Notes under the pieces: generated by a model
What the model was told of the DNA's origin: nothing
Database searches by the model: none
Seen by the model: only the letters and a program-made list of their open reading frames with translations
Translations under genes and position numbers: made by a program
Virus record (IMG/VR): IMGVR_UViG_3300027833_002080
Coordinates: 1,082-65,081 of that record
Direction: 5' to 3' (one strand)
Origin: a virus
Lineage: Duplodnaviria; Caudoviricetes
DNA length: 64,000 bases
In this document: positions 1-64,000 of the stretch, in pieces
How the letters are laid out: every line of letters begins with the position of its first letter
Numbering within the stretch: position 1 is the stretch's first letter

Positions 1-756
1 ACCACCAAACAAATCTGTTAGCATTGGTTGATACTGATTACGGGCACGGTGTTCTTGTTCTATATTCCTATTTAGTTGTGATAGCAGTATATTGATAACA
101 CCAAACTTAGCTTGCATCCACATGCAGCCTTTAGATATTTCGTTTAGTTTTTGCAATTCTGTATCAGCATTACTCAATATTAACCTAGAGTGGTCGTAAA
201 CATTTACAACCAAAGTATCAGGGTAGCTTTCTGCTATTTCAGCATTAGTACGCTTAATAAATGTTATGTCTTTAGGTACGTTATTGAAATAAATAGGATA
301 TTCAGTATAAGCTGTGACTTTCTCTTCATATAGATCATACTCGTCTTGTCTTAACTTAGTTTGTACAGATAGTAAATCCATTACCTCTTTCTTGACATCC
401 TTAGCACCAGCACGTAATATTTGCTGATGGCCAGGCATCTCGAAAGACCAGTACAATACCATTAAGTTTTTCTTTGAGTTAGTATCTAAAAGATCGAAGA
501 TCATCTGATTACTGAATGCGCTTTTACCTACACCTGGACGACCTGCTATGACATACATTTTGCCAGGTTGCAGACCACCTAATAGGTTTCTGTTTAATCT
601 TGTCCACTTAGTGGGGTAAACCACACGCTGTCCAAGCATACCCTTCTTTATCTCATTAAGTGAGGTATTTACTGAGTCTGCTATGCTGTGAAATCCTTTG
701 TCTTTAAAGAGATCTTGTGATGCGTGGTTTGGTTTTGTCTCGTGTGTCATTTTCAT
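1..756 (-). CDS. dnaB: DnaB-like replicative helicase (partial, runs off left end)
   Basis: Not in the ORF track. Manual translation gives MKMTHETKPNHASQDLF...VYPTKWTRLNRNLLGGLQPGKMYVIAGRPGVGKSAF...YWSFEMPG...FYDHSRL, with the Walker A, S-x-E-M and D-H motifs of SF4 helicases. Start is 756 or 750. Confidence 0.9.
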   Translation of the reverse strand, partial: MKMTHETKPNHASQDLFKDKGFHSIADSVNTSLNEIKKGMLGQRVVYPTKWTRLNRNLLGGLQPGKMYVIAGRPGVGKSAFSNQMIFDLLDTNSKKNLMVLYWSFEMPGHQQILRAGAKDVKKEVMDLLSVQTKLRQDEYDLYEEKVTAYTEYPIYFNNVPKDITFIKRTNAEIAESYPDTLVVNVYDHSRLILSNADTELQKLNEISKGCMWMQAKFGVINILLSQLNRNIEQEHRARNQYQPMLTDLFGG

Positions 757-1255
757 CTAAGTTTTCATACTTTTCCCAAGTATGGTTATTAATCCATGTT
801 TCTAAGTTCTGCAAATAAGCTAGGTTATTACGTTCCAACTTGAGCTGTGTATTCAGGCAAGCGATGATCTTTCTATGAACATGGGGCTTGCCGTCAACAA
901 TTCTTTTGTAACGTATTTTAGCTTTTTTATTAGACTTAGCATTAGGATCCTTAGCATGAAGGATACGAACACCCTTGTCAGAGTTTACTTTGAGAGGATA
1001 AGTTAACGTCAACTCGTTGAACATCTTGTCAAAATCAGCTAGAAATAAATCTAGAAATTTATGTCTAACAACATGATCTTCGAAGCTATCTCCGAGTTTG
1101 ACGTAACTATTCTCCTGTAATCTGTCTAAATTTGGCTTAAGATTAAGCTGTGGTAAATATGATTGACCTTTTCTGTAAACTAGATAAAGGTAGGTAAAGT
1201 CATCAGGACTCATACCTACCTCTTTAAGCATATTTAAATCTAGTTCAATAGTCAT
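704..1255 (-). CDS. Putative replisome organiser / helicase-loader-like protein
   Basis: C-terminal YLQNLETWINNHTWE resembles the phage replication-initiator tail; directly upstream of and overlapping dnaB. Confidence 0.55.
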   Translation of the reverse strand: MTIELDLNMLKEVGMSPDDFTYLYLVYRKGQSYLPQLNLKPNLDRLQENSYVKLGDSFEDHVVRHKFLDLFLADFDKMFNELTLTYPLKVNSDKGVRILHAKDPNAKSNKKAKIRYKRIVDGKPHVHRKIIACLNTQLKLERNNLAYLQNLETWINNHTWEKYENLDENDTRDKTKPRITRSL

Positions 1256-1297
1256 TGCATATAAAAGATTTTGTTATAATGGCATATAACGCATTTA

Positions 1298-1305
1298 CAA
1301 ATGTA
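1298..1305 (-). promoter_or_regulatory. Bacteroidota-type -7 promoter element TACATTTG
   Basis: Plus-strand CAAATGTA reads TACATTTG on minus, matching TAnnTTTG; intergenic, about 45 nt upstream of the 1255 start. Confidence 0.6.
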
Positions 1306-1347
1306 ATAAAATTATTTAGCATATCAAAATGTATGTTTAAATATTAT

Positions 1348-2514
1348 TTACAACCACTTAACTCCATTTAACTTTTGGACTGAATTCTTTAGCCATTTCT
1401 CTTCTTGGCTATCCTCTACATATAGTACGTACACTATCCCTGTCTTACCTTCTTTAAACCTTATCAACCTTCCAATACGTTGAACCATTGATAGTGCTTT
1501 ACTGGTTAAGCCACAGATGATTCCAAAGTTAGCATTAGGCACATCAAACCCCTGATTAAGAGCTTTAGTTGAGCACAATACATTCACTTCTTCGTCTTTA
1601 AATCTCCTTAAAGCTTCTTTACGGGCTTTTGCGGATCTCTTGCTGTGATATACTTCGGCAAGTGGGCTAACGCTAGCCGCTAACTCATCAGTAAACGAGT
1701 TCTTACCTCCAAATGTTATTATCCTCTTGTCTAAATTAGCATACACAAGCTCTCTAAACTTCTCAACCTTGTTGGTTGCGCAGTCTATTATGCTCTTGCG
1801 GTCTCGTATAGCTTTGTAGAATCCAGCAGCATGTGCTTTCATCTCTCCACTACTAGTCGAAGACGCTAGTATTATGCGTGCAGCATTGAATGCATCATGA
1901 CCAAGTGCTAGCTTGTGTTTAACAAACCTTCTATTGATCTTGCTGTATTCTGAACGTTCTTCGCCTGTGAGTTTTATTGGTACACAATGAATCTCATAAG
2001 GCGCAACTAGTCCTAAGTCTACACACTCATCTAAAGTTATTGTATAGATGGTTGGTGCTAATTTAAATAAGAGCAATCTGTACTCATCCTCTTCAGGCGG
2101 AGTAGCAGTCATACATAGAAGACGGTCATACTGATTGTTCTTAAAGAACTTGCGGTACTTAGGTGAGAGACCAAGATGGATCTCATCACATACTACAATA
2201 TCATAATGATTGTCTACTAATTTGTATGCGCTCTGGTAACATATTATATCCACACGGTCGAGGCACTGCTCAACTCCCCACTTGATGAACTCCTCTTTGA
2301 ACTGATCTTGCAGTTGTACTGTTGGTACAAGCAAGAGTGCTCTGCCTTTAGGAATCTGTTTGAGTACATAGTTGATTGCAACTACGCCACATCTAGATTT
2401 ACCAAAGCCAGTACCAGCTATTATACTTCCTCTAAAGTTGTGAGAAGCCCACGCATTTAACGCGGCTCGTTGTTCAGTGTCTTTGACTGCGTGTGTTTTT
2501 ATGCTAGTGTCCAT
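1348..2514 (-). CDS. Superfamily 2 (DExH) helicase
   Basis: Motif I AGTGFGKS, motif II CDEIH, motif III TAT, motif V GFDVP, motif VI QRIGR. Confidence 0.92.
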   Translation of the reverse strand: MDTSIKTHAVKDTEQRAALNAWASHNFRGSIIAGTGFGKSRCGVVAINYVLKQIPKGRALLLVPTVQLQDQFKEEFIKWGVEQCLDRVDIICYQSAYKLVDNHYDIVVCDEIHLGLSPKYRKFFKNNQYDRLLCMTATPPEEDEYRLLLFKLAPTIYTITLDECVDLGLVAPYEIHCVPIKLTGEERSEYSKINRRFVKHKLALGHDAFNAARIILASSTSSGEMKAHAAGFYKAIRDRKSIIDCATNKVEKFRELVYANLDKRIITFGGKNSFTDELAASVSPLAEVYHSKRSAKARKEALRRFKDEEVNVLCSTKALNQGFDVPNANFGIICGLTSKALSMVQRIGRLIRFKEGKTGIVYVLYVEDSQEEKWLKNSVQKLNGVKWL

Positions 2515-2759
2515 ACGGTTACTGTCCTATTAGTTTCAGGGTCAACTTTAGTTGAGTTCGAGGTTACAATACCACGATCAACTAGCTCTGTTACTCTACC
2601 AGTCACACGATTGATTGGCCATCCTAATGACTTGGACAAATCTTTGTTGCTTGCTTCCCCCAATATCTTGAGGGCATGCGCAACTGCTCTTTGTTTAGCA
2701 CCTAGCTTTTGCTTGATACTATCAAAGGCATCTACTTGAGTTTTTCTAACTTTATTCAT
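2499..2759 (-). CDS. Winged helix-turn-helix DNA-binding protein
   Basis: ASNKDLSKSLGWPINRVTGRVTELVDRGIV followed by a beta wing. Confidence 0.75.
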   Translation of the reverse strand: MNKVRKTQVDAFDSIKQKLGAKQRAVAHALKILGEASNKDLSKSLGWPINRVTGRVTELVDRGIVTSNSTKVDPETNRTVTVWTLA

Positions 2760-3111
2760 GGATTATTTGTTTACAGTGTTCACATGTTTTAACATATGTT
2801 CTCTCTCTTAGTTTATCTTTTATCTCTAATTCGATATAGTTCCTAGTTATACTTAGTCTCTTGCTTACAGCAACTAGTCCTTGCATATTCTTAGTAGCAT
2901 ATACAACAGTAGAGTGGTCTCGCTTGATAGCTTCACCTATCTCTCCTGTAGTCTTTTTAGTATGCATGCGTGCGAGAAGGCAAAACATTTGTCTTGCTTC
3001 ACACACATCACGCGTCCTATCTCTACTCAAGATTTGATGCTTTTGCACCCTCATCTCTTTGCGTATAGCTTTGAACAATATTTCGAATGGAGTCAATACT
3101 ATTTCTCCCAT
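2752..3111 (-). CDS. Stand-alone DnaA C-terminal (domain IV) DNA-binding protein
   Basis: SRDRTRDVCEARQMFCLLAR...TTGEIGEAIKRDHSTVVYA matches the DnaA domain IV signature; C-terminal CEHC. Confidence 0.85.
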   Translation of the reverse strand: MGEIVLTPFEILFKAIRKEMRVQKHQILSRDRTRDVCEARQMFCLLARMHTKKTTGEIGEAIKRDHSTVVYATKNMQGLVAVSKRLSITRNYIELEIKDKLRERTYVKTCEHCKQIIHE

Positions 3112-4988
3112 ACTTTGCTTGCGTTTACATCTGCTTTAAGCAGACCGTTAGTAACTACTTTGTTTGCTGCTTTCTCCATTAGATGTGTAAGAGTTTGTGA
3201 CCATTTCTCAATGTAATCGTCTCTACAAATACTATCTACTTGATCATGCACAGTCATCACTATCTTAACCGGTAAATTCTTATCAGCCAAGTACTCATAA
3301 ATATACACAAGTGCAAGCTTAGTCATATCCGCTGATGCACCTTGAATTGGTGTATTCTTGGATGCACGCTCAATACTACTAAGCTCCATTGATGCTGATT
3401 CATCTGACCATATCTTTGGGAACCAATTAACAAACCAACGACGGCGGTTAAATGGTGGGAAAGTCTTGATATAACCATAATGCTTACCGAAGTCAGCTAG
3501 TTTCTCAAGGAACCCTTTGATGTTAGGGAACGCAGTGAAGTAATCTTCAATGAGTTGCTTTGCATCTTCTTTAGATATTTGTAATGTATCAGCAAGCTTG
3601 TTAGGTCCCATACCATATGCTAGACCAAAGTTAATAGTCTTTACATTAGTACGCAACTTCTTGTGTGTTGGACAGTCACATTTGCTTTTGTTGACCATGT
3701 AAGCACAGTCATCTTCAGCATAGTTATTCCACCCATCTTTGTACACAAGCTCAGCACAGGTTGAGTGTAAGTCCTGACCTTCTTCTAACGCTTTAATCCA
3801 CACGGGATCTTGGCTACCAAAAGCTATGACATTCAGTTCTTGGGAAGCATAGTCAGCACTCACAAACGACCATCCATCAGGTGCAATGAAGCAGTTTCTA
3901 AACGAATTGTCTGCAGGTATTTGCTGCATGTTTGGTCTAGAACTACTAACACGCCCAGTGTCAAGTATTTGATTAAAGCTTGTGTGTATTTTACCACTCT
4001 TACGCACATTCTTAAGGAAAGCCTCACCATAGCTTGTAGCTATCTTCATCTTCTCTTTGTATGTGATGTAATTATTGATAAGAGGGAACTTGTTTCTGTA
4101 TTTATACAGATTTTTACCGTTTACATTCTCTAGTTTAGGTACAATGCATTGAAATACATCTAGCACTTGTTTAGGTGAATCCCAATTAACATCTATTTGT
4201 TTGTCAACAGTGTCAAATAAATCTCCTTGTACAAATGTAGGTATGAATTTCTGCATTCTATGGTCCTCTATTATATGCTGATTAAGTGTGTCTTTAAGTG
4301 ATACAGCTTTTACAAGCGATTTCTTACTTAAGTCAACCCACTTATCTTTATCTAATTCAAGGCCATTATATTCTATATCAGCAAATGCTAACACAGATTT
4401 ATTCTCTAGATCTACTACATTTTGTAACTTATTTTTTATGATGAATGATTCTTGTTTATCTCTAATTTCTATAAGATATTTAACATCATCAGCACCATAA
4501 ACTATTTGGTCACTAGTAAATCTTAGATTATAATTATTTATAAATGAAGATTGAGCTACTTTACTAATCTCTATGTTTAAATGACGCAAAAGCGTATTTT
4601 TAAGACTAGCACTTAAACCCTTACCACAATTTATAACTTTCTCTACAAGCATAGTATCGTAAACGTTGTTACATATAATACCTGAATGAGAACGAATAAA
4701 GTTTATGTCAAATTTAGAGTTATGGAAGATTTTGAGTATCGTGGGACATTCTAGTATTTTTGTAAATACAGAAATCGGATGAACTCGTAAATCTATTACA
4801 TATTGATGAATTTCATCACCAATTTGAAACATAGTCATTTGATCTGACGTAAAATCGAGACCTGTAGTCTCGGTATCAACAGCTAGAACAGTTTTACTGT
4901 TACAATAATTAACAGCATCCTCTAGATTTGCGTTAAAGAAACGCTCTTCTGAAGGATGATGTGAATTATCTCCTACGAAATATCTCAT
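3099..4988 (-). CDS. polA: DNA polymerase family A with 3'-5' exonuclease
   Basis: Exonuclease motifs DTETTG, HNSKFD, YGADD; TGRVSSSRPNMQQIP; motif A DYASQE; motif B RTNVKTINFGLAYG; motif C VHDQ. Confidence 0.97.
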   Translation of the reverse strand: MRYFVGDNSHHPSEERFFNANLEDAVNYCNSKTVLAVDTETTGLDFTSDQMTMFQIGDEIHQYVIDLRVHPISVFTKILECPTILKIFHNSKFDINFIRSHSGIICNNVYDTMLVEKVINCGKGLSASLKNTLLRHLNIEISKVAQSSFINNYNLRFTSDQIVYGADDVKYLIEIRDKQESFIIKNKLQNVVDLENKSVLAFADIEYNGLELDKDKWVDLSKKSLVKAVSLKDTLNQHIIEDHRMQKFIPTFVQGDLFDTVDKQIDVNWDSPKQVLDVFQCIVPKLENVNGKNLYKYRNKFPLINNYITYKEKMKIATSYGEAFLKNVRKSGKIHTSFNQILDTGRVSSSRPNMQQIPADNSFRNCFIAPDGWSFVSADYASQELNVIAFGSQDPVWIKALEEGQDLHSTCAELVYKDGWNNYAEDDCAYMVNKSKCDCPTHKKLRTNVKTINFGLAYGMGPNKLADTLQISKEDAKQLIEDYFTAFPNIKGFLEKLADFGKHYGYIKTFPPFNRRRWFVNWFPKIWSDESASMELSSIERASKNTPIQGASADMTKLALVYIYEYLADKNLPVKIVMTVHDQVDSICRDDYIEKWSQTLTHLMEKAANKVVTNGLLKADVNASKVWEK

Positions 4989-5218
4989 TCGAAAGGGAAA
5001 TCAGGCTCTGTTTGATTTTGAATCATATGCTCTTCATATTCAGGCATACAATGTTTGTCAACATAAGCACATACAAATTTAGCATAGTTTACATCTATTT
5101 TGCTTTTGTTGAAATAAAAACTTTGTTTTTTATTTTTAACAGCTGATGCATAACTAATTTTAAATATTTCATAGCTATTGTCTGCTACCATGTGGTAGAT
5201 CCATTTCATGTGTCCCAT
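4985..5218 (-). CDS. Hypothetical protein
   Basis: 77-aa ORF with a 4-nt overlap to polA. Confidence 0.7.
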   Translation of the reverse strand: MGHMKWIYHMVADNSYEIFKISYASAVKNKKQSFYFNKSKIDVNYAKFVCAYVDKHCMPEYEEHMIQNQTEPDFPFE

Positions 5219-5233
5219 AATAGATAGGTATAA

Positions 5234-5300
5234 AGTATTTGGGCGTTACCAAACATTAAAATCATTCCACTAATTTGCAATTAGTAACGCCCAAAATACT
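5234..5300. repeat. Intergenic inverted repeat (about 16-bp arms)
   Basis: AGTATTTGGGCGTTAC (5234-5249) and GTAACGCCCAAAATACT (5284-5300). Confidence 0.75.
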
Positions 5301-5301
5301 A

Positions 5302-5892
5302 TTATATTAACTCATCCATTGATGTGAATGCTTCTGCCTTTGCATTAGCTGTTAAGCTAGTTGAGTCAGGACTTAGGAACACATGCATGTCCGAAGTATC
5401 TTTGTTAGTCAAAGTTACTTCTGTGTTGCTGAAGATATAATCTCCATCATGTGTTATATAATCACCATCTTTACCTTTACGTTTAGCAGCACGTTCTAAG
5501 TTTGCAGCTTGATATTCAGTAGGCTCAGTTGTCTCATTAACAAGTATGCGTACACGCATATTGTTAATCATTGGATTTAACACATTTAGTTCTAGCATTT
5601 CTCGCTTTTCATTGATGTACCAACCTGCATTTGCACCGAAGTTAATACCAAAGTATTCTTCTGCATCTGTAGGTTCTGCGGACATCCAAGCACGACGAGC
5701 GTTAGAACTAAAACGATCATCTGATTTGTTTAACATAGCTAAAAGATTTACACCTTTATCACTTGTTGATACAACTTCTGCAAATTCTAATTGAATTTTA
5801 CCACCGTTGATTTTTCTAGCAGATACTAATAAAGTATTGCCTTTTTCTAAGGTATCTAATGTACCTGTTGCTAATTGATTTGGATTGTTCAT
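5302..5892 (-). CDS. Putative single-stranded DNA-binding protein
   Basis: Beta-rich 196-aa protein with an acidic C-terminus (MDELI), upstream of polA. Inferred from position and composition only. Confidence 0.45.
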   Translation of the reverse strand: MNNPNQLATGTLDTLEKGNTLLVSARKINGGKIQLEFAEVVSTSDKGVNLLAMLNKSDDRFSSNARRAWMSAEPTDAEEYFGINFGANAGWYINEKREMLELNVLNPMINNMRVRILVNETTEPTEYQAANLERAAKRKGKDGDYITHDGDYIFSNTEVTLTNKDTSDMHVFLSPDSTSLTANAKAEAFTSMDELI

Positions 5893-5951
5893 GATGTTTT
5901 CATGATTATTTAAGTTTATGCTAGTTTCGAAGGTATACTAGCAACCTTTTT

Positions 5952-5994
5952 AGTTGAGTAGTGGGAATCGAACCCACATTAACCATTTACTCAT
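5952..5994 (-). ncRNA. Anticodon-less tRNA-like element (acceptor stem plus T-arm)
   Basis: Minus strand reads TGAGTA-AATGGTTAAT-GTGGG-TTCGATT-CCCAC-TACTCA-ACT. Confidence 0.55.
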
Positions 5995-6106
5995 TTTGTT
6001 CTTCTTCGTGGCATTGTTGACAAGTATGAACTTCATCACAAGTACACGTTAGCTCAGGACTTATACTATATAAGTCCCAAGCAAATTGTGCATCTTCAAA
6101 GAACAT
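5987..6106 (-). CDS. Small Cys-rich hypothetical protein (39 aa)
   Basis: Manual translation MFFEDAQFAWDLYSISPELTCTCDEVHTCQQCHEEEQNE; start overlaps the stop of the upstream gene. Confidence 0.55.
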   Translation of the reverse strand: MFFEDAQFAWDLYSISPELTCTCDEVHTCQQCHEEEQNE

Positions 6107-6474
6107 TAGTCTTCTAGATCTATTTTACCTACTTTTTTAGTAAAGTTAGATTCCATTTTTATTATGTCTTTATTTTTAAGACCATAAGGCATAATATCGT
6201 GGTAATCTTCTTTTGTAGTAGAGTCTATTGCTTTTTCTACAAATCTTGACTTAGCCTTTTCGATTTTTTGTAACATACTAGTTACATCTCGCAGGTCTTT
6301 ATGATCTTGACCTTGTTGGGAAATTATACCTATTAATGTAGATACATGTTGTCTTAATAGATTGATGATTTCTGATGGATCATCGTGAGAATTGTATCTT
6401 ATTGATGTAAATTCTGGGCTTTTAGAGATCTCTTCTACAACGTTGTAGATTGTTTGGTTTTTAGTTTTTCGCAT
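6106..6474 (-). CDS. Hypothetical protein
   Basis: 122-aa ORF in a tightly packed operon. Confidence 0.75.
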   Translation of the reverse strand: MRKTKNQTIYNVVEEISKSPEFTSIRYNSHDDPSEIINLLRQHVSTLIGIISQQGQDHKDLRDVTSMLQKIEKAKSRFVEKAIDSTTKEDYHDIMPYGLKNKDIIKMESNFTKKVGKIDLED

Positions 6475-6476
6475 GA

Positions 6477-6647
6477 TTATTCTTCTTTATAAAAGTCTGT
6501 TAATGTTTGTTTAGTTATTGGATATGTAGTTGTTACGTCGTTAACGTGGTCACAATTTGTGCATTCTGCAAGTGTATCATGACCAACGTGTTCAAGAGTA
6601 TGGCCTTTATCGTGGCCACACTCTGAACAGTTTATAGTTGCTATCAT
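6477..6647 (-). CDS. Small zinc-ribbon protein (56 aa)
   Basis: Manual translation MIATINCSECGHDKGHTLEHVGHDTLAECTNCDHVND...; two CxxC pairs; fills the gap between its neighbours. Confidence 0.7.
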   Translation of the reverse strand: MIATINCSECGHDKGHTLEHVGHDTLAECTNCDHVNDVTTTYPITKQTLTDFYKEE

Positions 6648-6850
6648 TTAGCATGATGTTTAAGTCTGCTAATTAGTTTATCTAATTTAGCTTTCTCTTT
6701 TACAGCACCACTAGGATGATTAGTTTGTAAAGCTTGTCTAATCTGAACATAACCTTTAAGACCATGTTCATTTAAGAAATCATTACGTAGTTTAGCACGT
6801 TCTTGTGCATTTTCTTGTCTAATTGCTTTTTTATACTTTGGATGTGCCAT
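6644..6850 (-). CDS. Hypothetical basic protein
   Basis: 68-aa ORF with operon-like spacing. Confidence 0.7.
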   Translation of the reverse strand: MAHPKYKKAIRQENAQERAKLRNDFLNEHGLKGYVQIRQALQTNHPSGAVKEKAKLDKLISRLKHHAK

Positions 6851-6852
6851 AA

Positions 6853-7164
6853 TTAGTTTTTTTGTTGTTTATACCATGCTAATTCTATTACCATAAAAGG
6901 TAATACTATTTGATAGGAGAATGAATATCCTTTAGTTCTTTCTACTGCTATTGCAAATCCTGCAATCCAACCAATTGTAAGTTGAGGTTTGAAATCCCAT
7001 TTACGTGTTTGTAGTAAATAACTAGCATAAGTTATAACAAGCCATATACTCCATAGTAGAGTACATATTAATTTGTCAGGCATTTCTGCTAAGTTTAGTT
7101 TGTCTGTCAATACTATAAGAGAGACAGTTAACAATCCAAGAACAATGTAGTTTAGTCTTTTCAT
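6853..7164 (-). CDS. Hypothetical membrane protein
   Basis: Several hydrophobic segments in 103 aa. Confidence 0.7.
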   Translation of the reverse strand: MKRLNYIVLGLLTVSLIVLTDKLNLAEMPDKLICTLLWSIWLVITYASYLLQTRKWDFKPQLTIGWIAGFAIAVERTKGYSFSYQIVLPFMVIELAWYKQQKN

Positions 7165-7241
7165 TTTGTTAATGATTAAGTTAATTTAGGTTAAGGCAAT
7201 GAGAGTAACAAGCGATTAGCTTGCTACTGTTTATTGTGTTA

Positions 7242-7610
7242 TTATCTGTTGAAATATTCTTCTATTGTTACGTATCTATCCTTATCAAAGTAAGAATAGT
7301 CTGGAAATATAAATGGAAAAGAACGTTGACTTGGAATTTCAACATAATCTTCGCTTTCTTTGTAAGGGTCTTTTAAATACATTTCTCCATGTACACCCAT
7401 ATACATTTCTTTTGCATCTTCAATTGAAGTTCCTTTGTCAAGTTCTGTTATATAATCTTCCTTTAGTTCAGGAAATTTAATAGTGTTAGAACCTGTTGAG
7501 ATAACTGTTATTTCGCAACGATGAAACAATAAGTGTGCAATTCTTTCTGATGGCCAACCACCTTTATGTGTTTCTATTTCTAAATTTGTTTTGTTGATGA
7601 TAAAGTACAT
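7242..7610 (-). CDS. Hypothetical protein
   Basis: 122-aa ORF with ATG start and A-rich leader. Confidence 0.7.
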   Translation of the reverse strand: MYFIINKTNLEIETHKGGWPSERIAHLLFHRCEITVISTGSNTIKFPELKEDYITELDKGTSIEDAKEMYMGVHGEMYLKDPYKESEDYVEIPSQRSFPFIFPDYSYFDKDRYVTIEEYFNR

Positions 7611-7729
7611 GATTTGTTATTTTTAGTGAGTTACGCAAACTCCACACCTCAACCCTTGTCCGTAGGATGGTTTTTTATATTTACGAGGTGCTTCTGTTTG
7701 CAACCAAGAGCGTTTAGTCTTTGGTTAGA

Positions 7730-7960
7730 TTATTTATGTAGTTCAATGTATTTCTTAGCTTCTTTATTAATATCTATGAAATCACTATGATTTAAACCAC
7801 ACATAGATAGTTCATTCATTAATTCCATTTTCTTTCGTTTAAATGGATGTATATGAGCTAGTTTATCTTCTAGTTTTTCTTCTAGGTTTAGTATGTTTAC
7901 TGTTAAATGAAATAAGTCATAGATGTTTGTTCCTTTGTAGGAGATGTAATTGTGTGTCAT
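7730..7960 (-). CDS. Hypothetical protein
   Basis: 76-aa ORF with ATG start. Confidence 0.65.
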   Translation of the reverse strand: MTHNYISYKGTNIYDLFHLTVNILNLEEKLEDKLAHIHPFKRKKMELMNELSMCGLNHSDFIDINKEAKKYIELHK

Positions 7961-8071
7961 AAGCGTTTGTGTTATAGTAGTTTAATGTTAGTTAAATGGT
8001 TTAGTTGTGGTTTTATGGAATATGAGGCGAATGTGCCTTGGATGACACACTCTCTCACTATTATAAACAAA

Positions 8072-8097
8072 TAAAAAAAAGAGCCTAATGGCTCTTT
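8072..8097 (-). terminator. Intrinsic terminator after the first leftward gene
   Basis: Minus strand AAAGAGCC-ATTA-GGCTC followed by a run of about 9 T. Confidence 0.8.
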
Positions 8098-8395
8098 AGA
8101 AGAGATGGTCGTAAGTATTTACGACTTTCTCAAGATCGAGATTGAACTCTTTGAGTTCTTTCTCGGTTGGGATACCTGATGGTTTCATGTATCCTTTCGT
8201 GTCAGTTATGATACGAACAAATTGACCCACTACATATGTATGGGTCTTTTTGAAGATTAGTAATGAATCTTCACACTTGGTGCGTGAGCATCTAAAGTGT
8301 ATAACAAAGGTGACCTTGGTCTTCTTTGAAGGTACAGATTCTATTGATAGGATCTTACCATAATGGTGCTTAGCACCTTTCTTTTTGTTTGCCAT
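8096..8395 (-). CDS. Hypothetical basic protein, first leftward gene, monocistronic
   Basis: 99-aa ORF with ATG start and its own terminator. Confidence 0.7.
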   Translation of the reverse strand: MANKKKGAKHHYGKILSIESVPSKKTKVTFVIHFRCSRTKCEDSLLIFKKTHTYVVGQFVRIITDTKGYMKPSGIPTEKELKEFNLDLEKVVNTYDHLF

Positions 8396-8428
8396 AGCAA
8401 ATAAAAATTTAAATTAGTGGAACGATTA

Positions 8429-8530
8429 ACCCCGGGGGGTGGCCAGAGGCCAAAAAATGATGGGGGTTGCTGTTTTAGTTGGTTACCGCATTCAACCCTA
8501 AAACAAATTTTAAAATTTTTCCCCCAAAAA
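8429..8530. other. GC-rich palindromic junction between divergent modules (candidate terminus, pac site or origin)
   Basis: CCCCGGGG palindrome, TGGCC-aga-GGCCA, TGTTTTAG...CTAAAACA and GGGGG...CCCCC in an otherwise AT-rich genome, at the strand switch. Confidence 0.4.
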
Positions 8531-8553
8531 TTTTTTAATCTTACCAGGATATT

Positions 8554-8561
8554 TATCTTTG
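8554..8561 (+). promoter_or_regulatory. Bacteroidota-type -7 element TATCTTTG
   Basis: Exact TAnnTTTG match at the start of the rightward module. Confidence 0.65.
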
Positions 8562-8565
8562 TAAG

Positions 8566-8706
8566 GACAAGGAATTTCGCTATCCTAAGAGTTTTATAGG
8601 AACGGTTGGCTAGGGCAGGTGTCATTTGATACTGTGTTTTACCATTGCACCATTACAACCAGGTACGGAAAATACTAAAGACCTCGCTATCAACGGGGTC
8701 TTTTTT
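8566..8706 (+). ncRNA. Candidate structured RNA / attenuator leader (about 140 nt)
   Basis: Lies between a promoter and an intrinsic terminator; stems TCCTA/TAGGA, GGTTG/CAACC, GTGTCA/TGATAC. Confidence 0.5.
8677..8706 (+). terminator. Intrinsic terminator
   Basis: AAAGACCTCG-ctatcaa-CGGGGTC-TTTTTT. Confidence 0.8.
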
Positions 8707-8727
8707 AACCCCTAAATAAAAAAAATT

Positions 8728-8877
8728 ATGGCATGTAAGTGTGGAAAAAATGAAGAATGTAAATGTCAACAAAAAGACAATAATGCTTTTGATGACTATA
8801 TGAAAGATTTAACAGAAAAAGATCAACCAACTTGTTCTATAGAGGATCAAGAAAATTGTGAAAACTGCGGAAGTTAA
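8728..8877 (+). CDS. Cys-rich mini-protein (49 aa) ending in an RNR-alpha-tail-like motif
   Basis: Manual translation MACKCGKNEECKCQQKDNNAFDDYMKDLTEKDQPTCSIEDQENCENCGS; A-rich Bacteroidota-style leader. Confidence 0.75.
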   Translation: MACKCGKNEECKCQQKDNNAFDDYMKDLTEKDQPTCSIEDQENCENCGS

Positions 8878-8888
8878 TATTAATTGAT

Positions 8889-8896
8889 TATATTTG
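8889..8896 (+). promoter_or_regulatory. Bacteroidota-type -7 element TATATTTG
   Basis: TAnnTTTG match immediately before a long non-coding segment. Confidence 0.65.
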
Positions 8897-8897
8897 C

Positions 8898-9158
8898 ACA
8901 GAAGCACTTTATAAGTATCACCCCTGGGTAGCCAAAAAAGGGGTCAGACGTTGGATTGTAGTTCCTAAATAAGGAATAGAGTTTTCTCCAACAGCTTCGA
9001 AAGAGTAACGTATAGGCTTTAGTTAGGATAAATTGCACACAGGTAAGTGCGGTGAATTAACACCAGTATTATTATCCTTGGGTCCCCAATGGGAGCACTG
9101 CTAACAGCTGAAATCACACTTGAAATCCAAAATCCAAGGGGGATAACTCTGTCTTTTT
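8898..9158 (+). ncRNA. Candidate large structured ncRNA (about 260 nt)
   Basis: No ORF of 60 aa or more in the track; nested stems CCCCT/AGGGG, GTTGGA/TCCAAC, TTCCT/AGGAA, GGATAA/TTATCC, GCAC/GTGC, GGTG/CACC, CCTTGG/CCAAGG, ACAGA/TCTGT, then a T-run. Confidence 0.55.
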
Positions 9159-9177
9159 GGATCCTTTTTAAAAAACC

Positions 9178-9209
9178 TTTGTATTGTAGCAGAAACTTTT
9201 ATATATTTG
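9178..9209 (+). promoter_or_regulatory. Bacteroidota primary-sigma promoter TTTG-N20-TATATTTG
   Basis: TTTG at 9178-9181, 20-nt spacer, TATATTTG at 9202-9209; 21 nt before the groES ATG. Confidence 0.8.
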
Positions 9210-9230
9210 TGGAAACTAAAAATATATACG

Positions 9231-9497
9231 ATGAAATTTACACCAAACAGTAACTGGGTAGTTCTACCCGATCCAACTTCAAACGAAACTGAATCAGGAA
9301 TACTATTAGATGAGACTACAGTTAGATCTCGTGCTAAGAGTAATATTCTTAAAGTGCTAGCCGTAGGCGGTCAATGCCATTTTGTAAAGGTAGGAGATAC
9401 TGCTATAATAGATCCTAGAACAGAAGCTATTCAAATGCCTATTGAAGGTCAAAACTGCTTATTAATTAATGAGTATCAAATTATAGGTAAAGAATGA
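9231..9497 (+). CDS. groES: Co-chaperonin GroES (Cpn10)-like protein
   Basis: MKFTPNSNWVVL...ETESGILL mobile loop, VLAVG, VKVGD, LLINEYQIIG. ATG 9231 is preferred over TTG 9207. Confidence 0.88.
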   Translation: MKFTPNSNWVVLPDPTSNETESGILLDETTVRSRAKSNILKVLAVGGQCHFVKVGDTAIIDPRTEAIQMPIEGQNCLLINEYQIIGKE

Positions 9498-9682
9498 TAA
9501 CCAGTAGCGTAGAGGTAGATACTGTATACGAATGGTTAACTACTGTACTTAAATTTGAAGAAAAAATAACTGATCTTGATGCAGTAGGAATGGTTAAAGG
9601 ATGGAATACAGCATTAAGTATATCTCCTACTGGTTTTGTAGTTAGCATCGAAGTAGAAATGGACGAAGATTATGAGCAATAA
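9494..9682 (+). CDS. Hypothetical protein
   Basis: 62-aa ORF overlapping both neighbours. Confidence 0.7.
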   Translation: MITSSVEVDTVYEWLTTVLKFEEKITDLDAVGMVKGWNTALSISPTGFVVSIEVEMDEDYEQ

Positions 9683-10010
9683 GAAAAGAATAACTGTCAA
9701 AATAGATACAACTTATAAGTATGTAAGATTGTGGAACGGTCTTTTTAATTTAACACCTAAAGAGTTACGAATTCTATCCGAGTTTATAGATGCTAATAAA
9801 GAAGTTACTTTAGAAATGTCTAATGTGTGTCATGTAGCAATTAAAAAGCTTGTAGCAAAAAAATTAAATATTGTAGATTACAATACTTTAAATAACTACG
9901 TAAAGCGATTTAAAAAGAAAGGAGTCATTATTAAAAAAGGTAAAGACTATTCGTTTAATAAACTTCTTGATCCGGCTACGGCAAGTGTAGAAATATTTAT
10001 AACTAAATGA
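9672..10010 (+). CDS. Winged-HTH DNA-binding protein (RepL-like)
   Basis: LTPKELRIL...KKLVAKKLNIVDYNTLNNYVKRFKKKGVIIK wHTH pattern; usual crAss-like position upstream of terL. Confidence 0.65.
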   Translation: MSNKKRITVKIDTTYKYVRLWNGLFNLTPKELRILSEFIDANKEVTLEMSNVCHVAIKKLVAKKLNIVDYNTLNNYVKRFKKKGVIIKKGKDYSFNKLLDPATASVEIFITK

Positions 10011-10132
10011 ACGTAATAGGAGATGATCACTATATTTACACTACGCACATATCATACAATTATACACTTGTAATTGTGCAAAACTCAATAGGAGAAGTTA
10101 TAGAATTACAAATTGAAAAATATTATGAGTAA
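10007..10132 (+). CDS. Small hypothetical protein (41 aa)
   Basis: MNVIGDDHYIYTTHISYNYTLVIVQNSIGEVIELQIEKYYE fills the gap with overlaps at both ends. Confidence 0.5.
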   Translation: MNVIGDDHYIYTTHISYNYTLVIVQNSIGEVIELQIEKYYE

Positions 10133-10541
10133 AAATAAGAACAAAATAACTAAGCAAGCTCTTAACTTAAAAAAAGGAGCTCCAGTAAACAAAGCGTTAG
10201 AGCCAAAGATCTTACCAGATCGACAACCTGCGGCTCCATCAAAATCTGTTAAGCCTCCAAACGTATTTAAAATGATGAAGTCTTTTGGTAAAGATTTATC
10301 TAAATATGTTTTAGCGGGCGCTCCTAACTGTACGACTGAGGATTATAAAGATAGATTGTTAACTTGTGATGCGTGCCCTCATTTATTAAGACACATGATG
10401 AGATGCGGTAAGTGTGGATGCCTAGTAGAGCACAAAGCTAAATGGAAAACTACAACTTGCCCGGAAGGTAAATGGAAGAAGCAAGATTTATCCAACCTGC
10501 CCCAACCTAAGAAGCCTGATAATGAGCCAGATAAAAAATGA
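10125..10541 (+). CDS. Zn-binding protein (DUF6171-like)
   Basis: RLLTCDACPH...RCGKCGCLVEHKAKWKTTTCPEGKW pattern; ATG at 10125. Confidence 0.7.
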   Translation: MSKNKNKITKQALNLKKGAPVNKALEPKILPDRQPAAPSKSVKPPNVFKMMKSFGKDLSKYVLAGAPNCTTEDYKDRLLTCDACPHLLRHMMRCGKCGCLVEHKAKWKTTTCPEGKWKKQDLSNLPQPKKPDNEPDKK

Positions 10542-10743
10542 AATAATATATAAGCTAGCTACAAAATACAATCTGCCTATTAGTAAAGTTGAAGAGATAG
10601 TTAATTTTCAGTTTAAGTTTGTAAAAAATGTGATGGCCAAAGGATCTTTTGAGGCTGTGCGGTTACCGTACTTTGGTAAATTTTCAGCTAAAAAAGAAAG
10701 GATTAACCACATAAATAAACTAAGCAATGAAGCTAAAAGATGA
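10522..10743 (+). CDS. HU/IHF-like DNA-binding protein
   Basis: Two N-terminal helices, then AVRLPYFGKFSAK. Confidence 0.8.
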   Translation: MSQIKNEIIYKLATKYNLPISKVEEIVNFQFKFVKNVMAKGSFEAVRLPYFGKFSAKKERINHINKLSNEAKR

Positions 10744-11248
10744 TTTACTATATATTAAAGCTAACAAAGCTGTACCTAGCCCATATGCGTTACAAATAAA
10801 AGAATTCCAAAAATTAAACGCAGATGATCTTTCGTTTGTCTACTTTATGGTAGATCATAGATCTCCTTTTTCAGTTTATGAGTGGAGGCAACGAGAAATT
10901 GAAGTAAAAAACAGTATATTTGGAGAAGACAAGAAATGGTCTCCCTCAAATAGAGTGTTAGCTGCGTGCAAAAAGTATGCAGAACTTATAGAAACCTCTG
11001 CAGTTAAATTACTAAAAGCTGCTACTGAGTCTGTAACTAAACTAGAGAAATACTTTAGGACAATAGATTTAACAGAGTTAGATGACAGAGGTAAGCCAAT
11101 ATATACAGCCAAAGATCTAATAGGTAATTTAGAAAAGATGGGTAAAGTAGTAGACGGGTTATCTAGATTAGAAGAGATAGTTAAAAAAGAAGAGCAGACT
11201 AACAATCCAAATAGAGGTGGAGTAGAAGTTAATAAATACAGTATGTAA
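10727..11248 (+). CDS. Conserved crAss-like protein upstream of terminase (possible TerS)
   Basis: Helical 173-aa protein close upstream of terL; the TerS role is inferred from synteny. Confidence 0.5.
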   Translation: MKLKDDLLYIKANKAVPSPYALQIKEFQKLNADDLSFVYFMVDHRSPFSVYEWRQREIEVKNSIFGEDKKWSPSNRVLAACKKYAELIETSAVKLLKAATESVTKLEKYFRTIDLTELDDRGKPIYTAKDLIGNLEKMGKVVDGLSRLEEIVKKEEQTNNPNRGGVEVNKYSM

Positions 11249-11249
11249 T

Positions 11250-11519
11250 ATGGATTTTTTAGAAGAAATAGATGAATTTAACACGGCAATGGAAAATGCT
11301 TACGATTTTATTACAGGTAGGGTAACATTAGACACATTAGTAACAGATTTAAGTATAAACGGAGTACACACTTACGTACTACCGTTTGACCCAGAAAAAG
11401 AAACAGGAACAGATCCTGAAACATTAGATTTAGTTATAGAACATTTTGAAAGCACTGAAGAGTATGAAAAATGTCAAGTATTATTACAAATAAAGCAGAA
11501 AACCCATGGCAAAATATAA
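11250..11519 (+). CDS. Hypothetical protein with UVR-like C-terminal motif
   Basis: EHFESTEEYEKCQVLLQIK resembles the UvrB/UvrC coiled motif. Confidence 0.6.
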   Translation: MDFLEEIDEFNTAMENAYDFITGRVTLDTLVTDLSINGVHTYVLPFDPEKETGTDPETLDLVIEHFESTEEYEKCQVLLQIKQKTHGKI

Positions 11520-11700
11520 ATGTACTGCATGCAATAAAGAAGTGGATCTTTCTACGCAAACAATAGTTGTTAAAGACGGAAATATAGTTTGTAAAGAAGC
11601 TGTATGCTGTGATAAATACATGACGGCTGTCAAAGGAAAATTTGAAGGCTTTGGTGGTATAATTAAAAAAGGAAATGGCTCAGTAGGTGGTAAATTCTAA
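11506..11700 (+). CDS. Small zinc-ribbon protein
   Basis: YKCTAC...CCDKYM. Confidence 0.7.
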   Translation: MAKYKCTACNKEVDLSTQTIVVKDGNIVCKEAVCCDKYMTAVKGKFEGFGGIIKKGNGSVGGKF

Positions 11701-13678
11701 GTTTAAAAATATTAATCGGATCCGTCCTGCGGCAGTGCACTTCGAAACTTACTCGCACTATACTAATGCTCTACCAGGCACTAGAGAATATTACTCTTAC
11801 TGGGATGAAGAAAAAAATAGATGCTTGTATGGGTATACTGCTGATGAGGGCACCGAAGATGCCCTTTATATCACAGGTTTTCATTACTTCTATTTAAACT
11901 ATTGCCCAATTGATCGAGCAGTAGACGAAGTTATGCCAGACGGCTCTATACAATCTAAACGTGAAAGAACATTCCCATCATTCTATGACGGTGATCACGA
12001 TTACTTCACACAGATAGATAAAGCACGAGCTACAAACCGCCACATGGTAGTACTCAAGGCTCGTCGTAAAGGTTACTCATATAAAGCAGGTTCAATGCTT
12101 GCTCGTAACTACTTCTTTGTTAAAAACTCAAAGAACTTTGTATTTGCAGGGCAAAAAGAATACCTTATTGGTGATGGGCTCTTATCGAAAGCGTGGGAAT
12201 TCTTATCGTTTATCGATGACAATACTGCATGGGCTCAACCTCGTTTAAGAGATAGAGAAATGAGTAAGATGTCTGGGTATAAGAAAAAAGTAAATGGTAT
12301 TGAAATTGAATTAGGAATGAAATCCCAAATAATGGGGGTATCGTTAAAAGACAATCCAGATAAAGTGAGGGGAAAGGCGGGAGAACTTGTATTCTTTGAA
12401 GAAGCAGGATCTTTCCCTGGACTCCTTAAAGCTTGGGAGGTAACTATGCCTACAATGCGTCAAGGGGCTAAAACATTAGGTCTTATGATTGCCTTTGGTA
12501 CAGGTGGTACAGAAGGTGCAGACTTTGAGGCTATGGAAGAGATATTTTACAATCCAGCTGCATATGACTGCATGGATTATACGAATATCTGGGATGAAGG
12601 CTCTATGGGGACTAAGTGCGGATACTTTGTACCTATATATAAAAACTTAGATGGGTTTATAGATGACAATGGTAACTCTCTTAAGACTATAGCGGTCGAG
12701 CACGAAACAGAGATGCGTAACAAGAAAAAAGGCGCAGCTGATGCTAAATCATTAGATCAATACATTGCTGAGCACCCTTTTTCTCCGCAAGAAGCAACTC
12801 TGCAAGTTACTGCAAACTTATTTGATGTAGCTTCACTGCAAGAGCAATACAATTACGTAAAGTCTAGAAATTTAAGTTCTCTTGGGACTATAGGCTCTTT
12901 CTACCACACCGCGGAAGGGCAAGTCAAGTTTCGAATGAATGGAGATCTAAAACAAATTATGAGATACCCGCATAGACGGGAAGACGATAACACTGGAGGT
13001 GTTGTAATCTATGAGTCTCCGTATAAAAATGAGAAGCAACAAGTACCCATGAACTTGTATGTTATTTGTCATGATCCATACGGGCAAAATCAATCTGCAG
13101 ATAGTACGTCACTAGGGGCGGCATATGTTATTAAGCGTCCAAACAATGTTTCTAGCCCAGATGATATTATTGTTGCTAGCTACATAGGAAGGCCTAATAC
13201 ATCAGACGAATATAACAGGAACCTATTTATGTTAGCTGAGTATTACGGCTGTAAGATAGGTTTTGAGAATGATCGTGGAGAGATAATTGCATACGCTAAA
13301 CGATACCGCAAGCTCCACAAATTGCAAGTAGAGTTTGAGATGCTAGATAAAAAAAGCTTGCAGTCTAAAACAGTTAGACGTCAGTACGGTATGCACATGA
13401 CTGAGCAAAGAAAAAAACAAGGGGAAATCTACATACGAGATTGGCTAATTACCCCAAGGTCTAAAGACGTAGACGGGAACACGACTTTAAACTTAAATAA
13501 GATATACGATCTTGCTTTGCTGCAAGAATTAATAAAATTTAACCACAAAGGAAATTTTGACCGAGTAATGGCTCTAATGATCGGTATGTACCATACCAGA
13601 GAACTTTATAATACTGAAGTTAAAGAAGTATTAGAAGACCGATCACATGATTCTTGGTTTGATGCTAACTATCATTAG
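11687..13678 (+). CDS. terL: Terminase large subunit
   Basis: Walker A LKARRKGYSY, Walker B VFFEEAG, FGTGG coupling motif, nuclease HDPY and NFDRVMA. Confidence 0.95.
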   Translation: MVNSKFKNINRIRPAAVHFETYSHYTNALPGTREYYSYWDEEKNRCLYGYTADEGTEDALYITGFHYFYLNYCPIDRAVDEVMPDGSIQSKRERTFPSFYDGDHDYFTQIDKARATNRHMVVLKARRKGYSYKAGSMLARNYFFVKNSKNFVFAGQKEYLIGDGLLSKAWEFLSFIDDNTAWAQPRLRDREMSKMSGYKKKVNGIEIELGMKSQIMGVSLKDNPDKVRGKAGELVFFEEAGSFPGLLKAWEVTMPTMRQGAKTLGLMIAFGTGGTEGADFEAMEEIFYNPAAYDCMDYTNIWDEGSMGTKCGYFVPIYKNLDGFIDDNGNSLKTIAVEHETEMRNKKKGAADAKSLDQYIAEHPFSPQEATLQVTANLFDVASLQEQYNYVKSRNLSSLGTIGSFYHTAEGQVKFRMNGDLKQIMRYPHRREDDNTGGVVIYESPYKNEKQQVPMNLYVICHDPYGQNQSADSTSLGAAYVIKRPNNVSSPDDIIVASYIGRPNTSDEYNRNLFMLAEYYGCKIGFENDRGEIIAYAKRYRKLHKLQVEFEMLDKKSLQSKTVRRQYGMHMTEQRKKQGEIYIRDWLITPRSKDVDGNTTLNLNKIYDLALLQELIKFNHKGNFDRVMALMIGMYHTRELYNTEVKEVLEDRSHDSWFDANYH

Positions 13679-13682
13679 TGGC

Positions 13683-13748
13683 ATATTTATAATTATAAAG
13701 AAAATTTTTATATTGGTTTTAAAGTCCCACTAAATTTTTGTAAATTTG
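13683..13748 (+). promoter_or_regulatory. Candidate late promoter ATATTTATAAT-N47-TAAATTTG
   Basis: Intergenic between terL and portal; same layout recurs at 22279-22344. Confidence 0.5.
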
Positions 13749-13755
13749 TTCAATT

Positions 13756-16062
13756 ATGAGCTACGATAATCTACCAAGACAAAAACTTCCTCTATCGAAG
13801 AAGACAAAAAAATGGAGAGAAGAGTGTGTAGATGGGTATATTGATTTATCTTCTAACACAGCTTCCCTTTCTTCACGAAGAGATGAATTAACTAAATTCT
13901 ACGATTTCTATAACGGAGTTATTGATGATAGTGATTACAATCAATTACTCAAGCCTTACGGTAAAACTCGTAAGAACTTTCCTTCGCAGCTAAGAAATTT
14001 TCCTATAATTAAGCCGGTAATAGATTTATTACTAGGCGAGAAAGCTAAACGACCTTTAAATTTTACAGTTAGCGTTCTTAATGGTAACGCAGTTACTAGA
14101 AAAGAAGAAGCAAAGAACGAAGCGATCTATAGAAACCTTCAACAGCATTTTGCTAATAAAGCAGCTGAAGCAGGTATAGATACAGGGATGGATGCTACCG
14201 AGGTAGAGATGCCTGAACAAATAGAAAAGTTATTTAATAATTCTTACGTAGATAACCGCGCAATCATGGGGCAAGCGTCCTTAAATTACGTAATGGCTAC
14301 TCAAGAAGTAAAAGATAAATTAAATAAAGCTTGGTTTCACTACTTAGTTTCAGGAGAAGTATACACGCACAGAGGTGTGCGTAACGGAGACCCTTTCTAT
14401 GATATTTTAAATCCAGTAGATGTAGACTATGATCTAGATCCAGATTTAGAGTTTGTCGAAGATGGAGATTGGGCTTTAGTTAGAAAGTTTGTGCATGCTT
14501 CTACAATCATTGATCATTTTTACGAAGAATTAACTCCAGAAGAAGTTGAGAGCTTAGAAGAGCCTCACGGAATGGGAAACTCACATATACCTTGGTTATC
14601 TGTAGGTTCTACAGGCCCAAATGCAAATCAATTTAACAATAGGTTAATTGAGGTAATTTCTGTTTACTGGAAATCTCGAAAACGTATTGGATTTGTAACA
14701 TTTATGGATCCTGATACAGGACAACCAGAAGAAATAGAAGTAGAAGACGGGTTTAAAATGCCTCCAGAGCTTAAAGAGCAAGGCGGTAAGCTAGAATGGT
14801 TATGGGTTAACGAAGTTTGGGGTGGTCATAAAATTGACGGTAGAATCTATGTAGATGTAAACCCTTTACCAAACCAAAGAGCATCCTTAGATAATCCAGC
14901 AATTTGTAAGCTCCCAATTAATGGTAGACGCTATTCAAATATTAATGCTGAAAATATATCACTAGTTTCTATTGGTATACCTTATCAATTAACATATAAC
15001 GTATACAAATATCGTCTTGAACTCGCTATCGCTCGTTCAAAGGATATTATTGCACAATTTGATATTAATATGATCCCAAAGAAGTGGGATATGGATAAGT
15101 TTATGTACTATGTAGAAGGTACAGGTATTGCGTGGGTAGATTACAACAAAGAAGGTGTAACATTATCTCCACAGCATCAATCTGTCTTGGATATGTCGAT
15201 TAAGACTATTGAGCAGTACATAGTACTTTTAAATTCGATCATGGAAGAGTGGGAGAAGCTCTCTGGTGTCAATAAACAGCGTCAAGGGCAGATAGGTACC
15301 TACGAAGGAAAATCGACTTCTCAGCAAGCTATAATTCAGTCTTCACATATAACTGAAGATTTATTTAGAAAGTTTGGAAGATTAGAGCAAAGAGATTTAC
15401 AAGGTTTGCTAGATTATTCTAAAGAAGCTTGGGTAGATGGTAAGAAATCATCTTTTATGATGCCAGATGGTACATTAGAATTTTTAGATGTTGAATCTAT
15501 GTCTCATATGGAATCTAATTATGGTATTTGGGTTACTGACTCTGGAGAAGAAACAGAAAAACTAGAGATAGCTAAACAAATGAGTCAATCAATGATTCAA
15601 AATGGTTTACCAGCGTCAGCAGTTGTTGAAATGCTAGATTCTAAAAACTTTGCGTCTATTAAATCTAATCTTAAAAAGGCAGAGCAACGCATGGAAGAGT
15701 TAGCTGAGAAACAGCAACAAGCAGAGCAGCAGCAACAACAAGCTCAACTAGAAATGGAGCAAGCTAAGTTGGATAACGAAAACATGAACAAAGAAAAAGA
15801 TCGTGAAACTCAAATTGCCGTAGCAGAAATACACGCCGGACTCACTTCTGGTAAAAATGAAAATGACGCTATTGCTAAAGATCGCGAACTAGATATAAAA
15901 GAAAAAGAAGTTGGAATAAAAGAGCAAGATGTTGATGAAAAAGCTAGAGCGAGCCAATCAAAAGAGTCAAATGATCGCGCTAAAATTACGGAAGATTCTA
16001 AGAACGAAGATAAAAAGTTGGCAGCGGCAAAAGCAAAAGAGGCTAAAAAAACTAAAGAATAA
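13756..16062 (+). CDS. Portal protein
   Basis: Follows terL; NFPIIKPVIDLLLGE, SGVNKQRQGQI and a C-terminal Q/E/K coiled-coil barrel. Confidence 0.92.
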   Translation: MSYDNLPRQKLPLSKKTKKWREECVDGYIDLSSNTASLSSRRDELTKFYDFYNGVIDDSDYNQLLKPYGKTRKNFPSQLRNFPIIKPVIDLLLGEKAKRPLNFTVSVLNGNAVTRKEEAKNEAIYRNLQQHFANKAAEAGIDTGMDATEVEMPEQIEKLFNNSYVDNRAIMGQASLNYVMATQEVKDKLNKAWFHYLVSGEVYTHRGVRNGDPFYDILNPVDVDYDLDPDLEFVEDGDWALVRKFVHASTIIDHFYEELTPEEVESLEEPHGMGNSHIPWLSVGSTGPNANQFNNRLIEVISVYWKSRKRIGFVTFMDPDTGQPEEIEVEDGFKMPPELKEQGGKLEWLWVNEVWGGHKIDGRIYVDVNPLPNQRASLDNPAICKLPINGRRYSNINAENISLVSIGIPYQLTYNVYKYRLELAIARSKDIIAQFDINMIPKKWDMDKFMYYVEGTGIAWVDYNKEGVTLSPQHQSVLDMSIKTIEQYIVLLNSIMEEWEKLSGVNKQRQGQIGTYEGKSTSQQAIIQSSHITEDLFRKFGRLEQRDLQGLLDYSKEAWVDGKKSSFMMPDGTLEFLDVESMSHMESNYGIWVTDSGEETEKLEIAKQMSQSMIQNGLPASAVVEMLDSKNFASIKSNLKKAEQRMEELAEKQQQAEQQQQQAQLEMEQAKLDNENMNKEKDRETQIAVAEIHAGLTSGKNENDAIAKDRELDIKEKEVGIKEQDVDEKARASQSKESNDRAKITEDSKNEDKKLAAAKAKEAKKTKE

Positions 16063-16073
16063 AAATAGCTTAC

Positions 16074-18116
16074 GTGACTGAACAGAATCCGATAGAGTTA
16101 ATAAGGCAAGCTATAGCAGGAGAGTTACAAACTACTGTTACTGAAGCGTTGCAACAAACAGAGCAAGTAGAACAGGGGGAGCCTTCTGCTCAATCTGAAG
16201 CACCTCAAGCGCCTCAGCCTGGACCAGTTATGCCTACTCGTTCTCCATCAATGCCTTCAATGCCTACTCAAAAATCTTCACTTGTAAATTCTTTTGAATC
16301 TACTCCTACAGGGTTAAATCCTACGGGTGGTAGATCTGATGGACCTTTATCTACGTATAAACATGGAGGTGAGCACAAAAAAACAAAAGAAAAGGTTAAA
16401 AGAGATGATTCAATTAATCTTAATCTTGTACAAAGAGAAGACAAATATATTAAAGATAAATTAGATGCTGGAGAGTGGGATCCTATAGGATCAACAGCTA
16501 AAGGAGTAGTAAATGCAGCAAAAGCTGCAGGTACTTTAGATAATATGAAAAACTGGTTGATAAATAAAGTATCGCCAGGTCCGTATCCTACAGGTCCTCA
16601 AGCTGTTTCTCATGTATATAAATCTATTAAAGATCCTCAAGGCTTACAATATGTTGATAGACCTGCAAATAGACCTGTAGATCCTAATGCTTTTCAAATG
16701 CCGTTAAACCCTAACGATCCTTTGTATAATCAAAAAGCTAATCCAGAGTTATACAACTTACCAGATAAGCAAAACCCAGATAAAGTTTTAAGATCTGACT
16801 ACAGAATGTATAATCAATTTTTAGGTACTGGTTATGATGATGATTTACCTGAATCTAAATTTAAACCATCTAAGTCTAAAGACCCTAACTCTAAATACTA
16901 TTCAGCTGCGCAGTACTACGGGGACCCGCAAACTTTGTTAGATCGAATGGTAAGATCTAGAGGACAAAACGATCCTGAAGGATCTTCTTATCTACCATGG
17001 GAAGAATCTGAGCTAGATAATTTAAAATCTGAAAAAGGTACATGGAGTAGAGGTATGGGGGTAAATTCTTTACCATTTAGTGATGACCCTGGAACCACAG
17101 ATACTTTCCATCCAATGGAAAATTGGAAAATGGGTGCTGGAGAAGATGAGCACGGGAAATATATGAGTATTTATGATAAATATGATTTTAAGTCCGAAAA
17201 ATTAAATTCTCTTGGAGAACCTTTTGAGATATACGATCGTATTCATTATACAACAGATAAAGACGGTAACCGTAAATACAAAGAGGTGAAACGTAACGGA
17301 GGGTTAAAATATGAAGAAGGTGGATTAAAATATGATGAAGGAGGACCTAAGAAAAAACTAAAGAAAGGTACTAACGTTAAGCAGCTTCAAAACTTTTTAA
17401 TTAAAAAGGGGTATGACTTAGGGGCGGGAGAAGGCAAGGCTATTACAAAAGGGTTAGGAAGCTTTGGACCTAAAACTAGAGCTGCTTTAGCAGAATATCA
17501 AAAAGCTAATTCAAGTACAGCTAGAGCTGAAGTAATTAGTAGCAACGCTATAGTGCCTACTCCAATAAGAGAAATGTTAAAATCTGTATTTATGCCAGAC
17601 TGGATGTATAAAATGCAAGGTACTATGACTCAAGATGATTTTACAGGAAGGCAAGTGAGTAAATTAAAAGAGCTTACAAACACAGCTTTAAAAAATAAAA
17701 AGACGGGGCTCAGTTATGAGGCTAACAGTAAACAAGATGCATACGACGAGCATGGAACGTCTGATCTAGGAAATACTGCGAGTGCACTAGATGTAGCTAA
17801 AACACTGTATAGTCCTGCATACAATTTAAAAACCACTTTAGGTAATGCAAATATTATAGAAACTCCTGAATACTATGATGACGAAGGTAATGTAGTACCA
17901 TCACAAAGATTTGTTAATGATGTGTATGATTTTAATAATTCTTCTAAAGCTCAAAGTAAAGACGTAAGCCATTTAGATAGGTGGAAAGACATCTGGAATT
18001 CTAAAAGCCTTTATACTGGAGCTAGAAAATTTGCTAAACATTATGCTAACCCTGATGGGAGGGATGTAATGATTAAAGTCCAAGAAGAAGGTGGGCTTAG
18101 GAAGAAAAAGAAGTAA
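16074..18116 (+). CDS. Multimodular putative virion protein with peptidoglycan-binding domain and xxGG motifs
   Basis: PG_binding_1-like KKGTNVKQLQNFL...FGPKTRAALAEYQK; motifs YKHGG, RNGG, YEEGG, YDEGG, QEEGG. Confidence 0.7.
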   Translation: MTEQNPIELIRQAIAGELQTTVTEALQQTEQVEQGEPSAQSEAPQAPQPGPVMPTRSPSMPSMPTQKSSLVNSFESTPTGLNPTGGRSDGPLSTYKHGGEHKKTKEKVKRDDSINLNLVQREDKYIKDKLDAGEWDPIGSTAKGVVNAAKAAGTLDNMKNWLINKVSPGPYPTGPQAVSHVYKSIKDPQGLQYVDRPANRPVDPNAFQMPLNPNDPLYNQKANPELYNLPDKQNPDKVLRSDYRMYNQFLGTGYDDDLPESKFKPSKSKDPNSKYYSAAQYYGDPQTLLDRMVRSRGQNDPEGSSYLPWEESELDNLKSEKGTWSRGMGVNSLPFSDDPGTTDTFHPMENWKMGAGEDEHGKYMSIYDKYDFKSEKLNSLGEPFEIYDRIHYTTDKDGNRKYKEVKRNGGLKYEEGGLKYDEGGPKKKLKKGTNVKQLQNFLIKKGYDLGAGEGKAITKGLGSFGPKTRAALAEYQKANSSTARAEVISSNAIVPTPIREMLKSVFMPDWMYKMQGTMTQDDFTGRQVSKLKELTNTALKNKKTGLSYEANSKQDAYDEHGTSDLGNTASALDVAKTLYSPAYNLKTTLGNANIIETPEYYDDEGNVVPSQRFVNDVYDFNNSSKAQSKDVSHLDRWKDIWNSKSLYTGARKFAKHYANPDGRDVMIKVQEEGGLRKKKK

Positions 18117-18209
18117 AGTGTTATATAATAATAACACTTAAGAAAACTAACTAATATGTAAAAGTATTAATTATATTATTTATTTTTGTTAACATAAAAA
18201 CCAACCAAT

Positions 18210-19313
18210 ATGAATGAAGAACACGATGAAATCGCGTTAGACGACATCACTATAGACGATGTAGTTGGAGGGGATACCCTAGACGAGATTACAGACGGCT
18301 TAGATTTGCCGGACGCAGACGAAGCTCCAGAAGAAGAGCTTTTAGAAGAAGATAATTCTCTTGAAGACATTGAACCAGATTCTGAAGAAGACGAAGGTGA
18401 TGACGAAGAAGAATACGAAGAAGATGAAAACCAAGAAAATGAAGAAGACGACGAAGATGACGAAAGTGAAGAATCTACTGTAGTCTCTGAAGTTTTAGAA
18501 AAACTTGGATATGAGCTTGAAGAAGAGTATGAGGATACTCCAGAAGGCTTAACAAAAATGACAAAAGCAGTAGCATCTAAAATGGCTGATGATCAGTTAG
18601 ATGAAGTGCTACAAAATTTTCCTCTTGTTAAACAACATTTAGAATATGTATTACAGGGGGGAGAGTCACAAAAATTTATGTCAGCGCACGATCCGAGAGC
18701 GGACTACGCTACATTTGAATTAAATGAAAATGACTCTGCATCGCAAAAAGCAATTTTAGCCAATTATTTTGAGCTAAAAGGGCATGATAAAGAGTTTACA
18801 AATGAGTTATTAGAAGACTATGAGGATTCTGGTAAATTGTTTAAAAAGGCTGCTGCAGCTAAGGAAGCTTTAGGAAAGTACCAAGCAACAGAGCGTGAAA
18901 AAATGTTTGAAACGCAAAAAGAAGAACAACAAAAAGTTTTTCAAGAACAAAAGCAATTTTGGGATGGCATTTCAGACACTATAAATGAAGCACAAGAATT
19001 TGCAGGGGTATCAATTCCTGAAAAAGAGAAAGGAAAGTTTTTTAACTATATTTCTCAACCTGTAAATAACGAAGGGCTTACACAGAGAGATCTCGATCAT
19101 AAAGATGCGGAGATGGACGTTAAATTAGCTATTGACTATTTGATGTACAAAGGGTTTAACTTAGACGAAATGATAAATCGTAAAGCGACAACTAAAAGTG
19201 CTCAAACTTTAAGAAGTAAAATTTCTTCAAGACAAGATTCAGTTAAGAATGCTAACAGAGCAAAACGACGTTCTAAATCTATAAACGTAGACGATTTAGA
19301 TCTTTCATTTTAA
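18210..19313 (+). CDS. Acidic capsid scaffold-like protein
   Basis: Very D/E-rich N-terminus; directly upstream of the major capsid gene as in crAss-like phages. Confidence 0.75.
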   Translation: MNEEHDEIALDDITIDDVVGGDTLDEITDGLDLPDADEAPEEELLEEDNSLEDIEPDSEEDEGDDEEEYEEDENQENEEDDEDDESEESTVVSEVLEKLGYELEEEYEDTPEGLTKMTKAVASKMADDQLDEVLQNFPLVKQHLEYVLQGGESQKFMSAHDPRADYATFELNENDSASQKAILANYFELKGHDKEFTNELLEDYEDSGKLFKKAAAAKEALGKYQATEREKMFETQKEEQQKVFQEQKQFWDGISDTINEAQEFAGVSIPEKEKGKFFNYISQPVNNEGLTQRDLDHKDAEMDVKLAIDYLMYKGFNLDEMINRKATTKSAQTLRSKISSRQDSVKNANRAKRRSKSINVDDLDLSF

Positions 19314-19353
19314 AAACGGCAATATTTAAACTTTGCATATAAATTAATTGAAA

Positions 19354-20790
19354 ATGGCAGTAAACGGAAACAACATTCATGTAAGGAAATCTTACTATAA
19401 TGATTCACAAATGACTGATATGAACAGTCTTGCGAATGCTATGTTGTCTAAGCCAACTGAATTGTCACCGATAATCACTCACCTAGCTGGTAAAGAAGAT
19501 AAGCGTTTTCCGCTTTCATTTTTAACTGAAGGTGTTGGAAATGTTAAATCTATTGATAGATTAGAATATGAGTATCGGATTAAGACTCACAGGTTGACTA
19601 CTAGACCCCTAGCAAAAGCACACACCGCACTAGGTGATGGTAACACATTTTATCTTGAATTCCACGATAAGTGGTTTATTAAAGATTACGTATTAGTAAA
19701 CGCTTATGGCGAGCAAGTACGTATTATGGCAGAACCAGAAGCAGTCGGAGCAAATTACAGATATTTAGTACAAATGATTAACCCAGACGCTACAGCTAAT
19801 ATTACAGCTGGAGACGAAGGTGATCTTTGGGCTCAAATGTATGCACCAGTAGGAGTTGATTTCTCTCGTGGAAACGCATCTAACTGGGAAGTTCCTGGTA
19901 AAGTACGTAACAAGATTGGTACTATTCGTAAATCATACCACATGTCTGGTAATGCTAAAGATTTTGTAGCTGAATTTACACTTCCTAAAAGAGGTGGCGG
20001 TTCTACAAAGCTTTGGATGGATTACGAAGAATACACTCACATGCTTAACTTCAAAGAAGAGTGTGAAATGTATTACTGGTACGGTCAAAAGACTTACGAT
20101 TCTTCAGGAAAGTCTACTATGAAAGATGAAAATGGACAACCAGTTCTTGTTGGTCCAGGTCTTTTAGAGCAGGTTATTAATAAGGATACTTACTCTACTT
20201 TAACAGAGAGTAAAATTAAAAATATCATTGGTGACTTATTCTACGGAATGACAGACGCTAATGCTAAGCAAGTTACTTTGTACACAGGTACTGGTGGAGC
20301 TCGTGAATTTGACGAAGCTCTTAAAGGTCACATGGGTGCTGATAGTAACTCTTGGAAAGTTGGTGGTGAAAACCGCTTTATTACAGGTTCAGGTCGTAGC
20401 TTAGGTGTTACTGGTTACTTTACTTCGTATGATCACGTAGATGGTCACTCAGTAAAAGTAGTTAAACTACCTATGTTTGATCATGGTCCTGTTGCTGATG
20501 CTCGTGCTAAGCACCCTGTTACAGGATACTCTCTTGAATCATACCGTATGGTATTTGTTGATCAGTCTAACTATGACGGTCAAGCAAACGTACAGATGAT
20601 CTCTAAGAAAGGTCGTGAAATGATGAGATGGTGTGTTGCCGGTTCAGTTGTACCTCGTGGGTTTGATTCTGGTTCTGCTAGAGCTTCCGACGTGGATGGT
20701 GCTTCTGTGCACATGTTAAAGACTGCAGGTATCGTTCTTAAACGATTCGACACCTCTCTTGACATTGAATGTACAGCTGCATCACTATAA
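19354..20790 (+). CDS. Major capsid protein
   Basis: About 478 aa; GPGLLEQ, LYTGTGGAREFD, LPMFD motifs typical of crAss-like MCP; strong downstream terminator. ATG at 19354. Confidence 0.92.
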   Translation: MAVNGNNIHVRKSYYNDSQMTDMNSLANAMLSKPTELSPIITHLAGKEDKRFPLSFLTEGVGNVKSIDRLEYEYRIKTHRLTTRPLAKAHTALGDGNTFYLEFHDKWFIKDYVLVNAYGEQVRIMAEPEAVGANYRYLVQMINPDATANITAGDEGDLWAQMYAPVGVDFSRGNASNWEVPGKVRNKIGTIRKSYHMSGNAKDFVAEFTLPKRGGGSTKLWMDYEEYTHMLNFKEECEMYYWYGQKTYDSSGKSTMKDENGQPVLVGPGLLEQVINKDTYSTLTESKIKNIIGDLFYGMTDANAKQVTLYTGTGGAREFDEALKGHMGADSNSWKVGGENRFITGSGRSLGVTGYFTSYDHVDGHSVKVVKLPMFDHGPVADARAKHPVTGYSLESYRMVFVDQSNYDGQANVQMISKKGREMMRWCVAGSVVPRGFDSGSARASDVDGASVHMLKTAGIVLKRFDTSLDIECTAASL

Positions 20791-20835
20791 GAAGGCGTTA
20801 ATCGCGTGTCTATATATTGGTTTTTTGGTTGAGTT

Positions 20836-20868
20836 GTGGGGGAGAAATCCCCCACTTCTTTAACTTTT
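20836..20868 (+). terminator. Intrinsic terminator after MCP
   Basis: GTGGGGGA-GAAA-TCCCCCAC followed by a T-rich tail. Confidence 0.85.
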
Positions 20869-20920
20869 AAATAGAGGGAATTATTCTTTATACCTCACCT
20901 AACTAATAAAGAACTTACAT

Positions 20921-21724
20921 ATGAGCAAAAAAATTTTTATAAGACGTAAGGAGATTAACAATCACTTACCAAAAGAGGTACTAGCAGAGGCTGTATCTAA
21001 ATTGAGTAGTGTCTATGTAAACAGACAGCCTTTAAAAGGGTTATCTGTAGAAGACGAAAAAAAATATCTTAACGGTATTTTAGATGTAGGCCCAGAACAT
21101 GTTGATTGGCCAAAACACATTAAAAGATATTGGGCAGAAATGAGTATTCCTATAAGCTTTACAGGAGTTGAATTAGAAGTAGGAACCCATTCAGATGGAT
21201 CTCCTATAAACATAATAGATTGGATTAAATACCAATTTGCTTTAAAGCACCCATTTGTAGCTTTATCAAAAGAAGAAATGGTTGGTAGAAAAAAATTCTT
21301 TATTCTTGATACGTCAAGAGCAGAGCAAGCTAAATTTAATTCTATTCAATTAAAGAAAGATGCAGACAGAGAGTTTATTAAATTGTCTTCAGATGTTAAA
21401 GGAATGCGTAGAGTGTTACGATTAATTTCGTCCCACAATCCGGATAGAATGACAGATGAGCAAGTTGAAACAGCTCTTTATACTGTTAAAGATAAAGAAC
21501 CTAAAAAGTTTATAAAAACAACTACTGATAAAAACTTAGAAATAAAAGCAGAAATTGATGAAATGGTGTCTGCAGGAGTTTTAAGAAAAATTGGTAATCA
21601 AATTATTTTTATAGACGAAATACTAGGTGAAACAATGGATGATACTGTGATCTATTTGAAAAACAAAAAGAACTCAGGCAAGCTAACAACTTTGAGAGCA
21701 AAACTTAAAGAAGTAGCAATTTAA
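20921..21724 (+). CDS. Conserved crAss-like protein downstream of MCP
   Basis: 267 aa; PINIIDWIKYQFALKHP; position typical of the crAss-like head module. Confidence 0.7.
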   Translation: MSKKIFIRRKEINNHLPKEVLAEAVSKLSSVYVNRQPLKGLSVEDEKKYLNGILDVGPEHVDWPKHIKRYWAEMSIPISFTGVELEVGTHSDGSPINIIDWIKYQFALKHPFVALSKEEMVGRKKFFILDTSRAEQAKFNSIQLKKDADREFIKLSSDVKGMRRVLRLISSHNPDRMTDEQVETALYTVKDKEPKKFIKTTTDKNLEIKAEIDEMVSAGVLRKIGNQIIFIDEILGETMDDTVIYLKNKKNSGKLTTLRAKLKEVAI

Positions 21725-21744
21725 TGTAATGGAATAATATACTA

Positions 21745-22488
21745 ATGAATATTACGGAAATGCATTTGGCGGTTCAGCAAGGAGTGGATAAGATTAATTC
21801 ATTCCAAGCTGACACGCTTTTACCTCAAGAAATTGATTTAGAGCTTAACAAAGCAATAAATAAATTTGTAAATTTAAAGTACGGTAAAAATAATCTTTAC
21901 GGTAAAGGCTTTGAAGAGTCTCAAAAACGTATAGATGATTTACGGACTTTATTAAAAACAGAACATATAAATGCAGCTTTTGATACTAAAAGTATTCACT
22001 CTACTTTTGTATATGTTACAGATAAGTTACCTGAAGATTACAGGTATTATATACAATCTTTTGGAGAGGTTGAATATAGAAGAGATGGATCCCCACTAAC
22101 TAGTGAAGAACAAAATCTTCAAGATTCTATTGAAAACGGTATACGCGAGTTAGCTCAATTAAAGTTTGCGCAGCTTGACGATATAACTACTTTATTAGCT
22201 GATCCATTTCATACCACAAAACGTACGCGCCCTTTATTTACAATAGAAGATGATGTGATGAAAATCTTCACTAATGATATATTTATAATAGAGGAGCTAA
22301 AATTAACTTACTTAAAAAACCCTGCTAAAGTTTCATTATCTTTGGATGATGTTACAAATTCTGTAAGTTGTGAGCTCGCAGAGCACACGCATCAGGAGAT
22401 AGTTGACATGACAATTAATAGCATCTTGGAAGGTATTTCGGATCCAAGATACAAAACTCAATCTATTGAGTTAGGTAAAAACGAATAA
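21745..22488 (+). CDS. Head-tail connector / tail ring protein
   Basis: GFEESQKRIDDLRTL, LTYLKNPAKV, CELAEHTHQEIVDM motifs of crAss-like ring proteins. Confidence 0.8.
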   Translation: MNITEMHLAVQQGVDKINSFQADTLLPQEIDLELNKAINKFVNLKYGKNNLYGKGFEESQKRIDDLRTLLKTEHINAAFDTKSIHSTFVYVTDKLPEDYRYYIQSFGEVEYRRDGSPLTSEEQNLQDSIENGIRELAQLKFAQLDDITTLLADPFHTTKRTRPLFTIEDDVMKIFTNDIFIIEELKLTYLKNPAKVSLSLDDVTNSVSCELAEHTHQEIVDMTINSILEGISDPRYKTQSIELGKNE

Positions 22489-22525
22489 TATTAAAATAAA
22501 TTATAAATATTAAATTTGTTAAATT

Positions 22526-23461
22526 ATGAAACAAATTATTGTAAGTAACATTGGGGCAACAGCAAAAAATGGAGCAGGTGCCCCTCAAGTACAAGTTTTA
22601 GGCGCTGATGGTGCTTGGGCTTTATGGGCGGCAGCCTCAACAGATGTAAATGCAAAATTTAGAATTTTTAAAGCGGCTGATGGGGATTTACCTTCAGTAG
22701 CTAGTCCTGCTTTTACAAAAGCTGATTTAAAAAGCTGTATAGTAAAAGTGCACGCACCTTCAAGTGCACAAGTTAACACTGTAACTTTTACAGAAGCTTC
22801 TGGTGCTGGTGTAGCAGATGGATTAGATTTAACTTTTAGAATCATTGAAACTTCGGATGGTTATGAACCATTCCCACGAGTTCACTCAACTGTTAAATGT
22901 GGAGCTGATGCTTCCGCAACTGCAGCTTTAATTAGAGCAGACTTGGCAGCTAAGATAGCTAAATCTGGAAGTGTAGCTTCTAAGATTTTTGCAGTTAGTG
23001 GTAGTGGAGCTGAAGTTATTCTTACAGGTGTAGATGTTAATAAAAGATTTGAAGTAGCTTTAGAATCTCCGGAAGCATCTGGAGTTACTTGTTACACTGC
23101 GGCAAATGTAAAAACTGCTGCTGCTGCTGGTGTTGGAGTTGGCGCTGAACTTAGAGAAGAGGAAATATTACAGCAAGGTCGTGAATACTCTGGGTATGAC
23201 CGATTAGTTGTATTTGATTCTTTCCCAAATCAAATTGCTGCAGTATCAGGTCAAACGTATAACTTAGTTTCTTTTGTTGTTCAAAACTCTGCTTTAAATC
23301 AAATTAGAGGAGTTGATAACATGCGTGAAATTATGGTATATCTTGAAGAGGATGCAACTGGCGATGTTTACGATCTTAAATCTGGTACAGGTAGTACTGG
23401 ATTTGGTCGTGCAATCTTTGGTGAAGGCTTTGTAGGAGCTGCTATCAATATTGATGCATAA
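22526..23461 (+). CDS. Putative auxiliary capsid / structural protein
   Basis: Ala/Gly-rich 311 aa with GVGVGAELREEE; TAAATTTG at 22511 upstream and a terminator downstream. Confidence 0.6.
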   Translation: MKQIIVSNIGATAKNGAGAPQVQVLGADGAWALWAAASTDVNAKFRIFKAADGDLPSVASPAFTKADLKSCIVKVHAPSSAQVNTVTFTEASGAGVADGLDLTFRIIETSDGYEPFPRVHSTVKCGADASATAALIRADLAAKIAKSGSVASKIFAVSGSGAEVILTGVDVNKRFEVALESPEASGVTCYTAANVKTAAAAGVGVGAELREEEILQQGREYSGYDRLVVFDSFPNQIAAVSGQTYNLVSFVVQNSALNQIRGVDNMREIMVYLEEDATGDVYDLKSGTGSTGFGRAIFGEGFVGAAINIDA

Positions 23462-23472
23462 TCATTAATATT

Positions 23473-23507
23473 AATTATAAGGGGACAGGTTCCCCTTATA
23501 ATTTTTT
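23473..23507 (+). terminator. Intrinsic terminator (13-bp stem)
   Basis: AATTATAAGGGGA-caggt-TCCCCTTATAATT-TTTT. Confidence 0.85.
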
Positions 23508-23531
23508 AACTTTAAATTTAAATTCAAATTC

Positions 23532-24026
23532 ATGGCTGTTTTATTAAAAACTTCATTTACCGGGGATTGTCAAACTTTGTTTGTTAATTTAGAAGGTAGA
23601 GAATTAGCAACTACATACACAGTGTTTTTAAAACACGTAGGGTCTGATGGAGTAGCTTCAGAAGGTACTATACCTCCTGCTATGAATTCGTTTGCATTTA
23701 CAAATATTTCTGCTGGAGGTTTATATCAGATAGAGGTAAAAGATCCGAATAATACGGTTCAAGCTATGAATTTTATCGTATCCACATGTGGAATTGATAA
23801 ATGTTTAGTCTTATTAACAGATAAGTTATTAAGTTGCGGGTGTACAAGTCCCGCGTGCTCTGCTATCCTTAACAAAGCGCAAAAAATAATGTTACTAATA
23901 AAATCAGCGGAGTCCACAGCCTCTAGAATACTGCGACAGGAAGATTTAGTATTAGTGCAAGATGCACAATCACAATATCGAAAAGCTGTTCAAATGTGTG
24001 ATGGTGACTGCGACTGCGGATGCTAA
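23532..24026 (+). CDS. Putative fibre-attachment/hub protein with Cys-rich C-terminus
   Basis: Beta-rich N-half, helical C-half with CGC...C and terminal CDGDCDCGC; precedes the giant fibre gene. Confidence 0.5.
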   Translation: MAVLLKTSFTGDCQTLFVNLEGRELATTYTVFLKHVGSDGVASEGTIPPAMNSFAFTNISAGGLYQIEVKDPNNTVQAMNFIVSTCGIDKCLVLLTDKLLSCGCTSPACSAILNKAQKIMLLIKSAESTASRILRQEDLVLVQDAQSQYRKAVQMCDGDCDCGC

Positions 24027-24037
24027 TGTATATATAA

Positions 24038-27000
24038 ATGGCTGCAGAACAACAAATTCTACGTAATCAATTTAATTTAAAAAGTAATACAATAGAACTA
24101 CTAAATGGGTCTAAACCATTAGAAGTAGGTAAAGCGTATGCTTTAATTTTACCTTTTAAAACCGATAGCGGAGAGCTTTACAGACAAAAGGATTTTACAA
24201 TTCCTAATACTGAAAAAGAAGATGCGTCTCGAGTTCTTAGATTTGTTGACTTTGTACCTTTTATTAAATATTGTACGTTTGCAGTTCAAGCTATTAGAAA
24301 CGTAAAAGGCACTAATCAATACATTGGAAGCCTTTATTTACGTCAAGCAGATTATGCAACTCAACAAGAAATATCAAGATACACAGAGGCTTTAAAGCAT
24401 TGGACTAGAGGAATAATCGATGTAGTTGACAGAGATGGTAACGACATTGAAACATTACCTATTCTTACAACATTAGCTGAATTAACTAAAATTAAATCTA
24501 TTGGTAAAGATTCTTGTATTAATAGTTTTGATAATGGGTTTACCACTAAAGAAGGATTTACAGGAAGTTGTATTAGTTTTAATGACCCTCTTATAGTAAG
24601 AAAATGTACAGATCCAGCAGCTTTAAATTATAATACTGTAAAACTTATACCAGGTGAAACTGATGATTGCGCGTATGAACCGGGATCTAAAGCTCATGAT
24701 GACGCTACTACTGTCAACATTGCTGGTGGTATATACCATTTGTTGTTAGCTAATACAGGTGTTTATGGGCAATATGAGTTTTGGGTAATCCATGGAAGTA
24801 TGTCAAGTCCTATCACAGATTTATCTTGGGATACAAACTTAAGCGGATCTTTCACTGAAACTCACGCAGGAATAAATGGCCCTACAGTAACGTATGGCCC
24901 TGGAACGCACACTATTTCTGTTATAGTATCCCTAGGTGACAGTCCTTCTGGGTGGGATTTCATTAACAATGAAGTTCAGCTAACTATAGATCTTGTTGTT
25001 GAAGCTAATGTGGCAGGATGTACAGATTTTAATGCATTTAATTATAATCCGAACGCTACTTCTGATGACGGGTCTTGTGAGGCTGTTCTTCGAGGGTGTA
25101 TGGATAATGGATCTTATTCTACTACTACAACGTTAGTAAATAACCAAGGAAATAATAACACTTCTTTTACTATTACTTCTCCTGTTCCAGGAACGGCAGC
25201 AACTAATTACAATTCTAACGTTAATGTTCATGATTGGAGGTCGTGTGAGTATACAGGTTGTACTGACCCTGAAGCAGATAACACTTTAGTAAACAATCCT
25301 TTAATAGTAGCAACAAATGTAACTCCGTGCACAGATAATTGCTGTGAATATACTGAAGATGTAAACGGATGTACTGATCCAGGAACTTTAGCTGCATCTA
25401 CATACAACCCAAGTTCAGTGTATTCAACGTATGTAACTCCCGAAGCAAATATCGCAGATGTAAATCCAGCGTATAGTAATTTTAATTACAACCCTTATGC
25501 TACTGTAGACGATGGTACTTGTTTTGCAAAAAAACCGGGATGCATGGACCCTGAAGCATCAAATTATAGTGTGCCAATTGGTAATCCTCAATTTGATGTA
25601 AATTGGCATTTACAAAGTCTTTGTCAATATGAATATTGTGCTGATGTAAACGCAAATAATGATGTACAAAGTGCAGATCATGATGTTTATACAATGTCGT
25701 GGACTCAAGGTAATTTTTGGGATGAATCTTTAGCTACTGCAAACGGGTTGACAATAACTCCGACACATGATAGTTATTTAGACAACAACTCGTTGTGTAC
25801 TTTTGATGTAGATGTTTTAGATATATGTAATATAAATTCTGAATTTGACGACTACGGTAATAATATTGATGCTGGTGTAATAGGGTATGCTAATACTGCT
25901 ACTGCTGGAGAATTAGCTACAACTACTAGTGGAGATGCATGTTTAGGTCAATTAACTGAAACTGCAAGTACAACTGTTAATGGTTTTACTTACAATACTC
26001 CAACTGCAGAAAAAGTTACTTTACAAGTTATTGATCAAGATAATCCTGTTTTATTTTTAACAGATCCTGAAAAATATGGAACGCTTGTTTACACTTACAC
26101 TGGTAGTACAGGCGGAGGAGCAAATATTACTTTACCTAATATTGACGAGTCATCTGCTACCACGTTAGCTGGGCAATTATCAGCTGCTGGATATAATAGC
26201 GATTTAGATCCTTCAGTGTATTTTTATTTTAGAATTGTAGATACTGTTGAGAATTCTAATACAGGGCTTACATTAAACCCTGCAATTGATGAGCCTGTAA
26301 AGCATCAATTTAATAATGCAGAAATAGTAGAAGTAAGATATTCTGATGGAGCTTATTACTACTTACCTTCAACAGCTCCTGGAACTGTATCAACATTTCA
26401 AGCAGGATCTGCTAACACTACAATACCTACAGGTTACGCTCCTGGAACTATCAATGGTTTAGTTTTAAGTAGTACGGCTACTAATGCAGGTGGAGGAGTA
26501 GATTGTAATCATGCTACAATAGATGAAGGTACTGCTGCAGGTCAGTACATGTATACAGTGTACAGAATTAAAATGACCGCTCCTTGTAGCTTAAATGCTA
26601 TAAACTTTTTAATTGGGTATGACGCTGAAGCAGCATATCCTAATTTAAATATTCTTGCTGACCCAGCATTTAACGGGGAGACGCTTGGTTGTACAGATCC
26701 GATAGCCGATAATTATGATGAAGACGCAACTTATAGTGTTTCAGTCCCAATGAATAATTGGTCTAATTACCTTGCTAATGGAGGATGTTTCATAACAGGA
26801 TGTATCGATGAGTACTACAGCGGTAATTTAGATAATAATATTGTTGTTAGTGCAAATACACTTTCAGGTACTGATATACCAGTGCAAGTTGGACAATATT
26901 TAGAAGAATATGATGGCGTTATTTATAAAATTTATAATAGTCAAGCTTACATATGTCAATTAAATGATTATTTAATTGCTAACAGTGATCCACTATTTGA

Positions 27001-30000
27001 TCTTACTGCTGTATTTGATTTAACTTATTTACCAAACTCTTTTGATGTAATACCTAACGAATGGACAGTACCTTCAGCTGAAGACTTAATATCAATGTCT
27101 ACAAACATTGCTTCAAGTGGATCTGGATTTTTAGGGGAGTTTAATTTTACTTCTGGAGAGTATTGGAGTAGCAGTCTTTCAGTATCAAATCCTAATCAGT
27201 ACGGACAAACTTATAACATAGTAACTAATCCTGCTACTACAGTAGATAGAGCGAATACTCAAAAGTACCGAATTAGATTACATAAAATAATACCATTAGC
27301 TGATATAATAAATGGCGAGGTAGATATTACTGATTGCGGAGAAAATGAAGAAGTTATAGGTTGTACAGACGAGACTGCAACGAATTATAACCCAGAAGCA
27401 ACAACAAACATTAATCCTATTGCAGGAGATACAGATCACGTGTGTCAATATGAATTTACAGTAAGTGATTATGAGGACGAATTATTGCCTATTATTCTTA
27501 ATACTGAGGGCAATACTTTTGAGACATTAGAAGAATATGAAGAAAACGTAGACTCATATTTTAATACTATAGGATTTACTGATGACCTTTTATTGGCTCT
27601 TTATGGAGATCATATAAGTGGGTATACCTCTGCTGACGCAAGTATAGGTGTAACTATCCCTGCTCTTCCTTGTGTTTCAGAAATATATTCTGGGCTTAAA
27701 AATGAAGTATATACTAGCGGTAGTTATGATTTTAATTATACATCGCATGATCCTCGAGGCGCTAGTTCTAAAATTCAAGTAATTGGGCAGCAGCTGCTAG
27801 GCTCTGCAGAAAGAAACTACAAAGTATATTTAAATAATCCAACAAAGGATGGTATTTTAAAGTCTACTATTGATGCGGGAGCTCACTTATCGGCTACGCC
27901 TTCAACATATTTATTAGCAGATGAAAATACTGTTATTTCTAGTATATACCCGCCTTCTCTGGCAGAAGCATTAGCACAAGAATTTAACAATCAAGGGTAC
28001 CAAGGTAACATAAGTTTAAGTAACCTTGTAACTTATAGATTTAGGTTTGATAAAAATATAGTATTAAAAGATGGTGTAACTCATGGCGATATAATAAGTT
28101 ATCTACTTAATGATACTTTTTTAAATACCTCGGAAGCTATAATTAAAGATGTTAAAGGGAATCCTTTATGGCCAGTATTTGACCATAATGATTTACATAA
28201 GGATATGGCAACTTATCCTTCCCTATCCGTCTTAGCTGGAGAAGATAGACGTTTTCATTTTGGGTTTACTCCAAATTCTAAATTTGAAGAGTACGGGCAT
28301 TATGTAACAAATGGAGTAAATTTAATAACATCAAATTCTAATTTTGCTTCTAATTTAAACGATTGGACAGTTATTCCTGGCTCTGCTAATAGTACGTTAG
28401 CTTGGAATGCTTCTTATAGTGGGTCAGCACAGAGAAGCCTTAGTACCGATGCATTAGGAAATAGAACTGGATTAAAGAGAAGTATTGCGGTAGTTAGTGG
28501 GAACAAATATAAAATTACATATACGCGCGCAGTCGTTAATGTAGAAGCTGGTCAAACGCAGGCTACTAAAACTTATGTTGAAGTTCAGACTGCAGGTAAT
28601 AATATTGGAGAGTTTACAGAAATAGCTGTACAGAATGAAACTAGCCCTAATCTTGTAACTACATCTGATACGTTTACTTATACTGGACTTGGCTCTACAG
28701 TAGATTTATATTTTTACTTTGACTCTCAAGTACAAGGATTTTTAAGTTCTTTTGAAGTTGAAAAAGTAATTCCATATCCTAATGGGTATGTTTATTCTGA
28801 AGATCCGTGTGATGACACTAAAGTTCCTTCTGCATTTGTATATGATGTTGTATTAGATATATCTAATGGATTAGGAGAGTTAGACTTTAGTCCGTATGTT
28901 GAATATGTAGATCCAGAAAATACTGGATGTATGGATGCTACGGCATTAAATTATGATGAAGATGCTACATTTACAAATGGTAATTTAGCAGATTGTTTAT
29001 ATTACTTAGATAATTGTGCAGGTACTGGAGTAGATATAGAGGTAGATGTTGAGTCAGCAGATGAAGGATGTGGAAGAGAAATTACAGTTAAAGTTACAGC
29101 TTGTGATAATGTTGTGAGTAATGCTACTATTAGTATTATTGTGCTACAAAAAATAACAGATAATACAGGGGTATCACCGATAACCTCATTTGAACCTATA
29201 TTTACAATTGGGGATATAGAGCCTTGTATTGACGGTGTATCAAACACTGATGGTGTTGCAATATTAGCAGGGTTTACTTATGACCCAACTACTACTCAGC
29301 TTTTTGCTGGAGCAAACGCAGAGAGTAATGTTACTTATATTACTGGGCAAACTGCAGGAGCAATTCCAATAAACACATATCACCCTGAATTTCAAATACA
29401 ATACAGTGAATTTTATTTAGATCCAGAAAGTGGAGAAACTGAAGAATATTTATTTGATTACAATCCTGCTACAGACTTCCAAAGTGTAAACTTTACAATT
29501 GATCCAATTATAAATGGGTGTACAAATGATAGTTCATTTAATTACAATTCTAACGCTACATGCGATGATGGAACTTGTGTGGAGGTAGCAGAAGGTTGTA
29601 CTGATGTAGCAGCATTTAATTATGATCCATTAGCTAATACAGACGAAGGATGTATACCAGTTATTGAGGGATGTACAGATATTGAAGCATACAACACTAA
29701 TTATACTACAGACGAAGTTGCATCTACAAGTCCTGCGGGATCTAATTATCTTTATGGTGACATACAAAATTTACCAGCTCTTCCAGATGTAGGAAATTTA
29801 TCTATAAACACTCCAGGCAACGAAGACCTTTGTTTTTATTGTACTCAATTACAGGTTTCAGATCAAGGTGAGCACATTGCACAAGAGATTACTACTTTAC
29901 CTATTTCTCCAGATTTAGTTACTACAAAGCAGATTACATTTACATGGAATTCTACCATTAATGTAGATAACCAAGATGTTACATTAGCAGATAGCGATGG

Positions 30001-33000
30001 CAACCCTGTTGAAGTGCAAGTTAAGTATACCTATACTAATTATGCTTATACGTTTGTTCCTGATTTTGTGATGTTATATTTACAGAATCCACCGTGTAAA
30101 ACTTCTACTGGCTTTACAATAACGACTGAATCTGTAAGTTACAGTGATTTAAGATTAGGGGTAACAAAAGATTTATATATAATTAATACAGATAATAGTA
30201 CTTACGGGCAATTAACTAAAATTGAATTTGTAGCATATTATAACACTGGAGATAACGGAGTGTCTAGATGTGCGCAAACTATTTCTACAGAAGTAGATTA
30301 TATAGATCCAATTATGGGATGCTTTGACTCTAACGCTTTTAATTATTATTTAAATAATAATTATACAGCTTCTAGTTCTTATAACTTCCCTAGTGAGGTC
30401 TGTGCCGCTGCCTCGGTTCCAATTGCCCAACCTACTTTAACTATACCAGATTTTTGCTACCCTATTATTACAGGTTGTACCAATTCTGAAGCAAGTAATT
30501 ACACGCAGCCTAGTGGCAGTGTTCAATCTAATGTTAATACAGAAAGCGAGTGTGAGTTTGATGGGTGTACACAAGAGTGGGCAGATAACTACAGTTCAAT
30601 AGCCACAGATGACGATGATTCTTGTTACAAAGAAGGATGTACTAGAGCTTGGGCTGATAACTACGATGTCTTAGCAACTATCGATGATGGTTCTTGTTTT
30701 GCAACTGCTTGTACTCAGCCTAACGTATATACATCTCATTTCTGTTTAGATGATACTGACCCTTGTTTTAGTACTGCAGCAAATAATGATAATGGTATTA
30801 GTACAAACTATACTGCTGATACAGCGTTAATTTCTGACGACACTTTATGTTTATATGCAGGGTGTACAGATAACGGGGAGATAAATTCATTTAGCAGTCA
30901 GTCTATAGTTTCTGATCATTATGCAGACTTAACTTGGATTAACAACTTTTTAGTAGCAAATAATCTTACCTCGTACGTAACTACGTTACTTACGGAAATA
31001 CCAGCTTTTGAAACTACCCCTCAAGATCCTGGTCAGCCAGCAGCTAATTATAATTCTTTAGCTACTGTAAGTGCTGATACTTGTAGCTATGAAGGTTGTA
31101 CGGATTCTATTGCATCTAATTATGATGCTGATGCTACAACAGATGATGGGTCATGTACTTACTTTGCATGTATAGAAGAGGGAGCTGCTAATTTTGGAGA
31201 AGGTATTACATCTGGGACAACAGCAGACACTATTGATCTTAGTCTTGCTGCAAATGAATGTGAAGGTCCAAATTTATTATCTACAAACAGATTTAAATTA
31301 AATGAATACTGGGCAGAAGTTAATGCAACTGAGGGAGATTCTGAAGATTACACATTTACTTCCGCTTCTACTTACACGTCAGGGGTATTAACTAAAACTA
31401 TTATTTCGCCTTTTAGTCCAAATGATAATCCGTACAGTATATTAGAACCTGTATTTGATGGAGGATTTACTCCTCAAGCTGCAAATGGGGTAGATATAAA
31501 TACAACTATACAGTACCCTACATATAATCAAGTAGATACAGGAAGTAATGATTACATTTATAGATATATTTTAAGAGTAACAATTTCCCGAACAAATATA
31601 AATGATTCTACTGATCTTAGTGATTACGAAATAAAAATTAAAGAGTACAGTGTATCTAACAGTCTTGATCCAAATAATTTAACTGCAGCACAAGTAACTA
31701 GTCTTGAGACTCAGAATGTTACTTTACTTCAAACTGTTACTCTTGCTTCGGTAGGGGATAATGTGTACGAAACAACTGATGGGTACATTCCTCACCAATT
31801 TGGTCAGGTAACAGTTGTTGAAATAAGTGGGGGTGGAGCTAATTCTGTATCTACAATTACAGACATGACTTTAACAAGAGATCTTTGTATAGATCCATTG
31901 TTAAATTTAGACTCTCCCGAAATGGAAGCGCTTAATAATCAAGAGATATATATTAACAGTGTAAACGTTGATTTCTATTCTGAACTTGGAGAGTCTTTAA
32001 TAACAGATGGTAACTTTGAGGCTATGTTAGGTAATATTGTAGACGGTTACACTGAAGGAACTTTAATACAACAAAACTGGGCGGATTCTGCTGAAGTATT
32101 ACCAGGAATATCTAATTGGTTAACACTGCATGGAAACATGACCGGCTCTGATTGGTTTAACCCTACAAGTATAGAAAGTTGGGATAGAGATTACTATGGA
32201 TTATATCAACAAGCTATATTAAACGTAAATGCTGATCCAAATCATCATGGAGCAATCTTAATGTCTGCGCCAAACGATGCTAATGACACATTTAAACCTA
32301 ACGTCCATATTAGCCAAGCTGTTACATATACAATTGGTAAAATTTATAAACTTACGTTTACAGCCGCATTAGTTAAAAATACAGGTACTACTAATACCAC
32401 TTTAAGTGTACATACAAATGTAACGTACGACTCAACTGCAGGTGTCCAAACAACAGTAACAAATACTTCTTTAGTAGCTACTCAAGAAATTACAGAGGTT
32501 TTAACAGAGCATACTAGATACTTTACTGCAACAGCTGAGATGAATGGACTTTCTTTTTCAATACCTGGAAATAGTACATCTGTAAGAGTGTTATTTATCT
32601 CTGTAGCTGAAGCTACTCCTAATTTATTTAACTCAAACACAGATAGATGTTATTTATTTGGGTGTAATGAACCTTGGGCAACTAACTATAATCCCGACTT
32701 TGGGAATGAAGATTATTTTATAAATGTACCTGCGGGTGAATTAGGACCACAGGGTGAAGCAGGATGCTTCTTAGAAGGGTGTATGAATTCATTAGCTGGT
32801 AATTACGATCCTAATGCAACAATTGATGATGGTTCTTGTATTAAATATGGTTGTACAGATAATGGGTACGCTCCTAACAATACTTTATCTCCTTACCCAC
32901 TAGGGCAAGAGGCAGATAATTATGATCCAACAGCAACTATTAATGAAACAAGTGCTGATGATTTAACATCTCCATGTTTATACACGGGGTGTATGGAATT

Positions 33001-36000
33001 GACAATAAACGGTGTAGTACAACAAAATTATAATGCAGCTTACAATGTTTCTGGTAATTGTTATTCTGAGCAAATAGGGTGTATGGATACTCAGTATTGG
33101 AATTATAATGATACTGATGGAGATGGTACTTATAATAATTTAACAGGAATTGAAGGGCAAGATATAAATGAACAATCTGACCCAAACACTTGCTGTTTAA
33201 ATTTGTATGGATCTCCAAATGAAGCCGGAAATGCTATTGTAGCAACTGTGCCACAACCGCTAACTCCGCCTAAAGACACTTATAATCCTATACAATTTTC
33301 TTTAAATACATATGATTGTGCTGGGAACGACGCTTCAGTCTTTGTAGGTCCTGCGCAGCTTAATGGAGTTTCTTATGGAACATTACCTTCTTTTAGTGAT
33401 AGTACTGTACAAGTAAATAATATAATAGTTCGCGCATATCCAGCTACAGGGACTGCGGGTAGTTATCAACCAGATTTAAGTAGTACTTTATTTACAGAGC
33501 ACACTCCAACTTGGGAACAATTAACTGCTGTAAACGGAAGTGAAATAGGAATTGAAGTACCGATTTACGATGTAGGAACAACGACGTTAGCAACATTTAT
33601 AATCATAACTTTTAATTATACTAATGTTGCTCAATCTACTGAGTCTGAAAATTCAGGTTATAGTTGTACATACTCCTCATCATTAATTTTTGATAACGCT
33701 TGTCTAAGTACACAAGGGTGTTTAGATAATGGATATTTACCTAGTAATGCATCTCAAACTCCAGGGTTCCCTACAGTAGGGTTTAATCCATCATCAAGTA
33801 TTCATGTGGATAGTACAGCTAATTGTAATGTTCCTTATGTATTAGGGTGTATGGATCAGTATTATGCTAAGTCTGCAGGAACAGGACAAAGTTTATTAGG
33901 AACTTCAAGTGCTCCTGCTATTACGGGGACCTTATCTTTTAATTATAATAATAACCCTTCAGGTAATGATATAAGAGGAGTTGCTTATGACGGATGGAGT
34001 ACGGCAGCTACAATTAACATGTTTGATAATACTAATTCTGCTAATATAAACCCAGGTGCATTAATAGCAGAGTTTCATCCTTTATATGATGAAAGTACAG
34101 CAGCGACAGAAAATCAAGATCCTAATGTTGGGACAGGTCCTGCTGAAGAATCTTTTAATGGAGCTTATTATGGATGTTTCCCTGTAGTCACTGGATGCTT
34201 AACAACTGGTAAGTTTAATAAAAATAACTTCTACCATGCTGGTAATATACATCCACAAACAGGAGCCGCTTATAGTGCAACTCCGGGTGACCCTGGTAAT
34301 ATAGCTGGATTAACATTTGGAGCTAACGAGCCTCAAGATCCAACTATAAACCCTTTAACTTTAGTACCTTATACTGCTGAACAAATTAGACAAAATTTTC
34401 CGTATTTCTTTAATGTAAATACTCAATCTACTGATGCAGCAACAAATTGTTATAACAGCATAGCAGGCTGCACGGATCCAACTGCAGCTAATTTTGTTGC
34501 GCTTACAAATAATGTAGACGTAGATGTAAATACAGACAACGGTTCTTGTTGTTATGATGCAGCAGATATAACAGGCTTAACTGCCGCGCTTACTACTAAT
34601 TTCTATAGTACTCTATATCAAGGTGCTGACGTTACTCTTTTAAATGGGCAGTATTATAATGACGAACTTACAGAGTCAACTTTAGACTTTACTCACGCCT
34701 CTTGGAGTAACATTACTTACCCATCAGATGGTAGTACTATGCTTGCAGCAGTAAATGCAACTACATTAACTTCATCTACGTACACAGGAGACGCAATAAT
34801 TTGGAGATTAGATAGTAGTGCAGGTGGAAGTGCGTTAACTACGGCGGACAACAGTATAATAAATCTAACAGATCTTAAACTAGTTTTAACTTCTACGCAA
34901 AAGTTTAACGTAAAGGTAGTCGCACTTAATAAAGATTTTGTTATTAATAGTATTGCATCTAGAGCTGCGTTTGTAGAGTCTCTTGAAAATCCTAATAACA
35001 ATATTTCTAGACTTATATCTAGCCAAAATTACGAGTTAGGCGCTTTGAATCTTAATTTTGACTCTTCTAACGATTTGTCTATAGGAACTTTATATAAAGA
35101 TTTAGTTCTCATTATAACGCATATAAACGAAGACAGTGTAAATTCAAGCACTATTTCTTTTTCAAAGTTTAAGATTAGTAAACGTACTTACGCTGCATTA
35201 ACTATTTCGGCGGGTCTTACTAATCTGATAGATAATCTTAGTAACTTTCCTAGTACATTATCTGGTTATACTGCAACGGTAAAGAATAGTTTAGGAGCTA
35301 CAATATCTACTGTAACAGCAAATACTGCTGTTCAATATTTAGGTGTTATGTTACCTATTTATAAGTATGATTCATCTGCAGCTAATGCAAACGCTTACGG
35401 TGCTTACGCTCCAACATACTCAAACCTTAGCACTCACAGTAATGCAACTAATTTTGTAGACCCTAATTTAGGTACACAGTTACATTTTAGTTTAAGTTAC
35501 CTTGCTGCAGATGGTTCTACAATTTGTACTGCTTCTACAGGAATTGAGTTTACTATTCCGATTGACTTTACAAATACATCAATTAATTATGGATGTTCTA
35601 ATAATACTTATTTACAATATTACCTTAATAATTATTTAGGTAACACATCAGCTATAACTAATTACACTCATAATGCTGGAATTGGAGCAGCTGTAACTAT
35701 ACCAAATGGAGATTGTCAAAATACGGCGTCTACAGGATGTACAGATGATAATTATTTAGGAGCATACCCAGATAAAGAACAGATAGGAACTGTTTCTTTA
35801 GATGCTAATAATGAAATAAGTCAAATTACTACACCATTTATTCCTAATCAATTTGGATACTTAGGTGCTGCTGGATTTAATAGTCCAACTTATACTGGGT
35901 CTTCTTTCCCTAACGTAGCAATAAATATTTCAAATAATTTGCAATGCGGGGACGAGATTATTTTTGGATGTTTAATTGATACTTTTGCTGAGTACTGGGG

Positions 36001-38545
36001 AGCTACTACAATTTCTGGGTCGCACACTCTTTATGGAGTCAACGAAGGCCAAGGTAATTTTACAGGAGAAGCAGGAACTTCTAATCTTTCTTTTGCAAAT
36101 GTTTCTCAAGTTCATAATGTACCTGGATATGCAGACCACGCTTTATTAGAGGGGTGTGGCGATGCAACAGTAGCTGTAATAGGGTGTGCAACAGAAACTC
36201 AATCAGTTACTGCAGTTGTACCAGACAGTGGTACGACAACAGGTGGAAGTGCAGGAACTTCAGTAGTAGGTGTTACTAGTAATGTGATATTCACAAGCAC
36301 TACTACTACTTCAAATGTTTCTTATGGTACTTATGATTCTAACGTTAATGTTATTGGTTTAAGTGCTTGTGGAGGATTTGGTGGGTGTACAGACGATGGT
36401 TATTTAGAATATTACTCGACACCTGCAGCTAATGTTTCAGACAGCGAAGTTGTTATTCCAATTAGTGAATGTGAAACTCTTGTTATTGTAGGGTGTACTG
36501 ACAGTTCTTATACTGGATACAATCCAGAAGCAACAATACATGATGGAGTTTCTTGCGGTACCCCAATTCTTGACGGATGTACCGACCCTTCTTTTTGTGA
36601 ATATTATACAGAAGCACAAACACTTTACAATGTACATACCGGTGAAACAGCTATAGTGTACCCTAACAATGATATAGGTACGTGTAAAAGTGTACAAGGG
36701 TGTATGAATCCTAATTATTTAGAAGCTTACGGGGAAAATTACAATAGTGCATTATTAGCAAGCATTAATGAGTATGAAATAACTGGTCCGCAAGTTTCAG
36801 AATGTAATAGTTTAACTGGTCAGTACTCTTTAGATGAGTATGCTGCAGCAAACCCTGAGTTAGCCCAAACACAAATAAACGATAACTACTATAATGAGGG
36901 GTGTAGTATTCCTATAGTAATTGGTTGTACAGACCCAACTGCTGTAAATTATAACGTATTAGCAAATGTATCGTCTATTAATTCTGAAGGGGTTGTAAAT
37001 GCTTCTTGTATATCTAAAACTGAAGGCTGTACAGATTCAACAGCATTTAATTACGATCCTGAAGCTACTTTTGATGATGGTAGTTGTATAACTCTTGTAG
37101 AAGGGTGTACAAATAATACCGCCTTTAATTTCAATTCAGATGCAAACACTAATGACGGATCTTGTATACCATTTATTTATGGTTGTATTGAAAGCACTTT
37201 TACTTTAAACAATACTACGTATACTACAGCAGCTACATCCTTAGAAGCAGAGTATGATCCAATAACAAATCCGGATATAACTGCTGCAAATACTCATTCA
37301 CCTGCATTGTGTTTCCCAGAAATACTTGGGTGTACAGATGAAACAGCTGTAAACTTTAATAACTACATTTCAGCGACTCCAGATATAGGACAAGCTTTTG
37401 TGACTGATCTTAACGCAGCCTTTACAAATGTAAATACAGATAACGGATCATGCCTTGCTTCTGTAGTAGGTTGTATGGATCCTTGCGCAAATAATTACGA
37501 GGCTAGTGCTACCGTATCTGGTAGTTGTACTTACACTCCAGGATGTACTGATACTAGTGCAATAAACTACAATCCTGAAGCTAATCAGCTTGATACTACG
37601 TGTACGTACTGCGAAGACTGGTCTTTAGTACGTGCCGAGTCTTCTTATGTTACAGTTGTAGATAACACTTATTTTATAAATAATGTAAGTTCTTCTGATG
37701 GGAGCATAACAATAAACCCAGTATCTGCAAATGGAGTTACAAATAATTATGTAATTAAATGGACAGGTATTGCAACTGACGGAAGCATTGTAGATATTGC
37801 TGACAATACTACTACAGTAACAGGGTTAGCTCCAGGAGAGTATACGTTTACTATATATACTGATAATCCTGCTTGTGCTCCTAGCCCAACAGATCCTGTA
37901 TCTAATGTAGTTACCACTTACATACATCAAACAGATTTATCGTGTACGTATGATACAGGAGACACTGAGTCTTACTCAACTTTACCGCTAGCTATTAGCA
38001 GCACAGTAACAGTAGGTACGGATAATTATGGGTGTACAGATAATGAAGGATATGATCCAGGATTTTACAATCCGGTAGGAGAGTTAACTATACACCCTTT
38101 GGGAGGTCTTAATAATACGTATACATCAAGCACAGATGAGATTCAGTTGCCAACAAATACTGCTATCAACTATGATGGTGCAGCAGGTATAGATGATGGC
38201 TCATGTAATTATGCAGGATGTACTGACCCAGACGCTTTAAATTATGATAGTTTAGCTACTGTTAATGACAATTCTTGTCAGTACATTGTAGGATGTACTA
38301 TAGTATCTGCGTGTAATTATCATCCAGCAGCTGTTCTTTCAGGACCTTGTGAATATGCAGCTGTATTTAGAAACTGCTTAGGAGAATGTGTACATCCAGA
38401 TACTGGAGCTACTTTAGCTACAGCCGATAATCCATTAGGAGAATCTCTAGAGAATCCAGGTTTATGTCCAAACCAAGTGCTAGGTATATGTTTAGATCCA
38501 ACAGCAATTAACTTTACACCTATCGGTGATAACATAATAATATAA
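24038..38545 (+). CDS. Giant (4835 aa) Cys-repeat fibre/adhesin-like protein
   Basis: About 50 degenerate GCTDxxAxNYxxxAxxDDGSC units (hand count), with DUF1566-like, CBM-like and SprB-like segments; no signal peptide. Confidence 0.85.
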   Translation: MAAEQQILRNQFNLKSNTIELLNGSKPLEVGKAYALILPFKTDSGELYRQKDFTIPNTEKEDASRVLRFVDFVPFIKYCTFAVQAIRNVKGTNQYIGSLYLRQADYATQQEISRYTEALKHWTRGIIDVVDRDGNDIETLPILTTLAELTKIKSIGKDSCINSFDNGFTTKEGFTGSCISFNDPLIVRKCTDPAALNYNTVKLIPGETDDCAYEPGSKAHDDATTVNIAGGIYHLLLANTGVYGQYEFWVIHGSMSSPITDLSWDTNLSGSFTETHAGINGPTVTYGPGTHTISVIVSLGDSPSGWDFINNEVQLTIDLVVEANVAGCTDFNAFNYNPNATSDDGSCEAVLRGCMDNGSYSTTTTLVNNQGNNNTSFTITSPVPGTAATNYNSNVNVHDWRSCEYTGCTDPEADNTLVNNPLIVATNVTPCTDNCCEYTEDVNGCTDPGTLAASTYNPSSVYSTYVTPEANIADVNPAYSNFNYNPYATVDDGTCFAKKPGCMDPEASNYSVPIGNPQFDVNWHLQSLCQYEYCADVNANNDVQSADHDVYTMSWTQGNFWDESLATANGLTITPTHDSYLDNNSLCTFDVDVLDICNINSEFDDYGNNIDAGVIGYANTATAGELATTTSGDACLGQLTETASTTVNGFTYNTPTAEKVTLQVIDQDNPVLFLTDPEKYGTLVYTYTGSTGGGANITLPNIDESSATTLAGQLSAAGYNSDLDPSVYFYFRIVDTVENSNTGLTLNPAIDEPVKHQFNNAEIVEVRYSDGAYYYLPSTAPGTVSTFQAGSANTTIPTGYAPGTINGLVLSSTATNAGGGVDCNHATIDEGTAAGQYMYTVYRIKMTAPCSLNAINFLIGYDAEAAYPNLNILADPAFNGETLGCTDPIADNYDEDATYSVSVPMNNWSNYLANGGCFITGCIDEYYSGNLDNNIVVSANTLSGTDIPVQVGQYLEEYDGVIYKIYNSQAYICQLNDYLIANSDPLFDLTAVFDLTYLPNSFDVIPNEWTVPSAEDLISMSTNIASSGSGFLGEFNFTSGEYWSSSLSVSNPNQYGQTYNIVTNPATTVDRANTQKYRIRLHKIIPLADIINGEVDITDCGENEEVIGCTDETATNYNPEATTNINPIAGDTDHVCQYEFTVSDYEDELLPIILNTEGNTFETLEEYEENVDSYFNTIGFTDDLLLALYGDHISGYTSADASIGVTIPALPCVSEIYSGLKNEVYTSGSYDFNYTSHDPRGASSKIQVIGQQLLGSAERNYKVYLNNPTKDGILKSTIDAGAHLSATPSTYLLADENTVISSIYPPSLAEALAQEFNNQGYQGNISLSNLVTYRFRFDKNIVLKDGVTHGDIISYLLNDTFLNTSEAIIKDVKGNPLWPVFDHNDLHKDMATYPSLSVLAGEDRRFHFGFTPNSKFEEYGHYVTNGVNLITSNSNFASNLNDWTVIPGSANSTLAWNASYSGSAQRSLSTDALGNRTGLKRSIAVVSGNKYKITYTRAVVNVEAGQTQATKTYVEVQTAGNNIGEFTEIAVQNETSPNLVTTSDTFTYTGLGSTVDLYFYFDSQVQGFLSSFEVEKVIPYPNGYVYSEDPCDDTKVPSAFVYDVVLDISNGLGELDFSPYVEYVDPENTGCMDATALNYDEDATFTNGNLADCLYYLDNCAGTGVDIEVDVESADEGCGREITVKVTACDNVVSNATISIIVLQKITDNTGVSPITSFEPIFTIGDIEPCIDGVSNTDGVAILAGFTYDPTTTQLFAGANAESNVTYITGQTAGAIPINTYHPEFQIQYSEFYLDPESGETEEYLFDYNPATDFQSVNFTIDPIINGCTNDSSFNYNSNATCDDGTCVEVAEGCTDVAAFNYDPLANTDEGCIPVIEGCTDIEAYNTNYTTDEVASTSPAGSNYLYGDIQNLPALPDVGNLSINTPGNEDLCFYCTQLQVSDQGEHIAQEITTLPISPDLVTTKQITFTWNSTINVDNQDVTLADSDGNPVEVQVKYTYTNYAYTFVPDFVMLYLQNPPCKTSTGFTITTESVSYSDLRLGVTKDLYIINTDNSTYGQLTKIEFVAYYNTGDNGVSRCAQTISTEVDYIDPIMGCFDSNAFNYYLNNNYTASSSYNFPSEVCAAASVPIAQPTLTIPDFCYPIITGCTNSEASNYTQPSGSVQSNVNTESECEFDGCTQEWADNYSSIATDDDDSCYKEGCTRAWADNYDVLATIDDGSCFATACTQPNVYTSHFCLDDTDPCFSTAANNDNGISTNYTADTALISDDTLCLYAGCTDNGEINSFSSQSIVSDHYADLTWINNFLVANNLTSYVTTLLTEIPAFETTPQDPGQPAANYNSLATVSADTCSYEGCTDSIASNYDADATTDDGSCTYFACIEEGAANFGEGITSGTTADTIDLSLAANECEGPNLLSTNRFKLNEYWAEVNATEGDSEDYTFTSASTYTSGVLTKTIISPFSPNDNPYSILEPVFDGGFTPQAANGVDINTTIQYPTYNQVDTGSNDYIYRYILRVTISRTNINDSTDLSDYEIKIKEYSVSNSLDPNNLTAAQVTSLETQNVTLLQTVTLASVGDNVYETTDGYIPHQFGQVTVVEISGGGANSVSTITDMTLTRDLCIDPLLNLDSPEMEALNNQEIYINSVNVDFYSELGESLITDGNFEAMLGNIVDGYTEGTLIQQNWADSAEVLPGISNWLTLHGNMTGSDWFNPTSIESWDRDYYGLYQQAILNVNADPNHHGAILMSAPNDANDTFKPNVHISQAVTYTIGKIYKLTFTAALVKNTGTTNTTLSVHTNVTYDSTAGVQTTVTNTSLVATQEITEVLTEHTRYFTATAEMNGLSFSIPGNSTSVRVLFISVAEATPNLFNSNTDRCYLFGCNEPWATNYNPDFGNEDYFINVPAGELGPQGEAGCFLEGCMNSLAGNYDPNATIDDGSCIKYGCTDNGYAPNNTLSPYPLGQEADNYDPTATINETSADDLTSPCLYTGCMELTINGVVQQNYNAAYNVSGNCYSEQIGCMDTQYWNYNDTDGDGTYNNLTGIEGQDINEQSDPNTCCLNLYGSPNEAGNAIVATVPQPLTPPKDTYNPIQFSLNTYDCAGNDASVFVGPAQLNGVSYGTLPSFSDSTVQVNNIIVRAYPATGTAGSYQPDLSSTLFTEHTPTWEQLTAVNGSEIGIEVPIYDVGTTTLATFIIITFNYTNVAQSTESENSGYSCTYSSSLIFDNACLSTQGCLDNGYLPSNASQTPGFPTVGFNPSSSIHVDSTANCNVPYVLGCMDQYYAKSAGTGQSLLGTSSAPAITGTLSFNYNNNPSGNDIRGVAYDGWSTAATINMFDNTNSANINPGALIAEFHPLYDESTAATENQDPNVGTGPAEESFNGAYYGCFPVVTGCLTTGKFNKNNFYHAGNIHPQTGAAYSATPGDPGNIAGLTFGANEPQDPTINPLTLVPYTAEQIRQNFPYFFNVNTQSTDAATNCYNSIAGCTDPTAANFVALTNNVDVDVNTDNGSCCYDAADITGLTAALTTNFYSTLYQGADVTLLNGQYYNDELTESTLDFTHASWSNITYPSDGSTMLAAVNATTLTSSTYTGDAIIWRLDSSAGGSALTTADNSIINLTDLKLVLTSTQKFNVKVVALNKDFVINSIASRAAFVESLENPNNNISRLISSQNYELGALNLNFDSSNDLSIGTLYKDLVLIITHINEDSVNSSTISFSKFKISKRTYAALTISAGLTNLIDNLSNFPSTLSGYTATVKNSLGATISTVTANTAVQYLGVMLPIYKYDSSAANANAYGAYAPTYSNLSTHSNATNFVDPNLGTQLHFSLSYLAADGSTICTASTGIEFTIPIDFTNTSINYGCSNNTYLQYYLNNYLGNTSAITNYTHNAGIGAAVTIPNGDCQNTASTGCTDDNYLGAYPDKEQIGTVSLDANNEISQITTPFIPNQFGYLGAAGFNSPTYTGSSFPNVAINISNNLQCGDEIIFGCLIDTFAEYWGATTISGSHTLYGVNEGQGNFTGEAGTSNLSFANVSQVHNVPGYADHALLEGCGDATVAVIGCATETQSVTAVVPDSGTTTGGSAGTSVVGVTSNVIFTSTTTTSNVSYGTYDSNVNVIGLSACGGFGGCTDDGYLEYYSTPAANVSDSEVVIPISECETLVIVGCTDSSYTGYNPEATIHDGVSCGTPILDGCTDPSFCEYYTEAQTLYNVHTGETAIVYPNNDIGTCKSVQGCMNPNYLEAYGENYNSALLASINEYEITGPQVSECNSLTGQYSLDEYAAANPELAQTQINDNYYNEGCSIPIVIGCTDPTAVNYNVLANVSSINSEGVVNASCISKTEGCTDSTAFNYDPEATFDDGSCITLVEGCTNNTAFNFNSDANTNDGSCIPFIYGCIESTFTLNNTTYTTAATSLEAEYDPITNPDITAANTHSPALCFPEILGCTDETAVNFNNYISATPDIGQAFVTDLNAAFTNVNTDNGSCLASVVGCMDPCANNYEASATVSGSCTYTPGCTDTSAINYNPEANQLDTTCTYCEDWSLVRAESSYVTVVDNTYFINNVSSSDGSITINPVSANGVTNNYVIKWTGIATDGSIVDIADNTTTVTGLAPGEYTFTIYTDNPACAPSPTDPVSNVVTTYIHQTDLSCTYDTGDTESYSTLPLAISSTVTVGTDNYGCTDNEGYDPGFYNPVGELTIHPLGGLNNTYTSSTDEIQLPTNTAINYDGAAGIDDGSCNYAGCTDPDALNYDSLATVNDNSCQYIVGCTIVSACNYHPAAVLSGPCEYAAVFRNCLGECVHPDTGATLATADNPLGESLENPGLCPNQVLGICLDPTAINFTPIGDNIII

Positions 38546-38546
38546 G

Positions 38547-39050
38547 ATGGTAGAAAATTATAGAAAAATAGCTCCAGGCGCAAATACTCAAAGTAGAGTG
38601 TTTGCTTTACCCTTAGCAGTAGAAGATGATGGATCATGTATATATTACAGCGAATGTGTTCCTGAAGATATTTTTGATATATGGGATGCGCTTGCGGATA
38701 CAATTGTTGATCGATCTAAAGACGTTTTAACAACTATGCGTACTGGAATGCTTAACGAAGATGACGTAGCTATATTATGGACCTTGATGTTAATTGATAG
38801 AGTAATTAGAAAGCGCGGTTTGGAATCTTTATTTAACTGTAAAGACTATTTAAACTTAGGAGTTGTTGAATATTCAGAAGGCGTAGATGGTATTAATTAT
38901 TTTGATAAATTTCTTACCTTTGCTTTTAAGTACGGTGATGAACATTTTACAGGTATTGAGAGTAACAGACGTCAAAGGATTGCTGAGACAAATCGAAAAA
39001 GTAAGAGTAGAGCATCTAAAAATAAATCGTACGCATACATTAACAAATAA
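38547..39050 (+). CDS. Protein that completes the last Cys repeat of the giant ORF, plus a helical domain
   Basis: NY...PGANT...AVEDDGSCIYY; starts 1 nt after the giant ORF stop. Confidence 0.7.
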   Translation: MVENYRKIAPGANTQSRVFALPLAVEDDGSCIYYSECVPEDIFDIWDALADTIVDRSKDVLTTMRTGMLNEDDVAILWTLMLIDRVIRKRGLESLFNCKDYLNLGVVEYSEGVDGINYFDKFLTFAFKYGDEHFTGIESNRRQRIAETNRKSKSRASKNKSYAYINK

Positions 39051-39059
39051 ACCAAAATT

Positions 39060-39482
39060 ATGACAAAGATTACATTAACTAAAAAACGCGGTGAATTTTT
39101 AACTTCACTAAAAGGATTGTTTTCAGTACTACACATTAAAGGTAAAACTTTTAGTTTAGCTGTAACTCATAACATCCTTGTATTAAAAGAAGCTTTATCT
39201 GGTTATTTATTTGATAACCCGTCTGAAGATTATAAAGTTCTTTTGATGGAATTTAAATCAATTGTTGATTCTGATGCAGATGATATAGAAGCGCAAGTGC
39301 AAGCCATTAAAGATAATAACCCAGAAATTATGGCAGCAAGAGAAGCTCAGCTTCAACAGCTTGAGCAAGATCTAGAAGTAGAGCTTACTATTGAATTTGA
39401 AGCTATTTCACAAGACGTATTAACAGAGGAAATTACTGCAGAAAAATTACTAAGTATACAAGAATTTATTTTAGAAGAATAA
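39060..39482 (+). CDS. Putative tail-fibre assembly chaperone
   Basis: Acidic helical 140-aa protein among fibre genes; function inferred from position. Confidence 0.45.
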   Translation: MTKITLTKKRGEFLTSLKGLFSVLHIKGKTFSLAVTHNILVLKEALSGYLFDNPSEDYKVLLMEFKSIVDSDADDIEAQVQAIKDNNPEIMAAREAQLQQLEQDLEVELTIEFEAISQDVLTEEITAEKLLSIQEFILEE

Positions 39483-39483
39483 A

Positions 39484-41370
39484 ATGGCAACAAGAGTAGC
39501 AAAAGCATTAGTTGAATATGGGACACCCTTAGAAATAAGCAGTGTGTCTGAAAAATTACAGCAGGTAGACTTTATAAGTTTCACATCTACTTCAGATGCA
39601 TCTCCTGTAACAGTAGATATATTTTCTACAACTAGTGATGCTACTAATTTTCCTAACGCAGAAATACTTTTGCATTCTTTTAAAGTGCCAAACCAATCCA
39701 CTGTAATTTTTAATAAAGATAATTTTCCTTTAGGAGATGCTAACTCTTACAGTTTTGGTAACCATGCGTCAGATAATCGATTATTTGTTAGAAATAATAC
39801 AACACGTCGATTAGTTGTACATTACTCTGTAACAGATGTTGGGGTATCTACAGACTACACAACAGAGCAATTACAAGATATTGTAGGGGCTATGGTTGAT
39901 GGAGGCACTGAAACTAACATTGCTGTAACATATGATGACACTGCAGGTAAATTAAATTTTGTCTCTGTAGATACAGATACTAATACTCAATTGACTTTAA
40001 TAGACTCAGATACAATGAGTGGAGCATTAGCAACTAATGTTGCGTCTGCAGAATCTATAAAAGCATACGTTGACGGAGCTGTAATTGCAAATACAGATAC
40101 ACAAGATCTATCTATAGTAGGACAAACATTATCTCTAACAAACGGAGGCTCAGTTACTTTACCAGACACTAACACTCAGCTTGACAACGCAGGTGTTATT
40201 GGGAAAGTATTAACAGGTATAGATGTAAGTACTACTGCAGACGTGGTAGCAACGGATACAATTGTTGCAGCTATAGGTAAGCTAGAAAATAGAGTTGCAA
40301 CTAACGATGATAAAGTTTCTTTTCCTGGGTTGGGGACTTCAAACTCAACTGCCTTAGCAGGAGATACAACTACAATAACTACTGGGCAAGCATCAGCTAT
40401 AACCGCAAACACTACTAAAACAACTAACGCTACACACACAGGAGATGTGACGGGTAGTGGAGCACTTACTATAGCTAACGATGCTGTTACATATGCTAAG
40501 ATGCAAAACGTATCAGCTACTAACGTAGTTCTAGGCAGAGATTCTGCAGGTGCTGGTGTAGTGGAAGAAATATCTGCAGCTAATCTTCGTACAATACTTA
40601 ATGTTGCTGATGGTGCAACTGCTGATCAAACAAATGTTACAGGTTCTTCAGGTTCTTGTACAGGAAATTCAGCTACAGCTACAGCCCTTACAGCAGGAGA
40701 TAAAACTATAGATGGAAGTTTAGATATAGGTTCTAATCAAGCTGGACACGATTTAAATTTATACGGAGCAAACCTTAATAACGCAGCTGCTGGATGGGTT
40801 GCATCAGCTAATTTATTTAAATTTACTGACAGCACAAAGTTAGGATTTGGTACAGCAAATCAACCTGGTGCTGTCGACTCTTTTATCCAAGCAAATGGTA
40901 ACAACCTTGTTATATCAAACACGGTAGGTAATATACAGATAGGAGATACTGTAGAAATTACAGGAGATTTAGATGTTACTGGTAATGTATTGCCTGGAAT
41001 AACATACGTGAAAATACTACCAAGTGACTTTGTTCCAGATGATGTTGGTAGACCTGCAATGATAGACGACACTAGTAGTGACAGATGGTTAGAGTCTCAT
41101 GGTACAGCAAAGCTTTTTGCTTATGTAGATATACCTGTTGGCTTTAAAGCTACTCATGTAGACGTTTATGGTAGTGGCACATCTGCAGTAACTGTATACG
41201 AAGCTGATATAGACTCTAAAACTGTGACAAGTAAAGGTACAGGAAATATACAAACTCAAATAGATATTACAGATGTTACTGCTGATGCTACAAACTACTT
41301 ATTAATAGAGTTAGCACAAACAAGTAGTGAAGAAGTATACGGAGGTAAAATAACAATAGCAAAAGCATAG
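39484..41370 (+). CDS. Tail fibre / spike protein
   Basis: T/G/A-rich; shaft motifs EQLQDIVGAMVDGGTETNIAVTYDD and HTGDVTGSGALTIANDAVTYAKMQN. Confidence 0.8.
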   Translation: MATRVAKALVEYGTPLEISSVSEKLQQVDFISFTSTSDASPVTVDIFSTTSDATNFPNAEILLHSFKVPNQSTVIFNKDNFPLGDANSYSFGNHASDNRLFVRNNTTRRLVVHYSVTDVGVSTDYTTEQLQDIVGAMVDGGTETNIAVTYDDTAGKLNFVSVDTDTNTQLTLIDSDTMSGALATNVASAESIKAYVDGAVIANTDTQDLSIVGQTLSLTNGGSVTLPDTNTQLDNAGVIGKVLTGIDVSTTADVVATDTIVAAIGKLENRVATNDDKVSFPGLGTSNSTALAGDTTTITTGQASAITANTTKTTNATHTGDVTGSGALTIANDAVTYAKMQNVSATNVVLGRDSAGAGVVEEISAANLRTILNVADGATADQTNVTGSSGSCTGNSATATALTAGDKTIDGSLDIGSNQAGHDLNLYGANLNNAAAGWVASANLFKFTDSTKLGFGTANQPGAVDSFIQANGNNLVISNTVGNIQIGDTVEITGDLDVTGNVLPGITYVKILPSDFVPDDVGRPAMIDDTSSDRWLESHGTAKLFAYVDIPVGFKATHVDVYGSGTSAVTVYEADIDSKTVTSKGTGNIQTQIDITDVTADATNYLLIELAQTSSEEVYGGKITIAKA

Positions 41371-41374
41371 TATT

Positions 41375-42070
41375 ATGGCACTAGGTAATAAAAAAGGTGG
41401 TACTATACACAACAAAACAGGAGATGCAAAGAATAGGTTAAAAGCTAAGTACGATGCTGGAGATCACACTGTCTTAGAAAATTATCCTGCTGAAGCTGCT
41501 GTACTATATCAGATGCAGCAAATGTCTGAAGATATAGACGAACTACGTAGATACTTAACTTCAGAGGTTGGTGATGGTGCTCAAGGACCGCAAGGCCCCG
41601 CAGGTAATAATGGTTCTAATGGAAGTAATGGAAGTACGGGAGCTAGGGGGCCAGCAGGCGCTACTGGTAGTGCAGGTGCAGCAGGTGTAGATGCGGGGCT
41701 ATACTCAAATAGAGGAGTAGATTACATATCTTTACCTTTGTCTTCAATTAATGCAGACGGGTCCCCTGTAGTGTTTGATCCTGCAGGAGTTGCTAGTAGT
41801 AGTAGATCTGGGAGAATGTATGCTACGTGGGCTGGTCTTGCAGGACGTAGAGTTGATGCAGTTCATGTGATATGTACTAGCACTGTTAGAGGAAGCATAA
41901 CAGCTTACAAATTATCTGGAGGTAGCGCGGCCTCTTTAGGGAATGGAGATAATAACCGCCCAAATAATATAACACCTTGGACTTGCACCATAGGAGAACA
42001 ACTAGTAATAATGATTAATTTAGGAAGCACTTCAAATAAAGTATCTTCAATAGTTTTAACTTTAGCATAA
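41375..42070 (+). CDS. Collagen-like fibre protein
   Basis: About 13 consecutive Gly-X-Y triplets (GAQGPQGPAGNNGSNGSNGSTGARGPAGATGSAGAAGVD) after a coiled coil. Confidence 0.85.
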   Translation: MALGNKKGGTIHNKTGDAKNRLKAKYDAGDHTVLENYPAEAAVLYQMQQMSEDIDELRRYLTSEVGDGAQGPQGPAGNNGSNGSNGSTGARGPAGATGSAGAAGVDAGLYSNRGVDYISLPLSSINADGSPVVFDPAGVASSSRSGRMYATWAGLAGRRVDAVHVICTSTVRGSITAYKLSGGSAASLGNGDNNRPNNITPWTCTIGEQLVIMINLGSTSNKVSSIVLTLA

Positions 42071-43123
42071 ATGAAAAAATTAATATTTATTTTATTATTA
42101 ATCCCACTAGCTAGTAAAGCTCAACTAAACTTGTTTAGGTTTGCTACGTTTTACGCTAGCTATTCAACAAGTACTCCTCAATTAAATCCCCCTAGTTTTA
42201 GAGTAGAGGGGGTGGCTCCTGACAATGTGTGGGAGCACGTAAGCAATTTTGTAGATGGTAGGCTTGTTGAAACTACACAGGTTAATGACCCAAATTTAAT
42301 TATAACATTTGGACTTCGCAAGATAGCAAGATTCGACTATCAGATTAAACAAAACAATTTTTATACAGGTAATGAGCATGAAGCTAGTGACTACGCTACA
42401 ATTTCTAATGCTCCCGGACTTGAATACCTATTTCAATATTCGTTTGTTAGAAACAACGGATTAGAAGTAGCCCAACAAGAATATAATGTACGATACATAT
42501 CTAACATGTTTACAGTTAAAGCTAACTATGTTAATAATGGATTAATAGATTTAAAGTATTCTTTGGGCGAGGTTAGGTTACGCAAAAGTTTTGGTGGATT
42601 AGACTTTACTTTTGGCGTAGCCCATCGTTCTCATCCTGTATATGGTTGTAATCCCATGGATGATTACGAAGGTACTTGGGAAGAATTTGCTATTAGTGAA
42701 ATGTATTTACCTACAGCAAATGGTATATGGATGCAAATAACTGATGACGGTCCTGAGTGGATAGCAGGTAGTGATAACGAGTTTTACAAGTATCATTTTG
42801 GTCGAGCAGTTAATAACTATAACAAGAGAATACTTGACGGTTTAGGTCTTCAGCAAGAAGTATCTGCAGTACTAGGACTAGATTATTATTTATATAAAGA
42901 AAACTATTGGTTGCACGCTTGGGGTTCTGTGTATCCTATACATAAAAGCTTAACAGATTTTGCATATCAAAGAGATGCAGAACAAGAAGAATGGGATACT
43001 GGTTTAATTTTTGGGGTTAACTTAAATAGACATCTTAGTTTGTTTGTTGAAGGTAAACACTTAAAGTTTTGGGGTATGCCATCTTACGAATTAAAAACAG
43101 GGTTAAATTATTTAATATTCTAA
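42071..43123 (+). CDS. Secreted outer-membrane beta-barrel-like protein
   Basis: Signal peptide MKKLIFILLLIPLASKA/Q; alternating aromatic-rich strands; C-terminal YELKTGLNYLIF with terminal Phe. Confidence 0.75.
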   Translation: MKKLIFILLLIPLASKAQLNLFRFATFYASYSTSTPQLNPPSFRVEGVAPDNVWEHVSNFVDGRLVETTQVNDPNLIITFGLRKIARFDYQIKQNNFYTGNEHEASDYATISNAPGLEYLFQYSFVRNNGLEVAQQEYNVRYISNMFTVKANYVNNGLIDLKYSLGEVRLRKSFGGLDFTFGVAHRSHPVYGCNPMDDYEGTWEEFAISEMYLPTANGIWMQITDDGPEWIAGSDNEFYKYHFGRAVNNYNKRILDGLGLQQEVSAVLGLDYYLYKENYWLHAWGSVYPIHKSLTDFAYQRDAEQEEWDTGLIFGVNLNRHLSLFVEGKHLKFWGMPSYELKTGLNYLIF

Positions 43124-43127
43124 CAGC

Positions 43128-43406
43128 ATGGCGCAAGAATTAAATGAAAATACAGCAGTACAAATAAGTGTAAAAACTTTGGCAGGAATAGCAGTTGGTT
43201 TAGGTACAATAATAAGTATGTGGTTTGTACTACAAGCTGACATAGCTGAAGCTAAATTACTTCCTGCTGCTCCAGACCCTGTAATAACAAGGATGGAATT
43301 TGATATGAAAGATAAGCTTATACGTCAAACGATTATGTCTACACAGGAAGATGTTACGGAAATTAAAGATGACTTAAAAGCAATTAAACAAAAATTGTAT
43401 GAATAA
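43128..43406 (+). CDS. Single-pass membrane protein with C-terminal coiled coil
   Basis: Hydrophobic LAGIAVGLGTIISMWFVL, Pro-rich linker, heptads VTEIKDDLKAIKQKL. Confidence 0.75.
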   Translation: MAQELNENTAVQISVKTLAGIAVGLGTIISMWFVLQADIAEAKLLPAAPDPVITRMEFDMKDKLIRQTIMSTQEDVTEIKDDLKAIKQKLYE

Positions 43407-43764
43407 GTTATTAATATTTTTACTACCTTTAACAGTTACAGCTCAAGAGTTTGTTAGTTCTAGCTCATTTAATTCTAAGATAGCTAAAGGAACAGTGGTA
43501 ATTGAGTTCTGGGCTGAGTGGAACGCAGGTAATCAAGTTGATTTTTTACCTTCGTTAAAAGATTGCGAGTCATACAGGCTGTGTATTGTAAAAGGAGCTA
43601 AGGTTCAAAAAGAATACAAAGTAACGGCTATACCTACAGTTATTATATTTGATAACGGGGTAGAGCAAAATAGGTTTAATCCTAATATAATGATGCAGTT
43701 AGCTGCAACTAAAAAGAAAGTACAAAAATCAATTGATAACATAACACTAAGTAAATTTCAGTAA
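43399..43764 (+). CDS. Secreted thioredoxin-fold protein lacking CxxC
   Basis: Signal peptide MNKLLIFLLPLTVTA/Q; VVIEFWAEW-NAGN in place of W-CGPC; YKVTAIPTVIIFDNG cis-Pro loop retained. Confidence 0.85.
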   Translation: MNKLLIFLLPLTVTAQEFVSSSSFNSKIAKGTVVIEFWAEWNAGNQVDFLPSLKDCESYRLCIVKGAKVQKEYKVTAIPTVIIFDNGVEQNRFNPNIMMQLAATKKKVQKSIDNITLSKFQ

Positions 43765-43883
43765 TGAAAAAATTAAAAGCCACTTTAAGCAAAGTACACA
43801 CATCAACTATAGCCATTTCTTTTTTTTGGACTGCTATGGTGATATGCTACATAATAGGTTTTATAATATTAACACATTCTTAA
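43764..43883 (+). CDS. Small single-TM peptide (39 aa)
   Basis: MKKLKATLSKVHTSTIAISFFWTAMVICYIIGFIILTHS; TAATG stop/start overlap. Confidence 0.6.
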   Translation: MKKLKATLSKVHTSTIAISFFWTAMVICYIIGFIILTHS

Positions 43884-43893
43884 ATAAATAACA

Positions 43894-44292
43894 ATGGCAA
43901 CTGTAACAACAAAATTAACAATTACTTCGCAAGATTTAGTTTCAAATGCTTTAAGTATAGCTTTAACTACTAAAGCTACTGTAGCACACACTACCGGGTT
44001 AGCGCGAGCTCCTATTACATCTACTTTAAAAACTACTGCTGCGGGGCAAGTAACTCTATATACAGCTAATGATTTTTCGTCTGGAGCTTACATGTTTATT
44101 AAAAACACAGACGTTACTGCTTTAGACTATATTTATATTTACGCAGATACTGCTGCTGATGATCCTGTACTGTTAAAGTTAGCAGGAGGTGAATTTGCAT
44201 TTTTGCCTATGAGTTCAGACACTACGTTAAAAGCGTACACAGCAACTAGTGGTACAATTGTAGAATGGATGGTTTTTGGAACAGACGCATAA
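43894..44292 (+). CDS. Hypothetical beta-rich (possibly virion) protein
   Basis: 132 aa, T/A-rich, YMFIKNT...LAGGEFAFLP. Confidence 0.65.
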   Translation: MATVTTKLTITSQDLVSNALSIALTTKATVAHTTGLARAPITSTLKTTAAGQVTLYTANDFSSGAYMFIKNTDVTALDYIYIYADTAADDPVLLKLAGGEFAFLPMSSDTTLKAYTATSGTIVEWMVFGTDA

Positions 44293-44293
44293 T

Positions 44294-44749
44294 ATGAAAC
44301 TAAGTAAAAACTTTGCGTTGTCTGAGATAATTCACAGCAACACAGCTAAAAGATTAGGGATAGAAAATGAGCCGACTAAAGCGCACTTGCAGAATATGCA
44401 GCATCTTATTGATGATCTTATACAGCCTCTTCGTAGCAGTATTGGTCCTATCAGGATCAGTAGTGGTTATCGCAACCCGGCGCTCAATCGTGCTATTGGT
44501 GGCAGTCGTTCTTCGCAGCACTGCAAAGGTGAGGCATTGGACATCCAGTTTTGGCAGATGGGGAAGATGATGAACGAACTTATCTATGAGTGGATTTTAG
44601 ATTCAGGTTTAGAGTTTGACCAGATGATTAATGAGTTTGACTTTGCTTGGATACATATATCTTTAAAAGCTAAAGATAATAGAAAACAAGTACTCGAAGC
44701 CTACAAAGATGAGGATGGAGATACTAAATACAAATACGCAGATGTTTAA
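44294..44749 (+). CDS. Endolysin, peptidase M15A family
   Basis: MKLSKNFALSE, ISSGYR, SQHCKGEALDI, WIHIS (Zn ligands H, D, H). ATG at 44294. Confidence 0.92.
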   Translation: MKLSKNFALSEIIHSNTAKRLGIENEPTKAHLQNMQHLIDDLIQPLRSSIGPIRISSGYRNPALNRAIGGSRSSQHCKGEALDIQFWQMGKMMNELIYEWILDSGLEFDQMINEFDFAWIHISLKAKDNRKQVLEAYKDEDGDTKYKYADV

Positions 44750-45131
44750 AAATATACTTAAAAGTTTAGTAGGGCAAGCCTCTAGTATAATAGATGAAGT
44801 TGTTACTACAGATGAAGAACGATTAGTTCTTAAAAACAAATTAGAACAGTTAGGGAAGGAGCATGAACAGGAAGTGTTCAAACTAGAAGTAGAGGATAGA
44901 AAAAGTGCCAGAACAATGTTCACTGATGATAGTGTCATACAAAAGGTACTAGCTATTATCTTTACTTGCGCTTATTTCTTTATATCTTATTTTATGTTTA
45001 AATATTTTATAACTAATACACTAGATCTTTCTGACTACGAGATAGGATTTATCTCAACAGTCTTTGGGGCAATGTCAAGTAAAGTGAACACAATAATTGA
45101 CTTTTTCTTTGGAGGATCTTCTAAAAAATAA
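44742..45131 (+). CDS. Putative holin (3TM / GTA-holin-like)
   Basis: IIDEVVTTDEE, EVEDRKSAR, two TM helices, DFFFGGS; adjacent to the endolysin. Confidence 0.75.
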   Translation: MFKNILKSLVGQASSIIDEVVTTDEERLVLKNKLEQLGKEHEQEVFKLEVEDRKSARTMFTDDSVIQKVLAIIFTCAYFFISYFMFKYFITNTLDLSDYEIGFISTVFGAMSSKVNTIIDFFFGGSSKK

Positions 45132-45136
45132 AAATA

Positions 45137-45859
45137 ATGACGTTAAATGAAATAGCATATAATTTACTAAATCTAGTGCGAGGTGGTAAGTCTAATCAAG
45201 ATGAAACTATTTCTATTGAGCAGATTAAATTTAATATAAAGCATTATCGAGCTATGTTTATTCGTAGAGATTTTGCAAAAAATAATGTTATATCTAGACA
45301 TTCAGAGCAAGACTTAGGTTGTGTTGAGCTTGAGAGGGTTAACGCTTCTCAGTGCTGCAACTTACCTGTAACTTACTCAGTGTTTAGAAGTAAAACTAAA
45401 ATACCTAAAACAGTAAGATTAAACTTTAAAGAAGCTTTAACTTACATAGGGGATGTTACTGGAACTACGACAATACCTTTAGTAGATTCTCATAGCATAC
45501 AATGGTTACCATATGATAAATACACAAAAGGTAGGTATAAATCGTATATGATTGCAGATTATCTGTATATTTACAACGCTGATGGTATTGATACAGTAAA
45601 TGTAAGAGGCATATTTGAAGATCCTGATGAGGTTGCGTTGTATTCTCAGTGTGGAGAACAAGATCCTTTAACAGGAGAATACTTTACACCATGCTATGAT
45701 TCAGCAAAAGATCCATTCCCTATATCGATGGATATGATAAGTTTAATTAACCAAGGTATCACAAGCGGAGAGCTAACATTAATTACATCTACGTTTAATG
45801 ATACCACTAACGATAGAGCGCAGGATAGGCCAACAGCTCCTGCACCTAATAATAACTAA
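45137..45859 (+). CDS. Tail ring / neck protein
   Basis: MTLNEIAYNLL...QIKFNIKHYRAMFI, VRGIFEDP, PFPIS motifs of crAss-like ring proteins. Confidence 0.75.
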   Translation: MTLNEIAYNLLNLVRGGKSNQDETISIEQIKFNIKHYRAMFIRRDFAKNNVISRHSEQDLGCVELERVNASQCCNLPVTYSVFRSKTKIPKTVRLNFKEALTYIGDVTGTTTIPLVDSHSIQWLPYDKYTKGRYKSYMIADYLYIYNADGIDTVNVRGIFEDPDEVALYSQCGEQDPLTGEYFTPCYDSAKDPFPISMDMISLINQGITSGELTLITSTFNDTTNDRAQDRPTAPAPNNN

Positions 45860-45874
45860 CTAAAATTTAAAACG

Positions 45875-46456
45875 ATGGCAAATAATAATTTTGACGATTT
45901 TTTACTAGATCCTTCTCACGACGATTTAGATTCATTACACCAAGACTCAGAACGTCAACTGTATAAAGATGGTGGAACTCGCGCAGACAGACGTATCAAA
46001 AGAAACGTAGAAAAAGGTAATCTTAAAAAAGCTGCTAGAATTTCTGCACGACAAACAAAACGTATGGATAGAAAAGCAAGTAAAAAAATAAAAAAAGGAC
46101 CTTTAACTAAAGCAATTAAAGATACTTCAGAGCTTTCTAAAAAGCAAAAGTCGGCAGTTAACGTTGCTAATAAGCCTGCTGAGAAGCCTAAATTTAAACC
46201 AACTCCTACTACTAAAGCACAAGCAGCCCCTCAAGGAGCTACTAATGCGCCAGGTAAAACTAAAACTAAAAGAGGTACTGGAGTTACATACGAAGGTGCG
46301 TGGAGAGATAATAAGAACAACGTAAAGAGCAAGTACAAAACTTATAAAGAGTTTGAGTCAGCAGCTAAAGCTTACAATAAAAAGAAGGATGCAGCTAAAG
46401 CTAAACCTAAAGCTAAGCCTAAAGTAAAGGCAGATAATATGAGTACAAGATCTTAA
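45875..46456 (+). CDS. Lys-rich putative DNA-condensing/internal protein
   Basis: Acidic N-terminal segment ending YKDGG, then a highly basic body with KPKAKPK repeats. Confidence 0.65.
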   Translation: MANNNFDDFLLDPSHDDLDSLHQDSERQLYKDGGTRADRRIKRNVEKGNLKKAARISARQTKRMDRKASKKIKKGPLTKAIKDTSELSKKQKSAVNVANKPAEKPKFKPTPTTKAQAAPQGATNAPGKTKTKRGTGVTYEGAWRDNKNNVKSKYKTYKEFESAAKAYNKKKDAAKAKPKAKPKVKADNMSTRS

Positions 46457-46932
46457 TGAGTTATACTCTTAGAGATATATATAAGGATTATACAAAATCA
46501 TGTAACAATCCTGTAGATAGTTTAACTTTTCGAGATATATGTTCAGATTTCAATATTGAAGTAATGGACTATATCTTGGATGGTAACTCTTTTAATATAG
46601 GGTTTAACCTATCAACCATTGCTATCACTAGACACGATAGAGATCCTCGAAACCCTAGAATAGATTGGGGAGAGAGTAATAAGTATAGAAAAGAACTTAT
46701 AGCTGAAGGAAAAAAGATTTACGACGTAGTAACAAACGAAGGAGAACAATGGTTTATATACCATACAGACTCTTTTTATTGTAAGTTTTATTGGAATAAA
46801 GGAAAATGTAAAGTAAAAAATAAGTCCGTGTATCGTTTTGACGCTACAAGAGGCGTTAAAGGAAATAAAGATAAACTTATAAACCTTTTAAAAACTGATG
46901 ATTTAGCATACTTAAGATTTAAAAAGAAATAA
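46456..46932 (+). CDS. crAss-type IHF/HU-like protein
   Basis: RIDWGES...WFIYHTD...KFYWNK...YRFDATRG; position in the tail module. Confidence 0.65.
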   Translation: MSYTLRDIYKDYTKSCNNPVDSLTFRDICSDFNIEVMDYILDGNSFNIGFNLSTIAITRHDRDPRNPRIDWGESNKYRKELIAEGKKIYDVVTNEGEQWFIYHTDSFYCKFYWNKGKCKVKNKSVYRFDATRGVKGNKDKLINLLKTDDLAYLRFKKK

Positions 46933-47099
46933 TGGCTAAAAATAAAAAAGGAAAAGAGCAAGGTGCAGACGGCAAAGCTTGCTGGGAAGGTTACAGATAT
47001 AACGGCACTGTAAATGGTAAAGATAAATGTGTAAAAATAAATCGCTATGGTGGCTTTATTGAAGAGCCTTCTGTAGTAAATTTAGATAAGTTAACGTAA
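46932..47099 (+). CDS. Small protein with CWxGY...CV motif (55 aa)
   Basis: MAKNKKGKEQGADGKACWEGYRYNGTVNGKDKCVKINRYGGFIEEPSVVNLDKLT; TAATG overlaps at both ends. Confidence 0.7.
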   Translation: MAKNKKGKEQGADGKACWEGYRYNGTVNGKDKCVKINRYGGFIEEPSVVNLDKLT

Positions 47100-47980
47100 T
47101 GGCTATATATAGAACAGAATCAAGTAAGATAATAATACGTAAAGTATTCAGAGATTTAAAGCTTCAACATAGTAATTGGATTGACGATGCTATAGAATGG
47201 ATAGGGGAAGCTTTAGAGCATATAGGGTCAAGCACACAGCTTGTGACTAAGACATGTGTATTACCTATAAAAGATCACAGACATTTTTTACCTGCAGATC
47301 TGTATTATATAAACCAAGTTGCTGTAAACTCGGCTGTCACAGATAAAATCGACCAAGATCTTGATGCTTTAATTAAGACAGTTAAGCATTTAAATAAAAC
47401 TATTGAAGACGCTAAAGAGCAAGGTATGAATTATGACAACACAGTTGTTACTTTGCAAGAAATTAATTCTCGGATAGTTGTTTTAGAAAACGCTTACTTT
47501 GAGGATGTGACAAGTTTAGCGCCTTTGCAATATGGAGCTAGTACGTTTCATGATAGTATACACTGTGAAAGTTGTGTAAATAGAAACGCAAAAAATGAAG
47601 ATACATACATTATAGATAATGGATACATAAAGACTTCTTTTACGACAGGAAAGATATGTCTTAGTTATACAGTATTTCCTACTGATGGAGATAACTTCCC
47701 TTTAGTGCCAGCAGACATTAGTTTTAAAGAAGCTATGTTCTGGTACATTTATAAAAAATTACTATTGTCTATGCCTACTTTGGTTAATAACGGAATAGAT
47801 TACGCTTTTGCTGAGGAGCAATGGAAGTACTATTGTACACAAGCTCGTAATGCTGCTAATTATCCAGATATAGATAGATACGAATCGTTTATGAATCAAT
47901 GGGTAAGAATGATCCCATCTTTAAATAAACATGATTTAGGTTTTGAGCAATTAAATACTAGAGAAAACTTACTAAGGTAA
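47099..47980 (+). CDS. Tail tubular / ring protein
   Basis: IEWIGEALEHIG, GYIKTSF, FPLVP, WKYYCTQAR; directly upstream of the stabilisation protein. Confidence 0.78.
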   Translation: MAIYRTESSKIIIRKVFRDLKLQHSNWIDDAIEWIGEALEHIGSSTQLVTKTCVLPIKDHRHFLPADLYYINQVAVNSAVTDKIDQDLDALIKTVKHLNKTIEDAKEQGMNYDNTVVTLQEINSRIVVLENAYFEDVTSLAPLQYGASTFHDSIHCESCVNRNAKNEDTYIIDNGYIKTSFTTGKICLSYTVFPTDGDNFPLVPADISFKEAMFWYIYKKLLLSMPTLVNNGIDYAFAEEQWKYYCTQARNAANYPDIDRYESFMNQWVRMIPSLNKHDLGFEQLNTRENLLR

Positions 47981-50900
47981 TGACGGAAAAAAGATTTTTA
48001 AAAGGATTATTCAAAGACACAGGTCATTTAGATCAACCTGAAGGTACGTGGAGATACGCTTTAAATGCAGTATTGAATACACAAAAAGGGGCAATATCTA
48101 ATGAAGCTGGAGCTGAGCACATAACTAAAATAGATCCAAATTTTAAAGCAATAGGAGCTATAGAAATTTCAGACGGTAGAGTAGTTTTATTTTTAAAAAA
48201 CTTGACTGATAAGCAAGCAATGATAGTGCTGCTTAATAATAATATAGTTACAATTCTGTTTCAACCTCCTCTTTTGTTTGACTTAAATTTTAATACATCT
48301 TACCCAATTGAAGGTACGTTTAAAATTGACTCTAAAGGGGATCTTGTTGTGTACTGGGTAGATGCTTTAAATCCTCCCAGAGCGTTTAACGTGACTCGAC
48401 AACAAAGAGCACTAAATGATGGGAGTAATTTTACACGTTTATACGGGTTAAATGCGTCTTCTTTTCAAAATAGCTTTGACATTACATCGCATTTAGATAT
48501 TTTAAATCTTTTTCCAAGTTCTGGGCCCGTACCTAAAATAAGTATAAGTACTGATCCCTTAGATCCCACAATTAAAGAAGGGGGAGGATTGTTAACTGGC
48601 GTGTATTATTTAGCGCTTGCGTACGTAGATGAAGATTTAGTGGCAACTAACTATTTATCTATATCAGATCCTATTTCTATTGTAGAAGAATTTGAATTTA
48701 CTAAACCTACAACTAAAGTAGACGGAGCTAAAGCAGGAAGCCAGACTTCTAAATCTATTACATGGTCAATAAATAACTTAAACCCTGATTATAAATATAT
48801 TAGGCCTATTGTTATACGTAAATTAGATACCGCAGTTGATGCTTTTAGGCTTAATGATGTAGCAAATATACCTTACACTACAGTAGTAACTTCTAAAAAA
48901 ATTACTTTTTCTGGAGTAGAAGGAGTTGCTAGTGCAGCTGTAGCAGATGTAATAATAGATACAATAGGGTATGAATCAGCTAAGACGATTAATCAATTAG
49001 ATAATGTTTTATATTTAGGAAATGTTACAAGTAATAAAGATGTAGGTTTTCAAAAGTACGCTAACGCAATACAAGTAGAGTCTACAGTTAAACCTATTAC
49101 GTACTTTGATCCGTTTTATGCAAGTCAAGATAATCTTGAAACTGGGTTTGCAACTTCGGCTGTTGATGGAGGGTATACAATAGATTCTACAAAATCTTAT
49201 AGAAATCATATACTTAACTCTCAACACAGAGGGTATATGAGAGATGAAACATATGCTTTATATGTAGCGTTTGTTTTAAAAGACGGGTCAATGTCTTATG
49301 CATATCACATTCCAGGGAGAGAAAATTTATATGTTTCTGAAAAAACACCTTTATCTGATGGGGGAGATTTAAATGAATTGCACATGGCTGCATTAGGCCC
49401 ACATTCTAAACAGTTTCATTTAACGGATAGCAGTAGCCCATCATCTTTAGTAGATAATTTTTTCGAAAACAGATTAAGTTCTCCTAGACAGCAAATGAAT
49501 TACTGGGAAAACTCTACAGAATTATATCCAGATACTGGAAATTACGACATTTTTCATATAAAATCTAACGGTACATCGGCAGACGGTACTGAAATTTCTC
49601 CTAGTATTGCAGCAAATAAAACATTAAAAAATCAAAACGTAAGACATCATCATTTTCCATCAAATGATAATTACTTTAGAAGAAGTATAAATGCCGGGCA
49701 TGTAGGGAGTTCATCTGTAGCTACGGTAAGTACCTCTAGCTATGCAAATAATGTAGATTGGTCAGGTACAGTTAAGTTTTATAGAAGTGACAGCAATACA
49801 AGTTCATACGGAAATGTAGCAGGGGCAGCTAACATCGCAGCAATACATAACCAAACAAAATATACAGGAGATCAAATGAGTGATGCTTTGTCTCCTCAAT
49901 GGAGCCCCCCACTGTTATTTCAATCGGCAGGCCTAAGTAACATGACTAATGCTAACTTAGTAGGAGAAGATTTTTATAGAGAAGAGAGCACTGCAATAAC
50001 AAATGCTAACAACGCTGGGACAGTAACAATTAATAACGGATTGTACAATGGAGGTACAGGTGTATTTGTAGCAGATCAAGCTATGACTATTTCAAACATG
50101 AAATTCAAAGTTTGGTGGTTTAGAGATGAGGCCAACTTTGACACAATGAAAGCAAGAGTTGTTATAGAGACGGCTAATAATGAGAGATATTATACCATAC
50201 CGGATGGTGACGTTACAAATGGTGATTGGGGAGTTTCTGGATATAATACAAATTTGGGTGTAAATCATTGGGATTATAATTATAAAGATAACCTTAACGA
50301 AATGTACCCGGAGGCCACAACTGCACACGGAACCGTATCTGGTCTACCAGTTCCTATTACTTTAGGGATAGGAGATAAAATGTGGGTTGAAGGTAGAGCT
50401 TTTATAGGGCATGATCCTGATAAAGGTATACGTCAGGCAGGTACAACAGAAAGTGATGGGCCACAACAGCCTAGTGGATCAGATAACTATTGGCAATTTG
50501 ATATTGATACCACTCCTACTAGTGGGTATACTACAACTGGATATGATTCTGTAGTTTCACATAATGTAAATGCTCTAGGATTTCACTTAAATAATTTTAA
50601 GATTCCTAAAAGCATAGCTGATAAAGTTCAAGGTTTTCGTGTTTATAGAGCTAAGAGAGGTCATGCCAATAAAACTATTTTAGGGCAAGATATACTTTTA
50701 CCTATGTCTGAACAGACTACAGCTATAGGAGCCTGCTCTGAGGCAAGTGCAGGAGCAGATAGCATTTTAGAAAGTCTTAGTGGCCAGCCAGAGTTATTCC
50801 ACAAAAAAGAACCTTGGCCAGGACCTGCTAGCAATTACCCTGAAGGGTACAATCATTTTAGTTTTCATGATTTTAATCTTCTTAGGACTAAAAATAGTTT

Positions 50901-53900
50901 AGCAGGAGCTACGCATATTAAGCCTATTTACATGGTTAACAATCTTGTATGGAATGGACCAACTTTAAAACAAGACAAAAAATCATTAACTACAATAGTA
51001 AACTACGATCCATTAACAGCTAATGAGGTAAAAGAGCATTGGGGGTATGATACAGAATTTAATTGTTACGCTGAAGATATTAACTCTGCAATATTTATAG
51101 GGTTAGACTACGTTTTTAATGTGCAACCAAATTATGGGGAAGCCGACGTACCAGCATATAGATTTGCACGCATGTTAAATCAAAAAGCAAAAACTTATTT
51201 AAGAGGTGATAGTATATTTGATGCAACAGCTTTAGGTTTTGGGGGTAAGGTGGTAAATAATTTTGGAGAGTCTGCAATTGTTTTGTCAACTAAACAATAT
51301 ATGGGCGCTTTAAAATGTGAGCCAGACGGTACTGCAGCAGATGAATCGGATTTCTTTGGAAAAGCTCCATTAGACGCGCCACCTTGGTTAGTAAATCAAC
51401 CTTTAATATCTAGCACACAAACTGCAGATGTAACTGCTACTATTGCAAATACAAGGTATTTAAATTACATGGTAAATTTACATGCGTATAAAACAGATGT
51501 ATATAAATCTATTGATAGTCAAGAGCTCGTTTGGACCGGGTACGAAGTCTTAGGTAAAGATTTAGAAAATTTTATTTTTAACGATGACAGCACTTCAGAT
51601 AAATATTTAAATCATATAAAAACAGGAAGTGAATTTAGTTCAAGTGGGTATAACAAAGACACTATATATACTACTAAAAAAGATGCAACACTCATAGGCG
51701 ATAATGCCACTGGGTATTATACTAACGGTATTTTTGGAGGCGATACATTTATTTGCAGATACGGATTTGCATCTGCAATAACGCCAATTGATAATGCGTC
51801 AACGTCAAACCCTAAAAGAGCTATTTATTACAATATTGTTGAAAGTCCTGATAACATTAACTTTAGGCATGCAGAAGATAATGATAGCATGTATTTTCCA
51901 CATTCTCCTGCAAAAAATGTTTTAAAGAATGTAGGAGATAGAGATCTAACTCACCAAGATAACGTACGCTATAATGATAATTATTCTTCAGATAGTGATA
52001 TAAGAACAGCTTTTCCGTTACCACTTCGAGATACAACACATACATCTTTTCCTACTAGAACGCATAGAAGTACTACTGCGGATAACACTAGTATAATTGA
52101 TAACTATAGAATATTTTTAGCAAATCAGTATAAAGATCTTCCTAAAAATAGAGGAGATTTATGGAAATTATCTAGTTTTAATAATTTATTGTATTTTCAT
52201 ATGGAAAACAGCTTGTTTGCTACAAAAGGTAAACAAACTATGGAAATGAAAGATGGTACTGAAGCCTTTGTTGGGAGTGGAGATATATTTGTTCAGCCTC
52301 CAGATGAGATTCTACAAACAACGCTTGGGTATGGAGGTACGCAGTCACAATGGGCTGCTCTTACTACAAGATACGGATACTTTTTTGTAAATAAAAAAGA
52401 CCGTAAAGTGTTTTTAATGGCGCAAGCTCTTACAGATATAAGCGCTTTAGGAATGGAAAATTGGTTTAAAGCCAATTTAAAATTTGAGCTAGAAAGCTAC
52501 GGGTTACCAGAAACTATGGACAATCCTATAATTGGTATTGGCCTTCACTCGGTGTGGGATCCTGAACAAAAAAGAATTGTTTTGACCAAAAGAGATAAAA
52601 GACCAACCCGTGAATTTATACATAGATATGGTCCTGGAACAAATCCAACTATACAATTCAATAATACTGCTATGCAGTATGAGTTAGTGAACAGCGTAAC
52701 TACTACTACATCTACAGGGGAAGCAGGAGCTACTCCTACAGACAATTGGAATCTTTTTATTGAGCAATGGGAAGCAGGAAATGCATATTTATTGCAGAGT
52801 TACGAAAGTTTTCAAGAATTTGGGCCTAGCGAAATACCTAATGTATTGCCCGCTAATGCAAGTGGGCAGTATAGTTTACCTGTAGGTGCCTTAGTGCTTC
52901 TTGATACATATAACCCATTTGGAGGGTTAACTACAACCGAGTATTTATATACTCTACCAACAACTCCTATTGTGTATTGGCCAGATGAAGGAGGGGCTAA
53001 TGCGTTAGTTATTAATACAGTAAGTAATATGCCTGCGCAATTTACTAATGCAGCTGGTGTAGTAGTGTTTTATGAAAATCCTCAAACGTACGTTTCAACG
53101 TTAGAAACAACTTCAAACACTAATGTGACAACTGCTCTTATAGATTATAATAACCCTAATTATTTTACAAATTCAGGGTGGAGTATATCATTTAATCCTG
53201 AGATTAATGCATGGGTGTCTTTCCATTCTTACATTCCTTATTTGTATTTTAATGCATTAGGAAGTTTTATGGCTTTAAGTGATACTGCATCTACTATTCA
53301 AACTAATGATGCAGGCGCTAAGTTATTAGAATTAGACAGTGTAATATGGTCACATAGAGGTACTAATAATTTTACATATGGGCAATATTACCAAAATTAT
53401 GTAGATGCAGGCGTTGACTTAGTAGAAGGTGATTTTGGAACCGGTTTTCCAGAGTATTTTGATACTAATCCTTTTATTATTGATTTTGTTCATAATGAAA
53501 ATAAAGTAATGGCAGCGTTGTATTCTAGTATTGCATACACTGTAGATGTTGTAAACGCTAGCCAATCTAATTTATCAGAAGGAGGATTTGATCAGTTTTA
53601 CGTATACAATACTAACCAACTGTCTGGACTACAAGATTTAAAGTACTTAGCCAACACAAGAAAGGTAGGTACGAATTGGAAAATTAATTCATTTAGAGAT
53701 ATGTCTAAGTTATTAAAACTTGAGATACAAGATCCAGAAAATTACTGGCTTCACGGAGAAGATACTTTTCTTGGATTTCCGCTATCTGAGCACACTACGA
53801 CTACAGCAAACAACATGTTTGTTATAGATGGTATGAATGAAATTATAAATAATTCTTATATAGACGAAGAAAAAATTTGGAGTTCTAGAAAAAAATTCGT

Positions 53901-54000
53901 AGACAAATGGATAGGAATACGTTTAATTTGTCTGAATTCACGTAATAATTTAGTAAATTTGTACACCAGCTCTGTAGAAGCTAGAAAATATCATCGATAA
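47980..54000 (+). CDS. Tail stabilisation / muzzle protein
   Basis: 2006 aa; N-terminal KGLFKD...RYALNA, GYMRDETYA, VRHHHFP, FGGDTFI, YGGTQSQ, WVSFHSYIP. Confidence 0.85.
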   Translation: MTEKRFLKGLFKDTGHLDQPEGTWRYALNAVLNTQKGAISNEAGAEHITKIDPNFKAIGAIEISDGRVVLFLKNLTDKQAMIVLLNNNIVTILFQPPLLFDLNFNTSYPIEGTFKIDSKGDLVVYWVDALNPPRAFNVTRQQRALNDGSNFTRLYGLNASSFQNSFDITSHLDILNLFPSSGPVPKISISTDPLDPTIKEGGGLLTGVYYLALAYVDEDLVATNYLSISDPISIVEEFEFTKPTTKVDGAKAGSQTSKSITWSINNLNPDYKYIRPIVIRKLDTAVDAFRLNDVANIPYTTVVTSKKITFSGVEGVASAAVADVIIDTIGYESAKTINQLDNVLYLGNVTSNKDVGFQKYANAIQVESTVKPITYFDPFYASQDNLETGFATSAVDGGYTIDSTKSYRNHILNSQHRGYMRDETYALYVAFVLKDGSMSYAYHIPGRENLYVSEKTPLSDGGDLNELHMAALGPHSKQFHLTDSSSPSSLVDNFFENRLSSPRQQMNYWENSTELYPDTGNYDIFHIKSNGTSADGTEISPSIAANKTLKNQNVRHHHFPSNDNYFRRSINAGHVGSSSVATVSTSSYANNVDWSGTVKFYRSDSNTSSYGNVAGAANIAAIHNQTKYTGDQMSDALSPQWSPPLLFQSAGLSNMTNANLVGEDFYREESTAITNANNAGTVTINNGLYNGGTGVFVADQAMTISNMKFKVWWFRDEANFDTMKARVVIETANNERYYTIPDGDVTNGDWGVSGYNTNLGVNHWDYNYKDNLNEMYPEATTAHGTVSGLPVPITLGIGDKMWVEGRAFIGHDPDKGIRQAGTTESDGPQQPSGSDNYWQFDIDTTPTSGYTTTGYDSVVSHNVNALGFHLNNFKIPKSIADKVQGFRVYRAKRGHANKTILGQDILLPMSEQTTAIGACSEASAGADSILESLSGQPELFHKKEPWPGPASNYPEGYNHFSFHDFNLLRTKNSLAGATHIKPIYMVNNLVWNGPTLKQDKKSLTTIVNYDPLTANEVKEHWGYDTEFNCYAEDINSAIFIGLDYVFNVQPNYGEADVPAYRFARMLNQKAKTYLRGDSIFDATALGFGGKVVNNFGESAIVLSTKQYMGALKCEPDGTAADESDFFGKAPLDAPPWLVNQPLISSTQTADVTATIANTRYLNYMVNLHAYKTDVYKSIDSQELVWTGYEVLGKDLENFIFNDDSTSDKYLNHIKTGSEFSSSGYNKDTIYTTKKDATLIGDNATGYYTNGIFGGDTFICRYGFASAITPIDNASTSNPKRAIYYNIVESPDNINFRHAEDNDSMYFPHSPAKNVLKNVGDRDLTHQDNVRYNDNYSSDSDIRTAFPLPLRDTTHTSFPTRTHRSTTADNTSIIDNYRIFLANQYKDLPKNRGDLWKLSSFNNLLYFHMENSLFATKGKQTMEMKDGTEAFVGSGDIFVQPPDEILQTTLGYGGTQSQWAALTTRYGYFFVNKKDRKVFLMAQALTDISALGMENWFKANLKFELESYGLPETMDNPIIGIGLHSVWDPEQKRIVLTKRDKRPTREFIHRYGPGTNPTIQFNNTAMQYELVNSVTTTTSTGEAGATPTDNWNLFIEQWEAGNAYLLQSYESFQEFGPSEIPNVLPANASGQYSLPVGALVLLDTYNPFGGLTTTEYLYTLPTTPIVYWPDEGGANALVINTVSNMPAQFTNAAGVVVFYENPQTYVSTLETTSNTNVTTALIDYNNPNYFTNSGWSISFNPEINAWVSFHSYIPYLYFNALGSFMALSDTASTIQTNDAGAKLLELDSVIWSHRGTNNFTYGQYYQNYVDAGVDLVEGDFGTGFPEYFDTNPFIIDFVHNENKVMAALYSSIAYTVDVVNASQSNLSEGGFDQFYVYNTNQLSGLQDLKYLANTRKVGTNWKINSFRDMSKLLKLEIQDPENYWLHGEDTFLGFPLSEHTTTTANNMFVIDGMNEIINNSYIDEEKIWSSRKKFVDKWIGIRLICLNSRNNLVNLYTSSVEARKYHR
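53954..53961 (+). promoter_or_regulatory. Candidate -7 element TAAATTTG for the cargo-protein operon
   Basis: TAnnTTTG match 39 nt upstream of the ATG at 54000. Confidence 0.45.
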
Positions 54001-54923
54001 TGTCAAAATATAAAATAAATAAAAAACGAAAACGATATTTACCGGGAGGTATGTACGACTCTAACACAATACCTGCAGGGATAGGTCAAAACTCTACAAG
54101 TAATATTGTGTACGAAGAAACTAACCCTGAAGCTCAAGCTAATGCTTCTGCTGCTTTTACTTCTAGTGTAGATAAGATTCAACAAGATAGCACAAACTTA
54201 GCTTCGGAGATTGAGCGTGATACGCAAAACAATGAAATGGAGCTTCAAGCAAATGCTAATAATTTAAAAAATAGATTTGGTACTGGAGAGCAAGTTTTAT
54301 CTAAAGGTTTACAGCTTGGAGCTAAAGAGTTAGGGTTTACTGCCGGAAAAAACATGTTATCTGAAGGAACTAAATTTGCTAGTAGTAAGCTAGGAACTAA
54401 ATTCTTAGGTACTAAGTTTGCTCAAAAACAAATAGCAAAACAAGCTGCTAAACAAGGGGCAAAACAACTTGGTAAAGCAGCTGCTACAGCTTCTAAGATA
54501 AATCCTTGGGGAATAGGAGCTTTAGCAGGAAAAGGAGTATCTATGTTATCTGATGACAAAGATGCAACTAAATGGAATGCAGGTGAAGTTATAGGCGATG
54601 TAGGAGGTTCTGCCTCTTCAGGGGCGATGATTGGATCTATGCTGTTACCTGGTATTGGAACTGCAATTGGAGGTATTGCAGGCGGTTTGTACGGGCTAGG
54701 TAAAGGACTATTCCAAAGACGTAAGGCTCGTAGAGAAAAGAGTGCAAACGAAGCAGAAACATTAAATAAAACAATAAAAGGTAATAAGGAGCAAGAAAAT
54801 AATTTTGCACAAAGCCTTACAAAAAAATTACAAGCTGAGGCATATGGTAAAACATACGCTGGATTTGACTTTGGAAACAACATGGGAACTAAACGTTACG
54901 GCGGGTTAAAATATAAAAAATAA
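54000..54923 (+). CDS. Internal cargo / ejection protein with glycine-zipper hydrophobic helices
   Basis: GAMIGSMLLPGIGTAIGGIAGGLYGLG; YLPGG and RYGG motifs near the termini. Confidence 0.7.
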   Translation: MSKYKINKKRKRYLPGGMYDSNTIPAGIGQNSTSNIVYEETNPEAQANASAAFTSSVDKIQQDSTNLASEIERDTQNNEMELQANANNLKNRFGTGEQVLSKGLQLGAKELGFTAGKNMLSEGTKFASSKLGTKFLGTKFAQKQIAKQAAKQGAKQLGKAAATASKINPWGIGALAGKGVSMLSDDKDATKWNAGEVIGDVGGSASSGAMIGSMLLPGIGTAIGGIAGGLYGLGKGLFQRRKARREKSANEAETLNKTIKGNKEQENNFAQSLTKKLQAEAYGKTYAGFDFGNNMGTKRYGGLKYKK

Positions 54924-57532
54924 TGGCTAATAATAAAAATAAGAAGAATAAAAAGAAATATACAGGCCCAGAGCTAATTAAAAGCCCTGATGTATATACA
55001 GGAGAGCAGTATTCTAACATGATGGACGAAATTACTTTAACTGATAAAGGCCCTAAATATGGTGGTTATGAGACATTTAAATTTCAATCAGATGATCCAG
55101 ATGCGCCAAATTATGTGGATACAACACCTATGGGTGGAATAGCTCCAATGCCTAGTGGTAGCCTTAAAGGGTTAGTTAGTATGGTAAAAAATATTCCTCA
55201 GCTTATTAAAAATGTACCTAAGTATGCAAAACAATTAAAAAGTTTAAGAGGAGTTGTAAATCCAGCTAAATTTGCAGCAGATGGTTCTAGAATAGATCCT
55301 TCTAAACTAACTAAGGCTGTTAAAAGTATTACTAAAACAGGAAAATCTAAAGTAAAACCTAATATAACACAGGCAGCAGATGACGCTACAAAAGTAGAAA
55401 CTCTTAAAAACTTTGCTAGAAATACAGGAGAAAGATTTAAAGCAGGTGTACAAAATGCAGAGTTACCTAAAGCTATAACTAAGCCGATTGCAAATCTAAG
55501 AACTAAAGTAACTCCTAACGTAAAAGATTTACCACAAACTATAAAAGGTAAAGGAGATGCAGCGCAGTCTATTCCTAACTGGAGAACTAAAGAGGTTAAA
55601 GAAGCTATAAAAAGCGGTAAAATACGTAAATTAAAAGACGGTACTTATGAAGGTGTAACTCCAGAGTGGGTTAACAAGGTTGAAGAGTATGGACCAAGTG
55701 TATTAAAAGCTTTAATAGGAGGAGGCGTGATTACAGGAGCAGCTCAAGCATTTTTTAATTCAGGTGATGAAAAAAAGAAAGAGTATGGAGGAATGTACTC
55801 TAAAGCTAAGCAGTATATGCAAGGTGGTATGCAACAACTTCCAGGAGGCGTTATGCAACCAATTGGCGGAGGAGCTGTAGAGTTTGTAGGTAATGAGCAT
55901 GATGAATCAGGTATGGGATCAGAAAGCGGTATTTTACTAGATGAGCAAACTGAAGTAGAGAACGGAGAAACAATGACTCAAGTTGCAGCTCAAGGCGGAA
56001 TGAAAGATTATTTCTTTTCTAATAAGCTAAAAGCTGGGGGGATGACTTTTGCTGACAAGCATAAAGAAATGTTAAATAATGGTGCCGGGCAAGAGCAAGT
56101 TAATTATTTAGCTAAAATGCAAGAGGCTGTAGCAGGGCGTAACCCAGGAGACATCAAGGCAGCGTATGGAGGAATGCGCAAATATGAAGATGCGGGTTTT
56201 AAAGACTTTTCATCTGAAGAAGATGATCCAAATTATAACCCAGAAGAAGCAAACATGCCAGCAGTAGATCTTGTTGAAAAAATGCCGCGTCTTAAAATGT
56301 ATACTGATACTTACGAGACGGTAGACAAGGCAGCGCAAGAATCTGGATTTAGTATGGGAGATCGAGCTAAAGATAGAGGAAAAGAAGGGATAGCTAGAAT
56401 GCAAGCTGAAGGTGAGGAAGGCGTTTTTGGTGACGGAAACTTTAATTCAGAAGAAGCTAGAGAAGATTTTTATAAAAGAAATAAAACTATATTAAATGAA
56501 ATGGGAGTAAATTCACCACAAGAATTTAATCCAAAAGAAATGACTGGGGAGTTCCAAGCTAATTTTAATAAAAAGTTAAATGCAAGATGGGATAATGACG
56601 AAAGCTTTAGAACTTCTATGGAAGGTAAAGGGGTCACAAAAGATCAATATCTATCAACTGGGTTCTCAGGAGAAAAAGGTATAGGCGCTTTAGATGGAGA
56701 CTACGGCGAGTATTCTTTTAGTAGAACGTCTGAGTTTGGAGATCCTGCTACACCAGGTAAAGAAAAGTTTGTAAAATCAGATCTAGATTTTAGTGAAGAA
56801 TATGAGCAATCTTTAAAAGAAGATGAAGGGGATGATGTAAAAGAAGAAACAAAAAAAGATAATACTGCTACTTATCTTGCAGCACTATCAGGAATTCCTG
56901 CAGCAATGGCGTTTGCGGACACTCCTGATACAATGAAAAATCCAGATATAGTAAATCCTGGAATTGTAATGGCTGAACGTCAAGGCAGAGAAAACTTAGA
57001 TCGAGTAGATTACACAAATCTGTTAAGCTCTAACACTCAAGATAATCAAGCTTTAATGCAGGGCATTGATAATCAAGGAGGAGGTAGTACAGGACTAGTA
57101 AATAAGATGGCAGCATTAGCTAATAAACGTAAAGCGGATTTAGCAATTAAAGGAAAAGAATCAGAAGTTAATACGACTATAGGAAATCAAGAAACACAAA
57201 TGAACGCTCAAATTGAATCAGGTAATGTTTCAAGAGCTTTAAATGCAAGTACGGCAAATGCAGGTAATATTTTAAATGCTTCAAATGCTAACGCTGCTAA
57301 TAAAATGAGAGTAGATGACTTTAATGCGGCCGCAAAAGCTGCAACAAAAGACAGAAAATTAGGGGCTGCGCAATACACAGTAGAGGCTTTACAGCAACTT
57401 CATAGAGATAAACTGGCATATAAAGCTAGTAGCGGAGTGACTGCTGCATTATCTGGTGAGACAGGCATTGACAAGCGTAAAGATATGGAAGCGCTTTACA
57501 AGCAGTATGGCGTAGATTATAACAAATCTTAA
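54923..57532 (+). CDS. Internal cargo / ejection protein
   Basis: GNEHDESG...EVENGE motif, several xxGG motifs, N/Q/A-rich helical C-terminus. Confidence 0.7.
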   Translation: MANNKNKKNKKKYTGPELIKSPDVYTGEQYSNMMDEITLTDKGPKYGGYETFKFQSDDPDAPNYVDTTPMGGIAPMPSGSLKGLVSMVKNIPQLIKNVPKYAKQLKSLRGVVNPAKFAADGSRIDPSKLTKAVKSITKTGKSKVKPNITQAADDATKVETLKNFARNTGERFKAGVQNAELPKAITKPIANLRTKVTPNVKDLPQTIKGKGDAAQSIPNWRTKEVKEAIKSGKIRKLKDGTYEGVTPEWVNKVEEYGPSVLKALIGGGVITGAAQAFFNSGDEKKKEYGGMYSKAKQYMQGGMQQLPGGVMQPIGGGAVEFVGNEHDESGMGSESGILLDEQTEVENGETMTQVAAQGGMKDYFFSNKLKAGGMTFADKHKEMLNNGAGQEQVNYLAKMQEAVAGRNPGDIKAAYGGMRKYEDAGFKDFSSEEDDPNYNPEEANMPAVDLVEKMPRLKMYTDTYETVDKAAQESGFSMGDRAKDRGKEGIARMQAEGEEGVFGDGNFNSEEAREDFYKRNKTILNEMGVNSPQEFNPKEMTGEFQANFNKKLNARWDNDESFRTSMEGKGVTKDQYLSTGFSGEKGIGALDGDYGEYSFSRTSEFGDPATPGKEKFVKSDLDFSEEYEQSLKEDEGDDVKEETKKDNTATYLAALSGIPAAMAFADTPDTMKNPDIVNPGIVMAERQGRENLDRVDYTNLLSSNTQDNQALMQGIDNQGGGSTGLVNKMAALANKRKADLAIKGKESEVNTTIGNQETQMNAQIESGNVSRALNASTANAGNILNASNANAANKMRVDDFNAAAKAATKDRKLGAAQYTVEALQQLHRDKLAYKASSGVTAALSGETGIDKRKDMEALYKQYGVDYNKS

Positions 57533-57541
57533 ATAAACAAC

Positions 57542-59821
57542 ATGGCTAATAAGTATAGTAAGTACCAGTTAAAACCTTTTGCTAGTCAGTATGTTGATCC
57601 GCAAGGCGATAAAATTATGGAAATCTATCGTAAAAGGTATGACCAAAATAAACAGAAAAAAAATCAACTAGATCAATTATACGCAAATATAAATAGTGTA
57701 TCTACTGCAGACGAAGGAATTTTAAATCAAGCTAAAGAACAAACTAAACAATCTTTACAAAGTATAGTACAATCAGGAGCTTACGAAGACGCTGGTATAG
57801 CTTTAGATGACGCAGTACAGGATTTTGCTACTAACAAAGGTTTAAGAGCTGTTTCAAAGTCTTACCAAGTTAGAGAAAAAGAAAAAGAGTGGCAAGCAAA
57901 GGCTACAGCTGAAGGAAAAAAAGTGCTAGATTTTGGTAGAGACGCTACAAAAAATCATTCTTCTTGGACGTTAGATCCAGAAACAGGAGAGTACAAAGAA
58001 AATATATACACACCTAAAAGCGAAATGCAGCATGATTATAATGCTGCGATAAAAAGTTATATGCCTACTATAAAGGCAGATGCGTCTGGTATTTCTCAAG
58101 GACGTATGAATCAGCTAGCAACTCGTATTATGGGAGGGTACCTTCAAAGCCCTGAAGGAGACCAGCATTTAAGAAATCTTATGCAATTGCAGTATGATCA
58201 AAATCTTCCTGAAGAGCAAAGACAACAGATGGCTATGGATAGCATCTTTAAAGCGGTTAGGCTTCACACAGATGAGCAAGTACATAGTAAAGCTGCTAGT
58301 AGTGAAAGTCAAGAATTAAATGCTAGACAAAATGCTGTTGTTAATAGTATTATGGGTGGAAGCCATACTTCAGTAAATTCAGGATACACGGCAGCAGATA
58401 TTACAGATTTAGAAGATAGATCTGCTCTTGATGGAACTAACTTGTATTTTGCTGATAAAATAATCGAAGCTGAAAGTAACGGTAAAACTAAACTTGCGCA
58501 AGATTATAGAAATATATTAGACAATTTAGGAAACGTAATGCTAAATGAGGGAACGTTTAATGAAGAAGAAGCGGCTCTTTATAAAAAATACGAATCTGAC
58601 TTATGGAAAGATTCTAAAGATGTTGAGAAGTTTGGTACTATGATTAAGTATATGACTGAAGATCAATGGACTCCAGACTTTAGTATGCAAGGAGGTATCA
58701 TGGGCGATTGGATGTCTAGATCAGGTATGGCTTTTGGTGCAGCCGGAGCAGTTAGTGCAGCAGCAGCTGTAACTGGTGTTGGAGCAGTAGTGGCGCCTTT
58801 TGCTTTTATGGGAGCAGGAGCTTACGCAGCGGGAGATTTAGCTGTCAGTTTAGCTTCATATGCTTTCGATGGTTTTGGAAATGTCAGAGATGTTATGAGA
58901 CCGGAAACTCCGGGGATAGCTCGAGGATTAGGATTTGTAGATTCTGAGCAGACACAATTAATGCAAAACGTTGAAAATTTAGATAGAGTAAATAATATAT
59001 TAGGTACAGAATTTACTGATAAAGATTTACCAATGCTAAAAACTAAAGCATTAGAATATTTTAAATATAAAACAGAAGGAGAGGACGGTATCACCGGAGA
59101 TCAAATTGCTGAAAAAACTCATAGTTATGAGGGATCTGTATTTGAAGGTGAAGTGTGGAAACCATCTACAACTGAAGAAGGTAAAAAAGCTACTACAGCA
59201 ATAACTTCTGCATTAAAAGGATACAACGTAAATGACTTTAGATTTGTTGGTGTAGATGAAGGTAGCGATATACAAAAAGAAATAGCTGAAGGAAAAATAG
59301 ATGGCTTAGTTTATCAAGGAGCTATTGGTGGTGATATAATGGGAGACATTCCTGCGCGTCTTATGTTTAAAACTCAAAGCGGTAACTTAGTGATAGCGGA
59401 AGCTAAAACGGGAGCGCAAAATGGTACTAGAAGTACTGTTGGAGATATTTTAGCAGCTGCAGGAAAATTAAACTTTTTAGTAGGTGACATGGCAAGGCAA
59501 GAAATTAACCAAATAAGAGACTCTGAAAATAGAGATGTAAATTTAGTTGATCTTAATAATTCTATTTATAGAGCTACTCAGCAAATTGGGGGTGAACAAG
59601 GTTTATCTCAGCAAGCACAGTTTATTACATATCAAGAAACTTTTAAGCAATACTTAATGAAAGTTCCGCAAGCTATGTCTAGAATAAGCGCAGCAATGAA
59701 ACCTTTTGAAGGCCTACAACAAACAAATCCAGAAGCGTACGAGAATGAGTTAAATAGGTTTATCTTTGAAGGAGATGAAAATCAACCGCCTTTAATTAAA
59801 TTACCATTAAAACTTAAATAA
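57542..59821 (+). CDS. Internal cargo / ejection protein with hydrophobic hairpin
   Basis: Helical 759 aa with GMAFGAAGAVSAAAAVTGVGAVVAPFAFMGAGAY. Confidence 0.7.
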   Translation: MANKYSKYQLKPFASQYVDPQGDKIMEIYRKRYDQNKQKKNQLDQLYANINSVSTADEGILNQAKEQTKQSLQSIVQSGAYEDAGIALDDAVQDFATNKGLRAVSKSYQVREKEKEWQAKATAEGKKVLDFGRDATKNHSSWTLDPETGEYKENIYTPKSEMQHDYNAAIKSYMPTIKADASGISQGRMNQLATRIMGGYLQSPEGDQHLRNLMQLQYDQNLPEEQRQQMAMDSIFKAVRLHTDEQVHSKAASSESQELNARQNAVVNSIMGGSHTSVNSGYTAADITDLEDRSALDGTNLYFADKIIEAESNGKTKLAQDYRNILDNLGNVMLNEGTFNEEEAALYKKYESDLWKDSKDVEKFGTMIKYMTEDQWTPDFSMQGGIMGDWMSRSGMAFGAAGAVSAAAAVTGVGAVVAPFAFMGAGAYAAGDLAVSLASYAFDGFGNVRDVMRPETPGIARGLGFVDSEQTQLMQNVENLDRVNNILGTEFTDKDLPMLKTKALEYFKYKTEGEDGITGDQIAEKTHSYEGSVFEGEVWKPSTTEEGKKATTAITSALKGYNVNDFRFVGVDEGSDIQKEIAEGKIDGLVYQGAIGGDIMGDIPARLMFKTQSGNLVIAEAKTGAQNGTRSTVGDILAAAGKLNFLVGDMARQEINQIRDSENRDVNLVDLNNSIYRATQQIGGEQGLSQQAQFITYQETFKQYLMKVPQAMSRISAAMKPFEGLQQTNPEAYENELNRFIFEGDENQPPLIKLPLKLK

Positions 59822-62800
59822 TGGAACAAGACTACAGTAAGTACTTAGTAAAGCCAGAAGACGTAGCAACAGTTGATGAAAACAATTTAACTACTTCAGA
59901 TACTATTACAGCTGAAAAAAAAGCAGCTGAAATGACTCCAACTCAAATAAGAGCAGCAAGAGCTACTCAAGGTGATATATTAAAAGTTGATTGGGATGGA
60001 GCTGCAGACGTACCGCCAGGTATGGAGAGTATGTATGGCCGTACATTGCATAACACTAATTATAATGATTATGCTAAATACATAGATAAACCATTCTCTT
60101 TTATATCTGATGATGCCGATGACTTACGAGCGCATGGGCAAGCTTCAGCAGATAAGTGGGCTAATGGTATGCTTAAGTTTGCAGGTAAAACTGGTACTAA
60201 CATTTTAGGATCTACTGTAGGGTTAGTTTATGGAGCTGGTGCATTTGGTATGGGGTTATTCCAAGAAGGAAGTGCTACTAAAAAGTTCTTTGATAATGAT
60301 TTTCAAAGAGGGTTAGACGGTATTAACGAATACATGGATGGAGCTCTTCCTAACTATTATACTAAGAATGAGCAAGATTACAACTTACTGCAAAGTATGG
60401 GTACGGCTAATTTTTGGGCTAATGACTTTACTCAAGGGTTATCGTTTATTGCAGGTGCAGTATTAGCAGAAGGATTAACATCTGGTATGGCTTCAAGTGC
60501 GGTAGCGGCTAAAGCTACTAAAATATTGCAAGGTGCAAGTGGTGCTAAAACTGCGGGACGTATGGCAAAAGCCGCAGATACAGCAGCAGATACAGTAAAA
60601 GCTGCTGATGCTCTAATGGATGCTCAACGTTTAAAAAACGGATTAGTTACTATTCGTCAGTTAGGTACAGGTGCTATGTATGAGTCAGGTGTAGAAGCTA
60701 GGCATCATTACGACGAGACATTAAACCATTTAAAAGAGCAATACAAAGAAGAGCACGGAGCGTATCCTCCACCTGAAAAACTAGCAGGATTAGCGGATCT
60801 CGCTACTAAAAGCTCTAATGCAGTGTTTGCAGGAAACTTAGCTTTAGTGGGGTACGGTAACTTTATGATGTTCCCAAAAATATTTGGTAAAGGGTTAAAC
60901 TCAACTAAAGGAGCTCTTGGCAAGACAATAAAGAGTGAATTAAAAGGAAAAGTTCGGACTTATAAAGAGGTATTTAAAGACTTAAGTAAAAGAGAGGCAA
61001 CTGGGAGAGCGGTATGGAAAGCTCTTAAAACTCCATTATACGAAGGGGTAGTAGAAGAAGGTGGACAAAAACTTTTAGATCTTTCAGGGCAGGGCGCAGC
61101 ATATGATTATTACTTAAGTAAACGAGATGCTTCGTCAGTAGGTATGATAAAAGACTTGCTTTTACATACAGAAGACGCTTTTGGTGATGCTTACGGATCT
61201 AAAGAAGGTCAAAAAGAAATAGGTATAGGATTCTTACTTGCCGCAATGGGGCTGCCAGGACGAGCAACGACTACAAGTAAAGATGGTAAAACATCTAAAA
61301 AATTAACTTGGCAAGGTGGTGTTTGGGGTAGCATACAAGATGCAAAAGCTCAACAAGAAGCTATAACTAAATTACGTAAGAGACTAGAAAGTATGCCTAA
61401 CGGTATGCAGGCGTTTTCTCGTAATATGGATACATTAATACGTAATCAGGTAATACAAGATAGTAAAGATTTTAATACTATTATTGATAATCCGTTTGGC
61501 GTGCATAATGCAGAGCATGATGAAATTTTTAATTACGTTTCATCTAGAATTAGAGCTGGATTTGAGTCAGAGCTTTATGATGATATAAAGCATATACGTA
61601 AAATGCCTTTAGAAGAGTTTAGAACTGCTTTCCAATACAATGAAAAAGGAGATCTAACAGACAATCAATTAAAAAAGCGTAGAGAAGATATAGCCAATAA
61701 AATGGAAGAGCGTATTGAATCTATTTCAACTACGTTAACTAAGCTAGATCAATCGTTTGTTAATTTTGGGGAAGACCAAAAAAATGCAATTGCACACGCG
61801 TTGTCTATAGCTGAGAATTCAGATGCTAGAGAAGACTCAATAATATCTGAACTAAGTAAAGTAAAGTTTGATGTAAATATAGAAGTAGAAGAAGATAAAG
61901 CAGCTGTAGATAAAAGAGAGGCAGATGAGTCAAAACTTAGGTTAAAAAATATATGGCAACGGTTATCTCCTAAAAAGAAAAAAGCAGTTTTAGAAGACAA
62001 TGCAGAAGCAGTAGAAAAGGTAAAAAAGACTTTAAACATTAAAGAGCTTACAGACCCTTCTCACATTGAAGAGCTTCATAGAACTTTAGCTGAAGAACAA
62101 AACGAGTTAATCCAACAGATTGAAGAGATTACTGCAGATGAGTCTTTAGGTGAAAAAGAAAAAGAGAAAAAACTTTTAGAGCTTGGGAAAAAACAAGAAG
62201 CTGGTCTACTTAGATCTTCTGAATTACAAAAAGCTATTAATGAAGGCTTAGATCCGTACATCAGTGCTCAAGAACAAAAGATGCTAGATGCTTGGACTAA
62301 AGCTAATCCTTTAGAGTCTGCTAAAAGCTTAGAGGATGTTAAAACTAAACTTAAAGATCTTAGAAAATTAAGAGCTCGTAGACATAGAGCTATTAGCATG
62401 TTTAACGAACTTCAAGGTTTACGAGAAGAAGGCGCTTGGAATCCAAAAGGATGGTGGAAAGTATGGGGAATGGAACAAGGAGAGCTTATTCCGCAACCTG
62501 AACTATTAATGCAGCGTATGCTAGACACTACCTTATATCAAAGTGAGGATAGTGGTAATAAGCAACTAGATAGACTATACTCTAACTTTAAGGGTAAAAT
62601 TGTAGAGTTCCAATATAAAAATGAAAAAGGGGAAACTTCTACAAAACGTTATTATGTAACTCCAGGGCAACTAACTTCTGAAGGAGATAAGTTGCTACAA
62701 CCAATACCTTCATTTGATACTATCGCTTTATTAAAACAAAAGCAAGATCTACAAGAAGAGTTAGAAGGTTTAAAAGCTGAAGAAGCGTTATTAGAGGATG

Positions 62801-64000
62801 ATGACATTACTTTAAATGTTCTTTCAAATGCTAAAGCTAGAGTACAAGAGAGTTTAAATTCAGTTGAAGATACACTTGCTAAGCATGAGCATATTACTGA
62901 TACATCACCTACAAATGTAGGGTTTTTACTAAATGCTAGTAGTCCTATATCTGTAGTTAATGAAGCTAAAATAGCAACTGAATCTTTAGAGGCTGTAACA
63001 AAAGAAATAAACAAAAAATTATCTAATAAAACTTCAGATTTAAAACTTGAAATAGATTCTGCAGTTGAAATGTTAAAGACAGATGAAGCTTTATTAGATG
63101 AACTTTTAAATAAAGACGTACAAACACAAGAAGATGCAAGTGTAATAACTAAACTACAAAATGGTGTAACAAGTATAAAAAAGCAAATTTTAAGTTTAGA
63201 GACAGCATTAACGGAGATTGAAAAAGATTTAAGTATAATACATAATTTTAGCAAAAAATCTTTAAAAGTTAAAACCGCTGGGCAGGCTAGAACTCTTATT
63301 ACAACTTTATTTAACGAGTCTTTTGAATCTAAAGATTACTCAGATTTATACAAAGAAATATTAGAAAATTCTGTGTATAGTATGGTAGTGAATAAAGATA
63401 AATCTTCAGATACTATAGTAGATTTAAATAAACTACAAGCTTTAAAAGCTGAACTTGAAGAGACTGGTGAAGTTACAAAAGAAATGCTGCTAAAAGCTAA
63501 ACCTTCTATTAAAAGGTTGTACAATCAGTTAGCTAAACTAGAAAAAGCTTTAGCAGACATAGAGAGTGCTATAAAATTTAAAGCAGACGGAACACCTTAT
63601 AAGAATACATCAGCTGCTAAGTTAGCAGATAGAAGAAAAGCTTTAGGTGAACTTGAGGTTGCAAAAGATAAATTAGAAGCTGCTAAAGAGCAATATCGCG
63701 ACTCGTTAAATGACCTGTACGCCAGCGTAGCAACTATTTCAAATGTTGCAAGAGATTTAAACGATCATTTAATATTTACTTTAAATACTATTCAAGAGTT
63801 TCAAAACCCAACACCTAAAGCTGAAGAATTAGATGAAGGAGTTGAGGCAACTCAAAATACAATTATGACTGAGGGAGAGTTAGCTGAAGCTCAGCAAGCT
63901 TTTGGAAAAGGTAAACCATTCTTTTCTTCTGCTATTGGATCTCACGGATTATTTAAAACAGCTACTGATCAACTTACTGCAGAGAGAGACCTTCAAGAGT
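59821..64000 (+). CDS. Very large internal cargo protein (partial; position of the virion RNA polymerase gene block)
   Basis: Not in the ORF track because there is no stop in the window. ATG 59821 MEQDYSKYLVKPED...DKWANGMLKF...FFDNDF...LPNYYT...NFWANDF. No RNAP catalytic motif recognised within the window. Confidence 0.8.
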   Translation, partial: MEQDYSKYLVKPEDVATVDENNLTTSDTITAEKKAAEMTPTQIRAARATQGDILKVDWDGAADVPPGMESMYGRTLHNTNYNDYAKYIDKPFSFISDDADDLRAHGQASADKWANGMLKFAGKTGTNILGSTVGLVYGAGAFGMGLFQEGSATKKFFDNDFQRGLDGINEYMDGALPNYYTKNEQDYNLLQSMGTANFWANDFTQGLSFIAGAVLAEGLTSGMASSAVAAKATKILQGASGAKTAGRMAKAADTAADTVKAADALMDAQRLKNGLVTIRQLGTGAMYESGVEARHHYDETLNHLKEQYKEEHGAYPPPEKLAGLADLATKSSNAVFAGNLALVGYGNFMMFPKIFGKGLNSTKGALGKTIKSELKGKVRTYKEVFKDLSKREATGRAVWKALKTPLYEGVVEEGGQKLLDLSGQGAAYDYYLSKRDASSVGMIKDLLLHTEDAFGDAYGSKEGQKEIGIGFLLAAMGLPGRATTTSKDGKTSKKLTWQGGVWGSIQDAKAQQEAITKLRKRLESMPNGMQAFSRNMDTLIRNQVIQDSKDFNTIIDNPFGVHNAEHDEIFNYVSSRIRAGFESELYDDIKHIRKMPLEEFRTAFQYNEKGDLTDNQLKKRREDIANKMEERIESISTTLTKLDQSFVNFGEDQKNAIAHALSIAENSDAREDSIISELSKVKFDVNIEVEEDKAAVDKREADESKLRLKNIWQRLSPKKKKAVLEDNAEAVEKVKKTLNIKELTDPSHIEELHRTLAEEQNELIQQIEEITADESLGEKEKEKKLLELGKKQEAGLLRSSELQKAINEGLDPYISAQEQKMLDAWTKANPLESAKSLEDVKTKLKDLRKLRARRHRAISMFNELQGLREEGAWNPKGWWKVWGMEQGELIPQPELLMQRMLDTTLYQSEDSGNKQLDRLYSNFKGKIVEFQYKNEKGETSTKRYYVTPGQLTSEGDKLLQPIPSFDTIALLKQKQDLQEELEGLKAEEALLEDDDITLNVLSNAKARVQESLNSVEDTLAKHEHITDTSPTNVGFLLNASSPISVVNEAKIATESLEAVTKEINKKLSNKTSDLKLEIDSAVEMLKTDEALLDELLNKDVQTQEDASVITKLQNGVTSIKKQILSLETALTEIEKDLSIIHNFSKKSLKVKTAGQARTLITTLFNESFESKDYSDLYKEILENSVYSMVVNKDKSSDTIVDLNKLQALKAELEETGEVTKEMLLKAKPSIKRLYNQLAKLEKALADIESAIKFKADGTPYKNTSAAKLADRRKALGELEVAKDKLEAAKEQYRDSLNDLYASVATISNVARDLNDHLIFTLNTIQEFQNPTPKAEELDEGVEATQNTIMTEGELAEAQQAFGKGKPFFSSAIGSHGLFKTATDQLTAERDLQE

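Follow-up and report, generated by a model that had tools for sequence, protein, structure and literature searches.

The segment at positions 8897-9160 (plus strand) of the DNA analyzed here is, with high confidence, one member of a real family of structured RNAs, which is conserved, predicted to form two multibranched domains, and previously undescribed. The DNA is a stretch of 64,000 nucleotides (hereafter, the window) from a phage with a crAss-like (Crassvirales-like) architecture. In the initial annotation, it had been proposed that this site encodes a promoter-driven, multibranched non-coding phage RNA of approximately 260 nt that belongs to no known family. The proposal was borne out by the matches to a covariance model built in this analysis (R1), by covariation, by a promoter box in 70 of the 89 copies, and by the absence of an Rfam match. 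Since the RNA is conserved with compensatory changes in well over 100 marine phage contigs and no described family accounts for it, it appears to be a genuine, new RNA of phages.

The RNA, present as a single copy in the 65-kb record, lies in the gap at 8878-9230 that separates a 49-aa Cys-rich ORF (8728-8877) from a GroES-like gene. The features of the locus are as follows.

8889..8896, plus strand: Bacteroidota-type -7 box TAnnTTTG, here TATATTTG (from the sequence)
8897..9160, plus strand: structured RNA of about 255-265 nt (R1 match at 8905-9159, 249.7 bits, E 7.6e-68)
9178..9209, plus strand: groES promoter, bipartite TTTG-N20-TATATTTG (pattern match)
9231..9497, plus strand: GroES-like gene (PHROG 3188, E 1.4e-11; Pfam Cpn10 at 20.1 bits, below the cut-off of 21.1)

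The ends of the RNA are unmapped, and 8897-9160 is an approximate extent. The -7 box annotated at 8889 is present as TATATTTG at 8889-8896. The claimed enrichment in G/C was also observed (0.415 at 8900-9099 versus 0.27-0.36 in the flanks), and all of the complementary pairs that had been named were found in the window sequence. The segment had further been described as free of ORFs. On the plus strand, this is the case across 8878-9230 except for a 54-aa frame at 9089-9253, which overlaps the segment.

When the window RNA was folded alone, the minimum free energy of the plus strand was -67.9 kcal/mol (z = -0.63), and 53 of 200 shuffled sequences were equal or better. The z value of the minus strand was -0.30. 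The initial annotation had named a folding energy no better than that of shuffled controls as grounds for refutation, and this condition is met. Thus, only comparative evidence counts. The comparative evidence overrides the failed shuffle criterion.

R1 gave exactly one match in each of the 89 viral sources (119-285 bits) and matched 72 of the 80 marine metagenome loci; Tara Oceans contigs are among the marine metagenomes carrying the RNA. One copy was detected in a Flavobacteriales MAG, 5' of a type I restriction-modification operon (hsdM, hsdS). The family is distributed in marine phages of Bacteroidota, mostly those with crAss-like (Crassvirales-like) genome architecture. The mean identity to the window was 78.6% for the RNA versus 67.6% for the groES DNA, and the RNA was the higher in 65 of 69 loci; loci without a detected ORF of 75-110 aa, or with an RNA shorter than 225 nt, were left out of this comparison. 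The RNA is abundant in ocean viromes and marine metagenomes.

No blastn match to 8400-9500 was detected among 50,697 records of cultured phages. Since the RNA is absent from cultured phages, there is no experimental knowledge of it. A tblastn search with GroES against cultured phages returned only eight records, which are four Cellulophaga phages filed twice, at approximately 40% identity; in phi18:3, groES has no gap upstream. At two distant GroES loci (L005 and L006), a 14-bit R1 match was rejected (inside an ORF and without domain 2); at a third distant GroES locus (L007), R1 reached only 9.2 bits on the opposite strand. In bacterial genomes, a first sequence pattern gave no matches. A second pattern gave 30 stretches, which is about the number expected by chance (rough estimate), and R1 confirmed only one of them (L292). 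An order-level search of 87 genomes gave two matches, the second of which (G063, 26.5 bits, domain 2 missing) is doubtful.

None of the 4227 models of Rfam 15 matched at the gathering thresholds anywhere in the 64-kb window. At E <= 10, seven weak matches were obtained on 8300-9300, all within 8301-8731 and none inside 8889-9160; the Infernal comparison with Rfam that had been suggested as a check thus matched no family in the segment. ARAGORN detected no tRNA or tmRNA in the window, and the same tool detects the tmRNA of phi14:2. As far as the accessible parts of the sources go, no account of the RNA family was found in the literature searched (including 10.1101/2020.03.07.982082, PMC9226505, 10.64898/2026.10.21.760802 and 10.64898/2026.09.22.753630).

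Paired cells made up 91.2%, 90.9%, and 90.3% in three family alignments, compared with 35-56% when the partners were slid. Pairs changed on both sides numbered 29 of 52, 29 of 50, and 37 of 50, against 3-21 in the slid registers. None of 500 shuffles reached the observed covariation score. Alignment A1 comprised 80 of 89 distinct sequences, nine truncated by contig ends having been left out. For the MAFFT L-INS-i/RNAalifold step, seven further rows, in which domain 1 carries a large insertion, were left out, and alignment A2 consisted of 46 representatives of less than 93% identity from the remaining 73 rows. Conservation and covariation in relatives, whose absence had been named as grounds for refutation, were found in both the viral and the metagenome sets.

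In the strand test, 90.9% of the cells were paired when read as the plus strand versus 82.6% as the minus strand, and GU accounted for 11.8% versus 3.5% for AC. The RNA is read from the plus strand. At least 60 open codons were present in 1 of 82 sequences on the plus strand and in 25 of 82 on the minus strand, and no conserved ORF was found in the RNA. A long-range pair of 9010 with 9114/9115 was scored as Watson-Crick in 88 of 89 rows (GC 57, AU 21, GU 8, CG 2), which points to a compact tertiary fold.

The fold is predicted to comprise two three-way-junction domains: domain 1 consists of P1, P2, P3, and P3a, and domain 2 of P4, P5, P6, P7, and P8. Both domains are followed by the hairpin P9 and then by an invariant CAAGGGGGA. 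The supported fold has five branch points. The individual elements are listed below.

8901-8905 with 8994-8998, plus strand: P1 (GAAGC/GCUUC), closing domain 1; five of five pairs doubly changed in the majority register
8906..8916, plus strand: P1a, hairpin ACUU-UAU-AAGU, in a subset only and outside the model; variants ACUC/GAGU and ACAC/GUGU by eye
8921-8924 with 8940-8943, plus strand: P2 hairpin (CCCC/GGGG), supported by covariation
8950-8955 with 8987-8992, plus strand: P3 (GUUGGA/UCCAAC), enclosing P3a; 100% of cells paired
8961..8977, plus strand: P3a, hairpin GUUCCU-AAAUA-AGGAAU with a conserved AAAUA loop
8978..8989, plus strand: AGAGUUUUCUCC block, almost without variation, forming the 3' side of the internal loop of P3 (sequence conservation)
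9002-9005 with 9017-9020, plus strand: P4a, tentative hairpin (AGAG/CUUU, loop GUAUA); its 3' strand overlaps the outer P4
9015..9109, plus strand: P4 (9019-9023 with 9100-9104; outer part 9015-9017 with 9107-9109), closing domain 2; 97.3% paired
9025-9031 with 9072-9078, plus strand: P5 (AGGAUAA/UUAUCCU), carrying P6 and P7; 99.8% paired
9035..9050, plus strand: P6, hairpin GCAC-ACAGGUAA-GUGC; all four pairs doubly changed in the metagenome set
9051..9064, plus strand: P7, hairpin GGUG-AAUUAA-CACC; 100% paired
9083..9094, plus strand: P8, hairpin UCCC-CAAU-GGGA; second highest MI pair
9119-9122 with 9135-9138, plus strand: P9 hairpin (CUUG/CAAG); 86.5% paired, three of four pairs doubly changed
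9135..9143, plus strand: nearly invariant CAAGGGGGA; G244-G246 constant
9141..9154, plus strand: P10, tentative short 3' hairpin (GGAUA with UGUCU); 79.6% paired

The majority-register variants of P1 are GCAAC/GUUGC, CCAAC/GUUGG, and GUAAU/AUUAC; in the subclade of the window, GAAGC/GCUUC, GAGAC/GUCUC, and GAGGC/GCCUC were read by eye from the alignment. At the position of P1a, divergent members carry CAC-GCAA-GUG and CAUC-ACCA-GAUG. The outer pair of P2 is UA in 50, CG in 30, and GC in 2 rows, and the inner pair CG in 69 and UA in 12. The third pair of P3 varies (CG 58, UA 18, GC 7), and its inner GGA/UCC is constant. P3a gave the strongest covariation of the MAFFT alignment (125 double-change cells) and the top MI pair. 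T86-C93 (UUUUCUCC) was constant in 46 of 46 rows, and the AGAGUUUUCUCC block is retained even by the members that diverge most and by the MAG copy.

The column counts of P4a are weak (43-86 of 89 paired per position) because its register shifts; the variants are GAG/CUC, GAAC/GUUC, UAGC/GCUA, UAGU/ACUA, AGG/CCU, and CGG/CCG. Doubly changed pairs of P4 were four of five in the viral set and five of five in the metagenome set. The innermost pair of P5 is CG 36, GC 36, AU 10, and GU 7. P6 is nearly constant as GCAC/GUGC in the viral set, its outer pair in the metagenome set is GC 41, AU 20, and UA 6, and AGGUA is retained in its loop in divergent members. No stretch of the family is more conserved than P7, which served as a search pattern; the second pair of P7 is GU in 47 versus GC in 41. 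With P8, pair 9085-9093 was 100% Watson-Crick with four pair types, and the counts in the CM alignment were lowered because the loop length is variable. The pairing of P10 exceeded that in slid registers (47.0% and 54.4%), and no double changes were detected. Several of the loops, and of the strands that join the helices, hardly vary.

Most of the pairings that had been named by eye persist in the family. CCCC/GGGG, out of the claimed CCCCT/AGGGG, and GTTGGA/TCCAAC, TTCCT/AGGAA, GGATAA/TTATCC, and GGTG/CACC are kept with compensatory or wobble changes, and the GCAC/GTGC hairpin covaries in the metagenome set and is constant in the viral set. ACAGA/TCTGT, proposed to close the ends, is outside the model and was seen, by eye, only in near relatives of the window and in shifted registers. 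The two alternative pairings proposed for the 3' G-run did not hold up: 69.6% of cells were paired in the first and 59.7% in the second, with compensation in neither. Mutually exclusive folds of the 3' G-run are thus rejected as conserved helices. CAAGGGGGA could pair with UUCUCC (93.7% of cells paired, without variation), with the CCCC strand in P2, or with UCC in P5, and these candidate partners were indistinguishable. P11 (AGUU/AACU and UUCUCC/GGGGGA) was 85.6-93.7% paired, with one-sided variation only. RNAalifold on the L-INS-i alignment placed UCUCC/GGGGG instead of P3; the choice is undecidable because both strands are invariant.

TAnnTTTG, which we take to be the Bacteroidota promoter consensus (-7 box), stood no more than 60 nt ahead of the model start in 70 of the 89 copies, and in 50 of them at -9. 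No TTTG was found 17-23 nt upstream of the window box at 8889. The bipartite promoter pattern occurs 11 times in the window versus 4.21 expected, and none of 100 shuffles reached 11. A separate groES promoter had been claimed; it was found at 9178-9209, and in 63 of 86 loci, TAnnTTTG was detected 25-34 nt ahead of the ATG that starts the next ORF. Since a promoter between the RNA and groES is conserved in at least 63 of 86 loci, the RNA need not be part of most groES transcripts.

The claim that the RNA is its own transcript could not be confirmed. The 3' tails (123 distinct tails out of 161 rows) contained a hairpin and U-tract in only 16 of the 123, with a dG of -6 or lower in three; in the subclade of the window, a long 3' hairpin is followed by CCUUUUU in the MFE fold. 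All four RNA-library runs examined, from four studies, have contigs on the RNA (runs with shares under 0.2 were left out of the comparison). The contigs of three of these libraries span the RNA-groES junction (8926-9396, 9139-9291, and 9009-9216). Thus, the RNA may be a leader and not a discrete product. Such contigs show neither transcript ends nor levels, and the lack of contigs on 8300-8854 or past 9427 in the four runs is an absence of cover, not evidence.

Downstream of the RNA, 87 of 89 viral loci have a groES homologue, some with extra small ORFs in the interval. The other downstream genes are a zinc-ribbon-like ORF, an HTH-like ORF or a set with 120-aa, 104-aa, and DUF285 ORFs (both in divergent members), and hsdM with hsdS (MAG). 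The link to groES is phyletic and not universal, and no partner protein that co-occurs in all contexts was found. In every locus examined (89 viral rows, 72 metagenome rows, and the MAG copy), the gene that comes immediately downstream of the RNA has the same orientation as the RNA. In L008-type and L213-type loci, the next ORF begins 25-45 nt past the RNA without a promoter box between them.

In most loci, the RNA comes first on its strand at a divergent junction. It sits where leftward replication genes give way to rightward ones; in one locus (L206), the upstream genes are co-directional. The operon behind it includes terminase, portal, capsid, and a 4835-aa ORF. The cumulative AT-skew has its minimum at 8639 and the GC-skew at 6289. 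Since these minima coincide with the gene-orientation switch, they are not independent evidence. A block of 351 nt (8880-9230) is 100% identical between L002 and L003 and the flanks differ, and the 23 differences of the X1 contig are all at or beyond 9254. The identical block and the confinement of differences to the flanks fit recent exchange (mosaic).

Taking the family, strand, helices, promoter motif, and distribution as established, we tentatively propose that the folded RNA is a trans-acting functional RNA, a reading that we favor without holding it to be probable. The mechanism, the transcript ends, the trans action, and the partner are inferred. Transcription would probably start a few bases after the host-type TAnnTTTG box, at the head of the rightward block of structural and regulatory genes, and with such a start, the 5' end would lie directly in P1. 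The folded RNA itself would be the product, stable and acting in trans, and its invariant loops would bind a conserved partner, which may be the host RNA polymerase, the ribosome, a phage protein, or other copies of the RNA. Transcription would often continue into the next gene. The box in 70 of 89 copies, the separate promoter of groES in at least 63 of 86 loci, and the varying neighbors speak for trans action; the mostly absent terminator, the bridging contigs, and the lack of a co-occurring partner protein speak against it.

It is also possible, if somewhat unlikely, that the RNA is a cis-acting 5' leader, whose target would be the transcription complex that makes it or the message that carries it, whatever gene follows, by processive antitermination of the host polymerase on the model of HK022 put or the Bacillus EAR element, or by attenuation (terminator resistance is inferred). 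The invariable position directly upstream of the next gene on the same strand in viral, metagenome, and MAG rows would suit this role, as would the closely following, boxless ORFs of the L008- and L213-type loci, the 107 of 123 tails in which no canonical terminator was seen, the RNA-library contigs across RNA and groES, and the very long operon with its 4835-aa ORF. In addition, the L213-type copies (L213, L215, and L230) terminate with an attenuator-like CCCUCAAGGG and U6, and P4a and the outer P4 compete for one strand, with compensatory variants in both. However, the promoter between the RNA and groES counts against a leader; neither a conserved terminator/antiterminator pair nor start-site sequestration was seen, the alternative pairings of the initial annotation are not conserved, and the loop sequences are more conserved than is usual in leaders.

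Three further explanations carry less weight. ColE1 RNA II and the T4 oriF/oriG transcripts are models for an origin-linked primer or R-loop RNA, in which a structured transcript from the TAnnTTTG box would end in a G-run that anchors an RNA-DNA hybrid by an AT-rich stretch and primes replication. The location at the switch from leftward replication to rightward genes, the two skew minima, and the invariant CAAGGGGGA followed by AT-rich sequence would be consistent with this, and yet we consider it unlikely: the minima merely mark the change of gene orientation, the genes upstream in L206 are co-directional, the MAG copy precedes a restriction-modification operon, and priming does not call for a pair of ornate junction domains whose loops are invariant. 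That the conserved core is a ribozyme, which self-cleaves or catalyzes another reaction, for example to excise the RNA from a longer transcript, appears quite unlikely, and catalysis is inferred. Many unpaired junction nucleotides are invariant, and since the terminator is absent, a discrete RNA would need a 3' end made by processing. However, no Rfam ribozyme family matched even at E <= 10, and no conserved cleavage-site signature was recognized. Finally, the identical 8880-9230 block of L002 and L003 and the X1 differences beyond it might reflect a DNA-level element (a site for protein binding or recombination), or a conserved block that recent recombination has spread, without RNA function. 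This is very improbable and already disfavored, since the compensatory changes include plus strand-only G-U pairs, which are unexpected for a DNA site, and distant members retain the helices with different sequences.

A further, doubtful reading is that the family is a new ornate class of phage RNA aimed at a core machine of the Bacteroidota host, with a module that is mobile among phage lineages and into bacterial defense islands. One candidate is a put-like RNA, which would make the host polymerase terminator-resistant across the 50-kb structural operon (activity inferred). The other is a ribosome-directed RNA that would act via the invariant SD-like AAGGGGGA and the anti-SD-like UUUUCUCC, and this is likewise inferred. 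Should the host polymerase or the ribosome prove to be its target, no RNA of this kind would have been described before for the phylum Bacteroidota. Large, highly conserved orphan RNAs are rare, and past cases opened new biochemistry (riboswitches, ribozymes, and RNA-only assemblies). The family belongs to phages of Bacteroidota, among them a marine branch of crAss-like architecture in which gene regulation is poorly known. The covariance model, the supported secondary structure, and the invariant positions make work with synthetic RNA possible without a cultured phage.

A group I intron was rejected (no RF00028 match; the upstream ORF stops at 8877, and groES has its own promoter and ATG), as was 6S RNA, which is a long rod with a central bubble versus five branch points here (no Rfam match). 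A DGR template or retron RNA was also rejected (single copy in the 65-kb record; no reverse-transcriptase family among the neighboring proteins scanned). For a terminator-bounded small RNA gene, which would have its own promoter and intrinsic terminator, the observations are mixed: the box is present in 70 of 89 copies, and a canonical terminator is absent in most tails. The RNA is like a riboswitch or leader in its 5' position, its conserved junction nucleotides, the possible competition between P4a and P4, and the terminator-like CCCUCAAGGG and U6 end in one divergent lineage (L213/L215/L230). However, it has no conserved expression platform (16 of 123 tails), the class of the downstream gene varies, and a promoter intervenes.

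In the accessible part of one report, abundant long non-coding RNAs of undetermined function, from long intergenic regions flanking a small gene, are described for the crAss-like Cellulophaga phage phi14:2, and these regions belong to an early block that was ascribed to the virion polymerase (10.1101/2020.03.07.982082). The window resembles phi14:2 as a marine Bacteroidota phage of crAss-like architecture, and it too has two non-coding stretches around a small ORF. The promoter box of the present RNA is of the host type. One of the phi14:2 regions contains a tmRNA gene (ARAGORN). No homology to phi14:2 was detected: the best blastn E value was 1.82, R1 gave no matches at E <= 10 in the whole record, and with filters off on positions 1-8000, the best R1 score was 11 bits (E 0.079).

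The phi29 pRNA is a promoter-driven, untranslated, multi-helix phage RNA of a few hundred bases or less. The RNA here is likewise promoter-driven and multi-helix, a packaging-related role was among those suggested in the initial annotation, and short palindromes in the P7 and P4a loops (AAUU and UAUA, read by eye) could kiss in principle. However, phi29 belongs to another phage group, two three-way junctions are present here, and no Rfam pRNA match was obtained. GOLLD and ROOL are far longer than the approximately 255 nt of this RNA, which has no Rfam match. The accessible part of PMC12286853 describes them as ornate phage-associated RNAs that form RNA-only assemblies. The RNA here shares with them an orphan, highly conserved, and multibranched character, an occurrence in phages or prophages, and the lack of an obligatory protein partner.

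HK022 put RNA and the Bacillus EAR element are promoter-proximal RNAs of processive antitermination. The present RNA is much larger and more ornate, is followed by a second promoter, and has no sequence or model match to them. However, it likewise lies just 3' of a promoter, is independent of the downstream gene, and is without its own terminator. As expected of such elements, it stands close to its promoter and opens a long operon.

The structured RNA candidate (window 8897-9160, plus strand) lies in the following setting, and the coordinates and motifs of the initial annotation match the sequence.

Features of the locus
8728-8877, plus strand: 49-aa Cys-rich ORF, upstream of the RNA
8878-9230: 354-nt gap between the Cys-rich ORF and the GroES-like gene
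8889-8896, plus strand: TATATTTG box, read from the sequence
9178-9209, plus strand: second, bipartite promoter on the groES side
9231-9497, plus strand: GroES-like gene (PHROG 3188, E 1.4e-11)

The Pfam Cpn10 score of the GroES-like gene (20.1 bits) is slightly below the cut-off. The GC maximum of the RNA region is 0.415. No tRNA or tmRNA was detected in the whole window. Likewise, Rfam gave no match at gathering scores in the window, and the seven weak matches at E <= 10 over 8300-9300 did not touch 8889-9160. The minimum free energy of the RNA alone was -67.9 kcal/mol (z = -0.63), which 53 of 200 shuffles equaled or bettered; for the minus strand, z was -0.30. The annotation had named a folding energy no better than shuffled controls as grounds for refutation, and this is what was observed. 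Thus, the single-sequence fold is unremarkable, and the case depends wholly on relatives.

Six viral loci were recovered via the GroES-like protein. Searching IMG/VR with a 15-base pattern taken from the core of the RNA yielded 105 stretches with 89 distinct sequences, and nearly all of the stretches were homologous by blastn across window ~8916-9150 (71-90% identity). In marine metagenome contigs, a second scan recovered at least 119 stretches. The covariance model built here, R1 (255 positions, 50 pairs), found exactly one match per viral source (n = 89; in the window 8905-9159, 249.7 bits) and matched 72 of 80 metagenome loci. The viral and metagenome collections overlap, and their 161 rows represent 123 distinct 3' tails. 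No match was detected among 50,697 records of cultured phages, and the RNA was absent from the more distant GroES loci examined.

A helix model was derived from RNAalifold, mutual information and a conserved-stack search. From 80 sequences, RNAalifold predicted 29 pairs, of which 15 show compensatory changes.

Helices of the RNA (window positions, plus strand)
P1: 8901-8905 with 8994-8998
P1a: only in a subset of copies
P2: 8921-8924 with 8940-8943
P3: 8950-8955 with 8987-8992
P3a: 8961-8966 with 8972-8977
P4: 9019-9023 with 9100-9104, plus outer pairs
P5: 9025-9031 with 9072-9078
P6: 9035-9038 with 9047-9050
P7: 9051-9054 with 9061-9064
P8: 9083-9086 with 9091-9094
P9: 9119-9122 with 9135-9138

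Alignments of RNA copies: paired cells; both-side-changed pairs; covariation score (slid controls in brackets)
A2 (MAFFT, 46 rows): 91.2% (35.5-48.9%); 29/52 (4-13); 0.278 (<=0.123)
A3 (model-fitted, 89 rows): 90.9% (36.3-50.1%); 29/50 (3-12); 0.294 (<=0.126)
A4 (model-fitted, 71 distinct rows): 90.3% (34.8-55.9%); 37/50 (10-21); 0.364 (<=0.138)

The covariation score was reached by none of 500 shuffles in each alignment. A3 and A4 were fitted to R1 and are biased towards the model; A2 is free of that bias. The covariation in relatives, whose absence the annotation had named as grounds for refutation, is strong in all three. In divergent copies the helices are maintained with changed letters: P1 is GUAUCC/GGAUAC or ACCC/GGGU, P4 is AUUGUUA/UAACAAU, P5 is GGGUUGAC/GUCAACCC or UGGACAC/GUGUCCA, and P6 is ACAC/GUGU or AGGA/UCCU. 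Furthermore, base 1 of the GUAUA loop forms an isolated long-range pair with the C/U of GAAAUC (Watson-Crick in 88 of 89 rows, four pair types), which, on the alignment alone, suggests a tertiary contact.

Since G-U pairs exceed A-C pairs (11.8% versus 3.5% of cells), the fold is 90.9% paired on the plus strand and 82.6% on the minus strand. Among 82 full-length copies, at least 60 open codons were found in 1 on the plus strand and 25 on the minus strand. The RNA is a plus-strand product and not a protein gene.

The mutually exclusive folds proposed initially were not supported: neither of the strands suggested as alternative partners for the 3' CCAAGGGGGAUAA showed compensation, and paired cells were 69.6% for one and 59.7% for the other. 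The 3' G-run can pair indistinguishably with three invariant C-rich strands. By our reading of the alignment, the putative closing helix ACAGA/UCUGU lies outside R1; it was seen in no copies other than those of the closest relatives, where its register is shifted. Outer P4 and the small P4a hairpin (9002-9005 with 9017-9020) compete for one strand, the 3' strand of P4a, and compensatory variants were seen for both; this competition remains unexplained.

TAnnTTTG, which we take to be the Bacteroidota -7 box, was found upstream of 70 of 89 copies, in 50 at a fixed distance, in line with the claim that the RNA is promoter-driven. The separate groES promoter also held: at least 63 of 86 loci have it ahead of groES, and the window has 11 such bipartite sites where 4.2 would be expected. 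Canonical terminators are uncommon after the RNA, occurring in 16 of 123 tails (3 with dG <= -6), versus 1 (none with dG <= -6) in shuffled tails. Thirteen RNA runs contain part of the stretch, and contigs cover the RNA in all four runs examined at contig level. Three contigs (8926-9396, 9139-9291 and 9009-9216) span from the RNA into groES or its promoter. Such contigs are uninformative on transcript ends, strand and level. The family is real, widespread, plus-stranded and structured, has a host-type promoter box, and is carried by phages of marine Bacteroidota.

The window is arranged like the genome of a crAss-like phage, with helicase and DNA polymerase leftward. The rightward block comprises terminase, portal, capsid and two giant ORFs, one of 4835 aa (24038-38545, plus strand) and one of 2006 aa (47980-54000, plus strand), which are consistent with such a phage. 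Its terminase is ~41% identical to Crassvirales terminases, all 161 matches being below 60%. The RNA is located at the turn between the two gene blocks. A GroES-like ORF lies downstream in 87 of 89 viral loci, followed by a conserved set of 110-aa, DUF6171, HU-like and 173-aa proteins. In two loci (L213 and L230), the RNA is followed by a 120-aa ORF, a 104-aa ORF and a third ORF (a DUF285 protein in L230), and in another (L223) by an HTH-like ORF. A bacterial copy (L292, 2393-2699, plus strand; 63 bits, E 1e-15) comes from a Flavobacteriales MAG, where its contig measures 182 kb. The gap that holds this copy is 1 kb long, and a type I restriction-modification operon (HsdM, HsdS) starts 155 nt downstream of the copy, with an XRE-type HTH gene close by. 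Thus, the link between the RNA and groES is not general.

The RNA is more conserved than groES DNA (78.6% versus 67.6% identity; higher in 65 of 69 loci). The 351-nt block 8880-9230 is 100% identical in relatives L002 and L003, whereas the small ORF is only 90-94% identical and the GroES-like protein of L003 84%. In a contig from RNA-library run X1, all 23 differences are at or beyond 9254. Identity of this block amid diverged flanks suggests, as far as sequence comparison can tell, that phages have recently exchanged the RNA module.

Several neighboring elements were observed. Small Cys-rich ORFs (CxC/CxxC) adjoin the RNA in the window and in loci such as L008, L016, L030 and L086. The one in the window (8728-8877) lies upstream, and a small Cys-rich ORF, distinct and zinc-ribbon-like, sits between the RNA and groES in some relatives. 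No Pfam or PHROG family was found for the Cys-rich ORFs. The 110-aa protein (9672-10010, plus strand) is encoded two genes further on. By our reading, an LTPKELRILSEF-type motif in this protein resembles a helix-turn-helix; Pfam gave only a weak SieB match. Together, the 110-aa, DUF6171 and HU-like genes suggest that regulatory genes are clustered downstream of the RNA. Paired G-runs (GGGGGG ... GGGGG) in AT-rich non-coding DNA occur upstream of the RNA in both the window's subclade (8431-8470) and the MAG copy (~2221-2262), which may be chance. A second small RNA is a candidate at 8555-8712 (plus strand), where ~135 conserved nt follow an TATCTTTG box (~8562-8569). This stretch ends in an intrinsic terminator (8679-8708; GACCUCG-CUAUCAA-CGGGGUC plus U6) for which relatives show compensatory changes. 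Conservation of the candidate is limited to the subclade of the window, with seven sequences aligned.

We tentatively favor a trans-acting folded RNA, because it has a promoter to itself, a 5' end that probably falls within P1, invariant loops and a tertiary pair, and is indifferent to the downstream gene; its ends, partner and activity have not been demonstrated. A cis-acting leader, for example in processive antitermination, comes second, not far behind. The RNA and the next gene are always co-oriented, terminators are largely missing, spacers are short at some loci, and RNA-library contigs span into the groES region, all as a leader would have it; however, the conserved promoter ahead of groES weakens this explanation. 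A role at a replication origin, as a primer or in an R-loop, seems quite improbable, a ribozyme is no better placed, and an element acting at the DNA level is hardly credible.

The RNA family is real and, with no description found in the literature searches and no matching Rfam family, new; its function is open. The nearest analogy is in the crAss-like Cellulophaga phage phi14:2, for which a preprint describes two abundant, unexplained intergenic RNAs (bioRxiv 10.1101/2020.03.07.982082). They were rejected as homologues, as no homology was found. One long intergenic region of phi14:2 contains a tmRNA gene: ARAGORN placed it (tag GSSVQKLAMVA*) at L162:4031-4500 (plus strand; L162 is phi14:2, NC_021806), between record genes g004 and g006. 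The phi14:2 tmRNA may therefore account for one of the two 'long non-coding RNAs' left unexplained in the preprint.

Follow-up and report, generated by a model that had tools for sequence, protein, structure and literature searches.

A phage-specific outer-membrane barrel, coiled-coil membrane protein and thioredoxin-like protein beside the lysis genes of marine crAss-like phages: a candidate module for the outer-membrane step of lysis

Introduction

The described system closest to the locus reported here is the two-component spanin, represented by Rz/Rz1 of lambda, in which an inner-membrane protein (i-spanin) with an N-terminal transmembrane (TM) segment and a charged heptad helix is paired with an exported partner (o-spanin), a short Pro-rich lipoprotein with a conserved periplasmic Cys, encoded by an overlapping gene next to the endolysin and holin. 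Roughly one in seven phages of Gram-negative hosts lack a recognisable spanin (91 of 677 in PMC6139136, including phages of Bacteroides and Croceibacter; about 15% in 10.1101/515445), and Bacteroidota phages belong to this group. The 'disruptin' gp28 of phiKT, described as a cationic antimicrobial-like peptide, serves phages without spanin genes (10.1101/515445). It has also been remarked that 'an OMP could act as an o-spanin' (PMC6139136); as far as we have searched the literature, an outer-membrane protein (OMP)-based spanin has thus been raised in print, and no example of one was found. OMPs are common in phages, with 1,603 recorded in 1,303 huge phage genomes, and Lom of lambda is reported to bind LamB and to block superinfection (preprint 10.64898/2026.10.24.761521).

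In this study, we analysed 64 kb (the window) of the 65-kb genome of a crAss-like phage. The Crass_capsid, Ring 1, 2 and 3/4 and muzzle families are all matched in this genome (PF23898, E = 5e-76; PF24228, E = 3e-52; PF25702, E = 2e-39; PF25710, E = 3e-9; PF25731, E = 7e-50), and its major capsid protein shares no more than about 33% identity with its counterparts in isolates. A preliminary description, made from the DNA letters, had drawn attention to a group of small genes encoding putative envelope proteins. Here, we describe these proteins, their distribution among related phages and their resemblance to known systems, and we discuss their probable role.

Results

Gene order and junctions

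Four ORFs of 350, 92, 121 and 39 aa lie on the + strand at 42071–43883, between collagen-like and other fibre genes upstream and the M15 endolysin and holin genes downstream, which is the arrangement that the preliminary description had reported. The features of the region are as follows.

42071–43123, + strand: barrel, 350 aa, predicted secreted outer-membrane beta-barrel; signal peptide aa 1–17, Gln18 at +1, C-terminus ...NYLIF
42323–42415, + strand: barrel turn, aa 85–115; 31 residues, gap-free, majority fraction 0.79, pLDDT 29
42638–42847, + strand: barrel insert, aa 190–259; 70 residues with short helices between strands 9 and 10
43128–43406, + strand: TM92, 92 aa, bitopic; short N-terminus, one TM helix, Pro-rich linker, charged heptad helix
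43399–43764, + strand: Trx-like protein, 121 aa, secreted thioredoxin fold; signal peptide aa 1–15, Gln16 at +1, WNAGN in place of WCGPC
43522–43533, + strand: codons of N42-A43-G44-N45, the former CxxC position by alignment to solved thioredoxins; N42 and N45 in 178/178 sequences
43564–43566, + strand: codon of Cys56, an invariant single Cys (178/178 sequences)
43764–43883, + strand: TM39, 39 aa, single-helix membrane peptide; KD19 2.39
43894–44292, + strand: 132-aa ORF; no Pfam, PHROG or NCBIfam family
44276–44749, + strand: M15 peptidase endolysin; PF08291, E = 4e-16; phrog_894, E = 7e-37
44709–45131, + strand: holin candidate, overlapping the end of the endolysin gene; phrog_3427, E = 1.5e-6

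The junctions are tight throughout. The TAA stop of the preceding fibre gene directly abuts the barrel ATG, 4 nt separate the barrel from TM92, the TM92 and Trx-like genes overlap by 8 nt, and the Trx-like and TM39 genes overlap by 1 nt (TAATG). Promoter-like and terminator-like signals at these junctions show no excess over shuffled sequences. The ATG at 44294 is the more likely start of the endolysin. The 132-aa ORF was not found in the same place in related loci and therefore probably lies outside the module.

The 3.9-kb DNA, the barrel, TM92 and the Trx-like protein had no match among GenBank phage records, a set from which entries close to this genome may be missing, and PADLOC assigned no family to the five proteins scanned. 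Metatranscriptome contigs from three runs in two studies match parts of the barrel, TM92, Trx-like and M15/holin region with 85–100% likeness, and one 768-nt contig from an RNA library runs from the 3' end of the barrel gene into TM92; such contigs are not proof of transcription, and the parts that they leave uncovered carry no meaning.

The 350-residue barrel

The N-terminal hydrophobic segment of the barrel protein comprises residues 4–22, and the cleavage motif is SKA|Q; Gln18 is kept in at least 90% of the alignment rows and the C-terminal residue is Phe in 184 of 186 unique relatives. The Sec signal with Gln at +1 and the C-terminal Phe noted in the preliminary description are thus both present. 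The AF2 model (pLDDT 74) contains 14 strands. The protein thus combines a signal peptide, a predicted closed even-stranded antiparallel barrel and a C-terminal aromatic residue, as expected of an outer-membrane barrel, and the best-matching solved structures are 12-stranded outer-membrane barrels (Z = 12.4–13.3, rmsd 3.8–4.7, 163–191 residues aligned). Foldseek likewise pairs the barrel with NanC (E = 9e-6). Both results support the earlier suggestion that this protein folds as a barrel. The T9SS proteins PorV/PorP were considered as relatives and dropped, 6h3i_F reaching just Z = 7.6.

Residues 85–115 are among the best-conserved parts of the protein, yet form the sole low-confidence stretch of the model. 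Counting strands from the C-terminus, this turn would face the periplasm; by the same parity, the insert at 190–259 would lie on the cell-surface side or might plug the lumen. Apart from this one conserved insert, the modelled surface loops are very short, and the surface regions are not hypervariable.

Neither the barrel (Pfam, PHROG and NCBIfam) nor ten of its distant relatives (Pfam and NCBIfam) matched any family, and the barrel family forms 339 clusters of its own. In the ESM Atlas, the barrel and TM92 fall in unnamed viral clusters only; the named neighbours there, an autotransporter (0.93) and DUF2730 (0.83), are no more than leads. Cellular genomes almost entirely lack the barrel: scanning them returned two loci, both from one metagenome-assembled genome labelled Woesearchaeota, which we rejected as archaeal genes and read as phage contigs binned by mistake. 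Within this near-empty scan, the cassette matched no host operon, in line with the preliminary description.

TM92

TM92 contains one hydrophobic segment (residues 11–39), in which the TM helix is placed at about aa 19–38, followed by the linker LPAAPDP and a C-terminal helix in which eight of 11 a/d positions are hydrophobic in one heptad register and 41% of the residues are charged. The part outside the membrane amounts to only about 55 residues. Relatives share the motif TRMEFDMKDxLIRQTIM. The charges flanking the TM segment are balanced in the TM92 of the window, and an N-in/C-out orientation is assumed here. No Pfam, PHROG or NCBIfam family, and thus no spanin family, was matched.

The thioredoxin-like protein

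The Trx-like protein matches PF00085 (28.8 bits; cut-off 23.5), and its AF2 model (pLDDT 88.6) superposes on solved thioredoxin folds (VIA; 7d6l, Z = 15.5, rmsd 3.2, 106 residues; 2e0q, Z = 15.2, rmsd 1.7, 97 residues), with FWAEWNAGN aligned with FWA.WCG.. of the solved thioredoxins. It thus shares with thioredoxin the fold, the FWAEW lead-in and the cis-Pro loop, and differs from it in being exported, in having Asn at both catalytic Cys positions and in possessing an invariant Cys56 and a C-terminal Lys-Phe. Residues N42, N45, C56, P79-T80 and K119-F120 are invariant among its relatives. CxxC occurs in none of 178 sequences, whereas Asn at both catalytic positions and P79-T80 at the cis-Pro position occur in all 178, the cis conformation being assigned by position only; the loss of the redox motif with the cis-Pro loop retained, as read earlier, is thus supported. 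This invariance of NxxN, Cys56 and the cis-Pro residues indicates that the site is under selection and has not decayed. Redox-dead thioredoxin domains, for example the b domains of PDI, serve as binding modules, and the former redox site of the Trx-like protein has probably been re-used for binding.

The signal sequence ends in VTA|Q, a cleavage site of the signal-peptidase-I type. Some distant relatives have a Cys in the signal peptide; a lipoprotein form was considered for these and dropped, as none fits a lipobox by eye. Fused forms of 213–2000 aa were sought and none was found, which is weak evidence. The signal peptides of the barrel and the Trx-like protein both obey the Q-rule described for Bacteroidota (PMC10367356). 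Barrel model, signal peptides and TM segment agree with the predicted locations given in the preliminary description, which span the outer membrane, periplasm and inner membrane.

Co-occurrence across phage loci

The barrel, TM92 and Trx-like genes occur together in 73 of 80 barrel-seeded loci and in 67 of 73 Trx-seeded viral loci, and in all but one of the 13 misses the DNA of the locus ends too soon. The trio is also present in a contig in which the barrel is only 29% identical. The preliminary description had grouped all four genes; conserved co-occurrence holds for these three and fails for TM39, which was detected by tblastn in 14 of 80 related loci, all close relatives, a query so short limiting sensitivity. 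TM39 is an accessory part restricted to close relatives and not a conserved member. The tight coupling claimed for the cassette likewise stands in part: at most 100 bp separate TM92 from Trx-like in 67 of 73 loci, whereas in 15 of 73 the barrel is set 0.7–2.5 kb apart from this pair, with other genes between. In two loci (L058 and L048), PHROGs and Pfam contained nothing matching the genes between the barrel and TM92 or those after Trx-like. The one match of this search lay upstream of the barrel, to a tail-fibre-like PHROG of unknown function.

The M15 endolysin follows the Trx-like gene within 2 kb in 38 of the 66 loci that have enough DNA; the other 28 have no M15 homologue within this distance, and the genes after Trx-like in two of them matched no family. 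In the most divergent versions (L068, L073 and L080) the stop codon of Trx-like and the start of the endolysin gene overlap. A holin gene comes next in L080, and its product, a homologue of the holin candidate of the window, falls just under the cut-off for PF11351 (GTA_holin_3TM; E = 7e-5). In the gut crAss-like phage cr4_1, the ORFs around the M15 endolysin are fragmented under table 11.

Similarity to the window is not uniform along these loci: it is 87% for the barrel and 63% for Trx-like in L002, and 72% for the barrel and 90% for each of Trx-like, M15 and holin in L011. Barrel similarity tracks the fibre side and Trx-like similarity the endolysin side, so that the barrel may be a separate unit. 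All of the loci belong to related phages in which the order of late genes is conserved, and the co-occurrence may therefore be plain synteny.

Comparison with known systems

The preliminary description had found no lipobox-type o-spanin in the window, and our search supports this: among 1333 ORF starts of at least 25 aa there are no strict lipobox candidates and three implausible relaxed ones. The predicted layout of TM92 resembles that of an i-spanin, TM92 and Trx-like form the adjacent, overlapping pair typical of spanin genes inside a lysis cassette, the partner is exported and has a conserved periplasmic Cys (Cys56), and endolysin and holin genes are close by. The differences are considerable. 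In place of a lipoprotein, the Trx-like protein is a folded 105-residue domain with a signal-peptidase-I type signal and no lipobox, and it resembles no o-spanin; typical i-spanins are much longer than TM92; a third component, the outer-membrane barrel, is present; and no spanin family is related to these proteins in sequence. As with the phiKT disruptin, the setting is a phage in which no spanin candidate was found within the window, but three structured exported proteins are found here and no cationic peptide.

With Lom and the OMPs of huge phages the barrel shares a signal peptide and a C-terminal aromatic residue. It belongs to another family than the Lom-type proteins, with 12–14 strands instead of eight, is encoded in a crAss-like genome of 65 kb and stands in linkage with two further exported proteins and with lysis genes; with 14 modelled strands and no Pfam family at the cut-off, it falls outside Lom/Ail. 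The nearest folds are Tsx, KdgM, NanC and the autotransporters EstA and NalP, at 6–14% identity. All of these lack the 70-residue insert and the 31-residue conserved turn of the 14-stranded window model, and sequence-family searches linked the barrel to none of Tsx, KdgM/NanC and PF03797, only the fold being held in common.

Discussion

We tentatively favour the view that the barrel, TM92 and the Trx-like protein constitute a phage-specific envelope module of the lysis cassette of a clade of marine crAss-like Bacteroidota phages, and that this module substitutes for an Rz/Rz1 spanin, either performing the outer-membrane step of lysis itself or being required for it. TM92, like an i-spanin, would be anchored in the inner membrane and extend its coiled-coil helix into the periplasm, and the redox-dead thioredoxin fold would act as a periplasmic connector, its former active-site groove (NxxN and the cis-Pro loop) binding a partner peptide and Cys56 perhaps forming a covalent dimer. 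The barrel would replace the lipid anchor of an o-spanin and offer its long invariant periplasmic loop as a docking site. After removal of the wall by the M15 endolysin, the tether would destabilise or fuse the membranes. The dimensions are demanding: by our estimate, the approximately 55 residues of TM92 fall far short of the span of a spanin, and adding the 105-residue Trx-like domain and the barrel loop makes the reach at best borderline. Joint structure prediction of barrel 18–350 and TM92 36–92 with Trx-like 16–121 as the partner scored 0.07 against a mark of 0.32, a result that counts neither way on binding, and the literature searched yielded no precedent for membrane disruption by an OMP-anchored tether. 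That such a three-part, OMP-anchored bridge is a third architectural class of spanin, and the route through the outer membrane for a large group of marine Bacteroidota phages deemed 'spanin-less', is possible but doubtful.

Gene context weakly favours a link to lysis over the exclusion module or nutrient channel that had also been proposed. A link to lysis might, however, take another form: TM92 and Trx-like could be accessory regulators at the inner membrane and periplasm, for example antiholin-like or endolysin-controlling, and the barrel an unrelated OMP encoded upstream. The compactness of the TM92–Trx-like pair, its translational coupling to the endolysin in the most divergent loci, and the distance and differing similarity pattern of the barrel in other loci all speak for such regulators, and small family-less membrane proteins can be essential lysis factors, as is Lcc6 of LambdaSo (10.1101/2024.01.23.576932). 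We nevertheless regard this explanation as unlikely; the trio stays together down to 29% barrel identity, the best-conserved non-strand element of the barrel appears to face the periplasm, and the outer-membrane step of lysis would be left unexplained, because no spanin candidate was found. Nor is it probable, to a similar degree, that the module serves to protect infected cells or phage progeny, the barrel and its periplasmic helpers masking or altering a receptor or blocking DNA entry (superinfection exclusion or protection from debris). The barrel gene does directly follow the tail-fibre genes, whose side its similarity tracks, and phage-encoded OMPs are common, BFVD containing many phage barrels. 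Against this stand the short surface loops with their single conserved insert, the lack of hypervariable surface regions, the concentration of conservation on what is probably the periplasmic side, the position of the genes within the late structural/lysis block and the failure of PADLOC to match a family, while the coupling of TM92–Trx-like to the endolysin would go unexplained.

A role for the barrel as a solute channel (for nucleosides or oligosaccharides) that acts with a periplasmic binding partner and raises nutrient uptake during infection seems very improbable. Specific channels (Tsx, KdgM and NanC) are among the best structural matches (Z = 12.7–13.2), but autotransporter barrels score equally, so that the likeness is limited to strand number and fold; sequence searches matched no channel family, a late-operon place beside lysis genes fits uptake poorly, and the thioredoxin fold is, to our knowledge, not a solute-binding protein type. 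Finally, the three proteins may not form a system at all, but be independent exported proteins kept side by side merely by a shared gene order. All loci derive from one broad phage lineage and extra genes can insert between barrel and TM92, as this would allow; yet overlapping or abutting reading frames persist across deep divergence, and the trio is retained while the 132-aa ORF, TM39, the inserted genes and the type of endolysin vary, and we consider mere neighbourhood quite unlikely.

For the outer-membrane step of lysis in phages without spanins, the module offers a concrete candidate: it is conserved and abundant, with hundreds of marine viral contigs, and can easily be cloned. The Q-rule signal peptides give a pointer to the host phylum of this uncultured phage group. 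Whatever the function of the module, the barrel represents a new, phage-only family of OMPs, and the Trx-like protein provides a natural example of a redox site turned into an invariant NxxN under strong selection.

Source phage and gene arrangement

The 64-kb window covers nearly all of one 65,081-bp contig. Its capsid protein is about 33% identical at most to those of GenBank phage isolates, the 131 GenBank phage records that it matches being gut crAss-like phages and Flavobacterium phages, and DNA nearly identical to the window is present in marine and seawater metagenome runs. Judged by its crAss-type proteins, the low capsid identity and the marine matches, the source is an uncultured marine crAss-like phage. 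The features considered here are as follows.

Features of the window
Long plus-strand block, crAss-type capsid protein (PF23898, E 5e-76)
Long plus-strand block, ring protein 1 (PF24228, E 3e-52)
Long plus-strand block, ring protein 3/4 (PF25710, E 3e-9)
Long plus-strand block, muzzle protein (PF25731, E 7e-50)
Upstream of the barrel gene, 628-aa fibre protein and 231-aa collagen-repeat fibre protein
42071-43123, plus, 350-aa predicted barrel protein
43128-43406, plus, 92-aa protein (TM92)
43399-43764, plus, 121-aa thioredoxin-fold (Trx-like) protein
43764-43883, plus, 39-aa ORF (TM39)
43894-44292, plus, 132-aa ORF without a family, between TM39 and the endolysin
44276-44749, plus, M15 endolysin (PF08291, E 4e-16; phrog_894, E 7e-37)
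Downstream of the endolysin, before ring protein 2, holin candidate (phrog_3427, E 1.5e-6)
Long plus-strand block, after the holin candidate, ring protein 2 (PF25702, E 2e-39)

The four ORFs of the preliminary description were recovered at these positions, closely packed and head to tail: the ATG of the barrel gene is directly abutted by the TAA of the fibre gene, the barrel gene is followed by TM92 after a gap of 4 nt, and the next two junctions are overlaps, of 8 nt (TM92 and Trx-like genes) and 1 nt (Trx-like gene and TM39). Promoter-like and terminator-like sites at the locus show no excess over shuffles. Pfam, PHROGs, NCBIfam and PADLOC assign no family to the 132-aa ORF, and tblastn did not find it at the corresponding position in 80 related loci (the best 80 of 574). 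As listed, the endolysin ORF begins at TTG 44276 and overlaps it; since endolysin relatives align only from residue 7, ATG 44294 is more likely to be the true start. Elsewhere in the window, the ring-3/4 region is separated from the fibre genes by a single ORF of 4835 aa (24038-38545, plus), presumably a giant fibre or adhesin, whose translation, read by eye, is full of repeated modules with Cys, of the form GCTD..A.NY(N/D). After the portal gene (16074-18116, plus) comes a 680-aa protein with a peptidoglycan-binding domain (PF01471, E 4e-7); this protein may bind or degrade the wall as part of the virion.

The encoded proteins

The barrel protein matches no Pfam, PHROG or NCBIfam family at threshold, none of its 273 relatives from a word-indexed search bears a functional name, and ten distant full-length relatives have no Pfam family; searching 1.84 billion representatives with a profile yielded 339 clusters. 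Its signal peptide ends in SKA, followed by Q18, which is kept in at least 90% of rows, and 184 of 186 unique relatives end in Phe. The outer-membrane barrel proposed earlier is supported at the level of the predicted model: AF2, with a 37-row alignment, gives 14 strands (pLDDT 74, pTM 0.61), VIA-align places 12-stranded outer-membrane barrels at the top (EstA, Z 13.3, rmsd 4.4, 191 aligned; Tsx, Z 13.2, rmsd 3.8, 187 aligned; KdgM, Z 13.1; NanC, Z 12.7; NalP, Z 12.4), and Foldseek, consistent with this, finds NanC at E 9e-6. If the C-terminus lies in the periplasm, as it does in other outer-membrane barrels, counting strands back from it gives most surface loops 2-13 residues, leaves a 70-residue insert (aa 190-259) as the sole long one and puts the turn at aa 85-115 on the periplasmic side. 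This turn of 31 residues is gap-free and matches the best strands in conservation (majority fraction 0.79); nowhere else in the model does pLDDT fall below 50. We read the turn as a putative partner-binding or lumen-filling element.

The Trx-like protein scores 28.8 bits with PF00085 against a cut-off of 23.5, and its AF2 model (pLDDT 88.6) has the classic strand and helix order and a VIA list filled by thioredoxins (Z up to 15.5). Its FWAEWNAGN falls on the FWA.WCG.. of solved thioredoxins in phmmer alignments. The loss of both Cys of WCGPC with the cis-Pro loop retained, first noticed in this one sequence, is seen across the family: all 178 unique members have N42, N45, C56, P79, T80, K119 and F120, and none of the 178 has CxxC. 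This invariance, together with the lack of CxxC, means that the former redox site has been converted and held fixed, not decayed. An exported protein with a single invariant Cys, here C56, may be a candidate for an intermolecular disulfide; such a bond is stressed for spanins, the phage proteins of the outer-membrane step of lysis, in a spanin survey (PMC6139136).

TM92 has a single hydrophobic segment that leads, through a Pro-rich linker, into a charged helix of 41 residues with 8/11 hydrophobic core positions in one heptad register; a motif around E57, K61, D62, R66 and I69 does not vary among 23 diverse sequences. It has no known family in Pfam, PHROG or NCBIfam, and its Atlas clusters are exclusively viral. 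Its orientation is assumed from its exported neighbours and a conserved Lys directly before the helix; the charges flanking the hydrophobic segment are balanced in the window's own protein. TM39 is plausibly a membrane peptide (KD19 2.39), as first described, but its place in the cassette does not hold generally: it was detected in 14/80 related loci (the best 80 of 574), all close relatives.

Conservation of the trio

A barrel-seeded search of IMG/VR gave 574 confirmed stretches, the best 80 of which were analysed, and 73 of these 80 encode the barrel, TM92 and Trx-like proteins (the trio) in the same order. In six of the seven misses the fetched DNA stops within about 1 kb of the barrel gene or inside TM92; the remaining one, L063, has 4.4 kb downstream of the barrel gene without TM92 or the Trx-like gene. 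A Trx-seeded search added 73 new loci, 67 with the barrel gene upstream, all six misses having less than 2.7 kb of upstream DNA. The expected co-occurrence in other genomes thus applies to the trio, not to TM39. The TM92-Trx gap is at most 100 bp in 67/73 loci, and the barrel-TM92 gap is at most 20 bp in 53, 21-700 bp in five and 0.7-2.5 kb in 15 of the 73; among the products of the inserts at the wider gaps are a further secreted protein rich in Cys and small basic proteins. The former, found in two distant relatives (L058, 7627-8334; L080, 7013-7513), combines a Q-rule signal peptide with a DCxDGSDE motif resembling LDL-receptor class A (Pfam E only 0.07), and may be a fourth exported component. 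L058 also has, inserted between its barrel and TM92 genes, four small, very basic ORFs (81, 102, 181 and 84 aa; 7048-9162), all starting MAFK.(K/N)G, which look like a paralogous family.

Among 185,579 species genomes the barrel was found twice, both times in one MAG, and it is therefore not from a host operon, an origin that the preliminary description had left open. The two contigs, L081 and L082, belong to a MAG labelled Candidatus Woesearchaeota and are most likely phage contigs binned into it; the barrel is 29% identical, and in L081 TM92 (54% identical) and the start of a Trx-like gene follow directly.

Relation to lysis

Of 80 loci (the best 80 of 574), 42 have a downstream M15 endolysin homologue on the same strand, and in 38 of the 66 loci with that much DNA it lies within 2 kb of the Trx-like gene; the other 28, with no M15 homologue nearby, count against a link with lysis. 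In L068, L073 and L080, which carry the most divergent TM92 and Trx versions, the Trx stop overlaps the endolysin start, and in L080 a holin follows (PF11351, E 7e-5, slightly under cut-off). In gut crAss-like phage cr4_1 (NC_055893.1), the annotated genes gp12 and gp13 near the M15 endolysin correspond only to shorter or shifted ORFs under table 11. According to Crassvirales reviews (PMC10136315), late structural and lysis genes form one transcription unit, so that adjacency carries less weight here than it would in phages whose lysis cassette stands alone. The similarity of L001-L015 to the window is mosaic, some relatives sharing the barrel but not the Trx-like, endolysin and holin genes and others showing the opposite. 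Phages of the L002 type share 87% in the barrel but only 63% in the Trx-like protein, and those of the L011 type share 90% in the Trx-like protein, endolysin and holin but only 72% in the barrel. This pattern points to recombination between the barrel and Trx-like genes, and the barrel may move together with the fibre module.

The 64-kb window contains no lipobox ORF, in agreement with the reported absence of a lipobox-type o-spanin. The barrel and Trx-like genes are its only two credible ORFs with a signal-peptidase-I-type signal followed by Gln, a pattern described as typical of Bacteroidota in PMC10367356; the sole other match is a 29-aa minus-strand ORF. The spanin survey lists no spanin for 91/677 phages, among them Croceibacter phages and Bacteroides phage B124-14, and notes that 'an OMP could act as an o-spanin' (PMC6139136). 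A characterised alternative to spanins is gp28 of phiKT, a cationic peptide.

Possible function

The folds, export signals, conservation, gene coupling and lack of a lipoprotein spanin candidate are shown by the data above; membrane orientations, all contacts among the three proteins and an outer-membrane effect are inferred, and we tentatively place the trio in lysis. TM92 would be an inner-membrane anchor resembling an i-spanin, the Trx fold a redox-dead connector employing its old substrate groove, and the barrel an outer-membrane anchor presenting its conserved periplasmic turn. The chief physical objection is the short reach of TM92.

It is unlikely that TM92 and the Trx-like protein form a regulatory pair to which the barrel is unrelated, a reading favoured by the mosaic similarity described above. 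Superinfection exclusion or receptor masking is likewise improbable; phage-encoded OMPs are common in huge phages and Lom is a receptor blocker, according to a preprint (10.64898/2026.10.24.761521). Mere synteny of the trio genes is less probable still, and a solute channel very improbable.

No description of the trio was found in the open-access literature searched on crAss-like and Flavobacterium spanins, phage beta-barrels and lysis cassettes, or marine crAss-like thioredoxins and outer membrane. The folds are known, but their combination and context are undescribed in that literature. The trio is real, conserved and phage-specific, and the leading hypothesis on its function, a role in lysis, is testable and interesting.
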